Assembly: GCA_964416345.1 (NCBI GenBank)
Contig: CAYQDX010000002.1
Coordinates: 1 to 43,330 of the forward strand
Direction of reading: 5' to 3'
Origin: an uncultured Ectothiorhodospiraceae bacterium
GTDB lineage: Bacteria; Pseudomonadota; Gammaproteobacteria; CAYQDX01
Length of the DNA stretch: 43,330 nucleotides
The notes beneath the pieces were generated by a model. It was not told where the DNA came from. It made no database searches and saw nothing but the letters and a program-made list of their open reading frames with translations. Shown here in pieces: positions 1 through 43,330 of this stretch. A program made the translations under genes and the position numbers. Every line of letters starts with the position of its first letter. Within the stretch, counting starts at the first letter, position 1.

Positions 1-420
1 TATCGCCGTGGACGCCATATTGTTCGTGGGCGGCCCGTTGAAATACGGCTCGAGCACCGTGGAGCTCGCCAGGGCATTGCCCGCCGGATTGGGATCGGTG
101 CCGTTGTCCTGGGATCCGTGCATGGGGTGGCCATGGCTCGGCAATTGATTCACCGTAAGGGTTACCTTTTCCGCCCCCCCCTTGGCGCCGAGCCTGCGCT
201 CAGATAGGCCCGGACCGTGCCCGGCATGAATGGGTATGCGACCACGCAGGTCCGGCAGACCGAAGGTGGTGCGCCCGTCACCGCCGTAAATAGTGCCCAG
301 CAGGCTGAACAAGGCGTCGTTCTGCGATACCGCCAATAGTTGACCATCACAGAAGGCCCAGCCGCGGGGGGCGAAGTTTCCGGCGAACATACGGATCTCG
401 CCGACGAAAGGCTCTGACAT
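1..420 (-). CDS. Phage tail collar domain protein (MdpB-like); 5' end complete, 3' end runs off the window
   Basis: Absent from the ORF track because there is no stop inside the window. The reverse-strand ATG (cat at 418-420) is preceded by GAGGAG. My translation MSEPFVGEIRMFAGNFAPRGWAFCDGQLLAVSQNDALFSLLGTIYGGDGRTTFGLPDLRGRIPIHAGHG... stays open to base 1. FAPRGWxxCDGQ plus GGDGxTTFxLPDLRGR is the tail-collar (Pfam Collar) signature. It is a paralogue of 434..937. Confidence 0.8.
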   Translation of the reverse strand, partial: MSEPFVGEIRMFAGNFAPRGWAFCDGQLLAVSQNDALFSLLGTIYGGDGRTTFGLPDLRGRIPIHAGHGPGLSERRLGAKGGAEKVTLTVNQLPSHGHPMHGSQDNGTDPNPAGNALASSTVLEPYFNGPPTNNMASTAI

Positions 421-433
421 GGCCGGGGCTCCT

Positions 434-937
434 CTAGTTGCGGGACGGGAAAAGGCCCCGCAGTGCGATACAGAAGTTCAACGCCAGATAGGGCTGCATG
501 TTCTCGTGGGCCTGGCCACCCCCTACGTTGGTGACAGTGCCGGCTTGCAGCTGGATCAGGTTGGCAGCGCCTTGTTTGTACAGGCCTCCCACTTCCCGTG
601 CCAGGAGATGGCCCGGTGGAGTGTTGCTGTCGCCCTGGGTCGAGGAAGCTTGCAGCACATGGTCATGTTGCGGCATTTCGTTGGCGCTCAGGGTGTGGGT
701 CTCTTCACCGCTCTTTTGGCCCTCCCGGTGGCCTTCACCCACATGGATGGGCGTACGCCCACGCAGATCGGGCAGCGCGAAGGTCGTTCTGCCGTCACCG
801 CCGTAGGTGGTGCCGAGCAGCGAATAAAGGGACTGATTCTGGTTGATGGGGAGTATCTGGCCGTCGCAGAAAGCCCAGCCCCGCGGTGCGAAGTTGAAGC
901 CGACTATCCGGACCTCGGCAAGAAATGGCTCTGACAT
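434..937 (-). CDS. Phage tail collar domain protein (MdpB-like)
   Basis: From ORF 434..1105, with the start trimmed to the ATG at 937, which has AGGAGG just upstream. MSEPFLAEVRIVGFNFAPRGWAFCDGQILPINQNQSLYSLLGTTYGGDGRTTFALPDLRGR matches the collar-domain signature. Only 13 nt separate it from the next collar gene. Confidence 0.85.
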   Translation of the reverse strand: MSEPFLAEVRIVGFNFAPRGWAFCDGQILPINQNQSLYSLLGTTYGGDGRTTFALPDLRGRTPIHVGEGHREGQKSGEETHTLSANEMPQHDHVLQASSTQGDSNTPPGHLLAREVGGLYKQGAANLIQLQAGTVTNVGGGQAHENMQPYLALNFCIALRGLFPSRN

Positions 938-1037
938 GACGCCTCCTGTCCTGCAGCATGGAGATGCTGGCTGCGATGTTGCCCTATCGTTGTTACTCGT
1001 TTGAAGCCAAAAAGGCCGTTCTGTTCGGCGGCGACCC

Positions 1038-4000
1038 CTACGGCGGCGTGGGACATGCGGGCTGCCCGTAGCTAATGGTGCCGGCCGCCGTTGCAGTTGC
1101 ACCATTGTTGACCGCGCTCAGGTTGGCCACACTCGTCTGAGTCACGTTGAACGTGCCGGCCGTCTGTCTTACGCGGAGATCATCCGAGCCGCCGATATTG
1201 GTGAACGTATTGCCGGAGATATTTGCGCACTGCGTCCCGGCAAAGATGATCTGTGCATTCAAGCCCCGGTCGTCGCGGATCTGGTCCAGCATATTGTCGG
1301 TGATGGTGACGTTGGTCGTCCCGCTGGTTACGGCCTTGTTGACATAGATGCCTTCGAAACCCGCGAAAGAGCCGTTGCCAACTTCCTGAATCGTATTTCC
1401 GTCGATCAGGACCGTCGCCGTCCCGCCGCCTTCATTTGACACGCGGCTGCCACTACCCGTCTGTGAGCCCGAGGCCAAGGTGCCAAAGGTGCCCACCGTA
1501 TTGCCCTCTTCCCTGCCATCGATGGTGCTGGTATGTGAGGCATTGGCGAAGTCGTTGATGGCATAGGAGCGGGATCCGGTAATCGGAATATTGTTTTGGA
1601 ATCCGAAGATCAGTGCCCCAGCGCTCGAGGCGCTGGCCGACAATCCGACGTTGGCGTTGGTCACGGTGCCGGTCGAGGAAACGAAGCTCAGCGAGCCCGC
1701 CGCGACGTCACCCACAGCACCGAAGGCCGTCAAGGTCCCGCCACCACCGACGATGGTGCAAGCGGACATGTTGACGGTCACATTGCCGGTCCCGCCGGTG
1801 TCGACGAAGAACTGATTGGCGGCGGAACCGGATGCGCCGTCGTTGCTGAAAGTGGAATTGCTCACGGCGAGATTGGTCAAGGTGCCGCTGGTGTTGCGTA
1901 TCACCACGTCGTGCTCGTAGGAGTTTTGCACCAAGGTATTGCTGATGGTGGCCATGCCGGCCGAGTTCATCATCAGAATACCGGCCTCATCCGGTGATGC
2001 CTGATCCGCATTGTTGGTGATGCGCAGTTGATTGAATACAAAGCCGTTGACCGCCGTGCCGAAGATGCCGTTGCGATTGTTGTTGTCGACCTGCATATAG
2101 GCGAGGCTGACGTTGGCGGCGGCATTGAGCAATATCCCATCGGCTCCGTCACCGGCACCTGCCCTGTTTGCGATGGTGCCACCGCTGCATTGAGCTGCGT
2201 CGTTCTTGCAATCACCGGCACCGCTGCCGGTCACGGCAAAGCTGCCACCGGTCGTATCCAGGTCGATACCGGGTGCCGTGCCCCCGTTGGCCGAAACCGA
2301 GGTCAAGCTAATCGTTCCGTCCAGGTTGCTCAAAGCTACTGCCGTACCGGTAGTGGACGTGACACTCGCTTCGCTCACCGAAACGCCGCTGACGGCACCG
2401 ACGGCATCGTTGATGCCGGTGAGGGTGCCGGTAACGAGATTGAAGCCCTGCGCCCGCACATTGTTGCCGTTCAGCGTCAGAGTGCCCTGGATCGTAGGCC
2501 GGGTGCCACCGATGCTCGGTCTGGGAATGGTGCCGGACGGGGGGGCAATGCCCATGAGGCTATCGAAGTTGCTGCCTGTCGCTCCCTGGCCGATCAGCCA
2601 TTGGGCCATTGGCTGCGTCGCACCTCCAGCCAGCGTCACACCTACGCCCGCGCCAGTCATGCCTGTGTAGACGAAGACGCGGTGATTCACGCTGGCACCC
2701 TTGGCCGTGTTCGCCGAGGCCAAGCTGCTGAACGAACTGGACAAGGTGCCGGTGCCGTTAGTGCCCGGGCCAGGGTCGACGAACCAGATCACCGGGCCGC
2801 TGACGTTGATCGTGATGTTCGCCGGCGCGCTGGTGGCGCTGCCCGGGCAGCCGTCATCCGCCACGGTGTACTGTACGATGGCGTTACCCGTGAAGCCGGG
2901 GGCCGGGTCGAAGTCGAAGGTTCCGGCGCCGAGATTCACGTTGGAGACCGTGCCGCCGCTGCTGGAGGTGATGCTTGCAACCGAGAACGTGGGCATGCAG
3001 CCGCTCACGCCGGTATCGGCATCCGTCACCCCGGCGAGCAGGGTCGCACTATCGCCCAGGCCCAGGATCTTCATGTTCGCCTGGGCGGCGAAGCCGGTCT
3101 TGTTCTGCGCCACCGGTGGGTCGTTGACGGCATTGACGGTGATGGTGAAGGTCTGCGTGGCGGAGGTATCTACCCCACCGTTGCCCGTGCCGCCGTTGTC
3201 CATGGCTTCCAGAGTGATGCTTGCCATGCCGTTGGCATTGGCCGCCGGCGTATAGGTTAGCACCCCGCTGGAATCCACCGCCGGGCCGGCGGAGAACAGT
3301 CCCGGATTGGTGTTGGCGGTGATGTTGAAAGTGAGCGTCTGGCCCGATTCGTTGGCCGGTCCCGTGCTGATAGCCGTGGCCCAGGGATTGACAGCCTGTG
3401 GTCCGGCGTCCTCGTTGACCGTCGAATCGAGTCCCTTGGCAAAGGAAGGGGCGTCGTTGACAGGAGTGACGTTGATGACGAAGGACTGGGGCGCGGAGGT
3501 GTCCATGCCGCCGCCGGCGGTGCCACCGTCGTCCATGGCCACCAGGGTGATGGTCGCGCTGCCGTTGGCGTTGGCCGCCGGGGTGTAGGTCAGCCCCCCG
3601 CTTGAGGACACCGCCGGCCCGGCGGAGAACAATGCCGCATTGGTGTTGTTGGTGATGTTGAAGCTCACCGTCTGGCCAGATTCGCCGGCCGGACCGGGAG
3701 AGATGGTAGTGGCCCAAGGGTTGACGGTCTGCGCCCCGGCGTCCTCCAGCACTGTCTCGTCGGGGCCCTTGGTGAAGCTAGGCGGCTGATTGACCTGGGT
3801 CACGGTGATGACGAAGCTCTGGGAGGCCGAGGTGTCCACGCCGCCGTTGGCGGTACCGCCGTCGTCCATGGCTTCCAGCGTGATGGTGGCGTTGCCGTAG
3901 ACACCGGGCGCTGAGGTGTAGGTCAGCACGCCGGTCGAGGATACCGCTGGGCCGGCGGAGAACAGGGCCACGTTGGTATTGCCGGTGATGTTGAAGGTCA

Positions 4001-6734
4001 CGGTCTGGCCGGACTCATCCGGCGGGCCGGCAAGGATGGCTGTGGCCCAGGGGCTGACCGTCTGCGCCCCGACGTCCTGAGGGGAGGTCTGATCAGGCCC
4101 CTTGGTGAAGGAAGGTGCGTCGTTGACCGGCGCTACCGTCACCGTCTTACTGGTTGTGGCGCTGGGGTCGGTGCCGTCGTTGGCGACGAAATCGATCTGC
4201 CGGTCCGTGGGGTCCGGATTCTGGGAGCTGTTGTCGTAGGTGACGGTGCGCAGCACCTGCTGGTAGTTGGCCAGGGTGTCGCTGCCGCTCAGTGTTAGGG
4301 TCGGCGCCACGTAATTCGCCGTAATGGCGGTACCGCCCGTGGTGGCAGCCAGGACTTCCTTGCCGCTGTCCAGCAGGTTGGTGATGGTCACGGTGGCGGA
4401 GGCGAGGTTGACATCGTCTGCATCGGTCACGGTCACCGCGGCGTCCAGCGCCACCGGACCACCGTCTTCGATAAAGGCGGCACTGCCCGCGCTGGTCGTC
4501 ACCACCGGCAGGTCGTTCACTGATGTCACCGTCACGGTCTTGCTAGCGATGGCACTGTCGAGGGCACCGTCATTGGCCAGGAAGTCGATCTGCCGCGGCG
4601 TGGCGTCGGGGCTCTGGGAGCCGTTGCCGTAGGTAACGGTGCGCAGCACCTGCTGGTAGTTGGCGGGCGTGTCACTGCCGCTCAGGGTCAGGACGGGTGC
4701 CACGTAGCTCGCCGTGATGGCGGTGCCCGTTGTGTCGGCGACCAGGATCTCCTGCCCGGTGTCCTGGAGGTTGGTGATGGTCACGCTGGCGGAAGCCAGG
4801 CTTGCATTGTCCACATCGATGACCGTCACCCCGGCGTCCACGGCCACCGGCCCGGCGTCTTCGATGAAGGCCGTGGGACCCGCGCTGGTGGTCACCACCG
4901 GCGCGTCGTTAACCGGTGTCACCGTCATTGTCTTGCTGGCCGTGGCGCTGGGATCGGTGCCGTCATTGGCCACGAAATCGAGTTGTCGCGGTGTGACATT
5001 CGGATTCTGGGAGGTATTGTCATAGGTCACGGACTGTAGACAGGCCTGATAGACCGCCGGAGGCTGGCTGCCGGTGATGCTGAGGCTGTTGAGTCCCGGG
5101 GTCACGGTCAGTGCCGCGCAGGCGCTGGCGGCCAGCACCTCGGCCGCGCCGTCCTGGGAATTGGCGATGGTCACGGTGGCGGACGCGAGGGTGGCATTGT
5201 CCGCATCGGTCACCGTCACGCCGGCGTCCACCACTAGCGGCCCCCCATCCTCGGTAAAGGCCGTCGCGCCGCCCGTGGTGGTCACGATCGGTGGATCGTT
5301 CACCGCCGACACCGTGATGATGAAGCTCTGCGCAGCCGAGGTGTCCACGCCGCCGTTGGCGGTGCCGCCGTCATCCGTGGCTACCAGGGTGATGTTGGCG
5401 ACGCCACTGGCGTTGGGGGCTGAGGTGAAGCTCAGCGACCCGTCGGTTACGACGGTCGGTCCCGCGGCGAACAGACCGGGGTTGTCATTGGCCGCGATGT
5501 TAAAGCTCACCGTCTGCCCGGACTCGTTGGCGGGGCCCGGGGAGATGCCGGTGGCCCAGGGGCTGATGGTCTGGGCGCCGCTGTCCTCTGGCACCGTCAC
5601 GTCCGGGCCCTTGACGAAGGTGGGCGGATCGTTGACCGGGGCCACCTGGATGGTGACGGTGGCGTCCGTCGAATCGAGCTGCCCGTCGTTGGCGCGGTAG
5701 GTGAAACTGTCGGTGCCGTTGAAGTCGGCGCCGGGGGTGTAGTCGAAGGAGCCGTCGGGGTTCAGGGTGAGGGCACCGTTTGCGGTGGTGACGCCCAGCA
5801 CCGCAGTCAAGCTGGTGCCCGCATCCGGGTCCGTATCGTTGGCCAGCACGCCGGTGGCGACCGGGACGTTGAGCACGGTGTCCTCGTCGACGGCATAGGG
5901 TCCGTCGTCCACCGCCGTGGGCGCCTGATTCATGTCCGCATCGATGCGGAAGTACAACCCGCCCGCCTCCGGCGAGGCGTAGACGGTCAGGATGTCCGCA
6001 TTGAGCCCGTCACCGGGCGGGTCCGTGGCCAGCGGCGCAATCCCGGACCAGTCGTCGATCTGACCGTCCAGCACGATGGCGGCCACCGCCACGCCGATGC
6101 CACCCACCAGCAGCACCACCGCCAGCGCACCGCCGGCGACTCCGGGATGGCGGCGCAGCAGCACGGCCGCCCCCAGCAGTAGGAGCATCGCCAGGCCCAG
6201 ACCCAGGGCGGAGAGGGTGGGGATCTGGATGACGTCGGTGATGATAATAGGACCGCCGCCGGTGCTCAGCAGGGCGTCCTCGTTCCCCAGGGCATTCTCG
6301 CTGGACATGAAGCCCACCCGGATGGTGGGGTGAGTCAGCTGATCCTTGGGAAATACCGTCTCGATGACGTCCTCGCCGGCCGGGCCGTTTCCCAGGCCCA
6401 CCGGCCACGGGCCGGCCTGCACGCTGATGGGGGTACCGAAGGCGTCAGTGCTCGGGTCCACACATTCCCGCCGGCTCGCCCCGGTGACGTTGGAGCCGCT
6501 GGCATCGGTCGCCACGCCGGTGATGAGCATCTGCTCGACGCCGTCGAAGGGGCCGTCCACGGTCATCACGGTGCAGCCGGTGCCGGCGTCGTTGTCCAGA
6601 TCGAGCAGGACGCGGAATTCGGAGTCCACCGCCAGCGCGGGGGCGCTCAGCACACTGAGTAGGAAGCCTAGGCACAGGAGGCGCCAGCCTTGGTGGCCAG
6701 ACATCCAATTCTGGGAACGGGGGCGTGCGCTCAT
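1038..6734 (-). CDS. Giant surface/secreted adhesin-like protein: Sec signal, small N-domain, internal IPTL-like anchor, cadherin-like VNDxP tandem domains, C-terminal right-handed parallel beta-helix
   Basis: ORF 1038..6800 (1920 aa). The preferred start is the ATG at 6734 (GGAG 9 nt upstream), followed by the signal-like WRLLCLGFLLSVLSAPALA|VD. Residues ~390-1230 are repeated ~111-aa and ~131-aa modules, each ending in VNDPP/VNDAP. Residues ~1340-1900 are Gly/Asn/Thr-rich with NNxxNGI and ITNN-type beta-helix turns. There are no GGxGxD RTX nonapeptides. Confidence 0.85.
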   Translation of the reverse strand: MSARPRSQNWMSGHQGWRLLCLGFLLSVLSAPALAVDSEFRVLLDLDNDAGTGCTVMTVDGPFDGVEQMLITGVATDASGSNVTGASRRECVDPSTDAFGTPISVQAGPWPVGLGNGPAGEDVIETVFPKDQLTHPTIRVGFMSSENALGNEDALLSTGGGPIIITDVIQIPTLSALGLGLAMLLLLGAAVLLRRHPGVAGGALAVVLLVGGIGVAVAAIVLDGQIDDWSGIAPLATDPPGDGLNADILTVYASPEAGGLYFRIDADMNQAPTAVDDGPYAVDEDTVLNVPVATGVLANDTDPDAGTSLTAVLGVTTANGALTLNPDGSFDYTPGADFNGTDSFTYRANDGQLDSTDATVTIQVAPVNDPPTFVKGPDVTVPEDSGAQTISPWATGISPGPANESGQTVSFNIAANDNPGLFAAGPTVVTDGSLSFTSAPNASGVANITLVATDDGGTANGGVDTSAAQSFIITVSAVNDPPIVTTTGGATAFTEDGGPLVVDAGVTVTDADNATLASATVTIANSQDGAAEVLAASACAALTVTPGLNSLSITGSQPPAVYQACLQSVTYDNTSQNPNVTPRQLDFVANDGTDPSATASKTMTVTPVNDAPVVTTSAGPTAFIEDAGPVAVDAGVTVIDVDNASLASASVTITNLQDTGQEILVADTTGTAITASYVAPVLTLSGSDTPANYQQVLRTVTYGNGSQSPDATPRQIDFLANDGALDSAIASKTVTVTSVNDLPVVTTSAGSAAFIEDGGPVALDAAVTVTDADDVNLASATVTITNLLDSGKEVLAATTGGTAITANYVAPTLTLSGSDTLANYQQVLRTVTYDNSSQNPDPTDRQIDFVANDGTDPSATTSKTVTVAPVNDAPSFTKGPDQTSPQDVGAQTVSPWATAILAGPPDESGQTVTFNITGNTNVALFSAGPAVSSTGVLTYTSAPGVYGNATITLEAMDDGGTANGGVDTSASQSFVITVTQVNQPPSFTKGPDETVLEDAGAQTVNPWATTISPGPAGESGQTVSFNITNNTNAALFSAGPAVSSSGGLTYTPAANANGSATITLVAMDDGGTAGGGMDTSAPQSFVINVTPVNDAPSFAKGLDSTVNEDAGPQAVNPWATAISTGPANESGQTLTFNITANTNPGLFSAGPAVDSSGVLTYTPAANANGMASITLEAMDNGGTGNGGVDTSATQTFTITVNAVNDPPVAQNKTGFAAQANMKILGLGDSATLLAGVTDADTGVSGCMPTFSVASITSSSGGTVSNVNLGAGTFDFDPAPGFTGNAIVQYTVADDGCPGSATSAPANITINVSGPVIWFVDPGPGTNGTGTLSSSFSSLASANTAKGASVNHRVFVYTGMTGAGVGVTLAGGATQPMAQWLIGQGATGSNFDSLMGIAPPSGTIPRPSIGGTRPTIQGTLTLNGNNVRAQGFNLVTGTLTGINDAVGAVSGVSVSEASVTSTTGTAVALSNLDGTISLTSVSANGGTAPGIDLDTTGGSFAVTGSGAGDCKNDAAQCSGGTIANRAGAGDGADGILLNAAANVSLAYMQVDNNNRNGIFGTAVNGFVFNQLRITNNADQASPDEAGILMMNSAGMATISNTLVQNSYEHDVVIRNTSGTLTNLAVSNSTFSNDGASGSAANQFFVDTGGTGNVTVNMSACTIVGGGGTLTAFGAVGDVAAGSLSFVSSTGTVTNANVGLSASASSAGALIFGFQNNIPITGSRSYAINDFANASHTSTIDGREEGNTVGTFGTLASGSQTGSGSRVSNEGGGTATVLIDGNTIQEVGNGSFAGFEGIYVNKAVTSGTTNVTITDNMLDQIRDDRGLNAQIIFAGTQCANISGNTFTNIGGSDDLRVRQTAGTFNVTQTSVANLSAVNNGATATAAGTISYGQPACPTPP
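3117..4127. repeat. Three tandem ~333-bp (111-aa) intragenic repeats (module A: SFTKGPD...GAQTV.PWAT.I..GP..ESGQT.TFNIT.NTN..LFSAGPAV...G.LTYT...ANG.A.ITL.AMDDGGTANGGVDTS); a fourth, separated copy at 5301..5636
   Basis: gtcgtccatgg recurs at 3528 and 3861, giving a period of 333 bp. The protein modules at residues 892-1003, 1003-1114 and 1114-1228 align throughout, and residues 389-500 form an outlying copy. Confidence 0.8.
4125..5303. repeat. Three tandem ~393-bp (131-aa) intragenic repeats (module B: VNDxP-VVTTSAG..AFIEDGGP...VTYDN.SQNP...ANDG)
   Basis: The period was measured directly: gcgcagcacctgctggtagttgg occurs at 4248 and again at 4641, giving 393 bp. Antisense ORFs 4324..4632 and 4714..5025 translate to near-identical peptides. 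Protein copies 2 and 3 are roughly three-quarters identical by eye. Confidence 0.85.
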
Positions 6735-7182
6735 GATCCTGGTCTCCGCGCTCAGGTGAATGGCGTAGTCATGGTTGTCCTGGGGCATGGTGCCAGGCAC
6801 CCGCCAGGCTGCAGGACCGTGAGACGCCGCGGGCGGGCGGCATCACGAGGGATTGCGTCGATTCGGATGGGTGGTCACGGTGGCGTGTCGCTTTGACCCT
6901 TATTCTTTTTACCTGCCGGCGCCCGCCGTCGGACGGCCGAGACCAGTCCGTGCATTGTGACGCTGCGCTCACTCCGCAGAAGAGCTGGCTTTGACCGGCT
7001 AGTGCTCCGTTGTGCCGCAGGACGGCACACCAGAGCTTTATAACCGTCGGCACACGCCTTGTCCAGAACGAATGCCGCCGGAGGACAAAGCTCCGTACGC
7101 GCAGCCTTTGCGGCCACGCGGGCAATTGCGTAAGCTTCGCCGAGCGCCTGGTGAGCCGGGCGCATCAGCAACGGGGACCACA

Positions 7183-8637
7183 ATGGCAATCGACTGCAGC
7201 GCCTACGAGGTGGCGGGCCATTACGACGAGCTGTTCGCCGCCACCGGCAAGCCCCGCAAGGCCGCCAAGCCTCTCTGCCACTATCTCAACAAGCTGTCGG
7301 ACGAAGATCTGCAGGAGCGCAGGAGCTCGGTGGATCTCGCGATCATGACCATGGGCATCACATTCACGGTCTATACCGAGGGCAGCAACATCGACCGAGC
7401 CTGGCCCTTCGACGTAATTCCCCGCATCATCCCGCGCAAGGAATGGGAGCGCACCGAAGCCGGCCTTAAGCAGCGGCTCACGGCGCTCAACCTGTTCATC
7501 AGCGATCTCTACGGCGAGCAGAAGGTCATCAAGGATGGCGTCTTTCCCGCCGATGTCCTGGCCCAGTCCAAGAATTTCCGTCCCCAGTGCGTGGGTACCA
7601 CGCCGGCCTTCGGGGTCTGGGCGCACATCTGCGGCAGTGACCTCGTGCGGGACAAGGACGGCACCCTGTACGTGCTGGAGGACAATCTGCGTGTGCCTTC
7701 CGGGGTCTCCTACATGCTGGAGAACCGGCAGGTGATGAAGCGGGTATTCGCGGAGCTGTTCGAGGATTACGACATCCTGCCGGTGGACGACTATCCGACC
7801 CAGCTGTTCGACACCCTGGCGGCAATTTCGCCGCGGCCTGCCGACTACCCGGAGGTGGTGGTGCTGACTCCGGGCATCTATAACTCGGCCTATTTCGAGC
7901 ACAGCTACCTCGCGCAGCAGATGGGCGCCGAGCTAGTGCAGGGCTCGGATTTGGTGGTGGGGGAGGACGACTGCGTCTACATGAAGACCATCGCGGGCAT
8001 GTCCAGGGTGGACGTCATATACCGCCGCATCGACGACGAGTTTCTGGATCCGGAGGCTTTTCGCGAGGACTCGGTGCTGGGCGTGAAGGGCCTCATGCGC
8101 GCCTGGCGCAAGGGCAACGTGTCGTTGGCCAACGCTCCGGGGGCCGGGGTGGCGGACGACAAGGTCGTCTATGCCTTCGTGCCCAGGCTCATCAAGTATT
8201 ACCTGGATCAGGACCCGCTGATTCCCAATGTGCCTACCTATATCTGCATGGACGAAAAGGACCGGGAGCACGTGCTCGCCAACATCGACCAGCTGGTAGT
8301 GAAGCCAGCAAACGAGTCCGGCGGCTACGGCATGCTGGTGGGTCCCCACGCGAGCAAGTCGGAGCACAAGAAATTCGTCGAGCTGATCAAGGAAAATCCC
8401 CGCAACTACATCGCTCAGCCCACGCTGACCCTATCCACCGCGCCAACCCTCTGCGACGGTCGGATGGAGCCCCGCCACCTGGATCTGCGGCCATTCATAC
8501 TGCAGGGGGAGAGCCTCAGCGTGACCACCGGCGGCCTGAGCCGGGTCGCCCTGCGCAAGGGCTCGCTGGTCGTGAACTCCTCCCAGGGCGGTGGCAGCAA
8601 GGACACCTGGGTGGTCGATATGGGGGAGGATGCCTGA
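7183..8637 (+). CDS. Circularly permuted type-2 ATP-grasp protein (COG2308 family)
   Basis: From ORF 7012..8637 (GTG), trimmed to the ATG at 7183 (GGGGA upstream). MAIDCSAYEVAGHYDELF... with YVLEDNLRVPSGVSYMLENR, SLANAPGAGVADDK and NSSQGGGSKDTWV is typical of this family. It parallels the N-half of the fused gene at 10505..13066. Confidence 0.9.
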   Translation: MAIDCSAYEVAGHYDELFAATGKPRKAAKPLCHYLNKLSDEDLQERRSSVDLAIMTMGITFTVYTEGSNIDRAWPFDVIPRIIPRKEWERTEAGLKQRLTALNLFISDLYGEQKVIKDGVFPADVLAQSKNFRPQCVGTTPAFGVWAHICGSDLVRDKDGTLYVLEDNLRVPSGVSYMLENRQVMKRVFAELFEDYDILPVDDYPTQLFDTLAAISPRPADYPEVVVLTPGIYNSAYFEHSYLAQQMGAELVQGSDLVVGEDDCVYMKTIAGMSRVDVIYRRIDDEFLDPEAFREDSVLGVKGLMRAWRKGNVSLANAPGAGVADDKVVYAFVPRLIKYYLDQDPLIPNVPTYICMDEKDREHVLANIDQLVVKPANESGGYGMLVGPHASKSEHKKFVELIKENPRNYIAQPTLTLSTAPTLCDGRMEPRHLDLRPFILQGESLSVTTGGLSRVALRKGSLVVNSSQGGGSKDTWVVDMGEDA

Positions 8638-9596
8638 TGCTGTCGCGGGTCGCCGAGAATATCTACTGGGTGGGGCGCTACGTGGAGCGGGCGGAGAACA
8701 CCGCGCGCCTCATTAATACCACCACCAATCTGCTGCTGGATCTGCCCCGGGGCATCGCCCTGGGCTGGGCGCCCCTGGTGAACATCATGGGCGTCTCCCA
8801 GGAGTTCTACCAGAATTTCGAAGCGCCATCCGAGCGCAACGTGCTGCGATTCCTCATCTGCGATGAGCGCAATTCCAGCTCCATCACACGTAGCCTGGCG
8901 GGGGCACGGGAGAACGCCCGCACCCTGCGCGACGTGCTGCCGCGCGAGGCCTGGGAGCAGATAAACGACTCCTATTTATACGTGCAGTCCCAGGCCGCCG
9001 GTGGTCTGGGGCGACGCTCGCGTTTCGATCTGATGCGCAATGTCATTCTGCGCTGCCAGACCATCGTCGGTCTGCTGGGTGGCACCATGAGCCACGACGA
9101 GGCCTATCAGTTCTCCCGCCTGGGGCGTAATCTGGAGCGGGCCGACATGACGACGCGCATCGTGGACGTGAGCTCGGCGGACCTGCTCCCCAAGCAGGCC
9201 GACGACCTCAAGCCCTACGCCAACATCCGCTGGATGACCGTGCTGAAGTCTCTCACCGCCTACCAGATGTATCGCCAGCACGTGCAGGTGCGGGTCAAGG
9301 GCCCCGACGTGCTGCGCTTCCTGCTTCAGGACCGTTTTTTGCCGCGCGCGGTGGTGCATTGCCTGGGGAATGCCGCGACCTGCTTGCAGGGCCTGCCGAA
9401 CAACGACGCGACCCTGCGCACCCTGGGCCGGGTGCGGCGGCGGGTGGACGACGCGGACGTCTACACCCTGGCGACGACCGGATTGCACGAGTTCATAGAC
9501 GATCTGCAGCTCGGCCTCAACGACATCCACGTGGCCATCGCCCAGACCTATTTCGGTCTGGATCTCCCGGGCGCTATGACTCAGGCTCAGGGATAG
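8637..9596 (+). CDS. Alpha-E domain protein (COG2307 family)
   Basis: MLSRVAENIYWVGRYVERAENTARL is the canonical alpha-E N-terminus. The ATG overlaps the upstream TGA by 1 nt (TGATG), which indicates translational coupling. Confidence 0.9.
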   Translation: MLSRVAENIYWVGRYVERAENTARLINTTTNLLLDLPRGIALGWAPLVNIMGVSQEFYQNFEAPSERNVLRFLICDERNSSSITRSLAGARENARTLRDVLPREAWEQINDSYLYVQSQAAGGLGRRSRFDLMRNVILRCQTIVGLLGGTMSHDEAYQFSRLGRNLERADMTTRIVDVSSADLLPKQADDLKPYANIRWMTVLKSLTAYQMYRQHVQVRVKGPDVLRFLLQDRFLPRAVVHCLGNAATCLQGLPNNDATLRTLGRVRRRVDDADVYTLATTGLHEFIDDLQLGLNDIHVAIAQTYFGLDLPGAMTQAQG

Positions 9597-9644
9597 TGCT
9601 CCACCGAGGTAATAGTTGCGTAATTATCACCTTGATGGAGTACT
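9595..9644. repeat. Palindromic extragenic/3'-end element, copy 1 (degenerate)
   Basis: AGTGCTCCACCGAGGTAATAGTTGCGTAATTATCACCTTGATGGAGTACT aligns along its whole length with the perfect palindrome at 42774..42827. It spans the 30-nt gap between convergent genes. It overlaps the alpha-E TAG (9594-9596) and contains the transglutaminase TGA (9627-9629). Confidence 0.8.
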
Positions 9645-10508
9645 CGGCCGCATGTCCACGCCCACGTAGAGCTGATGGGTGCCGTTGCCGTAGATCACGC
9701 CCTTCAACGGCGGCACGTCCGAGTAGTCTCGACCCCAGGCGAGCGTGATGTAGCGACCGTCCGGCATCTGGTCGTTGGTCGGGTCGAGATCCCTCCAGCC
9801 GGCACCCGGCTGATAGACCGACAGCCAGGCATGGGAAGCGTCGGTCCCGTCCAGCCGGGCCTCGCCCGCCGGCGGCGCGGTCTCCAGGTAGCCGCTCACA
9901 TAGCGGGCCGCCAGCCCCAGGGAGCGCAGGCAGGCCATGGCCAAGTGGGCGAAATCCTGGCACACGCCACGGCGCTGGGCGAGCACCTCCGAGAGGGGGG
10001 TGGTGACGGTGGTGAAGCCCGGCTCATAGACGAATTCCCGATGGATGCGGGCGCTGAGGCTCTGCATCGCCTCCAGCAGCGGACGTCCGGCGGGGAAGGA
10101 TGGGCGGGTGTAGTCCCTCAATGCGGACGTCGCGGCGGCCAGAGGCGAATCCAGCACCATGGCGCGCGCCTCCAGGGCTTCAGGAGCGAGACCGGTGCTG
10201 ATCTGCTCGGCGGCCTGCTCCCAGGCTAGCGGCGGTGGCAGTGCGGGCGGCGCCTCATCGGCCTCCACTTCGCTCACCGCGCGCACGCTCAGCTCGCCAT
10301 GGGGCCGCTGCACCGAGAAATAGCTCACGGTGTTGCCGAAAAAGTCCTTGCGCTCGCGATAGGCGGTGGGCTCCGGCTCCACGCTGAGGCGGCTGGTGAA
10401 CAGCCGCTGGCCGGCGCACGCCCTGGGTATCAAGCGCGCCTCGTTGTGGCCGACGTGAGTCGGCTCCCCGTAGACGTAGCGCGTCGTGTGGGTGATGCGA
10501 TATCTCAC
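9627..10508 (-). CDS. Transglutaminase-like cysteine peptidase family protein (COG1305; N-terminal bacterial transglutaminase-N region plus core)
   Basis: ORF 9627..11201 is over-extended. The real start is the GTG at 10506-10508, forming a GTGA overlap with the stop of the upstream gene. The protein starts VRYRITHTTRYVYGEP..., typical for the family, and retains Cys (RRGVCQDFAH), His (DASHAW) and Asp (DLDPTN). Confidence 0.9.
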   Translation of the reverse strand: MRYRITHTTRYVYGEPTHVGHNEARLIPRACAGQRLFTSRLSVEPEPTAYRERKDFFGNTVSYFSVQRPHGELSVRAVSEVEADEAPPALPPPLAWEQAAEQISTGLAPEALEARAMVLDSPLAAATSALRDYTRPSFPAGRPLLEAMQSLSARIHREFVYEPGFTTVTTPLSEVLAQRRGVCQDFAHLAMACLRSLGLAARYVSGYLETAPPAGEARLDGTDASHAWLSVYQPGAGWRDLDPTNDQMPDGRYITLAWGRDYSDVPPLKGVIYGNGTHQLYVGVDMRPSTPSR

Positions 10509-13066
10509 AGCAACGGCTCGGCGTGGGTGGGGGCCAGCGGCTGTGGTCCACGGGCGTGGCTGAAATAGCTGCGCGCGATGGCGCGGGAGCCATCGGCCAG
10601 TCCCTGGAAGATGTCGGCCAGCAGCCGGTCCAGCGCCTGGCGCAGGACCGTGCCTTCCGTGACCTGCGCCAGCCGCTCTGTGTCGGTGAGCCGCAGCCGG
10701 GTGTAGAGATCCAGCACCAGCCGCTCTTCGGGGCTCAGACGGTGGGGCACGCGCTTGCGTGGCAGCTCGGCCACGTGGCTCTGCAGCCGGGCCAGCTGGA
10801 AGGCCAGGGACCGGGGGCTGGTCTCGTCCAGCAGCATGAGGTCCAGGGCCGACTGAGCCTGAAGCCGGGATCGGTAGCGGCGGCGATGGGTGATCAGGGT
10901 CTCGTTGGCGGTGAGCACGGCCTCCAGCAGCAGCCGCTCCGTCCAGGGGTTCCGCTGGACCACCAGGGTCGCCCGCAACAGTGAGGCAATCTGCATTCCC
11001 CGCTCCAGCCGCCGGCCCAGGTCCAACAGTAGCCAGCCCTGTTCCCGGGTCATGCTCTCCATGGTCAGTCCGGTGAACGCCACCAGATCCGTTAGCAGCC
11101 CATCGAGCCGACCCTCCAGACGGTCCAGGCCGCGTCTGGGCTTGCGGAGGCGCCAATCCTGGTCGATGTCGTCGATCACGCGCCAGGTGTCCTGGGACCA
11201 TAGGTCGCGCACCTCGAAGGCGGCCTGCACCAGTCCCTGCAGCGTGGCCGAGAGGCCGCCGCTGCGACTGCGATCCATGGCCAGGCTGAGCAGCTCCGGC
11301 TCGGGGTTGGCCAGGCGCTCAGCGGCCCCGTCGCCGACGAAGCCGGGATAGCTCATGGTGAGGTGAGTGAGTGCCCCCAGCAGGGCGTCCAGGCACCCGC
11401 GCTCTTCGGTCCCCGCCGTCTCGTCGCTATTCCGCAGGGTCCGCAGCACCGTGCGCAGCAGCCGCACCGCCCCTTCGGCTCGCTCTGCGTTGCGGCCTAC
11501 CCAGTACAGGTTGTCCGCGACGCGGCTGGACAGGGCGTCGCTGCGGGCCACCAGGGCAGGGCCGGAGAGCGCTAACGGCGGTGCGATCGCGGCCGGCTCG
11601 CCTTCGGTCGCCAGCACCCAGGTGTCCTTGCTGATGCCGCCAGCCTGGTTCGTGACGATAAGGCTGTCCCGGTCCGGACTGATGCGGGCGAGGCCGCCGG
11701 GCATGACGGTGTACCCGCGCTCGCCCGCCACCACGAAGCCTCGCAGCATGACGTGGCGCGGCGTCAGACGTCCTGCGGCCAGCGCCGGGGCGGTGGAGAA
11801 GCCGATCTGCTCTTGCGCGACGTACTGCGCGGGATGGGCGCGGATGCGCGCCCGCCACTTGGCCAGCTCCCGGCCGCTCAGGCGGGAGCCGAACACCGAG
11901 CGGAAGTTCTCCCGCCTGTCCACGGGCTTGACCACCAGCTCAGGCAGATGGCTCAGCACGTACTTGAGCTCGGCTGGCTGGCCGCACCACCAGGTCGCCA
12001 CCGAGGGCAGCAGCAGGTCCTGGTCCAGTAGGCGGCGGGCGGCGCCGGGGAGGAACGGCAGCAGGGCGGGGGTCTCCAGCACTCCGCTGCCCAGCGGGTT
12101 GGCGACGGCCACCTGCCCCCGCCGCGCCGCTTCCAGCAGGCCTGCTACCCCGAGTCTGGACTCTTGCATCAGCTCCAACGGGTCGCAGTACGCGTCGTCC
12201 AGCCGGCGCAGGATGACGTCCACCTGGCCCAGGCCCTCCAGCGACTTCAGCCAAACCTTGGCATTGCGCACCGCCAAGTCGTCGCCCTGCACGAGCGTGT
12301 AGCCCAGGTTGGTGGCCAGGTAGGCGTGCTCGAAGTAGGTCTCGTTGCGGGGGCCAGGAGTGAGCACCACCACCCGCGGATTTTCGCGATGCACGGCAGC
12401 AATCCGGGCCAGGCAGCTGCGCAGGGTCTCGAAGAACACACCCAGGCGCCGCACCCGGCAATCGCGGAACACCTGGGGCAGCACGCGACTCACCACGCTG
12501 CGGTTCTCCAGGGCATAGCCGGCGCCCGAGGGGGCCTGGGTACGGTCGCCCACCACCCACATGCGGCCGTCCGGACCGCGCGCCAGGTCCGCCGCATACA
12601 GAAGGAGCTGGTGGTCACCACGCAGCCGCACTTGGTCGCAGGGGCGCAGGAACCCACTGTGAGCATAAACCAGCTCCAGTGGGAGCAGGCCTTCACTGAT
12701 GAGCTGCCGTGCGCCGTAGAGGTCCTTCAGCACGAGATCCAGCAGCTCTGTGCGCTGGGCCAAGCCGGCCTCGATGCCCGACCACTCCGCGGCGTCCACG
12801 AGCAAAGGCAGCGCGTCCAGCTCCCAGGGCCGGTTGACACCCTGAGGATCCCCATAGACGGTGTAGCTGACGCCGCTCTCCCGCAGCAGCCGGCGCAGGT
12901 CCTGGCGCCGAGCCTCCAGCTCCTCGGAGCCGATAGCGTCTAGGGCGCGGGCGAAGCCTTGCCAGTGCGGACGCAACCCGGCCGCGCCAGCGCACATCTC
13001 GTCGTTGCCCTCGACCTCCGTGGCATAGTCGGCGGTCAGACCGATGGTTTTGTCGGCGGAAACCAT
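10505..13066 (-). CDS. Fused circularly permuted ATP-grasp + alpha-E protein
   Basis: ORF 10505..13117 (TTG start). I prefer the ATG at 13066 (MVSADKTIGLTADY...NDEMC..GLRPHW), although the TTG at 13117 lies 1 nt after the upstream stop and is a real alternative. The N-half carries YALENR, VANPLGSGVLE and ISKDTWVL. The C-half starts LSSRVADNLYWVGRNAERAEG, which is the alpha-E signature. Confidence 0.85.
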   Translation of the reverse strand: MVSADKTIGLTADYATEVEGNDEMCAGAAGLRPHWQGFARALDAIGSEELEARRQDLRRLLRESGVSYTVYGDPQGVNRPWELDALPLLVDAAEWSGIEAGLAQRTELLDLVLKDLYGARQLISEGLLPLELVYAHSGFLRPCDQVRLRGDHQLLLYAADLARGPDGRMWVVGDRTQAPSGAGYALENRSVVSRVLPQVFRDCRVRRLGVFFETLRSCLARIAAVHRENPRVVVLTPGPRNETYFEHAYLATNLGYTLVQGDDLAVRNAKVWLKSLEGLGQVDVILRRLDDAYCDPLELMQESRLGVAGLLEAARRGQVAVANPLGSGVLETPALLPFLPGAARRLLDQDLLLPSVATWWCGQPAELKYVLSHLPELVVKPVDRRENFRSVFGSRLSGRELAKWRARIRAHPAQYVAQEQIGFSTAPALAAGRLTPRHVMLRGFVVAGERGYTVMPGGLARISPDRDSLIVTNQAGGISKDTWVLATEGEPAAIAPPLALSGPALVARSDALSSRVADNLYWVGRNAERAEGAVRLLRTVLRTLRNSDETAGTEERGCLDALLGALTHLTMSYPGFVGDGAAERLANPEPELLSLAMDRSRSGGLSATLQGLVQAAFEVRDLWSQDTWRVIDDIDQDWRLRKPRRGLDRLEGRLDGLLTDLVAFTGLTMESMTREQGWLLLDLGRRLERGMQIASLLRATLVVQRNPWTERLLLEAVLTANETLITHRRRYRSRLQAQSALDLMLLDETSPRSLAFQLARLQSHVAELPRKRVPHRLSPEERLVLDLYTRLRLTDTERLAQVTEGTVLRQALDRLLADIFQGLADGSRAIARSYFSHARGPQPLAPTHAEPLL

Positions 13067-13118
13067 GGACAAAGCTTGCCGTGTCGGCGCCCGGGTGGCA
13101 ACGGCATGGGAGGGCAAT

Positions 13119-13862
13119 CTACTTGGAGGACGCCTTCTCGAAATCGAATCGCGGCAGCTCGTCGAAGACGCGTTTCAAGCCCTCGGTCCAGTGCTTGCGC
13201 AGCGATGCATAGTAGGGCGTATTGAGCTTGAACCTGTAGCGGCGTCCCTGCACCAGGCTGTCCTTGTGGTACAGCAGCAGTTCTACCGGCGGACCCACGG
13301 ACAGGTTGCTGCGCATGGTCGAGTCGATGGAGACCAAGGCACAGCGCCCCGCGTCTTCCAGCGACAAGCTGGGCTGGATGATGCGATCCAGGATGGGCTT
13401 GCCGTATTTGGTCTCCCCTATCTGCAGGAAAGGATGCTCGGGGCTGACGCGGATGTTGTTCCCTTGCGGATAGATGAGAAAGAGCTCCGGCGGCTCCGCC
13501 CCGATCTGTCCGCCGAGAATGAAGCTCGCCTCGAAGCTCACCGCCTGCTGGGTCATCCCCTCCTGGCGGCGCTGAATGGCGGCGCTCACTTCACCCACAT
13601 ACTCCGCCGCCTCCGTCATGTGGGCGGCGGTACGCAGGGTGGGCTGCTCGCCTTGCAGCTTGCTGTCCAGCTCCAGCTTCTTGACCACTGCCTGCGTGGT
13701 GCCCAGATTGCCCGCGCTCAGCAGCACCAATACCCGCTCGCCCTCCCAAACGAAAGTGTGCATCTTGCTGTAAGTGCTGATGTTGTCCACCCCCGCACTG
13801 GTCAGGGAGTCAGAGGCGAACACGAGACCCGCATTCAGGGAGATGGCGAGACAGTAAGTCAT
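13119..13862 (-). CDS. Anbu-type proteasome-like peptidase (COG3484, N-terminal nucleophile hydrolase)
   Basis: From ORF 13119..14111, trimmed to the ATG at 13862. MTYCLAISLNAGLVFASDSLTSAGVDNISTYSKMHTF..GERVLVLLSAGNLGTTQ matches my memory of Anbu sequences, with Thr directly after Met. Its genomic context alongside ATP-grasp, alpha-E and transglutaminase genes is diagnostic. Confidence 0.85.
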   Translation of the reverse strand: MTYCLAISLNAGLVFASDSLTSAGVDNISTYSKMHTFVWEGERVLVLLSAGNLGTTQAVVKKLELDSKLQGEQPTLRTAAHMTEAAEYVGEVSAAIQRRQEGMTQQAVSFEASFILGGQIGAEPPELFLIYPQGNNIRVSPEHPFLQIGETKYGKPILDRIIQPSLSLEDAGRCALVSIDSTMRSNLSVGPPVELLLYHKDSLVQGRRYRFKLNTPYYASLRKHWTEGLKRVFDELPRFDFEKASSK

Positions 13863-13977
13863 TGGCGCACCACCAGGGTGTGTCGGGACGCTCGATCTTA
13901 CACTACGAGCCTGGCCTAGCAATGGGGCCGCTCGCGCCGGCATGGCTCGCGGCGGCCGGGCCTGGGGCGGCTGCCTT

Positions 13978-14006
13978 TTGCAATGGGCTCTGGATTGAGA
14001 TACAAC
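13978..14006 (+). promoter_or_regulatory. Candidate sigma-70 promoter for the TPR/FG-GAP lipoprotein gene
   Basis: TTGCAA (13978-13983), a 17-nt spacer, then TACAAC (14001-14006), about 80 nt upstream of the ATG at 14089. This is a motif match only, and the last -10 position is non-consensus. Confidence 0.25.
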
Positions 14007-14088
14007 TTCTGCCTCACCTGAGCTCGACCACCCGGATGCAATTTCGCCAATGACGGCCCGTGCCGCATCTCGCCAAAAAGGCAGTCTC

Positions 14089-17000
14089 ATGCGCCCTGTC
14101 CTAGTCTGCATCGTGCTGCTGCTCTCGCTGGCCGCATGCTCGGGTCCGCCGGAGGGTCAGAGCCAGAGGCAGCCGGGCGGCGCTCGCGACCACGCGGCGG
14201 CACCGGGTGCCGTCGCGGCCCGGAGCCGGCCGGTCGGGCCGGACGCCGAGGCCATCGCCGCCAACAACCACGGTGTGGGCCTGATGGGCAAGTTCGACTA
14301 CCCGGCCGCCTACGATGTGTTCAACCGGCTGGCGCAACGCTACCCGGATTGGCTGGAGGTGCAGGTCAACCGGGCGATTGCGACCCTGAATCGGCAGCAG
14401 GAGGGGGACGAGGCCGCTGCCCTCGGCATGGTCGATCAGGTGCTTGCGAAGGAACCCGGGAATCTGCGGGCCAATTACGTGGCCGGTCTACTGCGGCTCT
14501 ATCTCGCCTCGCCCCAACAGGCGGTGACCCACTTCCAGCGAGTGGCCGAGGCGGATCCCAAGGATGCGTACGCCGCCTACTACCTGGGACAGTGCCTGGC
14601 GCAATTGTCCAAATATGGGGAGGCCCTGGCCCAGTATCGGCGGGCCCTCACCTTGGACCCCTACCTACGCAGCGCCTACTACGGCGCGTTCCAGACCCTG
14701 CAGCGTCTGCACAAGACCGCGGCGGCGAGGACGCTGATCGGCGACTACCAGCGGCTCGCCAACAATCCCCGGGCTCGCCTGGCGGAGCTCAAGTACACCC
14801 GCATGGGACCCAAGGCCGAAGCGCTGGCAGTGGACCTGCCGGCCCCCGTGCCGGTGCCCCGGCCCGGCGGAGAGGTCTTCACGGGGGCGGCGGGCCTCCC
14901 CATCGACGGTGGGGCCGCGCTTGGCTGGGCCAAGCACCAGGCGGCGGATCGCAGCGCCAGCGTCACCGCCGTGGATCTGCAGGGGGACGGCTACCTGGAT
15001 CTATTCGTCGCCGGCGCATTGGCCGGTGCCCCGGGTCCCAATCTGGTGTTGGAGGGCAGTGCGACGGGGACTTTCAAGGTCGTCCAGGGATGGCCATTGA
15101 GCGGCGTGGACCACGTAAGCGCGGCCCTGTGGGGTGATTTCGACAACGACGGCTTGGTTGACGTCTACCTCTGCCGCCGGGGCGCCAACCAGCTCTGGCG
15201 CCAGGCGTCCAAAGGCAAGTGGGAGGACGTCACCGCCAAAGCCGGGGTCGCCGGCGGCGATCACGAAACCCTGGGCGGCACCGTGCTCGACGCCGACCAT
15301 GATGGTGATCTGGATATTTATGTGATCAACGCGGATGGTCCCGGCGAGCTGTACAACAACAACCTCGACGGCACCTTCAGACCCTTGGCGGCATCCCAGG
15401 GTATCGGCGGCAGCGCCAAGGGGGCGCGTCAGGTCCTGCCGGTGGATCTGGACGGCGACCTGGACCTGGATCTCGTGGTCTTCAATGCCGCTGCGCCTAA
15501 CGACGTCTATCTCAACGACCGCATGTGGGTCTACCGGGAGGCGTCCGGCTACGACGCGCTACGCAAGGCCAGCGTGCTTGCCGCCGTGGCGGGGGATGCG
15601 GATGCCGACGGCATGCCGGAGATCTACACACTCTCCCGCGATGGCACCGTGCGGCGCTGGGGCGCCGGCTTCGGCGGGACTTGGCAGGGGCAGAACCTGC
15701 CGGAGCTCGCCGGCCCACTGCCCGAGGACGGCGGCGCACGGCTCGCCCTGCTGGACGTGGATGGCGACGGGACGCCGGAGCTGCTGCGAGCCACGGCCGA
15801 TGGCTGGCTCGCCGGACGGCTGGGTGCGGGCGACCGGCAGATCCTGTACCGCGCCCAGGCCGATCTAGCCGGCTGGGCGCCGGTGCTGCTGCAGCCGGGC
15901 AAGGGCCCAGAGGTGATCGGGCTGCAGGCTGCAGGCGGATTGCAGCACTGGGCCCCGGGGCCGGGTCGCTATCCTTTCCTCGGTCTGACCCTCACGGGCA
16001 TGGAGGACAGCGGCGCATCCATGCGCTCCAACGCCTCCGGCCTGGGCGCCCGGGTGGCGGTGCGGGTGGACTCCCGCTGGAGCATCGCGAGCAGCCTGCC
16101 GCAGAGCTCGGGGCCAGGCCAATCGCTGCAGGGTGTGGCGGTCGGCCTCGGCGGGGCGCCCAAGGCCGACTTCGTTGCCATCGACTGGTCGGACGGAGTC
16201 TATCAGAGTGAGCTGGATCTGCAGGCCGGAGAGTCGCATCGCATCTCCGAGACCCAGCGCCAGCTCTCCAGCTGCCCCGTGCTGTTTGCCTGGGACGGCA
16301 AGCACTTTGCGTTCGTCAGCGATCTGCTGGGCGTCGGTGGACTGGGCTATGCGCTGGGACCGGGTGAATACGCGCCCTCACGGCCATGGGAGAATTTCCT
16401 ACTGCCTAGGGACTTGGCGCAGCCTCGTGGGGGCCGCTATGAGCTCAAGATCAGCGAGCCCATGGAGGAGGTGGCCTACCTCGATGCGGCGAGCCTGCGC
16501 GTCTACGATCTGCCGCCCGGCTGGGATCTGGTGCTGGACGAGCGCATGGGCACTGGTGACCCGGAGCCGACCGGGGCGCCATGGCTCTACCGCGCTGAGC
16601 TGCTGCCACGGTCGGCCCGCAACGAGCGGGGTGAGGACGTGACGGCGGCAGTGCTGCGGGCCGATGGTAGGGCCGCGCCGCCGGGTGCGCTGGATCGACG
16701 CTTCATCGGTCGTCTGGCCGGCACGCATGTGCTGACTCTGGAGCTCCCGTCGGCCCTGGACGCCCATGCCGGGAAGCCGGTGCTGGTGATGGACGGCTGG
16801 GTGGAATACCCGTACTCGCAGACCATGGTGGCGGCGTGGCAGGCGGGGGCGGCCTACCATTCACCCGCCCTCGAGGCTCGGGGGGCCGACGGCCGCTGGC
16901 ACACCCTGCTGCGCGAGTTCGGCTACCCGGCAGGGATGCCGCGGCGCATGTCGGTGCCACTGGCTGGGCTGCCGGCCGGCACTCGGGCCTTGCGTCTACG

Positions 17001-17493
17001 CACCAACATGGAGATCTACTGGGATCGCATCAGCGTGGTCTACGCCGAGCCTGCACCTGAGGTGCGCGTCGCGCGGTTACCCCTCACGGCGGCGCGTCTG
17101 GCCAAGACCGGATTTGCGCTGCGCACCACCGGGCCCCAGCGCCGGCCTGACTACGACTATGACCGACGCAGTCCTTTCTGGGACTCCCGCTACCTCAGCG
17201 GCTGGTACACCCGGCTGGGATCCGTGCAGGCGCTGGTGGCGAAAGCCGATGATGCGGTGGCCATCGTCGGCCCGGGCGACGAGGTGCAGCTGAGCTACAC
17301 GGCGCCCGTTGGGCCGCTGCCTCGCGGGTGGACTCGGCGCCTGGTGCTGGAGGCCCGGGGATGGGCCAAGGATCGGGACCTCTATACCAAGGATGGGGGG
17401 ACCGTCGGGCCGTTGCCGACCAGCGGTCGGGGCGGAGCGCGGCGCGAGGAGCTACATCGGCGGTATAACACCCGTTTCCAGGCGGGGACCTGA
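14089..17493 (+). CDS. Lipoprotein with TPR repeats, FG-GAP/VCBS repeats, ASPIC/UnbV domain (CRTAC1-like) and a ~410-aa unassigned C-terminal module
   Basis: From ORF 14050..17493. The preferred start is the ATG at 14089, giving MRPVLVCIVLLLSLAAC with a LAAC lipobox. TPR-like helices follow (YYLGQCLAQLSKYGEALAQYRRALTLDP). Repeated DxDxDGxxD(L/V) FG-GAP calcium-type loops are present (GDFDNDGLVDVYL, DADHDGDLDIYV, VDLDGDLDLDLVV). An UnbV_ASPIC-like stretch reads RSNASGLGARVAVRV...GVAVGLG. Confidence 0.8.
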   Translation: MRPVLVCIVLLLSLAACSGPPEGQSQRQPGGARDHAAAPGAVAARSRPVGPDAEAIAANNHGVGLMGKFDYPAAYDVFNRLAQRYPDWLEVQVNRAIATLNRQQEGDEAAALGMVDQVLAKEPGNLRANYVAGLLRLYLASPQQAVTHFQRVAEADPKDAYAAYYLGQCLAQLSKYGEALAQYRRALTLDPYLRSAYYGAFQTLQRLHKTAAARTLIGDYQRLANNPRARLAELKYTRMGPKAEALAVDLPAPVPVPRPGGEVFTGAAGLPIDGGAALGWAKHQAADRSASVTAVDLQGDGYLDLFVAGALAGAPGPNLVLEGSATGTFKVVQGWPLSGVDHVSAALWGDFDNDGLVDVYLCRRGANQLWRQASKGKWEDVTAKAGVAGGDHETLGGTVLDADHDGDLDIYVINADGPGELYNNNLDGTFRPLAASQGIGGSAKGARQVLPVDLDGDLDLDLVVFNAAAPNDVYLNDRMWVYREASGYDALRKASVLAAVAGDADADGMPEIYTLSRDGTVRRWGAGFGGTWQGQNLPELAGPLPEDGGARLALLDVDGDGTPELLRATADGWLAGRLGAGDRQILYRAQADLAGWAPVLLQPGKGPEVIGLQAAGGLQHWAPGPGRYPFLGLTLTGMEDSGASMRSNASGLGARVAVRVDSRWSIASSLPQSSGPGQSLQGVAVGLGGAPKADFVAIDWSDGVYQSELDLQAGESHRISETQRQLSSCPVLFAWDGKHFAFVSDLLGVGGLGYALGPGEYAPSRPWENFLLPRDLAQPRGGRYELKISEPMEEVAYLDAASLRVYDLPPGWDLVLDERMGTGDPEPTGAPWLYRAELLPRSARNERGEDVTAAVLRADGRAAPPGALDRRFIGRLAGTHVLTLELPSALDAHAGKPVLVMDGWVEYPYSQTMVAAWQAGAAYHSPALEARGADGRWHTLLREFGYPAGMPRRMSVPLAGLPAGTRALRLRTNMEIYWDRISVVYAEPAPEVRVARLPLTAARLAKTGFALRTTGPQRRPDYDYDRRSPFWDSRYLSGWYTRLGSVQALVAKADDAVAIVGPGDEVQLSYTAPVGPLPRGWTRRLVLEARGWAKDRDLYTKDGGTVGPLPTSGRGGARREELHRRYNTRFQAGT

Positions 17494-17494
17494 G

Positions 17495-17520
17495 GCGGGC
17501 GCCGCCATCCGGGCGCCCGC
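17495..17520. terminator. GC-rich hairpin between convergent gene ends (possible bidirectional terminator)
   Basis: GCGGGCGCC (17495-17503) pairs perfectly with GGCGCCCGC (17512-17520) across an 8-nt loop. It lies between stop 17493 (+) and stop 17529 (-). There is no U-tract on either side. Confidence 0.4.
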
Positions 17521-17528
17521 ACGCAGAC

Positions 17529-17774
17529 TCAGCCGTGGTGATTCTTCAGCATGAAATAGAGCTGATCCTTGAGGTGGACGCGGCGCTTCTTGAGATCCTC
17601 CGCGTAGAAATCTGACACCGGCTCGACGTTCTGCTCGATCTTGAGTATCTCATCGTCCAGGGCCTCGTACTCCTCATAGAGGCGGGCGAATTCCCCGTCG
17701 CTGTCGCGGAGCTGCTGGATCACATCCCGATACTCCGGGAACTCGTGGGGAAGGTCGTGGCGTTCGCCAAACAT
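17529..17774 (-). CDS. DUF465 (YdcH-like) small protein
   Basis: From ORF 17529..17813, trimmed to the ATG at 17774 (AAGGAAA SD). MFGERHDLPHEFPEYRDVIQQLRDSDGEFARLYEEYEALDDEI is the DUF465 pattern. Confidence 0.8.
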   Translation of the reverse strand: MFGERHDLPHEFPEYRDVIQQLRDSDGEFARLYEEYEALDDEILKIEQNVEPVSDFYAEDLKKRRVHLKDQLYFMLKNHHG

Positions 17775-18147
17775 GTCGGGTTTCCTTCTAGCTCGTATTG
17801 ACTGGCCCGGCAATGGGCGCGTAGCAATCCGCGGGCAATCTTAACCCCCGCATCGCCGGCGCGCCAGACACCGAGGGGCGTGCCGCCTCAGCAGGCGGCG
17901 AGAGTCGAGCTCAGGAAAAGTAAATCATTGCGAAAGTCCTTGCATGGGGTCGAAGCGACCGTCGGCGGGAGGGGGTCCGCCGTCAAGCTTACAGGGACGT
18001 ACTTGCAGCGTGTCGCGGAGGCCCCATGCAAGAACTTTCCGGACGATTGATAGGTCAGGCGGGAGACGGCGGGCCTGCCGCCGGGCGCCGCGAGCTCATT
18101 GTGATACGGGGGCACACCGGTGCGGTCGGAAACACTTCTGCGAGGGG

Positions 18148-18190
18148 GACCGGGGCGGGCGGCGCGGTGGCACCCGCCCGCGGCCCGGTC
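18148..18190 (-). terminator. Bulged GC-rich hairpin downstream of the His-rich gene
   Basis: GACCGGG-G-CGGGCGG ... CCGCCCG-CGG-CCCGGTC forms 7+7 bp with a bulge, 19 nt after the stop at 18209 on the minus strand. There is no clear U-tract. Confidence 0.35.
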
Positions 18191-18208
18191 GCCTCGCCGC
18201 AGTCTTGC

Positions 18209-18517
18209 TCAATGACGGCGGTGGATGCGGAAGTCCCGGTGGCCATGGCCGCGATGATGGTAATTGTCGTCGTAGCGGCGATGGTGGTGGCGGTGGTGGC
18301 GGTGGTGCGGCCGGTAGTCGTCATAGTAGTAGTAGCTACCACGCAGCGGCCACAGCTCGTCCAGGTAGTAATCCCCGCGATAGGAGCGGCTGATGGGATA
18401 GACGACAGTGGGATCGCTGAAGAACACACCCGCCTCGGCGCTGCTCGGCAGCGCCATGCCGGCGCCGAGCAGCAGCGCGGTCAAGGGCAGGGCGGCAGTC
18501 AGGACTTTCTTGCTCAT
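18209..18517 (-). CDS. Small secreted His/Tyr/Arg/Asp-rich protein (possible periplasmic metal-binding protein)
   Basis: A strong GGAGGTG SD precedes the ATG at 18517. The signal peptide is MSKKVLTAALPLTALLLGAGMALPSSAEA|G. The mature part ends ...YYYYDDYRPHHRHHRHHHRRYDDNYHHRGHGHRDFRIHRRH. I recognise no family. Confidence 0.65.
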   Translation of the reverse strand: MSKKVLTAALPLTALLLGAGMALPSSAEAGVFFSDPTVVYPISRSYRGDYYLDELWPLRGSYYYYDDYRPHHRHHRHHHRRYDDNYHHRGHGHRDFRIHRRH

Positions 18518-18766
18518 GATACACCTCCGGTTGATCGGGTTGGTTGGCGGTAATCCGTAGCTTCACTATAGGGCGGGCAAGCTGAACTCAAACTGAATGG
18601 GCGTCAAATGTTGCGGGTGGGCATGAGTGCCGGCCATTGCGTGACACAATCCCTTGTTTTGTACCCACATCGGCGGCACTATCCCGGTCTGCGAGCCTCC
18701 CGGCCGCGCGCCCGCGTCATGGGCGCATCGTTCCAAATGACCCTATCTACGAAGAGGAAGTCGACG

Positions 18767-19276
18767 ATGAGAACTGCGATGAGACCTTGGACCATGCCGT
18801 GTGCCTCCGCCCTGGTCGCCCTCATGATTGGCGCCGGCAGTGCAGGTGCAGCACAGACCCACGACCTTACCATGACGGGCTCCGGGATCGTGACCACCGA
18901 GACCACCGCGGACTGCGAGATCTCCGGCGACGGCTGCGTCATGGACATTAGCGGCAGCTTGATCGGACAGAGCGTCGGCAGCAGCAGCTTTGCCGCGACG
19001 CTGACGACCTACTGGCTGGGCACCCCGGACAGCTCTCAGTGCGCCCCCGCCACTGGCGTCCTCACGGTCACCGCTGCCAACAACGCCACGGTCTCGGTCG
19101 TCCTCAACGGCTTGACCTGCGATATTGACGACGACGTCTCGGCCCAGACCTTCGACGGCAGCTTTTACGTCACCGGCAGCACCGGCAACCTCAGCGGTCT
19201 GACGGGCACGGGAAGCCTTACGATCGGCTGGGCGCTCTCCGGTGATGTGAAGCTGCTGCTGCACCTGGTGTACTGA
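18767..19276 (+). CDS. Hypothetical secreted protein (Thr/Ser/Gly-rich, 5 Cys in the predicted mature part)
   Basis: From ORF 18608..19276, trimmed to the ATG at 18767 (GAGGAAG SD, 7-nt spacing). The signal-like N-terminus is MRTAMRPWTMPCASALVALMIGAGSAGAAQ. I recognise no family. Confidence 0.55.
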   Translation: MRTAMRPWTMPCASALVALMIGAGSAGAAQTHDLTMTGSGIVTTETTADCEISGDGCVMDISGSLIGQSVGSSSFAATLTTYWLGTPDSSQCAPATGVLTVTAANNATVSVVLNGLTCDIDDDVSAQTFDGSFYVTGSTGNLSGLTGTGSLTIGWALSGDVKLLLHLVY

Positions 19277-19277
19277 A

Positions 19278-19466
19278 GTGAAGTCGGCGGCGAGCCCGAC
19301 ATTGCTGGACCGCCTGATCGACATAGGGGCCAATCTCAGCCACGCGGCCTTCGATCCGGACCTGGACGCGGTGGTGGGTCGGGCACTGGCGGCGGCCATA
19401 GAATTGGACCCGGCCACCGTGGCCGCTACCACGCAGACCGCGTACCGGTTCCTCGGCCTGCCCTGA
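19278..19466 (+). pseudogene. TatD-family hydrolase N-terminal remnant
   Basis: LIDIGANLSHAAFDPDLDAVVGRALAAA parallels the E. coli TatD N-terminus (FDIGVNLTSSQFAKDRDDVVACAFDAG). The reading frame ends after 62 codons, whereas TatD proteins are ~260 aa. The following DNA is occupied by the convergent HAD gene. Confidence 0.4.
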
Positions 19467-19478
19467 GGGCGCGGCGCC

Positions 19479-20240
19479 TCAGCGCTGTGCCAGCAGCCAG
19501 CCCACGGTGGCGCCGATGTCATCCAGCACCACCGCCCCTGGAAGCGCGATGCGCCGCTCGTCCCCAGGCTGATACTTGCCGGTGCGCACTAGGATGCTCT
19601 GCATGCCGGCGGCCAGGGCCCCCTGGACGTCCGACAGGGCATCGTCGCCGACCATCACCACCTCCTCCGGCGCCACGCCCATGCTCTGGGCGGCGGCATG
19701 GAAGAAGCTCGCCGCCGGCTTGCCCAGCACGGTGGCTTTCACGCCGCTGGCGTACTCCAAGGCGGCGACGAAGGGGCCCGCGTCCAGGCTGAGGCCGTCG
19801 GCCTCCTTGAAGTATCGGGTGTCCGCCATGGCGTAAAGGGACGCACCCGCCATGAGCAGTCGGAACGCGGTGTTGAGCCGCCCGTAGGTGAAGGCCTCTC
19901 CGGCGTCGCCCACCAGGACGGCGTCCCAGGGACCCGAATCCTCGGCGCCGACCTCCGATTGGAGGTCCGGATGCACGATGAGGTATGGGCGCAAGCCCCG
20001 GGCCTGGATGTGGGAAAGGGCCGCCTCGGGCGCGGTGTAGAGTGTCTCGGGGTCGAGCGTCAAGCCCATCTTCACCAGCTTGCTCAAGATGGCGGACCTG
20101 GGGCTGCGGGTGGTGTTGGTAATATAGCGCAGCGGGATTCCCGTGGCGCTCAGCTCGGCGACCGCCTCCAGAGCGCCGGGCAGGCGCTGGGTCCCCACAT
20201 AGAGCACACCGCTAAGGTCGAGCAGCACACCGCGGATCAT
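19479..20240 (-). CDS. HAD-superfamily subfamily IIA hydrolase
   Basis: MIRGVLLDLSGVLYVG (DxSG motif I), ...RYITNTT (motif II region) and ...MVGDDALSDVQGA (motif IV) match the HAD-IIA (LHPP/NagD-like) pattern. Confidence 0.85.
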   Translation of the reverse strand: MIRGVLLDLSGVLYVGTQRLPGALEAVAELSATGIPLRYITNTTRSPRSAILSKLVKMGLTLDPETLYTAPEAALSHIQARGLRPYLIVHPDLQSEVGAEDSGPWDAVLVGDAGEAFTYGRLNTAFRLLMAGASLYAMADTRYFKEADGLSLDAGPFVAALEYASGVKATVLGKPAASFFHAAAQSMGVAPEEVVMVGDDALSDVQGALAAGMQSILVRTGKYQPGDERRIALPGAVVLDDIGATVGWLLAQR

Positions 20241-20297
20241 GCCAGGCTCCCCGAGCTTGCAACGCCTGCCCCTACCGTCTAGCCGACAGCCGCCGGC

Positions 20298-23200
20298 TCA
20301 TCGGAACACCTCGGAGAATGGCTGAGCCGCGCCGATGCCGTTGCCCTGGGCGTAGTCCACGCCAATCTCCCGCAGGCGATCCAGGATGGCGTCGTTCTCC
20401 ACGTACTCGGCGACGGTGCGCTTGCCCATAAAATGTGCGATGTCATTGATGGACGTCACCAGCGCATAGTCGTGATCGTCCGTGGCGATGTCACGCACGA
20501 ACATGCCGTCGATCTTCAGGTAATCTACCGGCAGATTGCGCAGGTATGAGTAGGAGCTCTGGCCGCTGCCGAAATCGTCCAGTGCAAACCGGCAGCCCAG
20601 CTCCCGCACGGTGCGTATGAACTGAATGGCACGGTCGAAATTGACGATGGCCACCGTTTCGGTGATCTCGAAGCACAGCTTGCTCGCCGGCACCTTGGTC
20701 GCCATGAGCAGGCCGACCACGAACTGCAGAAACCCGGGGTCGTTGAGGGAGTGCCCCGACAGATTGATCGAGAAGCCGTCCAGCGCCTCCAGGCGCCGGC
20801 GGCTGTCCGCCATCCACGCCAGCATTCGGCTGACCACCCAGCGATCCAATGCCCCCATGCGACTGTAGATCTCGGCGGCAGGCAGGAACTGACCGGGCAG
20901 TACGAGGCTGTCATTCTCACCCATCATGCCGATCAGCACTTCGTAGTGAGGCAATGCCTCGGTGCCGCGCTGCACTGGGACGATGCGCTGGCAGCGCAGG
21001 CGTAGCAGGTTGTGGTCCAGCGCCTTGTTGAGCCGTGTGACCCATTCGAGCTGCTCCCGGCGGCGGGCGATGTCGGCGTCGTCGGCCTCGTAGACCTGTA
21101 CGCGATCGCGCCCTGCCTCCTTGGCGGCGAAGCAGGCGGCGTCCGCGGCCCGCAGGACATCGGTCACGCTGGTGGAGGCGGCGGAGACGGCCACCATGCC
21201 GATGCTGGCGCTCATTGAAAAGTGGCGCTCGTCGCGCAGGAATCGGTGCTCCCGAACCACCGAGCGCTGCCGCTCGGCAAAGCCGAGGGCCTCCTGCGGG
21301 TCACAATTCTCGATCAGGCTACAGAACTCATCACCGCCCATCCGGGCGACCGTGCCGCCCGGCCCTGCCTCCGCCTGCAGCAGGTCGCCGATCTGCTGCA
21401 GTAGCTCGTCACCGGCCTGATGGCCGCAGGTGTGGTTGATGACCTTGAACTGATCCAGGTCCAGATAGGTCAGGGCCGCCGGCACACCGTGCTCCCGTGC
21501 GCGCAGCAGCGCCGCATCCAGCCTCCGCTCCAGCTCCTGCCGGTTATGCAAGCCGGTGAGCTTGTCGTGGCCGGCCTGATACACCAGCTTGTCGTGGAGA
21601 TTCTGGACCATCAGATACATCGAGCGATCCACCAGGGGCAGGTCCGCTCCATGGAGCAGCGCGGCCCTGCCGCTGGCGTTGCTCGCCGCCAGCTCGCGCC
21701 CGCTGACCTCCACCGCCTTTACCCCGCGATGGTCCACGAACACTAAACTCCTCCGGTCTTCGTCCATCCAGATGAGCTGCAGGCGCTGCTGGCCCGCCGG
21801 ACGCCCTGGGAACAGCATCCAGTCGCCCACCTGAAGCAGCGATACCGGATCCAGCTGGCCGGCCGGTATGGGAGCGCTCTCCGTCGTGGCAGCGCCGGGC
21901 GCCTCGGCCGGTGCGCTGGGATGTGCCTCCAGATAGCGCGCAATTCCGGCCGGGTCTCCGCGCAGGCGTCGCTGCAGGGCATCCAGCAAGGCCGTACGAC
22001 GACCGGGAGCGCTGGATACCGTCGCCAGGCCCTGGTCTATGGCCGACAGCAGCAAGGCATCGTCCTCGTCCCCGACATCCTCCTGCGCCAGGCGAGCGGA
22101 CAGGCGGTCCAGAACCTCCACATGACCGTTCCAGGACTCACTCGGGGCGCCGTCCCGCAGATAGACCAGCACGAGAAGCTCGGCCCAGCCGGCGCCCAAG
22201 AGCGCCTCGATCTCCGGCGGTACCTCTCCGCCCGCAGATTGGTGGCGCACCTCCGCGTCTACCCGGCGACGCGCTCGAATCAATCGGTCTTTGCCCTCGC
22301 AGGCACTCACCACGCGCTCGACGTTTCTGGCGAAGGCGGCGTCCTGGACCGCAACCAGGGGATCCAGCAAGCCGGCAAGCTCGCTGAAGACCCCCTCATG
22401 GTCGCCCAGGCGGTGCGCGGCCAGCTCGATGGCGTGCAGCAGTTCAACATAGGGCCTGCCGGCAGGACCGCTCGTCTTCAGGCTGAGGCGCCCCAGCCGA
22501 TCCAGCATCCGCCGTGCGGGATGGTGGTCGTCGCGCAGCGCCGTGGGCTCCACCAGGGTCAGCTTCAACAACGGTAGCGCAAGGGCAGCGAGTGGCTCGC
22601 GGTCTTCGGCCTGTAGGTCCGGATTGTCCAAGACCGTGTTAATCAGGGCTTCGGTCACCGCGACCGCAGCAAGCTCGCCTTCACCCAGGGTGGCCGTGCC
22701 TGGCTCCGCGTCCGGATTCAACACTCGTTGCAGGGCGCCTTGTAGATCGATGCGCGGGATGGCCGGACTGAGTCCGAGCTCTGCGGCGCTGAGCTGTTGC
22801 AATTGTAGGCTGCCGATGGCATCCAGCAGATCTTGCTGGCCAAGCGGCCGCGGGCCGGCCGAGGCCGCAACATCGACTTCGGCGTGAGCGGCGGATGCCG
22901 TGGTGCCCTGGCCGACATGTAGACCGAGCAAGCTTGCCGCCAGGGCGTATGCTTCGGCGACGGAATCATAGGAGACACCGTCGCCGGTCGCAGGAGCCAC
23001 GGGCGGCCGCGTCGCGGGGGGCGGGCGGGGTGCGGCATGGCGGGCTGGGCCCCGGGGACGGCCGGCGGTCGCCTCCGTGGGCAGGGTGGGCAAGACCCCC
23101 GCCTTGACCAGCGCCTGGTTGATCTCCTGGTAGACCGCGCCGAGTCCGGCGCTCACCACTTCGTCGAATACCTCGTAGAGAACTCGCCGCACCGCGTGGT

Positions 23201-24032
23201 CGGCAATAATGGGCTGCGCCGCCTCGCGAAATGCGCCCAGAATGATCTTAGGACCGATCGGATTGTGCTCTTTGTCCAGCGGACCGCCGCCAAGCAGGGC
23301 ACCGAGTCGATGGGCGAGGCCCTGGAGCTGTCCGCGGTGACGGAGCTCCGCTCGGGCAATGAGCTCGGATACGCTCAGCCAGTCCTCGAAATCATCCTCC
23401 TCGACCAGGCTCAAGCTCCCATCCGAGTCGGCCTTTGCCATAGGCGTTTCGGGGGGCGCTTGGAATTCGCTGGTGCGTCGTGACAGAGCCGCTCTGAACG
23501 CGGCCTCCAGCGCCGCTCGGCTGCGCCGCAAGGCCGGAATGCCATCGATGTAGCGGCGGTTCTCCCGGTCGCTACGAGCCCGCTCCGCCGCCTCGAACAG
23601 GCGCGTTTCGGCGGTCGCGAACAGCTCGCCCAGGCGCGCCCCGATGCGCTCCTGCGCCAGGCGCAGGTAGGGCGCGAGCGCCGCGGATGTCGGCCGGCGA
23701 GCGCGCCCCTGCTCGGAGGCAAGCTCCTGCAGCACCTGCAGGGTCTCGGAATTCGGTTTCACGAAGCTGACGCCCAAGCCGCCGGCAAATGCCCGGGCGA
23801 CCCGCGCTTGGAGCTGCCGGCCGCGGCGGATGCCGGGACGCGGGTCGGTGAAGCGGATCGCGAGCAGTGTCCCTCGGCCCAGACGGGGTCCCGGACCCGC
23901 CGCCTCGGGGAGCCCGATGAACATGCCGCCCCGGCAGAAATCGCGCACGCGGCAGCCCGCGATCTGCGCGTGCCCATGAGTCAGGGTCACCTCCAGGGAC
24001 AAAGGCTGCCGTGGGTAAGCGCGTCGCTCCAT
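20298..24032 (-). CDS. PilZ - DUF1631 - GGDEF - EAL multidomain c-di-GMP signalling protein
   Basis: From ORF 20298..24329, trimmed to the ATG at 24032 (MERRAYPRQPL...). The N-terminus carries RAYPR (RxxxR) and DFCRGG (a DxSxxG-like PilZ motif). LFEAAERARSDRENRRYIDGIPALRRSRAALEAAF is DUF1631-like. The GGDEF motif is intact (ARMGGDEF, 21324-21338). The EAL domain has EVL (20934-20942), plus DDFGSG and ALDDF-type motifs. Confidence 0.85.
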   Translation of the reverse strand: MERRAYPRQPLSLEVTLTHGHAQIAGCRVRDFCRGGMFIGLPEAAGPGPRLGRGTLLAIRFTDPRPGIRRGRQLQARVARAFAGGLGVSFVKPNSETLQVLQELASEQGRARRPTSAALAPYLRLAQERIGARLGELFATAETRLFEAAERARSDRENRRYIDGIPALRRSRAALEAAFRAALSRRTSEFQAPPETPMAKADSDGSLSLVEEDDFEDWLSVSELIARAELRHRGQLQGLAHRLGALLGGGPLDKEHNPIGPKIILGAFREAAQPIIADHAVRRVLYEVFDEVVSAGLGAVYQEINQALVKAGVLPTLPTEATAGRPRGPARHAAPRPPPATRPPVAPATGDGVSYDSVAEAYALAASLLGLHVGQGTTASAAHAEVDVAASAGPRPLGQQDLLDAIGSLQLQQLSAAELGLSPAIPRIDLQGALQRVLNPDAEPGTATLGEGELAAVAVTEALINTVLDNPDLQAEDREPLAALALPLLKLTLVEPTALRDDHHPARRMLDRLGRLSLKTSGPAGRPYVELLHAIELAAHRLGDHEGVFSELAGLLDPLVAVQDAAFARNVERVVSACEGKDRLIRARRRVDAEVRHQSAGGEVPPEIEALLGAGWAELLVLVYLRDGAPSESWNGHVEVLDRLSARLAQEDVGDEDDALLLSAIDQGLATVSSAPGRRTALLDALQRRLRGDPAGIARYLEAHPSAPAEAPGAATTESAPIPAGQLDPVSLLQVGDWMLFPGRPAGQQRLQLIWMDEDRRSLVFVDHRGVKAVEVSGRELAASNASGRAALLHGADLPLVDRSMYLMVQNLHDKLVYQAGHDKLTGLHNRQELERRLDAALLRAREHGVPAALTYLDLDQFKVINHTCGHQAGDELLQQIGDLLQAEAGPGGTVARMGGDEFCSLIENCDPQEALGFAERQRSVVREHRFLRDERHFSMSASIGMVAVSAASTSVTDVLRAADAACFAAKEAGRDRVQVYEADDADIARRREQLEWVTRLNKALDHNLLRLRCQRIVPVQRGTEALPHYEVLIGMMGENDSLVLPGQFLPAAEIYSRMGALDRWVVSRMLAWMADSRRRLEALDGFSINLSGHSLNDPGFLQFVVGLLMATKVPASKLCFEITETVAIVNFDRAIQFIRTVRELGCRFALDDFGSGQSSYSYLRNLPVDYLKIDGMFVRDIATDDHDYALVTSINDIAHFMGKRTVAEYVENDAILDRLREIGVDYAQGNGIGAAQPFSEVFR

Positions 24033-24461
24033 CTGCCGTCCTATGTTGCGGGTCCGGGGAACGGACGCCCTGCAGGCGAGCCTGGCAGGGAAGGCACTGT
24101 CGCCCCGTCCACCTTGGAGCCCCCGCCCAGCGTCACCCGCGGACGGCAAGGAGCCATGCGGCGAAAGCACGTGCGGTTCTCCGCCGCGGCGCAGGCGCCT
24201 GCACTTCGGCGGTCCGGGGCATAACATTCCATGGCGCGTCTCCCTCGGGCACCTCGGATGGATCCTCGCGCGGCGGTCGGTCGCACCGGGGTCGGCGCGG
24301 GGGCGTACAGCCGCGCTCCGCCCTTGCATCGTGCAACGAGATCCCGTAGCTTCCCTAGCCCGTCAACCACCGCTGTCCTCTTGCGGGAGTTCTACCCCAG
24401 CCCGAGCCCAGAGGCAATGCTATCCCAATTCGCAGCGACCTATGGAGTCCGCTGGCCGAAG

Positions 24462-26228
24462 ATGTCCCTGGGGCGGCTGGTCCGGTGGAGGACGCTGCTC
24501 CTGGGAGTCGTGTGTGCCGCCGCGCCGGCGTCGGGCCCCACGGCCGAGTCCGCGCAGCCGGCCCGGCCGAGTCCCGTATTCATCGACGTGGCCAAGGATG
24601 CGGGCATCGACTTCATCTACTTCAACGGCATGACGGGGGAATTCTATTTCCCCGAGAGCATGGGCGCCGGCGTGGCATTGCTCGACTATGACAACGATGG
24701 CGATCTGGACGTTTATTTGTGCCAGGGTCATCTGCTCGGTAAGGGCAAGACTCTCAAGGACGCCCTCTTTCCGCCGCGTGCGGGTGAGGCCATGGGCGGG
24801 CGTCTGTACCGCAATGACCTCACCGTGGACGGCAACGGCAACCCAATCCTGCGTTTTAGCGATGTTACCGCGACCAGCGGCATCGAGGCCAACGGCTATG
24901 GCATGGGCGTCGCTGCCGGCGACATCGACAACGATGGCTATGTCGACCTGTACCTGACCAACTTCGGCCATAACCAGCTGTGGCACAACGATGGCGACGG
25001 CAGCTTCACCGAAATCACCCGGACGGCGGGGGTGGACGACGAGCGCTGGAGCGTCAGCGCCGCGTTTCTGGACTACGACCGCGACGGCTGGCTCGATCTC
25101 TACGTGGGCAACTACGTCAACTTCACCCTGGGCAACCACAAGAAATGCTACGCACCCAGCAGCGCCCGGGACTACTGCTCGCCGCTCGCATATCAGGGGC
25201 TGCCCGACCGTCTGTTCCACAACCGGGGCGACGGCACCTTCGAAGATGTCTCGGCACGCTCGCGCGTCGGCACCGAGACGAGAAACGGTCTGGGGGCGGT
25301 GGTCGCGGATCTCAACGGCGATGGCTGGCCGGATATTTACGTGGCTGACGACGGCCAGCCCAATCAGCTGTGGATGAGCCAGCAGGATGGAACCTTCCGC
25401 AACGACGCGGTGCTGGCGGGTGTGGCCGTTGACATGAACGGCAACGCCCAGGCCAGCATGGGTGTGGACGCCGCCGACTTCGACGGCGACGGCGACGAGG
25501 ATCTATTCCTGACCCACCTGTTGGGCGAGACGAACACCATTTACGTCAACGACGGCCAAGGTTGGTTCGAGGATCGGTCTCTCGTCACAGGGCTGGCTGC
25601 TCCGAGCAAGGGTCTCACGGCTTTCGGCACGGCCTGGATCGACTATGACAACGACGGCCTGCTGGACCTGTTCACCGCCAACGGGGAGGTCAAGAGTATC
25701 GCAGCCCGGATCGCGGCCGGATCCAAGTTCCCGCTGGAGCAGCCCAACCAGCTGTTTCGTAACCTGGGCAACGGGCATTTCGCGGACGTGAGCACATCGG
25801 CTGGTGAGGTGCTCCAGCGTCTGGAGGTCAGCCGCGGTGCCGCAGTCGGCGACATTGACAACGATGGCGATTGCGACATTCTGATGCTCAACAACAACGG
25901 TCCGGCCCGCCTGCTGCTCAATCGTGTCGGCCGGCGCAATCACTGGCTGGGGCTGGATCTGCGCGCCCCCAGTGGGCGGCCGGCCCTCGGCGCGCGAGTG
26001 GAGGTGCTGCGAGGCCCTGTCAAGCCCCTGTGGCGCAGGGCACGGGCGGACGGCAGCTACGCCTCCGCCAATGATCCCCGGGTGTTGATTGGACTGGGCG
26101 ACGGCCATGGCCTGCAGACGGTTCGTGTGCACTGGCCTCTGGGCAAGGTCGAAGAGTGGTCCGATCTGGCGGTGAATCGCTACCACTTGCTGAATGAAGG
26201 CGCCGGCCGGGCGGTGGACACGAAATGA
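24462..26228 (+). CDS. CRTAC1-like FG-GAP/VCBS repeat protein with ASPIC/UnbV C-terminal domain
   Basis: From ORF 24231..26228. The start is uncertain: ATG 24462 (MSLGRLVRWRTLLLGVVCAAAPASG) or ATG 24417. The protein has repeated DYDNDGDLDVYL, DIDNDGYVDLYL, DYDRDGWLDLYV, DLNGDGWPDIYV, DFDGDGDEDLFL, DYDNDGLLDLF and DIDNDGDCDILM loops. The UnbV_ASPIC-like end reads GARVEVL...RADGSYASANDPRVLIGLG. Confidence 0.8.
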   Translation: MSLGRLVRWRTLLLGVVCAAAPASGPTAESAQPARPSPVFIDVAKDAGIDFIYFNGMTGEFYFPESMGAGVALLDYDNDGDLDVYLCQGHLLGKGKTLKDALFPPRAGEAMGGRLYRNDLTVDGNGNPILRFSDVTATSGIEANGYGMGVAAGDIDNDGYVDLYLTNFGHNQLWHNDGDGSFTEITRTAGVDDERWSVSAAFLDYDRDGWLDLYVGNYVNFTLGNHKKCYAPSSARDYCSPLAYQGLPDRLFHNRGDGTFEDVSARSRVGTETRNGLGAVVADLNGDGWPDIYVADDGQPNQLWMSQQDGTFRNDAVLAGVAVDMNGNAQASMGVDAADFDGDGDEDLFLTHLLGETNTIYVNDGQGWFEDRSLVTGLAAPSKGLTAFGTAWIDYDNDGLLDLFTANGEVKSIAARIAAGSKFPLEQPNQLFRNLGNGHFADVSTSAGEVLQRLEVSRGAAVGDIDNDGDCDILMLNNNGPARLLLNRVGRRNHWLGLDLRAPSGRPALGARVEVLRGPVKPLWRRARADGSYASANDPRVLIGLGDGHGLQTVRVHWPLGKVEEWSDLAVNRYHLLNEGAGRAVDTK

Positions 26229-27868
26229 GCCGCCCTTCGCCCCACCCGTGGACCTCGGCGCCGCTGCTGGTCTTTGTGTGCGCCGCGCAGATTGCCGCAG
26301 CCGCGGTGACGCAGGGCCAGGTCACCCGCCGGCTGCTGCCAATTCCCGATCTTCCCGACGCGCAGCTTTCCCGCTTGGAGCCCGTCATTCAGCGGCACAT
26401 CCGGCGCACCATGGAGCGCTTGCACAGTGAGGCCCGGGACCCGTCGCTCACGCGCGCCCAGCGGGCAACGGCCTACGGCGAGGCGGGTCGGGTGCTGCAG
26501 GCCTATCACCAGCTGGATGCTGCCGAGCCATGCTATCGCAACGCCGCGCTGTTGGCGCCCCAGGATTTTCGCTGGCCGTATTATTTGGGCTACGTCTACC
26601 AAATCAAGCCAGCCCTTGAGCAGGCGGTTGCGAGCTACGAGCGGGCCCTGGCGCTGCGTCCCCAGGACCAGGTCACCAAGCTGCGCCTGGCCCAGGCTTA
26701 TAGGGATCTCAACCAGCTGGATCGGGCTTGGAGCCTGCTCAAGGAGCTCTCCGCTCCGGAGCTGCGAGCCGCGACCCTGCTCGGGCTGGGCCGCATCGCC
26801 CTGGCGCGGCGCGATTACCGGGCCGCGGTCGAGGACTTGACGGCAGCCTCCAAGGCCGACCCTGCGGCGGGAATCATTCATTACCCCCTGGCCATGGCCT
26901 ACCGTGGCCTGGGACAGATGGACAAGGCTCTGGAGCAGGTGGCCAAGCGCGGGGAGGGGGAGCCGGCGATTCCCGATCCTGTGATCGATGGCCTGGAAGC
27001 GTTGGTGGTGGGCGTCCGTGTCAACCTGGAGCGGGCCTACGACGCGGTGCAGCTGGACCACTACGACGAAGCCGCCGAGGCCTACGGCAAAGCCGTGGCG
27101 CTGGATCCCAGCAGTGCGGCCAATCGGGTGAGCTATGCCCGGGCGTTACACCTGGCCGGCCGCAGACCGGAAGCCACGAGGCAGTTGAAGGAGGCGCTGC
27201 GTCTGGATGCGGACAACATGGACGGGAACTTCTTCCTGGGCGTGATCGAGGAGGAGGAGGGCGACGACCAGGCCGCCATGGTCCACTATCGCAAGACCCT
27301 CGCGCTGGACCCGGCCCACGCCCAGGCCCAATACTATCTGGCAAACGCTCTCATGCGGGCCGGCCGCTACGCCGAAGCGCTCCCCCATTACCGCGTGGTG
27401 CTCAGATACGTGCCACAGAATATGTTCGCCCGCCTGATGGAGGCGCTGGCCATGTGGCGCACCGGCGCACCGGATCGGGAAGTACTGGTCCGTCTGGAAG
27501 AAGCCCGGGCGATCAATCCGGACTACGCCGACTTCGCGGTCGCAATCGCCAGGCTGCGCGCGACCAGTGCAGATCCGGCAGTGCGGGATGCCGACAAGGC
27601 ATTGGCGCTGGGCCAGGAGCTGTATGCTCATTTGCGCACGCCCGACTTTGCCGCCGTAGTTGCAATGGCCTACGCCGCTCTAGGTCGCTTCGAGCAGGCG
27701 GTGGCACTCCAGAAGGAAGGTATATTTCTGGCGCTGAAACTTGCCCGGCCCGAGTTGGTCTCCGCGTTGAGCAAAGACCTGGCGCACTACCGCACCCATC
27801 AGCCCAGAGAGAAGCCGTGGGACCTCGACGACGCGGTGTTTCGGCCGGTGCGGCTCAAGGGCTCTTAG
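26225..27868 (+). CDS. TPR repeat protein (secreted/periplasmic)
   Basis: An ATGA start/stop overlap joins it to the upstream CRTAC1-like gene. The N-terminus is hydrophobic (APLLVFVCAAQIAAAAV). It carries many 34-aa TPR-like units (AEPCYRNAALLAPQD, AVASYERALALRPQD, AAEAYGKAVALDPSS, AMVHYRKTLALDPAH). Confidence 0.8.
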   Translation: MSRPSPHPWTSAPLLVFVCAAQIAAAAVTQGQVTRRLLPIPDLPDAQLSRLEPVIQRHIRRTMERLHSEARDPSLTRAQRATAYGEAGRVLQAYHQLDAAEPCYRNAALLAPQDFRWPYYLGYVYQIKPALEQAVASYERALALRPQDQVTKLRLAQAYRDLNQLDRAWSLLKELSAPELRAATLLGLGRIALARRDYRAAVEDLTAASKADPAAGIIHYPLAMAYRGLGQMDKALEQVAKRGEGEPAIPDPVIDGLEALVVGVRVNLERAYDAVQLDHYDEAAEAYGKAVALDPSSAANRVSYARALHLAGRRPEATRQLKEALRLDADNMDGNFFLGVIEEEEGDDQAAMVHYRKTLALDPAHAQAQYYLANALMRAGRYAEALPHYRVVLRYVPQNMFARLMEALAMWRTGAPDREVLVRLEEARAINPDYADFAVAIARLRATSADPAVRDADKALALGQELYAHLRTPDFAAVVAMAYAALGRFEQAVALQKEGIFLALKLARPELVSALSKDLAHYRTHQPREKPWDLDDAVFRPVRLKGS

Positions 27869-28394
27869 TGGGGCCTCGCGCCTTGCGCCGCGCGCGGCGG
27901 GCACGCCAATCCCGCAGGACGATATAGCGCCAGAGCATGCGAATCAGGAAATTCCCCAGCGCTGCGCTGGCTACGCCGACGATGAAGCATCCCAGCAGCA
28001 GCGGCGCCCAGATGTCGCCGAGCTCCGACATCAGCCAATGCACCGATAGCTGGAATTCGAAATGTGTGGCCCTGGCGCCCAACAGCACCGTGCCGAGCTT
28101 GTAAGCGGCATAAAACATCGGTGGAATAGTCAGCGGGTTGGTGAGCCACACCAATGCCACGGAGATAGGCAAGTTGACCCGCAGTAGAATGGCTGCAGCG
28201 GCCGCATAGACCATCTGAAACGGTAAGGGAACGAAGGCGAAGAACAGGCCGACTGAGAATGCGCCGGCGACGGAGCGTCGATTGAAATGCCATAGGTTGG
28301 GGTCATGCAGCAGCTGCCCGAACAGCCGCAGGTGCTGGTGGCTGCGTATCTGCTCGTGGTTCGGCAAAAGACGCCTGATATACCGCCTGGGCAT
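27855..28394 (-). CDS. DUF2062 family membrane protein
   Basis: From ORF 27855..28742, trimmed to the ATG at 28394. MPRRYIRRLLPNHEQIRSHQHLRLFGQLLHDPNLWHFNRRSVAGAFSVGLFFAFVP is the typical DUF2062 N-terminus. Its position divergent from comEC is a common arrangement. Confidence 0.75.
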   Translation of the reverse strand: MPRRYIRRLLPNHEQIRSHQHLRLFGQLLHDPNLWHFNRRSVAGAFSVGLFFAFVPLPFQMVYAAAAAILLRVNLPISVALVWLTNPLTIPPMFYAAYKLGTVLLGARATHFEFQLSVHWLMSELGDIWAPLLLGCFIVGVASAALGNFLIRMLWRYIVLRDWRARRARRKARGPTKSP

Positions 28395-28459
28395 GCCTGC
28401 GTGGTCGTTCGCGAGCCGTGTAGGATGTTCATTATCCACGAATCGCGGGTTGCTTACAG

Positions 28460-30766
28460 ATGCGTTTAGGGACGATCGCGTTTCTCCTTGGTGACTTGCT
28501 GGTGCAGCGACTCGCGGCCCTGCCCAACTCCCTGCTGCTCCTCCCTCTGCTTGCGCTGGCCGTGCCGGTCTGGCGCCGACCGCGGCTGCGACTCCTGCTG
28601 TGGCTGAGCGCGGGTGCGGCCTGGGCGGTGCTGCACGGCTGGCACACCCTGGGCCACGGGCTGGCGCCGGCGCTGGAGGGGGCGGATGTGAGCCTGGTGG
28701 GATGCGTCGCTTCCCTGCCGGAGCACCAGCCCAACCGGACACGGTTCCTGCTGGAAGTACGGCAGATGTGGCACGATGAGATGCCCGTCTCCTCCCCTGG
28801 CAGGGTGCGCCTGAGCTGGTATGGGGAGCGTCCGCGGCTGGTGGCGGGACAGTGCTGGCGTCTGCAGGCTCGGCTCAAACGTCCCCACGGCTTCATGAAT
28901 CCGGGCGGCTTCGACTACGAGGCGTGGCTGTTCAGCCAAGGCATACGCGCCACCGGCTACGTGAGGCGCGGGCAGGAAGCCCGCCGGGTCGCGGACGCCG
29001 GCCTCCTGCCCCTCGTGGATGCCCTGAGACAACGGCTTGCGGAGCACCTCCGCCGACTCCTGGAGCGCAACGCCCAGGCGGGCCTGGTGGCGGCGTTGAC
29101 CATCGGCGATCGCCAGGACATTTCCCGCCGCCAGTGGGAGGTACTGCTACGCACTGGCACGAATCACCTGGTCGCCATCTCGGGCCTGCACGTGGGGATG
29201 GTCGCTGCGCTGGGCTTTCTGCTCGGGCGCCGACTATGGTCCTGGCTACCCGGGCTATGCCTGCATTGGCCCGCACCCAAGGCGGGCGCCGTCGTGGGAC
29301 TGGGTGCCGCGGCTGCCTACGCCGCCCTCGCGGGGTTCAGCGTGCCCACCCAGCGCGCCCTGGTGATGGTGGCGGTGTTTGCCGGCAGCGTGCTGTTGCA
29401 GCGGGCCGCTAGACCTTCTGCGAGTCTGGCGGTTGCGCTCCTGTTGGTGCTCGTCCTGGACCCCATGGCGGTGGCCGCGGCAGGCTTCTGGCTATCCTTC
29501 GCCGCGGTTGCCCTCATCCTCTACGGCATGCACGGACGGATCGGGGCGGAGGGCGACTGGTGGCAGTGGGGACGCGTGCAATGGCTGGTTGCGCTCGGCC
29601 TGTTGCCGGTGATCCTGGCTTTGTTCCAGCGCTGCTCCGTGGTGGGGCCGTTGGCCAACTTGATCGCCGTGCCCTGGGTGGGACTGGTCGTGGCTCCGAC
29701 GGCGCTTGCGGGAGCGCTGCTGCTGCCCTTGGTGCCATCCCTGGGCGATATACTGCTGCTCGCCGCGGCGCAGGGACTCGGTGGGCTGTGGAGCTTGTTG
29801 CAATGGCTCTCGGCACAGCCCTACGCCAGTATTTCCCTGCCCATGCCGCCGGGCTGGGCCGTGGCGAGCGGGCTCCTGGGCGTGGCCATGCTGGTCGCGC
29901 CACGTGGGCTCCCGGGGCGCTGGCTGGGTGCCGTCTGGATGCTGCCTCTGCTGCTGGCGCGCCCGCCGGCGCCACCCTGGGGCGAGGCGTGGCTCACCGT
30001 CCTGGACGTTGGGCAGGGACTCTCGGCCGTGCTGCGCACTTCGGAGCATACGCTGGTCTACGATACGGGACCCAGCTACGGAGGCCGCTTCGACGCCGGT
30101 GACGCCGCCCTACTGCCCTTTCTCCGGCAACAGGGTGTGGTCCGAGTGGATACCGTGGTCGTCAGTCATGCGGACTCGGACCACAGCGGAGGTCTGGCCT
30201 CGCTGCTGGCGGGACTGCCGGTGAGACGGGTGCTCAGCTCCGCGCCGGATGCGCTGGCCTGGGCCAGGCCGGAGCGCTGCCAGGCCGGCCAGCACTGGCA
30301 CTGGGACGGCGTGGAGCTGCGCATGCTGCATCCGCCGCGGCGGGCATCGTGCCAGGGCAACCAGTGCTCCTGCGTGCTGGCGGTGCGCACCCGCAGGGGC
30401 GGGCGGGTGCTGCTGCCTGGCGACATCGGCGGCGAGGCCGAACGTGACCTGGCACGGACCCAGCCCGCGGCCCTGCGCGCCGAGCTGCTGGTGGCGCCGC
30501 ACCACGGTAGCGCGACGTCTTCGGGCAGCGAATTCGTCGCCGCGGTGGCACCACGCGTCGTGGCCTACGCGGTGGGCTACAGAAATCGATTCGGCTTTCC
30601 CGACCCGGCGGTGGTCGCGCGCTATGCGGCGCTGAGCAGCGAGGCCTATGACACCGCCAGCAGTGGTGCCATTACCTTCAGGATCCGTGGCGTCGACGAG
30701 GTCGCACCGCCCCAGCGCTGGCGCCTCGTGCAACGACGCTACTGGCAGTTCCGGCGCGAGTTCTGA
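28460..30766 (+). CDS. comEC: DNA internalization-related competence protein ComEC/Rec2
   Basis: 768 aa with a polytopic membrane core (TGTNHLVAISGLHVG) and a C-terminal metallo-beta-lactamase domain (VLDVGQGLS, VVSHADSDHSGG, VAPHHGS). Confidence 0.9.
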   Translation: MRLGTIAFLLGDLLVQRLAALPNSLLLLPLLALAVPVWRRPRLRLLLWLSAGAAWAVLHGWHTLGHGLAPALEGADVSLVGCVASLPEHQPNRTRFLLEVRQMWHDEMPVSSPGRVRLSWYGERPRLVAGQCWRLQARLKRPHGFMNPGGFDYEAWLFSQGIRATGYVRRGQEARRVADAGLLPLVDALRQRLAEHLRRLLERNAQAGLVAALTIGDRQDISRRQWEVLLRTGTNHLVAISGLHVGMVAALGFLLGRRLWSWLPGLCLHWPAPKAGAVVGLGAAAAYAALAGFSVPTQRALVMVAVFAGSVLLQRAARPSASLAVALLLVLVLDPMAVAAAGFWLSFAAVALILYGMHGRIGAEGDWWQWGRVQWLVALGLLPVILALFQRCSVVGPLANLIAVPWVGLVVAPTALAGALLLPLVPSLGDILLLAAAQGLGGLWSLLQWLSAQPYASISLPMPPGWAVASGLLGVAMLVAPRGLPGRWLGAVWMLPLLLARPPAPPWGEAWLTVLDVGQGLSAVLRTSEHTLVYDTGPSYGGRFDAGDAALLPFLRQQGVVRVDTVVVSHADSDHSGGLASLLAGLPVRRVLSSAPDALAWARPERCQAGQHWHWDGVELRMLHPPRRASCQGNQCSCVLAVRTRRGGRVLLPGDIGGEAERDLARTQPAALRAELLVAPHHGSATSSGSEFVAAVAPRVVAYAVGYRNRFGFPDPAVVARYAALSSEAYDTASSGAITFRIRGVDEVAPPQRWRLVQRRYWQFRREF

Positions 30767-30865
30767 CCGGAGGAAGGATGGAGTATCATTGGTCCCCTTT
30801 GGCAGCGTTGGGCTCACCGTATCGGCGCAGGTCCTGCGCCCGGGCCCTAAACCGGGGATTGGAAG

Positions 30866-31501
30866 GTGTGGGAGATCGTTAAGTCCGGCGGTTGGCTGAT
30901 GTTGCCGATCATGCTCTGCTCGGTGGTGGCCTCGGGCATCATCGTCGAGCGGCTATGGTCATTGCAGCGAAGGCGGGTGGCACCCCGCGGCCTGGTCAAT
31001 CAGGTCTGGCAATGGGCCAGGGCCCGCCAGCTGACCGAGGCACGCGTCAACGAGCTACGCAGGAGCTCACCCCTGGGACGCGTGCTCGCGGCGGGCCTGG
31101 TGAACCTGCGTCACAGCCGCGCGGTCATGCAGGAGAGCATTGAGGACACCGGTCGCCACGTGGTGCTGGAGCTGGAGCGCTTCCTCAATACCCTAGGCAC
31201 CATCGCCGCCATTGCTCCCCTGCTGGGCCTGCTCGGCACCGTGTTCGGCATGATTCAGGTCTTCTATGCCATCAAGGACGTGGGCGTGGGACACTATAAT
31301 GTGCTGGCCGGTGGCATCGCCCAGGCCCTGATCACGACGGCAGCCGGATTGCTGGTGGCTATTCCCAGCCTCATGTTCTACCGCTATTTCCGTGGGCGGG
31401 TCGACGAGCTGGTGGTGGCCATGGAGCAGGAGGCGCGTGCCATGGTGGAAGTACTTCATGGCGAGCGCGAGCGCGAGCGCGACGACAGGACGAGGGGCTA
31501 G
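30866..31501 (+). CDS. exbB: MotA/TolQ/ExbB proton-channel family protein
   Basis: GTG start. (M)WEIVKSGGWLMLPIMLCSVVA... and LGTIAAIAPLLGLLGTVFGMI..ALITTAAGL are canonical ExbB/TolQ motifs. Confidence 0.9.
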   Translation: MWEIVKSGGWLMLPIMLCSVVASGIIVERLWSLQRRRVAPRGLVNQVWQWARARQLTEARVNELRRSSPLGRVLAAGLVNLRHSRAVMQESIEDTGRHVVLELERFLNTLGTIAAIAPLLGLLGTVFGMIQVFYAIKDVGVGHYNVLAGGIAQALITTAAGLLVAIPSLMFYRYFRGRVDELVVAMEQEARAMVEVLHGERERERDDRTRG

Positions 31502-31504
31502 CCC

Positions 31505-31930
31505 ATGAACCTAAGGCGGCGCCAGCGCGAGGACCCCGAAGTCAATCTCACCTCGTTGATCGACGTGGTGTTTCTGCTGCTCATCTTCTTCATGGTGACG
31601 ACCACCTTCAACCGCGACAACGCCCTGGAGGTCGATCTGCCTGAGGCCAGTGGAGTCCCCGTGCCTGACCAGAAATCGGTGGAGATCACCATCGATGCCG
31701 CGGGTGAGTACTATGTCAATCGGCAGCAGCTCATCAATACCCAGATCGAAACCCTGAAGCGAGCCTTGCGGAAGGTGGCAGGGGACGATTCCGAGACCGG
31801 GGTGATCATCAGCGCCGATGGCCGCACCCCGCATCAGGCGGTGGTGACCGCCATGGATGCGGCCGGGCAGCTGGGCTTCGTGCATCTGAGCATCGTGACC
31901 CGGGAGCCGCCCAATGACAGTGCAAACTAA
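31505..31930 (+). CDS. exbD: ExbD/TolR family biopolymer transport protein
   Basis: EVNLTSLIDVVFLLLIFFMVTTTF is the ExbD/TolR TM signature. It starts 3 nt after the exbB stop. Confidence 0.9.
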   Translation: MNLRRRQREDPEVNLTSLIDVVFLLLIFFMVTTTFNRDNALEVDLPEASGVPVPDQKSVEITIDAAGEYYVNRQQLINTQIETLKRALRKVAGDDSETGVIISADGRTPHQAVVTAMDAAGQLGFVHLSIVTREPPNDSAN

Positions 31931-31939
31931 CCTGGCGCC

Positions 31940-33772
31940 GTGCCGGCCGGAGCCGCGAGGACTTCGGAGCTGAGCAGGACTGCGGGCGCGATCGTCTATC
32001 GACGTCTGTTGGGCTACGTGCGCGCGCATGCGCGCGAGCTGGGCGCCGCGGCGCTGGCCATGGTGGTCTACGCAGCCACGGACACGGGCTTCGCCGCGCT
32101 GATGAAGCCGATGCTGGACGGCAGCTTCGTCGCCAAGGACCACGACGTCATCCGGCTCATTCCACTGGCGCTCATCGGCTTGTTCCTGATTCGAGGCATC
32201 GCCGGATTTGTCTCGACCTACGGCATGACCTGGGTGGGACGCAGCGTCATCCGGGCCCTGCGCGAGCAGCTCTTCAGTCAAATGCTCCGGCTGCCCATGG
32301 GCTTCTTCGAAAGCACCACCTCGGGTCAGCTTATCGCCAAGCTGACCTATGACGTGGAGCAGGTGGCCCAGGCCGCCACGGATGCATTGACCACCATCGT
32401 CCGGGACACCCTTACGGTGCTCGGGCTGCTGGCCTGGATGTTCTACCTCAATGGCTGGCTGGCGCTGGTGTTTCTGGTGGTCGGGCCTTTCATCGCGGCG
32501 CTGATGCGGCTGGTCGGCCTGCGCTTCCGGCGCCTGAGTGTGGGCATTCAGGACTCCATCGGGGATGTGGCCCATGTGGCCGAAGAGGTCGTGGAAGGCC
32601 AGCGGGTCGTCAAGACCTTCGGGGGCGACGCCTACGAGCGGGAGCGCTTCCGCCGCGCCAACGATGCCAACCGGCGGCTGCAGATGAAGCTCAGCGCCAC
32701 CGCCGCGCTCAGTGTGCCGGTGGTCCAGCTCGTCGCTGCCTGCGCCCTGGCGGGTATCGTGTACCTGGCGACTCTGCAGCCCATGCTGGAGCGCGTCACC
32801 GTCGGCACGTTCATGTCTTTCATCGTCGCCATGATGATGCTGCTCGCGCCCATCAAGCGGCTCACCGCCGTGAACAATACGCTGCAGAAGGGCATCGCCG
32901 CCGCCCAGAGCGTCTTTGTGGTGCTGGACGAGCGGCCGGAGCCTGACACCGGCAGCCATACCCTGACCCGCGCCCGCGGGGAGATCCGCTTCGAGGACGT
33001 CTCGTTCGCCTACAGCCCCGCCGGAGGGTCGGTGCTGCGGCATATCGACCTGGACATCGCGCCGGGTGAGACCGTGGCGCTGGTCGGCCGCTCGGGTAGC
33101 GGCAAATCCACACTGGTGAGCCTGCTGCCGCGCTTCTATGAGGTGCAGAGCGGCCGCATCAGGCTGGACGGCACCGAGCTGAAAGAGCTGACCTTGTCCA
33201 GCCTGCGAGAGCAGATTGCCTTGGTCGGCCAGCACGTGACCCTGTTTAATGACACCATCGCCTGTAACATCGCCTATGGGCGTCTGGGCGGCAAGGCCGG
33301 AGAGGCCGAGATCATCGCCGCCGCCGAGGCGGCCCACGCCATGGAGTTCATTCGGGAGCTTCCGCAGGGCCTGCAGACCCTGGTCGGCGCGAACGGCGTG
33401 CGGCTCTCCGGCGGCCAGCGGCAGCGCCTGGCGATCGCCCGCGCGCTGCTCAAGAATGCGCCGGTGCTCATCCTCGACGAGGCCACCTCCGCGTTGGACA
33501 CCGAGTCGGAGCGCTATATCCAGGCGGCGCTGGAGCCCCTAATGCACGGCCGCACGACGCTGGTGATCGCCCACCGCCTGTCGACCGTGGAGCGTGCGGA
33601 GCGCATCGTGGTGCTGGATGCCGGACGCATCGTCGAGAGCGGCACCCACGCCAAGCTGCTCAGCCGCGGCGGCCTCTACGCCAGCCTGCACCGGATGCAG
33701 TTTCAGGCGGAAGCCGGCTCCGAGGTGGCGGCAGGTAGCGGCCGAGGGCATACTGAGGCACGCGCTGGTTGA
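31940..33772 (+). CDS. msbA: Lipid A export ABC transporter permease/ATP-binding protein MsbA
   Basis: GTG start. Six-TM ABC exporter domain followed by Walker A GRSGSGKST, signature LSGGQRQR and Walker B ILILDEATSALD. The context with lpxK supports the call. Confidence 0.9.
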   Translation: MPAGAARTSELSRTAGAIVYRRLLGYVRAHARELGAAALAMVVYAATDTGFAALMKPMLDGSFVAKDHDVIRLIPLALIGLFLIRGIAGFVSTYGMTWVGRSVIRALREQLFSQMLRLPMGFFESTTSGQLIAKLTYDVEQVAQAATDALTTIVRDTLTVLGLLAWMFYLNGWLALVFLVVGPFIAALMRLVGLRFRRLSVGIQDSIGDVAHVAEEVVEGQRVVKTFGGDAYERERFRRANDANRRLQMKLSATAALSVPVVQLVAACALAGIVYLATLQPMLERVTVGTFMSFIVAMMMLLAPIKRLTAVNNTLQKGIAAAQSVFVVLDERPEPDTGSHTLTRARGEIRFEDVSFAYSPAGGSVLRHIDLDIAPGETVALVGRSGSGKSTLVSLLPRFYEVQSGRIRLDGTELKELTLSSLREQIALVGQHVTLFNDTIACNIAYGRLGGKAGEAEIIAAAEAAHAMEFIRELPQGLQTLVGANGVRLSGGQRQRLAIARALLKNAPVLILDEATSALDTESERYIQAALEPLMHGRTTLVIAHRLSTVERAERIVVLDAGRIVESGTHAKLLSRGGLYASLHRMQFQAEAGSEVAAGSGRGHTEARAG

Positions 33773-33797
33773 TACAATCGCGGGCGAGCCCGCACCT

Positions 33798-34802
33798 ATG
33801 GGAATGCAGCGGCTGACGGCATACTGGGGCACTCGCAATTGGGGGTCCAACCTACTGCTGCCCCTGGCGTGGCTGTACTGCAGCCTGGTCCTGCTGCGGC
33901 GCGCATGCTACCGGCTGGGCTTGCTGCGTGCCCGGCGGGTCGGGGCGACGGTGGTGGTGGTCGGCAACGTCACTGTGGGGGGCACGGGCAAGACGCCCCT
34001 GGTGCTGGCACTGGTTGAGCTGTTGCGGCGCCAGGGCTACCGACCGGGCATCGTGAGTCGTGGCTACGGGGGCCGAGCCGCCAAGGCGGGGCCGACACCC
34101 GTAGGCGCCGATTCCTCCGCCGCCGAGGTTGGCGATGAGCCAATCCTGCTCGCGCGCCGCAGCCACTGCCCCGTGATGGTGGGCCACGGCCGCGTCGCCG
34201 CGGCGCAGGCGCTGCTGGCGACCGCCCCCTGCGACATCCTCGTCTGCGACGACGGCTTGCAGCATTACGCCTTGGGCCGGGATGTGGAGATCGCGCTGGT
34301 GGACGGCGCGCGGCGTTTCGGCAACGGCCGTTGTCTGCCGGCGGGACCACTGCGGGAGCCCCCCTGGCGCTTGCGGCGGGTGGACCTCGTCGTGGTGAGC
34401 GGCCAGGGGCGGCCGGGGGAGCTGGGCATGACGCTAGAGGCCGCAGCGCTGGTCAATCTTGCGGACCCGCACATGCGGATGCGCCTGGAGGTCATGGCCG
34501 GCAGGGCCGTGCACGCGGTGGCCGCCATCGGCGCTCCCAGGCGCTTCTTCGATGTGCTGAGTGCGGCGGGCATTCGTGCCACGGAGCATCCCTTTCCGGA
34601 CCATTACGCCTATACCCCGGGCGACGTCGATTTCGGCGATACGCTGCCGATTCTGATGACGGAGAAAGACGCGGTAAAATGCTCGGGCTTCGCCCGCCCG
34701 GATTGCTGGTACCTGGAGGTCACGGCAACCCTGGACGAGCGTTTCGTGACCCAATTCCTCTCGCGTCTGAAGGATATCGAGAATGGACAAGAAGCTGCTT
34801 GA
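33798..34802 (+). CDS. lpxK: Tetraacyldisaccharide 4'-kinase
   Basis: From ORF 33594..34802, trimmed to ATG 33798 (or 33804). [17 protein letters not shown]...[16 protein letters not shown] is the LpxK N-terminus and P-loop. Confidence 0.9.
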
Positions 34803-34962
34803 CATCCTGGTTTGTCCACTGTGCAAGGGCCCCCTCGTCTACGACAAGGCACACCGGGAGCTGATCTGCAAGGCTGATCGGCTGGCTTATCCCATCCGGG
34901 ACGACATCCCGGTGATGCTGGAAGAGGAGGCCCGCCAGCTGGAGTCCACCGAGGAGCTCTGA
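34783..34962 (+). CDS. Trm112/YcaR (UPF0434) family small zinc-ribbon-like protein
   Basis: 59 codons, below the ORF-track cutoff, so translated by me: [59 protein letters not shown]. It overlaps the lpxK end by 20 nt. The lpxK-ycaR-kdsB order is classical. Confidence 0.85.
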
Positions 34963-35727
34963 TTGAGCTTTCGCGTCGTCATTCCTGCCCGCTACGCATC
35001 CACCCGGCTGCCGGGCAAGCCAATGCTGGAGATCGCCGGCAAGCCCATGATCCAGCATGTCTGCGAGCGGGCGTTGGCGAGTGGCGCCGCCGAAGTCGCG
35101 GTCGCAACCGACGATCGGCGTATCGCCGCCGCCGTGGAGCACCTGGGCGTTCGGGCCTGCCTCACCGCGGCCACCCATCAGTCCGGCACGGATCGGCTGG
35201 CCGAGGCCGTTCAGACGCTGGGCTACGAGAATGACGAGATAGTCGTAAACGTGCAGGGTGACGAGCCGCTCATTCCGGTGGCTCTGATCGACCAGGTAGC
35301 GGCCGATCTGGACGCCCATCCGGCGGCTGGCATGGCCACCCTGTGCCATCACATCGACTCGCCGCGGGATCTGTTCGATCCCCATGTGGTCAAGGTCGTG
35401 CGCAGTCAAGACGACTACGCGCTGTATTTCAGCCGGGCGACCGTCCCCTGGGACAGGGACGCATTTTCCTTGTCCACCGAGGTGCTGCCCTCACGGGCGC
35501 AGCATTTCCGCCACATCGGGCTGTATGCCTATCGGGTACGCTTCGTCAAGGCCTTCGTCGACTGGCCGCGTGTGCCTTTGGAAGAGATGGAATCCCTGGA
35601 GCAGCTGCGCGCTTTGTGGCACGGCGCCCGCATTCACGTGGCCGAAGCGGTTGAGCCGCCCGCGGGCGGAGTAGACACGGAGGAGGATCTCGCGCGGGTG
35701 CGCCAGGTGCTGAGTCGGGAGCGATGA
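34963..35727 (+). CDS. kdsB: 3-deoxy-manno-octulosonate cytidylyltransferase (CMP-KDO synthetase)
   Basis: The TTG start abuts the preceding stop. (M)[20 protein letters not shown]...[11 protein letters not shown] is canonical KdsB. Confidence 0.9.
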
Positions 35728-35736
35728 CGACTGCGC

Positions 35737-36000
35737 TCAGTCGATGAGCTCCAGGGCCAGAAACGGCGCGCTCAGTGCGTCGCGCTCCCTGGTGAGCACC
35801 GGTATCGTGTAGCTCGGCCGGGCGCGGCGGGTCGCTTCACCGAATTGGTTGGGCTGGATCGTGAGCTCACGGTGCAGCGGCAACAGCACCAGCGACGGCC
35901 CGTCTTCCAGCACCTCAACCACCTCGCAATCCTCACCGTGGTGGCTCACCCGGGTGCCAATCATGCCCCGTAGCTGTGACAGAGTCATCTCTATGGTCAT
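35737..36000 (-). CDS. Hypothetical small protein (87 aa), no recognised family
   Basis: From ORF 35737..36084. The start is uncertain (ATG 36000 or 36051), and neither has a good SD. Third-position GC looks gene-like. It converges on kdsB across a 9-nt gap. Confidence 0.4.
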   Translation of the reverse strand: MTIEMTLSQLRGMIGTRVSHHGEDCEVVEVLEDGPSLVLLPLHRELTIQPNQFGEATRRARPSYTIPVLTRERDALSAPFLALELID

Positions 36001-36101
36001 AACAGGGCCCGTTTGGAATGGAGCGCTCGCTTTCGGACCAGTCTGCGACATCGGAGGCAGACGCTCAAGCCGCTCTCGGGCCATTGCTCAGGAGGAACTA
36101 C

Positions 36102-36584
36102 ATGTTGAGGGTGCTTTTCGTTTGCATGGGCAACATCTGTCGCTCCCCGACCGCCGAGGGCGTGCTGACCCGCATGGTGGCCGACCGCGGCCTGGCCCAT
36201 GTCATCGTGGCCGATTCTGCGGGCACACATGCCTACCACGTCGGAGAGCCCCCGGACCCGCGGGCACGCCAGGCGGCCTCGCGACGCGGGGTGGACCTCA
36301 GCCCGTTGCGAGCGCGGCAGGTGACCGTGGAGGACTGGCAGCACTTCAACCTGATCTTGGCGATGGACCGAGACAATCTGCGCCAGTTGCAATGTCTTTG
36401 GCCGCAGGGAGACCCGACACGCCTGCGCCTGCTGCTAGACTTTGCCCCGCACCTGGGTGAGCAGGACGTGCCGGACCCCTACTACGGCGGCGCGACCGGC
36501 TTCGAGCGGGTGCTCGACATGATCGAGGCGGCAGCGGAAGGACTGTTAGAAGAACTGCTGCCGCGCCTGCCGCCCAGGCGCTAG
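36102..36584 (+). CDS. Low-molecular-weight protein-tyrosine phosphatase
   Basis: From ORF 36018..36584, trimmed to the ATG at 36102 with a perfect GGAGG SD. MLRVLFVCMGNICRSPTAEGV contains the CX5R(S/T) P-loop, and the DPYY motif is present. Confidence 0.9.
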   Translation: MLRVLFVCMGNICRSPTAEGVLTRMVADRGLAHVIVADSAGTHAYHVGEPPDPRARQAASRRGVDLSPLRARQVTVEDWQHFNLILAMDRDNLRQLQCLWPQGDPTRLRLLLDFAPHLGEQDVPDPYYGGATGFERVLDMIEAAAEGLLEELLPRLPPRR

Positions 36585-36793
36585 CCCGATCGGCGGCTTG
36601 GGCGATTTTGACCACGATGTCGTGCACGGCGTCTCCGGTCCGGGCGAGGCGCTCGGCGGCGTTGGACAGATACCGGTAGGTCTCACGACGCTTGAACAGC
36701 TCGATCACGAGTTGCATGGCCTTGGCTCTGTACCTTGCTCGTGGCCCTGGAGCATCGGCACATAGTCCTCCTCAGTCGCAAAGAGCGCCGGCC

Positions 36794-36819
36794 CACGGGC
36801 GCGACAGGCCGCGCCCGTG
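36794..36819 (-). terminator. Putative intrinsic terminator of rne
   Basis: A perfect 10-bp stem, CACGGGCGCG (36794-36803) / CGCGCCCGTG (36810-36819), with a 6-nt loop. It starts 17 nt after the rne stop. On the minus strand it is followed by GGCCGGCGCTCTTTG, which is a short, weak T-run. Confidence 0.5.
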
Positions 36820-36835
36820 TCCGATAGCCTTTCGG

Positions 36836-39538
36836 TCATCCATCCCCGTGACGGGGCTCCGATGGCTTGGCGGGTGCGGCGGGGCTTCCTTCCGTCGCAG
36901 AGTTGGGCGGAGGAGGTGCCGCCTCGGCCGACTGCGGCTGCCGGGGCTCGGTCTCTGCGGCCGAGGGCTTGGGAGACTCTGACGGCCCAGCCGCGTCCCC
37001 CTTGGCGTTGCCGGCTAGGCCGTTGGCCTCCGCCGCCGGGGTACCGGAACCGTCGTCCGTGGCTTTCCTCGAGACCTCGTTTTCGTCCGACTGGCGTGGT
37101 GCTCGGCGGCCGGCCGGGGAACGCCGGCCGCGGGTCGCCATCTTGGGGGCAGTCTCCTTGGAGCCTTCTTCGGCAGGTGCCGACGTATCCACCTGGACAT
37201 CCGTGGCTGCCTCGGCCGTATCTGCTGCTTTGGCATCGCGGCCGCGCGCCGACCGGCTCCTGCGACGGGCGGCGGGCTTGGCGGCGGCGTCGGTGGCCGT
37301 AGGCTCCGCCACCTCGGGGTTGACCGGCGCCAAGCTTGCCGCCGGCTGTGGGCTCGCAATGCCCGCGCCGGAGTCCTGGAGCATGGTCTGCTCCGGCATC
37401 ACGGTCGGTTTGGGACGCTGTGCCGGTGCGCCCGGCTCGGGTGCGCCGCGCTCCCGTACGGCCCCAGGGGCATTGTCACGCGGGGCTTCCGCGGCAGGAG
37501 TACCGGCATCGCCGCGCCGCCTTCGGCCTCCGCGACGCCGGCTGCGGCCACGGCGCTCCTGAGTGGCGCCTTCGGAGGCGTCCGCGGCCGGTGCCGGCGA
37601 TGCACCGGCCGGCGCCGCCGCGGCTTCCTTGGCAGGAGAGATCTGTGCCTCGGGGCCAGCATTGGGCGCTGCGCTCCTGGTCCCTGGGGAGCGGGTTTGT
37701 CCTCGCGCAGGGGGGCGGCTCCCGTCGCGGCCCCGGGAGGGACGAGTGGCGGCGCCGGCGGAGCCACCGGAGCGCGGGCTCTCGCGTCTAGTGCGGCGCG
37801 TCTCCGGCGGCGCTTCCGCAGGCTCCGGCTCCACCGGGGACCCAAACAGCAGCGACCATACCCGCTTGAGCAGACCCGGCTGGGCGGCGGGGAGCGGCTG
37901 CTGCACGGCGGCTGGAAAGGGCGGCGGGGGCGGCGCCAGGGTCTTCACCGCAGGCTCCTCGCTGGGCGCGGCGGGCGCGGGCACGGCGTAGTCCGGCTCC
38001 GGTGCCTCAGCCGTGGCCGGCATCTCGTAGCTCGGCTTGCCGGCGGCCCCTGCGGCCAGCTCCGCCAGGCGCACTCGGGTAACCTCGTAGTTTGGGGTCT
38101 CCAGTGCCGTGTTTGGCACCACGACGACCGACAATCCCTGACGAGTCTCGATGGTGGTGATGTCGGCCCGCTTCTCGTTCAGCAGGAACGTCGCCACTGG
38201 CACGGGGAGCTGCGCCACGATCCTGGCGGTCTGATCCTTCATGGCTTCTTCTTCGATGATGCGCAAGACCGACAGCGCCAGTGAGGAGACACTTCGCACT
38301 GTGCCCTGGCCGCTACAGCGCGGGCAAACCAGCAGGCTGGACTCCCCCAATGAAGGGCGCAGCCGCTGCCGTGACATCTCCAGGAGGCCGAAGCGTGAGA
38401 TGCGACCTACCTGAACCCGCGCGCGGTCCATGCGCAGTGCCTCTCGCAGGCGGTTCTCCACTTCTCGCTGGTTGCGCGCCGGGGTCATGTCAATGAAATC
38501 GATGACGATGAGGCCTCCCAAGTCGCGTAGGCGCAGCTGCCGGGCAAGCTCGTCGGCGGCCTCCAGGTTAGTATTGAGGGCGGTCTCCTCGATGTCGCCG
38601 CCCTTGGTGGCGCGCGCCGAATTGATATCGATCGAGACTAGCGCTTCGCTGTGGTCGATGACGATTTGACCACCGGAAGGCAATCGCACCTCGCGCTGAA
38701 AGGCCGTCTCGATCTGGGATTCGATCTGATAGCGCGAGAACAGCGGCACCTTGTCCTGGTAGAGCTTCACCTTGGTCAGACTCTGGGGCATGACCTGGGT
38801 CATGAAATCCCTGGCGCGCTCGAAGGTCTCCGCACTGTCCACCAGTATCTCGCCGATCTCCCGACGCATATAATCGCGGATGGCCCGGATGATGATGTTG
38901 CTGTCCTGGTAGATAAGACACGGGGAACGACGCTCGGTGGCGGCCGTCTCGATGGAGCTCCACAGATGCAGCAGGTAATCCAGGTCCCACTGCAGCTCTT
39001 CGGAGCTCTTGCCCACTCCCGCCGTGCGCACGATGAGTCCCATACCCGGCGGGACATCCAGCGCGCTCATGACTTCGCGCATTTCGGTACGGTCCTCGCC
39101 TTCAATCTTGCGCGAAACGCCGCCCGCCCGAGGATTGTTGGGCATTAGCACCAAATAGCGACCGGCCAGGCTGATGAAGGTCGTCAGTGCGGCGCCTTTG
39201 GTGCCGCGCTCCTCCTTGTCGACCTGGAGTAGGAGCTCCTGGCCCTCTCGCAGCAGCTCCTGGATACCGCGCCGGCCGGGACCTTCGCCCCCGTCGCCGC
39301 CCTTGAAGTAGCTGCGCGCAATCTCCTTCAGCGGCAGAAAGCCATGGCGCTCGGCGCCATAATCGATGAAGGCCGCCTCGAGACTGGGCTCGATGCGAGT
39401 GATGCGGCCCTTGTATATGTTGGATTTCTTCTGCTCCCGGGCAGGAGTCTCGATGTCCAGATCATAGAGTCGCTGACCATCGACGAGGGCAACGCGCAGC
39501 TCTTCCGGCTGAGTTGCGTTGATGAGCATTCTTTTCAT
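36836..39538 (-). CDS. rne: Ribonuclease E
   Basis: [30 protein letters not shown] is the canonical RNase E/G N-terminus (ATG 39538; the track ORF starts 3 codons earlier at a GTG). The catalytic half is followed by an Arg/Pro/Ala-rich scaffold half. Confidence 0.92.
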
Positions 39539-39900
39539 GAAGTTCACTCTCGGGGCTCAGCCCGAGAACGAGGAGGGTTGGACGCGTGCGAGCAGGTATG
39601 GCAACCCGCCGCCCAAGGGGCGAGCGCTGAGGCCTCATCTTGGCCCTGATATGCGTCGCCCATGGGCCGCGATTCCCGGTGCCCCGGTTTCAGGGTTGGC
39701 CCGGCAGCACCTGACCACAACTGCCATAGGACGTGGACGCACGACGCTCGACTCTTTGCCTCGGCGCCGCCGTGCCTAGATGCTATCGACGACTTCAGGG
39801 CAGAATCCCTTGGCGTTGTCGGAACACGCACTCGTACCTACGCCGCCACGCAGACCTGCGCGCCGCGGCGTGCTCCTGTGGAGCCCGATCCGCAAACGCG
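39539..39900 (-). promoter_or_regulatory. Probable long structured rne 5' leader (upstream extent unknown)
   Basis: A 636-bp non-coding spacer separates rne from the divergent rluC. The hairpin CTCGGG-GCTCAG-CCCGAG (39549-39566) sits 10 nt upstream of the rne ATG. E. coli rne is known to be autoregulated through a long 5' UTR with hairpins next to the SD. I could not identify the transcription start. Confidence 0.35.
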
Positions 39901-40174
39901 CACGGACTCGGCCCGCACTAACGGACCGGTGGTCCGGCCGATGGCGCCGCGGGAAATCCCGCGTCGCGGCGTTGAACCTCAACTTTCGGGCATGGGCTGA
40001 GCGGTGGCTAACCCATTCCAACTACACGTGGACCTCGGCGACGCCGAGGTGCACGGAAAACCTTTTCCGCGGCGGAGCGCGCTCCGCAGGGCCCTAAGAC
40101 CCAAAGACGCAAGACAACTATATCAGCCGGCACCAAGTGCATCAAACGGTTGTCCAAGCTGCTATCATGCGCCG

Positions 40175-41131
40175 ATGCTCACGCCCACCAAGGATGTCGC
40201 CGAAGCTCCGCAAGTCGTCGCCATCGATGCCGCCCAGGCCGGCCAGCGCATCGACAATTTTCTGCTCTCCCGTCTCAAGGGAGTGCCCCGCAGCCACATT
40301 TACCGCATCCTGCGTCGCGGACAAGTGCGCGTCAACAAAGGCCGAATCCGCGCCGACTACCGGCTTCAGGCCGGGGACAGCGTGCGCATTCCCCCAATAC
40401 GCACTGCGGCGCGCGACGGTTCGTCGGCTAGGCTCGGTGCCGGCGTGCCGGAGCGGCTGGCAGGCTCCGTCCTCTATGAAGACAAATGGCTGCTGGTCAT
40501 CAACAAGCCGCCCGGCATGGCGGTTCATGGGGGCAGCGGGCTGAGCTACGGCGTGATCGAGGCGCTGCGGGTGCTGCGTCCACGGGCCCCGTTCCTGGAG
40601 CTGGCGCATCGGCTAGACCGGGAGACCAGCGGCTGCCTGGTGCTGGCCAAGCGGCGTAGCGTGCTGCGGATGCTGCACGCGACGCTGCGCGAGGGCCGGA
40701 TGGAGAAGCGCTATATGGCGCTGCTGCGCGGTTGCTTCGAAGGCGGTGCACGGCGGGTCGATGCGGGCCTGGGCAAGAATGTGCTTCGCTCAGGCGAGCG
40801 GGTGGTGAGGGTGCAGGATGACGGCAAGCCTGCCGACAGCACCTTTGTGCCTCTGCGCCATTACGCCGACGCCACCCTCATGGAGGTGCGGCTCGGCACG
40901 GGCCGCACTCATCAGATCCGGGTGCATGCCGCGCACATCGGTCACCCAGTGGCCGGAGACGAGAAGTATGGGGATCCGGACTTCAACCGGCACATGCAGC
41001 GCTGCGGGCTGCGGCGCCTGTTCCTGCACGCCGCCGGCATCGCATTCACCCTCCCGGAGATGGGCACCGTGCGCGTGCAGGCGCCCCTGGATCCCTCGCT
41101 GCAGGCCGTGCTGGAGTGCGTGCCCCATTGA
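40175..41131 (+). CDS. rluC: 23S rRNA pseudouridine synthase RluC (RluA family, S4 domain N-terminal)
   Basis: From ORF 40004..41131, trimmed to the ATG at 40175. GQRIDNFLLSRLKGVPRSHIYRILRRGQVRVNKGR is the S4 domain. HRLDRETSGCLVLAK is the RluA-family catalytic Asp motif. Divergence from rne matches E. coli and Pseudomonas. Confidence 0.9.
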   Translation: MLTPTKDVAEAPQVVAIDAAQAGQRIDNFLLSRLKGVPRSHIYRILRRGQVRVNKGRIRADYRLQAGDSVRIPPIRTAARDGSSARLGAGVPERLAGSVLYEDKWLLVINKPPGMAVHGGSGLSYGVIEALRVLRPRAPFLELAHRLDRETSGCLVLAKRRSVLRMLHATLREGRMEKRYMALLRGCFEGGARRVDAGLGKNVLRSGERVVRVQDDGKPADSTFVPLRHYADATLMEVRLGTGRTHQIRVHAAHIGHPVAGDEKYGDPDFNRHMQRCGLRRLFLHAAGIAFTLPEMGTVRVQAPLDPSLQAVLECVPH

Positions 41132-41817
41132 GTCTGTCGCACTTCCGTTTGCTGGTGTTCGACTGGGACGGCACCCTGATGGACTCGGCTGCCCGCATCG
41201 TGGCGTCCATGCGAGGCGGTGCGGCGGACCTGGGCCTGGCGGTGCCGACGCCCGCCGCGGTGCGTGAGGTTATTGGTCTGGGTCTGGGCGAGTCGGTGGA
41301 CCGACTCTGGCCCGGGGCGCCCGAGGCGCTGCGGCGGCGCATGATCGAGCGCTACCGGTACCATTACCTGGTAGCGGATACGACGCCCACGCCCCTGTTC
41401 GCGGGCGTCGCTGAGACCCTGGAGCAGCTTTCCGTGGAGGGCTACCGCCTAGCGGTGGCAACTGGCAAGGGACGCCGTGGTCTAGACAACGCGCTGCGGG
41501 AAAGCGGTCTGGCCCACCTGTTTGCCGCTTCCAGATGTGCCGACGAGACGGTATCCAAGCCCCACCCGCAGATGTTGCTAGAGCTCATGGAGGAGCTGGA
41601 CTCAGTCGGGCAGGAGACTCTAGTGGTGGGAGACACGGAGTACGATATGGCCATGGCCCGCAATGCCGGAGCCGTGGCGCTCGCAGTCGGCTACGGTGTG
41701 CATAAGGGGCCGCGTCTGCTGCGGGAGGGGGCGGTCGGTCTGCTGCCGGACATCCGCGCCTTGCGGCCCTGGCTGCAGCAAACCGCTACGCCGCCGCGGC
41801 CGGGTGCGGGCGCTTGA
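41116..41817 (+). CDS. HAD-IA family hydrolase (phosphoglycolate-phosphatase-like)
   Basis: LLVFDWDGTLMDS (DxDGT motif I), ATGK and VGDTEYDMAMARNAG (motif IV). The start is uncertain: GTG 41116, or TTG 41128 overlapping the rluC TGA. Confidence 0.8.
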   Translation: MRAPLSLSHFRLLVFDWDGTLMDSAARIVASMRGGAADLGLAVPTPAAVREVIGLGLGESVDRLWPGAPEALRRRMIERYRYHYLVADTTPTPLFAGVAETLEQLSVEGYRLAVATGKGRRGLDNALRESGLAHLFAASRCADETVSKPHPQMLLELMEELDSVGQETLVVGDTEYDMAMARNAGAVALAVGYGVHKGPRLLREGAVGLLPDIRALRPWLQQTATPPRPGAGA

Positions 41818-41826
41818 GCAGAGACG

Positions 41827-42777
41827 GTGATGGATCAGGAAAAGACAGAGCGTCAAGAGCGGGAGATCCTTCAACGCGTGGCGCTGGCCGCCGTGCAGGA
41901 GCAGCGGCGGGCCAGACGCTGGGGCATTTTCTTCAAGCTTCTGACGGCGGCCTACGTGCTGGTGGTGACACTGGCCGTGGTCATCGACCGGCTCGGCGAC
42001 ACCAAGCGCCACGGATCTCACACCGCACTGGTGGAGCTGAATGGCATCATCGGTGCCGACCAGAAGACCAACGCCGATGACATCTCCGCCGGACTGCAGG
42101 CGGCGTTCGAGAACAAGCATTCCAAGGCGGTCATCCTGCGAATCAACAGCCCGGGCGGCAGCCCTGTGCAAGCAGGCTACGTCTACGAGGAGATAAGACG
42201 ACTGCGCAAGAAGTACCCGGCGAAGAAGCTCTACGCAGTCATCACCGATGTGTGCGCGTCCGGGGGCTACTACATCGCAGCGGCGGCAGACGCGATCTAC
42301 GCCGACCAGGCCAGCATCGTCGGCTCCATCGGAGTGCTGATGGACGGGTTCGGGTTCGTCGACGGCATGCACAAGCTCGGCGTTGAGCGTCGTTTGCTCA
42401 CCTCAGGCAAGCACAAGGGCATGCTGGATCCGTTCACCCCCCTCAATCCCCAGGACGAGCAGCACGTGCAGACCCTGCTCGACACCATACACGGGCAATT
42501 CATCGCCCGGGTCAAGGCGGGCCGCGGCAGCCGGTTGATGAGTGACCCGCAGATCTTCAGCGGCCTGATCTGGACCGGAGAGCAGGCCAAGGTGCTTGGT
42601 CTAGTGGACGGTCTGGGCAGCGCCAGCTACGTGGCCCGTGGGATCGTTGGCGCCGAGGACATCGTCGACTATACGGTCAAGGAGGACTACCTGGAGCGTT
42701 TGGCCGAGCGCATCGGCGTGGCCCTGGGCCGAGACCTGGCCGCCCGCGTCGTCGGCGGAAGCCCACGGCTGCGCTAG
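41827..42777 (+). CDS. sppA: Signal peptide peptidase SppA, 36K type (S49 family)
   Basis: An N-terminal TM segment (WGIFFKLLTAAYVLVVTLAVV) is followed by VILRINSPGGSPV, CASGGYYIAAAAD and GSIGV, which are S49 motifs. The start is GTG 41827 or ATG 41830. Confidence 0.85.
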   Translation: MMDQEKTERQEREILQRVALAAVQEQRRARRWGIFFKLLTAAYVLVVTLAVVIDRLGDTKRHGSHTALVELNGIIGADQKTNADDISAGLQAAFENKHSKAVILRINSPGGSPVQAGYVYEEIRRLRKKYPAKKLYAVITDVCASGGYYIAAAADAIYADQASIVGSIGVLMDGFGFVDGMHKLGVERRLLTSGKHKGMLDPFTPLNPQDEQHVQTLLDTIHGQFIARVKAGRGSRLMSDPQIFSGLIWTGEQAKVLGLVDGLGSASYVARGIVGAEDIVDYTVKEDYLERLAERIGVALGRDLAARVVGGSPRLR

Positions 42778-42827
42778 CACTCCATCCAGGTGATAATTGC
42801 GTGATTATCACCTGGATGGAGTGCTAG
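42774..42827. repeat. Palindromic element, copy 2 (perfect 24-bp arms, 6-nt loop)
   Basis: CTAGCACTCCATCCAGGTGATAAT-TGCGTG-ATTATCACCTGGATGGAGTGCTAG. The arms are exact reverse complements, checked base by base. The sppA stop TAG (42775-42777) lies inside the left arm. Confidence 0.9.
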
Positions 42828-42865
42828 GTGCGTGTCCGCAATGGTGATTGGCCTTGGTGTAGCCC

Positions 42866-42894
42866 TTGACGGGCCGGCAAGGGGCGTTCAAGAT
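42866..42894 (+). promoter_or_regulatory. Candidate sigma-70 promoter for the moxR-like gene
   Basis: TTGACG (42866-42871), a 17-nt spacer, then CAAGAT (42889-42894), about 100 nt upstream of the ATG at 42995. Motif match only. Confidence 0.25.
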
Positions 42895-42994
42895 AAGTGG
42901 CTTATGAGATTGCGCCGTCACGCTTGCCCCGCGCACTGAGCTCGCCGCACTCACGCCACGCTTCCTAGCCACACAACCTTGGAAGAGCACCACA

Positions 42995-43330
42995 ATGGAT
43001 GCCGCGCAGTTTGATCCTGTGCGCGCGCACATAGCGTCGCGCATTATCGGCCAGGAGAAGCTGGTCAACAGCATGCTCATCTGTCTGCTGAGCAATGGGC
43101 ACATGCTGGTGGAAGGCATGCCCGGCCTGGCCAAGACCACCGCGGTCAAGGCGTTGGCGGAAGCCATCGAGGGAGATTTTCACCGGGTGCAGTTTACGCC
43201 GGACCTGCTGCCTTCGGACCTGATCGGCACTGACATCTACATCCAGGACCGCGCCAGCTTCGAGTTTCGCGCTGGCCCCCTATTTCATAATGTTCTGTTG
43301 GCCGACGAGGTGAACCGGGCGCCAGCCAAG
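42995..43330 (+). CDS. MoxR-family AAA+ ATPase (3' end outside window)
   Basis: The ATG at 42995 has a GGAAGAG SD. My translation is MDAAQFDPVRAHIASRIIGQEKLVNSMLICLLSNGHMLVEGMPGLAKTTAVKALAEAIEGDFHRVQFTPDLLPSDLIGT...LLADEVNRAPAK. It contains Walker A GxPGxAKT, the FTPDLLPSD motif and Walker B LLADEVNRA, all typical of MoxR (AAA_3). Confidence 0.9.
   Translation, partial: MDAAQFDPVRAHIASRIIGQEKLVNSMLICLLSNGHMLVEGMPGLAKTTAVKALAEAIEGDFHRVQFTPDLLPSDLIGTDIYIQDRASFEFRAGPLFHNVLLADEVNRAPAK

Follow-up and report, generated by a model that had tools for sequence, protein, structure and literature searches.

The locus raises the question of what a sorting signal of the IPTL-CTERM type does near the beginning of a giant adhesin. 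The window (the whole stretch of DNA analysed, 43,330 nucleotides from an uncultured Ectothiorhodospiraceae bacterium) contains the adhesin gene, whose features are collected in Table 1 with the GTG at 6800 counted as residue 1. Translation probably starts at the ATG at 6734 (M23), which shows a GGAG 9 nt upstream. Minus-strand translation of 1038-6800 reproduced the string quoted in the preliminary description, ...IIITDVIQ-IPTLSALGLGLAMLLLLGAAVLLRRH-PGVAGG-ALAVVLLVGGIGVAVAAIVL-DGQIDDWSGI..., and the frame stays open for ~1,700 residues beyond the IPTL signal, as had been reported. The parts follow each other in the order signal peptide, 135-aa domain (N-domain), IPTL with a helix and RRH, a second helix with AVA|A, LDGQIDDW and ~1,630 residues. 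IPTL occupies residues 193-196 (6213-6224), ~170 residues into the adhesin, and is followed by helix 1 (S197-L215, 19 hydrophobic residues) and by RRH (residues 216-218; 6147-6155), which reproduces the tripartite IPTL-CTERM build recognized earlier; with residue 218 of 1,920 as its last, the signal is not at the extreme C-terminus. Helix 2 spans A225-V243 (6072-6128), and the C-segment behind it shows the motifs LDGQIDDW...DPPGD...DI...LYFRIDADMNQ.

Table 1. Parts of the giant adhesin gene, with positions in the window
Feature	Position	Strand	Basis or remark
Giant adhesin gene, longest open frame	1038..6800	minus	1,920 codons from GTG 6800
N-terminal Sec-type signal peptide, M23-A57 (...SAPALA|VDSE)	6630..6734	minus	sequence itself
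N-domain, residues 58-192	6225..6629	minus	predicted 10-strand beta domain; Cys pair (TGC...C) conserved
IPTL-CTERM-type sorting signal, mid-chain	6147..6224	minus	TIGR04174 score, family conservation
Loop PGVAGG and helix 2	6072..6146	minus	with RRH, signal-peptide build; end AVA|A
C-segment, residues 244-292	5925..6071	minus	conserved last part of the module
Passenger: tandem-95/cadherin-like repeats, then C-terminal region of ~600 residues	1038..5924	minus	HMM matches

The adhesin scored above all cut-offs tested for tandem-95 repeat and bacterial cadherin-like adhesins, with 141.9 bits against the tandem-95 repeat model NF012211 (cut-off 90) and 83.9, 82.7, and 64.6 bits against PF17963, PF17892, and PF17803 (cut-offs of 23.6, 26.5, and 25.1, respectively), and its Pfam matches include Big_9, Cadherin_4, and Cadherin_5. 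HMM searches gave no family match in the C-terminal region of the passenger, and the protein ends in ...GQPACPTPP, directly before the stop codon, with no C-terminal sorting signal.

Likeness of the IPTL segment to the IPTL-CTERM domain is above chance. TIGR04174 (IPTL_CTERM), which has a curated cut-off of 20.5 bits, gave 23.1 bits in the six-frame genome search, 22.0 and 21.9 bits on pieces of 64 and 67 aa, respectively, and 19.3 bits on one of 197 aa. The adhesin is thus a borderline match, and in the profile check proposed beforehand the short pieces and the six-frame search lie above the cut-off and the 197-aa piece below it. Relatives at the same internal site scored 22.1-35.9 bits as full fragments, and 37 of 91 hairpin segments of relatives matched the model at E<=4e-4 (best 4.8e-10); a large subfamily with the motif VP-LSPW shows no TIGR04174 score at all. 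Across the family, the motif retains Pro in 161 of 162 sequences and I/V in 156 of 162, helix 1 has a median span of 19 residues and the basic cluster a median of 3 R/K. The preliminary description held the class to be strictly C-terminal and its processing enzyme to be unknown. Both statements are out of date: NCBIfam contains NF033207, the "midcut-by-XrtH protein," and pairs IPTL-CTERM with exosortase H (XrtH), TIGR04177, a model that presumably bore the older product name "IPTLxxWG-CTERM-specific."

Judged from profile searches, residues 23-292 constitute a conserved N-terminal module of ~270 residues that heads predicted giant surface proteins. With E<=1e-3, the module profile found 1,464 clusters (clustering at 50% identity), of which 501 reached E<=1e-30. 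Among the 150 best of these clusters, the match starts within the first ~56 residues in every one and covers nearly the whole profile in one stretch in all but three, two of the exceptions being contig-end fragments. The order common to the clusters is signal peptide, N-domain, IPTL, helix, RR, helix and DGxxDW, and in 17 giant relatives the module stands on varied bodies (tandem-95/cadherin, RHS, FG-GAP, and PKD). Across the family, the first signal peptide shows Ala at -3 in 107 and at -1 in 137 of 161 sequences. In alignment A1, C54 of the N-domain is nearly invariant and C91 is invariant, as are D, G, W, R, and D of the C-segment. A search for related loci with the single protein gave one weak match, in a Flavobacteriales MAG. 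No Pfam match was obtained at E<=10 for the module, the N-domain alone or a permuted C-segment plus N-domain, and no Pfam or NCBIfam model matches the N-domain. The fold search of the PDB with the module model gave nothing usable (best E of 0.26 and a TM of ~0.13), for which the three included helices may partly account. A suspected likeness of DGxxxDW to CBM9/DOMON-like sandwiches was dropped as unsupported, because the permuted-sequence profile found no match among PDB sequences.

Helix 2 was judged against the features of a Sec signal peptide, i.e. a basic n-region, a hydrophobic core, small residues at -3 and -1 and a length of ~20-30 residues. RRH, the hydrophobic core and AVA|A fit a substrate of signal peptidase I, a fit of pattern only, and the predicted cleavage site is A240|A241, between bases 6081 and 6080. 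The family columns at the end of this helix show A/V at -3 in 125 of 162 sequences, W at -2 in 106, A at -1 in 144 and A at +1 in 114, and the first R/K lies a median of 25 residues (IQR 24-26) from the Ala at -1. AlphaFold2 predicts two adjacent helices in the module, H176-195 and H197-217 (module numbering). The precursor very likely has the topology of a helical hairpin, one of three alternatives offered previously.

The genome that carries the adhesin also encodes XrtH (164.5-172.2 bits; cut-off 86), on another contig than the adhesin gene. The XrtH-associated membrane protein NF041730 (132.5 bits; cut-off 35) adjoins XrtH, and two canonical C-terminal IPTL-CTERM proteins are found on contigs C185 and C20. 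Co-occurrence was counted in one order, that of genome G280, in which XrtH is common (75%): it is present in 81 of 83 genomes with the module vs. 108 of 168 without it, an association with an odds ratio of 22.5 and a Fisher p of 1.6e-10, a test that ignores shared ancestry. The two module carriers with no detectable XrtH are G475 (100% complete) and G670 (89% complete). A phylum-wide sample showed XrtH in 8 of 401 genomes, and both of its module carriers, the only two, are among these eight. In the neighborhoods of four relatives, no sorting enzyme adjoins the gene and the only shared neighbors are Collar genes. Because the module occurs almost exclusively in genomes with exosortase H, an internal processing site, another of the alternatives raised before, is the best-supported function.

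We consider it likely that the IPTL segment functions in mid-chain as a recognition signal for XrtH and is not a stray C-terminal tail. Since the module is conserved and found almost only together with exosortase H, it probably serves as an integral device for cutting and anchoring. The first signal peptide would take the 135-aa N-domain across the inner membrane, IPTL and helix 1 would act as a stop-transfer sequence that leaves the Arg cluster in the cytoplasm, and helix 2 with this cluster would re-start export, now of the ~1,630-residue passenger; the precursor would therefore form a helical hairpin whose two large flanking parts lie in the periplasm. XrtH would cut at or near IPTL, as is thought for ordinary IPTL-CTERM proteins, and signal peptidase I would probably cut behind AVA. 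Two products would thus arise from one gene, a small XrtH-processed domain and the giant adhesin, and the hairpin would be discarded. Among the papers searched, none reports experiments on XrtH or on the processing of IPTL-CTERM proteins, none deals with midcut and none observes the cleavage of an XrtH substrate; the IPTL-CTERM domain is mentioned in passing for a Methylomirabilis S-layer protein (PMC8671808).

A further and more tentative proposal, which we find possible and do not favor, is that the hairpin interrupts a single fold. [quoted passage not shown] XrtH would then pass the small piece to an acceptor in the cell envelope, and a two-chain domain held together non-covalently would tether the adhesin by its N-terminal end. 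AlphaFold2 modeled the whole module with a pTM of 0.78 and a pLDDT >90 on the N-domain (93-98) and the C-segment (91-95), the latter predicted as a short helix and a long beta hairpin. Nine of the 30 strongest couplings join C-segment and N-domain vs. two that join hairpin and N-domain. When helix 2 and the C-segment were modeled alone, the C-segment was predicted as confidently as in the module (pLDDT 88-93). If the docking were true, an enzyme of C-terminal sorting could anchor a giant protein by its N-terminus with the far end free, and in RHS-bodied relatives this free end would be the toxin tip.

Were the hairpin instead a static anchor, both helices would hold the adhesin in the inner membrane, nothing would be cut, and the IPTL likeness would be a relic left by an old fusion or would simply reflect the composition around the helices. 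Such an anchor would give a precursor identical in topology to the one proposed above, and it agrees with the adjacent helices of the AlphaFold2 model; however, in a relic one would not expect a Pro retained by 161 of 162 sequences, a motif I/V-P-T/A-L kept in clusters of <50% identity or an association with XrtH across genomes, and helix 2 would not still end in a peptidase-type A-W-A|A site. In addition, an adhesin of ~1,630 residues would hardly be expected at the surface of a diderm as long as it is held on the inner membrane, and we regard this explanation as improbable. It is likewise unlikely that signal peptidase makes the only cut, with helix 2 freeing the passenger, the N-domain staying on helix 1 as a separate small inner-membrane protein and XrtH taking no part. 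This would account for the residues seen at -3 and -1 and for the 25-residue span of the second element that resembles a signal peptide, and it is compatible with the location of XrtH on another contig here, but it leaves unexplained the co-occurrence of the module with XrtH (81 of 83), the internal signals of relatives that reach 35.9 bits against the IPTL-CTERM model and a conserved motif exactly at the place used by XrtH substrates. Recognition of the mid-chain signal by XrtH remains our preferred explanation.

Integrity of the frame was examined in independent assemblies. Two salt-marsh runs span the module region with one substitution and no gap (X1, 5900-6800; X2, two overlapping contigs), and a 16.6-kb contig obtained in another study, which also covers it, shows 23 substitutions and is likewise free of gaps here. 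Applying 21 of the latter gave six residue changes and left IPTL, RRH, and AVA unchanged, a pattern that indicates purifying selection on the module of this related strain. The missed stop or indel considered after RRH is absent from the contigs of all three runs. The adjacent-gene homologues suggested earlier, short proteins of their own that would stop behind the Arg cluster, were represented by one contig-end fragment only, from a 1-kb contig, which runs on into helix 2 and "DG"; the remaining short matches are contig-end fragments too, and a shared-word search, which distant forms could escape, found no genuine stand-alone IPTL-CTERM homologue of residues 23-218. A merger of two ordinary genes, whether through faulty sequencing or assembly or through a recent fusion confined to this strain, is scarcely credible, with nothing found in its favor beyond the C-terminal look of the signal and with the uninterrupted contigs from different studies, the frame retained in a diverged strain, the fused order as the rule and the missing stand-alone version all against it. 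The gene fusion of the preliminary description, as a recent event or artifact, is refuted by the same fused order, found in 1,464 clusters with varied bodies; an ancient fusion is plausible as the origin of the module because helix 2 resembles a complete signal peptide.

To our knowledge, few protein-sorting systems of Gram-negative bacteria have been tested as little as those of the exosortase type. The module could be a test object, being compact (~270 residues) and very widespread. Two cuts are predicted, at IPTL and behind A-W-A, with two products of very unequal size, and cleavage, XrtH dependence and the fate of the new C-terminus should therefore be readable by gel or mass spectrometry. 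For annotation, the module bears on thousands of giant adhesin and RHS-type proteins whose head lies outside all Pfam and NCBIfam models, and which gene callers and readers may take for a fusion or an error.

Compared with the IPTL-CTERM/XrtH system (TIGR04174, TIGR04177, and NF041730), the adhesin has in common an N-terminal signal peptide, IPTL, a helix of ~19 residues and an Arg cluster, and its genome contains, as in that system, XrtH, the partner protein and canonical C-terminal substrates. Unlike IPTL-CTERM proteins, it extends ~1,700 residues past the signal and shows a helix 2 with a peptidase-type site after the Arg cluster. Motif, hydrophobic helix and basic cluster are also shared with the tripartite C-terminal sorting systems LPXTG/sortase, PEP-CTERM/exosortase and GlyGly-CTERM/rhombosortase under the criteria of Haft (bioRxiv 10.1101/2023.06.07.544157, section 5), and further likenesses are the N-terminal signal peptide and a dedicated membrane enzyme. 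The closest layout is that of NF033207, a family curated in silico, with which the adhesin shares an exosortase-H-type signal (I-P-x..., helix and basic cluster) near the N-terminus and a second hydrophobic helix directly after it. On the adhesin this model scored 21.9-24.7 bits (cut-off 45), on the hairpin only (positions 33-85 of 175), and it matched 59 of 91 hairpin segments of relatives (positions 30-95), the best relative reaching 43.5 bits, below the cut-off. A true member, L030 (G334:C69; 82-83 bits), likewise heads a large tandem-95 adhesin in an XrtH-positive genome. It differs in having ~20 residues between signal peptide and signal and neither the 135-aa N-domain nor the LDGxxxDW...FRIDAD segment, and hhalign of the module against it gave a probability of 2% in an alignment of 26 columns confined to the signal, with no homology in the flanks. 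The mid-protein layout is already curated as NF033207, and by these profile comparisons the module described here appears as a separate, uncatalogued variant of it.

The giant adhesin is encoded on the minus strand by a single open frame of 1,920 codons that runs from 6800 to 1038 of the window; the likely start is the ATG at 6734, with a GGAG 9 nt upstream. The preliminary description placed an IPTL-like sorting signal and a second hydrophobic helix at 6069-6224, and both these coordinates and the protein string it quoted match the minus-strand translation exactly. The last ~600 residues gave zero matches to Pfam or NCBIfam models. Short G/N/T/S-containing repeats are frequent there, compatible with a beta-helix, and the C-terminus (...GQPACPTPP) shows no recognisable sorting or type-I secretion signal.

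Parts of the giant adhesin, all on the minus strand (residues counted from the GTG at 6800)
Feature	Residues	Window
Signal peptide, ...SAPALA/VDSE (slash, predicted cut)	23-57	6630-6734
N-domain with conserved Cys pair	58-192	6225-6629
IPTL	193-196	6213-6224
Hydrophobic stretch (helix 1)	197-215	
RRH basic cluster	216-218	
PGVAGG	219-224	
Second hydrophobic stretch (helix 2), ending AVA/A	225-243	6072-6128
C-segment, LDGQIDDW...LYFRIDADMNQ	244-292	5925-6071
Tandem-95/cadherin-like repeats	293-~1290	
C-terminal region without family matches (last ~600 residues)	~1290-1920	1038-2900

A reading as two ordinary genes, with a stop codon behind RRH hidden by a sequencing error, fails because independent contigs show no gaps and the frame is kept under substitutions. 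The adhesin stretch is present in public salt-marsh and soil metagenome runs: contigs of two runs span 5900-6800 and show a single substitution and zero gaps, and a 16.6-kb contig from a different study, representing a diverged strain, has 23 substitutions and zero gaps. With 21 of these 23 substitutions applied, just six residues change, the frame stays open, and IPTL, RRH and AVA are all retained, a strain-level sign of purifying selection. The IPTL-CTERM model TIGR04174 (cut-off 20.5 bits) scored 22.0, 21.9 and 23.1 bits in short pieces and the six-frame genome search and 19.3 bits, under the cut-off, on a 197-aa piece; taken alone, the match of the adhesin is borderline. The predicted hairpin of helices 1 and 2 also matches NF033207, the midcut-by-XrtH model, weakly.

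The enzyme for this signal class had been given as unknown; the one assigned to it is exosortase H (XrtH, TIGR04177), and this genome encodes one, scoring 172.2 bits when the genome was searched and 164.5 for the ORF itself (cut-off 86). The XrtH-associated membrane protein NF041730 lies directly after it on contig C26 (132.5 bits, cut-off 35), and contigs C185 and C20 each encode an ordinary protein whose C-terminus consists of IPTL, helix and Arg cluster, directly before the stop. Enzyme, partner and two canonical substrates together indicate that the sorting system is present, and the adhesin is its sole candidate substrate with a mid-chain signal in this genome. The genome is a salt-marsh metagenome bin of 488 contigs, 82% complete, so absences in it are weak evidence, and its nearest relatives in the compared genomes are at class level. 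Just downstream of the XrtH pair, a 187-aa ORF (8612-9175 of locus L022 on C26, minus strand) shows a faint HslV-like (Ntn-hydrolase) match of 19.4 bits (cut-off 137).

Residues 22-300, searched in whole-protein context, recovered 17 giant relatives of 1,115-3,163 aa (35-46% identity, query coverage 78-100%). The bodies of these proteins vary (tandem-95/cadherin, RHS, FG-GAP/VCBS, PKD), whereas the first ~270 residues, hereafter the module, align end to end with the parts in identical order. A profile built from the adhesin and these 17 relatives (18 sequences), run against 1.84 billion cluster representatives, matched 1,464 proteins at E<=1e-3, of which 501 reached E<=1e-30. In all of the best 150 of the 1,464 the match starts within the first ~56 residues, and nearly the whole profile is spanned as a single stretch with three exceptions: P0081 and P0139, where it ends before the profile does (P0139 runs off its contig), and P0144, which has a cadherin-like insert of ~100 residues between N-domain and IPTL signal. 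Domain-to-signal spacing is therefore not strictly fixed.

Over 162 family sequences, the four motif positions are I/V (156), Pro (161), Thr (87) and Leu (105), followed by a helix 1 with a median span of 19 residues and a basic cluster with a median of three R/K. Around the end of helix 2, G is found at -5 in 102 sequences, A/V at -3 in 125, W at -2 in 106, A at -1 in 144 and A at +1 in 114; the first basic residue lies a median of 25 residues (IQR 24-26) from the -1 Ala. By this column pattern and length, basic cluster and helix 2 are laid out like a standard Sec signal peptide, including a predicted signal-peptidase-I site; the A-x-A pattern also occurs in the family's true N-terminal signal peptide. 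A large subfamily (P0014-P0017, P0024-P0031) keeps the whole module, with (V/I)PVPLSPWL replacing (E)IPTLSEWGL and RRRHP after helix 1. This VP-LSPW version matches neither TIGR04174 nor NF033207; it is an XrtH signal that has diverged, or else it serves another enzyme. In P0003-P0005, P0007 and their relatives, a Cys just before LDG occurs together with one in LCFR (CVLDG...LCFRID), which looks like a subfamily-specific disulfide within the C-segment.

Directly downstream of the giant gene (1-1105, minus strand) lie tandem ~170-aa genes starting MSEPF(L/V)(A/G)E(V/I)R...FAPRGWAFCDGQ, two of which are visible up to the contig end. In relatives P0003 and P0010 the order after the giant gene is three Pfam Collar (PF07484) genes, DUF6916, GNAT acetyltransferase (15891-17465 of locus L020 and 13700-15277 of L025). 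From this shared layout, adhesin and Collar triplet look like one conserved cassette.

AlphaFold2 modeled the module from an 18-row alignment with a mean pLDDT of 86.6 and a pTM of 0.78. In the model, a beta domain of ten strands (pLDDT 93-98) precedes two adjacent helices, and the C-segment forms a short helix and a long hairpin (pLDDT 91-95). Searches of PDB and Pfam yielded neither a fold nor a sequence match. Mean-field coupling on 161 sequences, with a Meff of just 158, placed nine C-segment/N-domain pairs in the top 30, against two hairpin/N-domain and two signal-peptide/N-domain pairs, a pattern suggestive of the C-segment docking on the N-domain. Folded with helix 2 alone, without the N-domain, the C-segment stayed at pLDDT 88-93, a value compatible both with docking and with an independent C-segment.

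In a phylum-wide sample of 401 genomes, XrtH was over cut-off in eight, and both module carriers (this genome and G280) are among them. In the order of G280, 189 of 251 genomes have XrtH over cut-off and 83 carry the module; XrtH occurs in 81/83 carriers against 108/168 non-carriers (odds ratio 22.5, Fisher p 1.6e-10, a test that ignores shared ancestry in an order where XrtH is common). The carriers without detected XrtH are G475 and G670. G580 is the only XrtH-positive genome listed for group f17 and the only module carrier among them. The module implies XrtH and the reverse is not true, a one-way relation expected of a substrate.

The anatomy of the module, its conservation, the presence of XrtH and the co-occurrence of the two are observed. 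On the route we infer, for topology, both cuts and product fate alike, the first signal peptide would export the N-domain, IPTL and helix 1 would stop transfer with the Arg cluster left inside the cell, and helix 2 would restart export of the downstream adhesin. XrtH would cut at IPTL, in line with its assumed action on canonical substrates, and signal peptidase I would cut behind AVA. The three explanations offered in the preliminary description are not mutually exclusive: internal processing would be the function and a helical hairpin the precursor, while fusion of a small IPTL-CTERM protein with an adhesin may be the ancient origin. For the last, the preliminary description suggested looking for homologues as separate adjacent genes; among the small proteins searched no stand-alone N-domain plus IPTL-CTERM gene appeared, just contig-end fragments reading into helix 2.

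The relatives, as longer pieces, scored 22.1-35.9 bits with TIGR04174 at the internal site and at most 43.5 bits with NF033207 (cut-off 45), always over positions 30-95 of 175; among family hairpin segments, 37/91 matched TIGR04174 and 59/91 NF033207 at E<=4e-4. A true NF033207 member (locus L030 of genome G334) scores 82-83 bits over positions 4-174, and is ordered as signal peptide, ~20 residues, IPVDHPG with helix and KGR, second helix, another domain and tandem-95 repeats. The logic is the same as in the adhesin, but the flanking domains differ and the profile-profile probability between module and L030 is 2%; therefore, the adhesin is not a member of NF033207. The proposed mid-chain XrtH principle is already curated (in silico), though unpublished, whereas the module family is not; the adhesin belongs to a second family, much larger and uncatalogued, that shares this principle with NF033207.

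Follow-up and report, generated by a model that had tools for sequence, protein, structure and literature searches.

Five genes on two strands make up the analysed locus (Table 1), a version of the known system in which ATP-grasp, Alpha-E and transglutaminase genes are associated with Anbu; it is a real but ordinary member of this functionally unsolved gene system. All of the component families had already been linked by comparative genomics, and such a locus is expected within the described gene neighbourhood. On the minus strand the Anbu gene is followed by a degenerate ATP-grasp/Alpha-E fusion and then by a Cys-His-Asp transglutaminase, and a plus-strand pair of stand-alone ATP-grasp and Alpha-E genes (7183-9596) converges on this operon at a distance of 30 nt, a gap in which a terminator scan detected no hairpin-like terminator. 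An earlier note on this DNA had described a three-gene unit with coordinates that omitted the plus-strand pair; because an intact ATP-grasp and its Alpha-E gene adjoin on the other strand, the three-gene operon does not constitute a self-contained module.

Table 1. Positions of genes, intergenic segments, domains, motifs and catalytic residues in the window (the whole 43-kb stretch of DNA that was analysed).
Feature	Position	Strand	Basis
Stand-alone circularly permuted ATP-grasp, 484 aa	7183..8637	+	Pfam CP_ATPgrasp_2
Intact motif LEDNLR, stand-alone ATP-grasp	7675-7692	+	matches 3N6X
Intact motif ADDK, stand-alone ATP-grasp	8152-8163	+	matches 3N6X
Intact motif ESGGYG, stand-alone ATP-grasp	8314-8331	+	matches 3N6X
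Stand-alone Alpha-E, 319 aa	8637..9596	+	Pfam Alpha-E
Convergent gap, 30 nt, Alpha-E TAG / transglutaminase TGA	9597..9626	none	sequence read directly
Transglutaminase-like thiol enzyme, 293 aa, Bact_transglu_N + Transglut_core	9627..10508	-	Pfam
Transglutaminase Asp242 (DLDPTN)	9783-9785	-	aligned with 3ISR
Transglutaminase His226 (SHAW)	9831-9833	-	aligned with 3ISR
Transglutaminase Cys183 (TGC, GVCQDF)	9960-9962	-	aligned with 3ISR
Fused CP ATP-grasp + Alpha-E protein, 853 aa	10505..13066	-	Pfam
Fused protein, C-terminal half: Alpha-E domain	about 10562-11533	-	Pfam Alpha-E
Fused protein, N-terminal half: degenerate circularly permuted ATP-grasp domain	about 11681-12808	-	Pfam CP_ATPgrasp_2
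Fused protein, RRENFR in place of ESGGYG (glycine-rich loop)	11900-11917	-	alignment to 3N6X
Fused protein, LETP in place of ADDK	12068-12079	-	alignment to 3N6X
Fused protein, VGDRTQ in place of LEDNLR (E-x-N, Mg-binding)	12536-12553	-	alignment to 3N6X
Spacer, 52 nt, Anbu stop to fused-gene ATG	13067..13118	-	read in sequence
Anbu, subtype Anbu-1, 247 aa	13119..13862	-	full-length match to solved Anbu chains

Re-reading of the sequence reproduced the coordinates given earlier for the three minus-strand genes, together with the TTG and ATG spacings and the GTGA overlap, but near-zero spacing probably applies to only one of the two junctions. The Anbu gene has an ATG start and a TAG stop at 13121-13119, behind which the fused gene has two candidate starts, a TTG at 13117-13115 (1 nt past the stop) and an in-frame ATG at 13066-13064 (52 nt past it). 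The TTG is not conserved, as the near-identical strain L172 has CTG at this place and L088, a relative with 93% identity, has ACC, which makes ATG 13066 the likelier start, giving an 853-aa protein behind a 52-nt spacer; the spacer is kept in both relatives, and the gene caller likewise picks the ATG in L172. A true overlap is found only at the fusion/transglutaminase junction, where the TGA stop of the fused gene and the GTG start of the transglutaminase share 4 nt (GTGA, 10508-10505), as they also do in locus L004.

Strain L172 (run SRR22807980) shares the complete layout, and L001 (run SRR9023183) shares the Anbu-to-fusion junction. An assembly artefact at this junction was ruled out, as the two contigs agree and come from separate runs. 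Comparison with L172 gave pN/pS values below 1 for all five genes, ranging from 0.03 (stand-alone ATP-grasp) through 0.09 (Anbu) and 0.23 (fused gene; 46 synonymous vs 28 non-synonymous changes) to 0.43 (transglutaminase), indicating that all five are under purifying selection. Four of the five proteins received no specific name from NCBIfam, none matched any PADLOC defence model at E <= 0.001, and no RNA family was found by Rfam at gathering thresholds in the whole window.

Judged by its alignments, the peptidase is a bona fide Anbu, as the earlier note had proposed, and is of subtype Anbu-1. It begins MTYC, with Thr right behind the initiator Met and no propeptide. Matches to solved Anbu structures were full-length, the strongest being to the Anbu-1 consensus design 5loy (E = 1.3e-85), followed by 5nyw (3e-65) and 5lox (1.6e-64), and those to 5nyw, 5lox, 5nyj and 5nyf spanned E = 3e-65 to 4.2e-59. 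These alignments cover residues 2-240 of 247, with the C-terminal helix H5 extension included in the test. The Pfam Proteasome model matched only marginally (E = 6.4e-05) and NCBIfam returned only a sub-threshold archaeal proteasome-beta match; of the profile searches proposed earlier, those with CP_ATPgrasp_2, Alpha-E, Bact_transglu_N and Transglut_core all scored far above chance. In mature numbering T1, D17 and K32, the equivalents of the Thr1, Asp17 and Lys33 that had been predicted, are aligned with identical residues of each of the five solved Anbu sequences, and 22 homologues show no variation at these positions. The S1-pocket equivalents (T20, Y30, S48, L52, T55) differ from those of Pa-Anbu (T20, F30, T48, L52, S55; PMC5666114) by conservative changes only, corresponding to the amphiphilic Anbu-1 type and not to the basic pocket of Anbu-2. 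Residue 19 is Leu instead of Arg; inactivation of Anbu through this change was considered and rejected, as 7 of 88 related sequences also have it (two of the seven from the window's own lineage) and the other catalytic residues are intact.

The role of Anbu, described earlier as unknown, was still without an assigned function in the literature of 2021 (PMC8665760). Two papers from 2017 found Anbu to be without peptidase activity on standard substrates, and neither co-expression nor pull-down yielded a stable complex between it and other proteins of the operon. Pa-Anbu does bind proteasome inhibitors and its T1 is exposed (PMC5666114).

The middle gene of the minus-strand operon matched both the ATP-grasp and the Alpha-E models, as anticipated (CP_ATPgrasp_2 E = 3.5e-153; Alpha-E E = 1.9e-67), and its ATP-grasp part aligned to 3N6X at E = 6.5e-92, a retained fold-level match. 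Its proposed function as a ligase is, however, unlikely. The E-x-N motif, ADDK and the glycine-rich loop, which are present in 3N6X and invariant in 64-65 of 65 stand-alone homologues, are replaced here, as is the Arg following E-x-N, and this motif loss is common to 88 of 88 fused homologues. The Glu of E-x-N occurs in 64/65 stand-alone but 0/88 fused sequences, its Asn (64/65) has become Arg in 84/88, the Lys of ADDK (64/65) is Pro in 68/88, and the GGYG loop is lost in the fused homologues in the same comparison (65 stand-alone vs 88 fused). A first set gave a similar picture, in that 37 of the 136 columns conserved at 95% or more in 53 stand-alone ATP-grasps were lost in 9 fused proteins. 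The shared loss of Mg/ATP motifs argues for a conserved pseudo-ligase, predicted to be catalytically dead, a prediction drawn only from this motif loss.

Other features of the fused proteins have been preserved. Retention of YFEH, RRxDD, PSG, ENR and KDTW argues for a retained fold, and the fused ATP-grasp may bind nucleotide, as it keeps the Lys of the VVKP motif. The fused Alpha-E domain keeps the ER motif; W11, R14, E17, R18 and R24 are kept in stand-alone and fused proteins alike, and of the 45 columns that do not vary among stand-alone Alpha-E proteins, 16 are kept in the fused family. Iyer et al. 2009 and the Pfam PF04174 text reportedly describe inactive ATP-grasp versions as typically fused to Alpha-E, an association that the alignments made here reproduced.

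The stand-alone ATP-grasp on the plus strand (Pfam CP_ATPgrasp_2 E = 3.9e-166) has all catalytic motifs as in 3N6X and in 64-65 of 65 stand-alone homologues, and is predicted to be the active carboxylate-amine ligase of the locus. 3N6X, matched at E = 6.9e-158, is its nearest solved homologue and was deposited as a putative glutathionylspermidine synthase. A Shine-Dalgarno-like GGGGA lies about 6 nt 5' of the ATP-grasp ATG, and the stop of this gene overlaps the Alpha-E start by 1 nt (TGATG). The ATP-grasp of the Y. bercovieri operon releases phosphate from ATP (PMC6376114). The stand-alone Alpha-E (Pfam PF04168 E = 1.9e-92) has the conserved N-terminal ER motif and was modelled by AlphaFold2 as an all-alpha protein (pLDDT 88.8). 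No PDB relative was found for it by sequence, and a Foldseek comparison of the model with PDB structures yielded nothing at E <= 0.001 (best TM-score 0.41) and thus no mechanistic clue.

The transglutaminase (Bact_transglu_N E = 1.1e-26; Transglut_core E = 1.1e-18) has kept the Cys, His and Asp noted earlier, as C183, H226 and D242 align with their counterparts in 3ISR. Its identity is 44-52% to transglutaminases located behind fused genes but just 27-34% to those of canonical Anbu operons, by which measure it is of the former type, as in the Rv2566-69-like triad of large transglutaminase-DUF2126, fusion and small transglutaminase. The pair of fusion and small transglutaminase is shared between triad and locus, as are the degenerate ATP-grasp motifs, whereas the locus lacks the first gene of the triad, which encodes a large transglutaminase carrying a carboxylate-amine ligase domain, and has Anbu in its place. 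We take M. tuberculosis Rv2567 and Rv2569c to be the fusion and small transglutaminase of this triad. The Rv2566-type large proteins combine a transglutaminase domain with a carboxylate-amine ligase domain, and no Pup-like small ORF accompanies their genes (PMC2588565). A 2026 preprint tested Rv2567 only as a negative candidate for another reaction, and Rv2567 and Rv2411c failed to make the one metabolite tested. The 43-kb window contained no DUF2126 match, and the locus lacks a transglutaminase of the canonical Anbu-operon type; given that the window is 43 kb of the genome, both may be encoded elsewhere. A literature search found no paper joining DUF2126 with transglutaminase.

In comparison to the canonical Anbu operon (P. 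aeruginosa, with Anbu PA1733; Y. bercovieri), the locus has the same four protein families, an Anbu of the Anbu-1 type with T1/D17/K32, and a stand-alone ATP-grasp translationally coupled to Alpha-E, active in the canonical operon and predicted to be so here. It differs in that the canonical genes all lie on one strand, with Anbu last, whereas here Anbu is first in its transcription unit, the ATP-grasp/Alpha-E pair is opposite to and convergent with it, and a pseudo-ligase/Alpha-E fusion is added. The peptidase-first order thus does depart from the canonical one, as had been remarked, but it is less unusual than that suggests, since the canonical order was itself a minority, found in 10 of the 80 closest species-representative Anbu loci. 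Among 160 comparison loci, not one had Anbu exactly adjacent to the fusion in this way.

In the closest relatives by Anbu sequence (70% identity), Anbu is followed by the large transglutaminase/DUF2126 gene, the fusion and the transglutaminase, and Alpha-E and ATP-grasp converge on these genes. The order here is this arrangement minus the large transglutaminase/DUF2126 gene. These composite loci (L004, GCA_964563515.1; L006, JGI metagenome) encode the closest known homologues of the locus proteins in the same order, on the same strands and with the same convergent pair. They differ from the window in that a DUF2126 gene of 1126-1131 aa follows Anbu, a gene for a Crp-family regulator precedes it, and one for a sigma-54 activator lies beside the ATP-grasp gene. 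In a wider metagenomic survey, the small transglutaminase lay right behind the fusion in most of 80 loci holding one, and of 58 assessable loci, 50 had the large transglutaminase/DUF2126 gene immediately before the fusion and eight did not. Ectothiorhodospira shaposhnikovii (L031) has four consecutive genes on one strand, for ATP-grasp, Alpha-E, the fusion and the transglutaminase, without DUF2126 and convergent with Anbu. An intact stand-alone ligase gene accompanies the fusion both in this species and in the closest relatives.

No match to a sigma-54 promoter (TGGCAC-N5-TTGCW, <=2 mismatches) was present upstream of either transcription unit, with 14 matches in total against 22.7 expected, and a sigma-70 scan found nothing. 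A sigma-54-like site at 7049-7064 was seen by eye; it has 3 mismatches, including TTGT for TTGC at -12, and was not counted. No sigma-54 activator gene flanks the locus, unlike L004 and L006. Homologous clusters in B. cenocepacia are NtrC/sigma-54 dependent under nitrogen limitation, where they are induced alongside urea, polyamine and amino-acid transport genes (PMC5491218), and P. putida shows strong induction of the operon (PMC3235984). By analogy with these relatives the pathway most likely serves protein or peptide turnover under nitrogen limitation, a link that is borrowed from other species, as the locus has neither the promoter match nor the flanking activator.

The explanation we favour, with a confidence slightly better than even for the whole of it, is that the stand-alone ATP-grasp and its Alpha-E partner would be the only ATP-dependent carboxylate-amine ligase of the locus, forming an amide or isopeptide bond in either a protein tag or a small peptide. 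The fused protein would be a non-catalytic paralogue of this pair, keeping the fold and probably a binding surface, and would act as an adaptor or regulator instead of a ligase. The transglutaminase-like enzyme and the Thr1 hydrolase Anbu would then cleave or remodel the amide-linked product or tagged proteins, with a role in nitrogen-limitation turnover by analogy with the NtrC/sigma-54-induced relatives. The actinobacterial Pup-proteasome (PafA, its paralogue Dop, and the 20S particle) likewise combines a carboxylate-amine ligase with a paralogue whose activity has changed and with a hydrolase of the proteasome family. The parallel is no more than an analogy. The Pup ligase superfamily is GCS2-like and not ATP-grasp, and the Pup system has a tag gene and an AAA+ unfoldase, whereas the locus showed no gene for a small tag or for an AAA+ ATPase.

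The system may alternatively be complete but split, with a DUF2126 large transglutaminase/ligase, and possibly a canonical transglutaminase, acting in trans from elsewhere in the genome. We consider this unlikely, though it has the most to recommend it among the alternatives: among 80 related Anbu loci, 15 are devoid of any partner gene within 10 kb, and the window covers 43 kb of the genome, all of it lacking a DUF2126 match.

Somewhat more doubtful is that the locus makes and trims a small non-ribosomal peptide or amide metabolite, such as a nitrogen-rich storage or signalling compound, with Anbu and the transglutaminase as processing peptidases; Iyer and co-workers are said to have read these systems as peptide-synthesis pathways. 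ATP-grasp enzymes often make small amide products, and the deposited annotation of 3N6X, the lack of a Pup-like ORF beside the Rv2566-type genes (PMC2588565) and the induction of relatives together with nitrogen transport genes (PMC5491218) are all in line with such a product. Against it, Anbu assembles from multiple subunits into a large open ring that has numerous active sites, which according to Fuchs et al. (PMC5666114) favours processive protein degradation and makes a role in peptide synthesis less likely. Nor has a product been detected, and neither Rv2567 nor Rv2411c yielded the single metabolite tested.

We regard as improbable the reading of the earlier note, in which a self-contained three-gene operon uses the fused ATP-grasp/Alpha-E protein as an active ligase, tagging substrates for the transglutaminase and Anbu. 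Tight packing of three genes on one strand (52-nt spacer, 4-nt overlap), the highly significant full-length ATP-grasp and Alpha-E matches, and the retained VVKP lysine and many family motifs would accommodate it. It is opposed by the replacement of both E-x-N Mg-ligand positions, the next Arg, ADDK and the glycine-rich loop across 88 fused homologues, when 64-65 of 65 stand-alone proteins still keep these motifs, and by the intact ligase gene lying 30 nt past the operon end on the other strand, which accompanies the fusion in the closest relatives and L031.

There is also a slim chance that in this lineage Anbu has been rewired to lie immediately before the pseudo-ligase/Alpha-E fusion, within a reduced set of five genes that has neither the DUF2126 ligase nor the canonical transglutaminase. 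If the two genes' adjacency reflects a physical partnership, the fusion could serve as an Anbu adaptor or activator, a substrate receptor binding the ligase product; published reconstitutions used only the canonical four proteins, so the fusion was never included. That the fusion and transglutaminase genes are a decaying, functionless remnant of a triad after deletion of the DUF2126 ligase gene is very improbable: although that gene lies upstream of the fusion in 50/58 metagenomic loci and in the closest relatives, and the pN/pS values of transglutaminase and fusion exceed those of Anbu and ATP-grasp, both frames are intact with catalytic triad and family motifs kept, pN/pS is well below 1, 8 metagenomic loci and E. 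shaposhnikovii likewise have the pair without the large gene, and the layout is stable across two samples.

In summary, Anbu, a proteasome relative of wide distribution, has posed a puzzle since 2008 as to its substrate, its partners and its role, and the locus does not solve it. It does indicate that the fused "ligase" beside many Anbu genes is predicted to be a conserved pseudoenzyme, with the likely active ligase elsewhere in the locus, and that Anbu can be linked with a triad-type transglutaminase without the large DUF2126 protein. Compact, stable in two samples and subject to purifying selection, the five-gene version could reasonably serve as the minimal set to co-express, to model as complexes or to reconstitute, and if the adjacency of Anbu and fusion reflects a physical partnership, this minimal locus would be a good template for reconstituting Anbu activity.

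Direct reading of the sequence showed three tightly packed minus-strand open reading frames encoding Anbu, a fused circularly permuted (CP) ATP-grasp/Alpha-E protein (the fusion) and a transglutaminase, and the coordinates given in an earlier note for the MTYC start, the TTG/ATG spacing and the GTGA overlap were all confirmed. The three-gene boundary drawn in that note could not be maintained, as an ATP-grasp and Alpha-E pair of the same system, its genes coupled by a TGATG overlap, adjoins the unit on the left and converges with it from the plus strand, so that five genes, divided between two strands, make up the unit. Only 30 nt (9597-9626) lie between the facing stop codons of Alpha-E and the transglutaminase, and a terminator scan found no terminator-like hairpin in this gap; overlapping transcripts from both strands would therefore be expected across it.

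Genes of the Anbu locus and the features that define them.
Gene	Position	Strand	Feature
Stand-alone CP ATP-grasp, 484 aa	7183-8637	plus	CP_ATPgrasp_2, E = 3.9e-166
Stand-alone Alpha-E, 319 aa	8637-9596	plus	Alpha-E, E = 1.9e-92
Transglutaminase	starts at GTG in GTGA 10508-10505	minus	Cys183 9960-9962, His226 9831-9833, Asp242 9783-9785
Fusion (CP ATP-grasp + Alpha-E)	ATG 13066, TGA within 10508-10505	minus	Pfam
Anbu	ATG 13862 to TAG 13121-13119	minus	N-terminus MTYC

Pfam profiles identified the middle minus-strand protein as the proposed ATP-grasp plus Alpha-E (CP_ATPgrasp_2, E = 3.5e-153; Alpha-E, E = 1.9e-67) and the last as a transglutaminase (Bact_transglu_N, E = 1.1e-26; Transglut_core, E = 1.1e-18), a thiol enzyme whose Cys-His-Asp triad lies at the codons tabulated above. 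Structures of Anbu are available, and the assignment of the peptidase to the proteasome-beta/Anbu group was upheld by full-length matches to 5loy, an Anbu-1 consensus design (E = 1.3e-85), and to four natural solved Anbu proteins (E = 3e-65 to 4.2e-59), while the Pfam Proteasome model matched only marginally (E = 6.4e-05). Thr1, Asp17 and the expected lysine, here Lys32, aligned in all solved Anbu proteins compared. The locus holds an Anbu-1 Thr1 hydrolase, Alpha-E and transglutaminase-like family members and, in the stand-alone gene, an active-type CP ATP-grasp, and we assign its identity and architecture with high confidence. Residue 19 of this Anbu (13803-13805) is Leu in the motif DSLTSAG, where most Anbu proteins have Arg19 in DSRTNAG, an arginine conserved in proteasome beta subunits too; R19L is found in 7 of the 88 related Anbu sequences, of which two belong to this lineage and the others come mainly from Pseudomonadales or Pseudohongiella MAGs. 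The confident AlphaFold2 model of the stand-alone Alpha-E (pLDDT 88.8, pTM 0.88) has 15 helices; at E <= 0.001 Foldseek returned no PDB match (TM-score at best 0.41), and a sequence search of the PDB gave zero matches, so that this fold appears to lack a solved representative.

Near-zero spacing had been claimed for both minus-strand junctions. It holds between the fusion and the transglutaminase, where the GTG start overlaps the TGA stop, but after Anbu it requires a TTG at 13117, 1 nt past the stop, that reads CTG in L172, the locus of a near-identical strain, and ACC in L088, a locus with a 93%-identical Anbu. Because this TTG is not conserved while the 52-nt spacer up to the in-frame ATG is, and because the gene caller for L172 picks the ATG, the fusion is most likely an 853-aa protein and the only true overlap on the minus strand is the one at the fusion-transglutaminase junction. 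An assembly artefact at the Anbu-fusion junction was ruled out, since the same junction occurs in contigs from two separate sequencing runs, L001 (SRR9023183; reaching from Anbu 1.1 kb into the fusion) and L172 (SRR22807980; the full five-gene layout), and the arrangement is therefore real. Low pN/pS values between the window and L172 (ATP-grasp 0.03, Anbu 0.09, fusion 0.23, Alpha-E 0.34 and transglutaminase 0.43, the last two from small counts), with 46 synonymous versus 28 non-synonymous changes in the fusion, indicated that selection maintains all five genes. Along 7183-13862, pS in the same comparison varied more than ten-fold (Alpha-E 0.008, ATP-grasp 0.03, fusion 0.066, Anbu 0.11), which hints at recombination inside the locus.

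The component families and their association were reportedly defined by comparative genomics by Valas and Bourne in 2008 and Iyer et al. in 2008 and 2009. Among the 80 closest species-representative Anbu loci, a set biased toward the nearest proteobacterial relatives, the canonical order (ATP-grasp, Alpha-E, transglutaminase, Anbu) accounted for just 10, which removes the significance earlier attached to the peptidase-first order. Anbu was convergent with Alpha-E/ATP-grasp in 26, divergent in 9 and without a partner within 10 kb in 15; three (Cellvibrio) read Anbu, large transglutaminase, fusion, transglutaminase, three had other layouts with the fusion, and the remaining 14 were truncated, had Anbu followed by the large transglutaminase only or by a transglutaminase, or were otherwise arranged. 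One of the three other fusion layouts, in Ectothiorhodospira shaposhnikovii, places ATP-grasp, Alpha-E, fusion and transglutaminase one after another on a single strand and has no DUF2126. In 80 metagenomic loci retrieved with the fused protein, the gene immediately before the fusion was the large one in 50 of the 58 loci that could be assessed (absent in 8), and Anbu lay <=6 kb away in 11/80 and directly upstream of the fusion in 0/80. Anbu placed right next to the fusion, as in the window, is thus seen in none of the 160 comparison loci of both censuses, although every pairwise association in this arrangement is already common.

The nearest Anbu homologues whose gene surroundings could be used (L004 and L006, 70% identical) are followed by a 1126-1131-aa protein with Bact_transglu_N, Transglut_core and DUF2126 domains, the fusion and a small transglutaminase, with convergent Alpha-E and ATP-grasp genes and, after these, a gene for a sigma-54 activator. 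Apart from the missing large gene, the window is laid out in the same way; large proteins of the Rv2566 type join a transglutaminase domain to a carboxylate-amine ligase domain (PMC2588565). The window transglutaminase is 44-52% identical to those that follow fusions and only 27-34% to those of canonical operons; with the large gene missing as well, neither a transglutaminase of the canonical type nor the DUF2126 ligase is present in the locus. It departs from the canonical operon in order, strand and transglutaminase orthology, and from the complete triad of large transglutaminase-DUF2126, fusion and small transglutaminase because the DUF2126 gene is absent, and is best regarded as a trimmed and rearranged version of the composite locus, Anbu plus triad, that its nearest relatives carry. 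Compared at 1195-1273 with window 13118-13040, L088, from another metagenome, keeps the 52-nt spacer after the Anbu stop and diverges fully exactly at the position of the fusion ATG, 28 nt before its contig end; this point may mark where the DUF2126 gene was lost by rearrangement or deletion, or be a chimeric contig end.

Other variants were seen in the survey. A protein of about 350 aa with Zn_ribbon_DZR_6 and Peptidase_Mx domains is encoded on the opposite strand just downstream of, and convergent with, Anbu in 18/80 species-representative loci (L008-L010, L012, L022-L024, L041, L042, L045, L046, L052, L054-L056, L067, L071 and L074) and in Alkalilimnicola ehrlichii (L002). In about 12 of these loci it directly follows ATP-grasp and Alpha-E on their strand, the canonical transglutaminase place, and the system thus seems to have a recurring variant that uses a metallopeptidase. 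A. ehrlichii (L002:6461-9784) also carries, on the opposite strand directly upstream of Anbu, a second, different ligase/transglutaminase set (RimB-like, 7TM transglutaminase with Transglut_i_TM/7TM_transglut, ATPgrasp_ST), and a Nitrosomonadales MAG (L030:2039-9591) has two Anbu paralogues in the order Anbu, ATP-grasp, Alpha-E, Anbu, large DUF2126 transglutaminase.

The fusion had been read as a ligase, and its motifs argue against this. Over their full length, both ATP-grasp domains can be aligned with 3N6X, the only solved family member (stand-alone E = 6.9e-158, fusion E = 6.5e-92). The stand-alone protein shares with 3N6X the motifs LEDNLRxPSG (the E-x-N...PSG element, which in ATP-grasp enzymes carries the Mg/ATP ligands), ADDK and the glycine-rich loop KxxxxSGGYG, where the fusion has VGDRTQAPSG, LETP and KPVDRRENFRS. 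In a first alignment, 37 of the 136 columns >=95% conserved among 53 stand-alone sequences were lost in 9 fused ones. In a larger alignment of 65 stand-alone versus 88 fused sequences, the motif Glu was present in 64/65 versus 0/88, the Asn in 64/65 versus Arg in 84/88, the following Arg in 63/65 versus Gln in 84/88, the ADDK Lys in 64/65 versus Pro in 68/88, and the GGYG glycines in 64/65 versus variable residues. Judged from these alignments, loss of the catalytic motifs is a trait of the whole fused family beyond the window gene, and the fused ATP-grasp is very probably a pseudo-ligase. Retention of YFEH, RRxDD, PSG, ENR and KDTW across the family indicates that the fold is intact and that a function in binding has probably survived; in the fused Alpha-E half the ER motif is kept, but of the 45 columns that never vary among stand-alone Alpha-E proteins only 16 are. 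Iyer et al. (2009) and the Pfam description of PF04174 reportedly have inactive ATP-grasp versions often fused N-terminal to Alpha-E, and our alignments agree with this. Of the earlier interpretation, the protein identities thus stand, but the fusion as ligase, the limit of three genes and the weight given to gene order do not.

Around the locus, minus-strand genes at 434-6800, divergent from the ATP-grasp gene across 382 nt, encode a protein of 1920 aa that carries bacterial cadherin-like and Big_9 Ig-like repeats and then a phage-tail-collar (Collar/Gp10_C) protein; these neighbours recur in L172, where there are two Collar proteins. Two plus-strand sets of TPR plus FG-GAP/UnbV_ASPIC proteins are present, one consisting of a single protein of 1147 aa, lipobox-like at its N-terminus and divergent from Anbu (14050-17493), and one split into a 665-aa FG-GAP/ASPIC protein (24231-26228) and a 547-aa TPR protein (26225-27868). 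A 1343-aa PilZ-DUF1631-GGDEF-EAL signalling protein (20298-24329, minus) and a ComEC-type competence protein with DUF4131, Competence and metallo-beta-lactamase domains (28460-30766, plus) lie downstream and show no obvious connection with the Anbu locus.

In Yersinia bercovieri, the operon ATP-grasp released phosphate from ATP, and Anbu was inactive as a peptidase against standard substrates and formed no stable complexes with other operon proteins (PMC6376114). Pa-Anbu forms an open dodecameric ring with T1 exposed and bound proteasome inhibitors (PMC5666114). The operon was among the most induced genes of P. putida under nitrogen limitation (PMC3235984), the B. cenocepacia ATP-grasp/Alpha-E/transglutaminase/large-transglutaminase cluster is NtrC/sigma-54 dependent (PMC5491218), and predicted sigma-54 targets are enriched in COG3484 (PMC12316311). 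In the window, no sigma-54 promoter (<=2 mismatches) was found near either transcription unit of the locus, nor any sigma-54 activator gene or Rfam RNA family, and PADLOC gave no defence-system match for the five locus proteins. The stand-alone ATP-grasp with Alpha-E could perform the sole ATP-dependent amide ligation, yielding a protein tag or small peptide; the fusion, as a paralogue without catalysis of its own, would serve as an adaptor or regulator, and Anbu and the transglutaminase-like enzyme would hydrolyse or remodel the ligation product or tagged proteins, probably for turnover in nitrogen limitation. As a whole, this chain from ligation through adaptor and hydrolysis to its nitrogen setting is tentative and, in our view, rather doubtful. 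Anbu was without a known function as of 2021 (PMC8665760), and towards the role of the system this locus contributes no more than a compact set of genes and sharper points to test.
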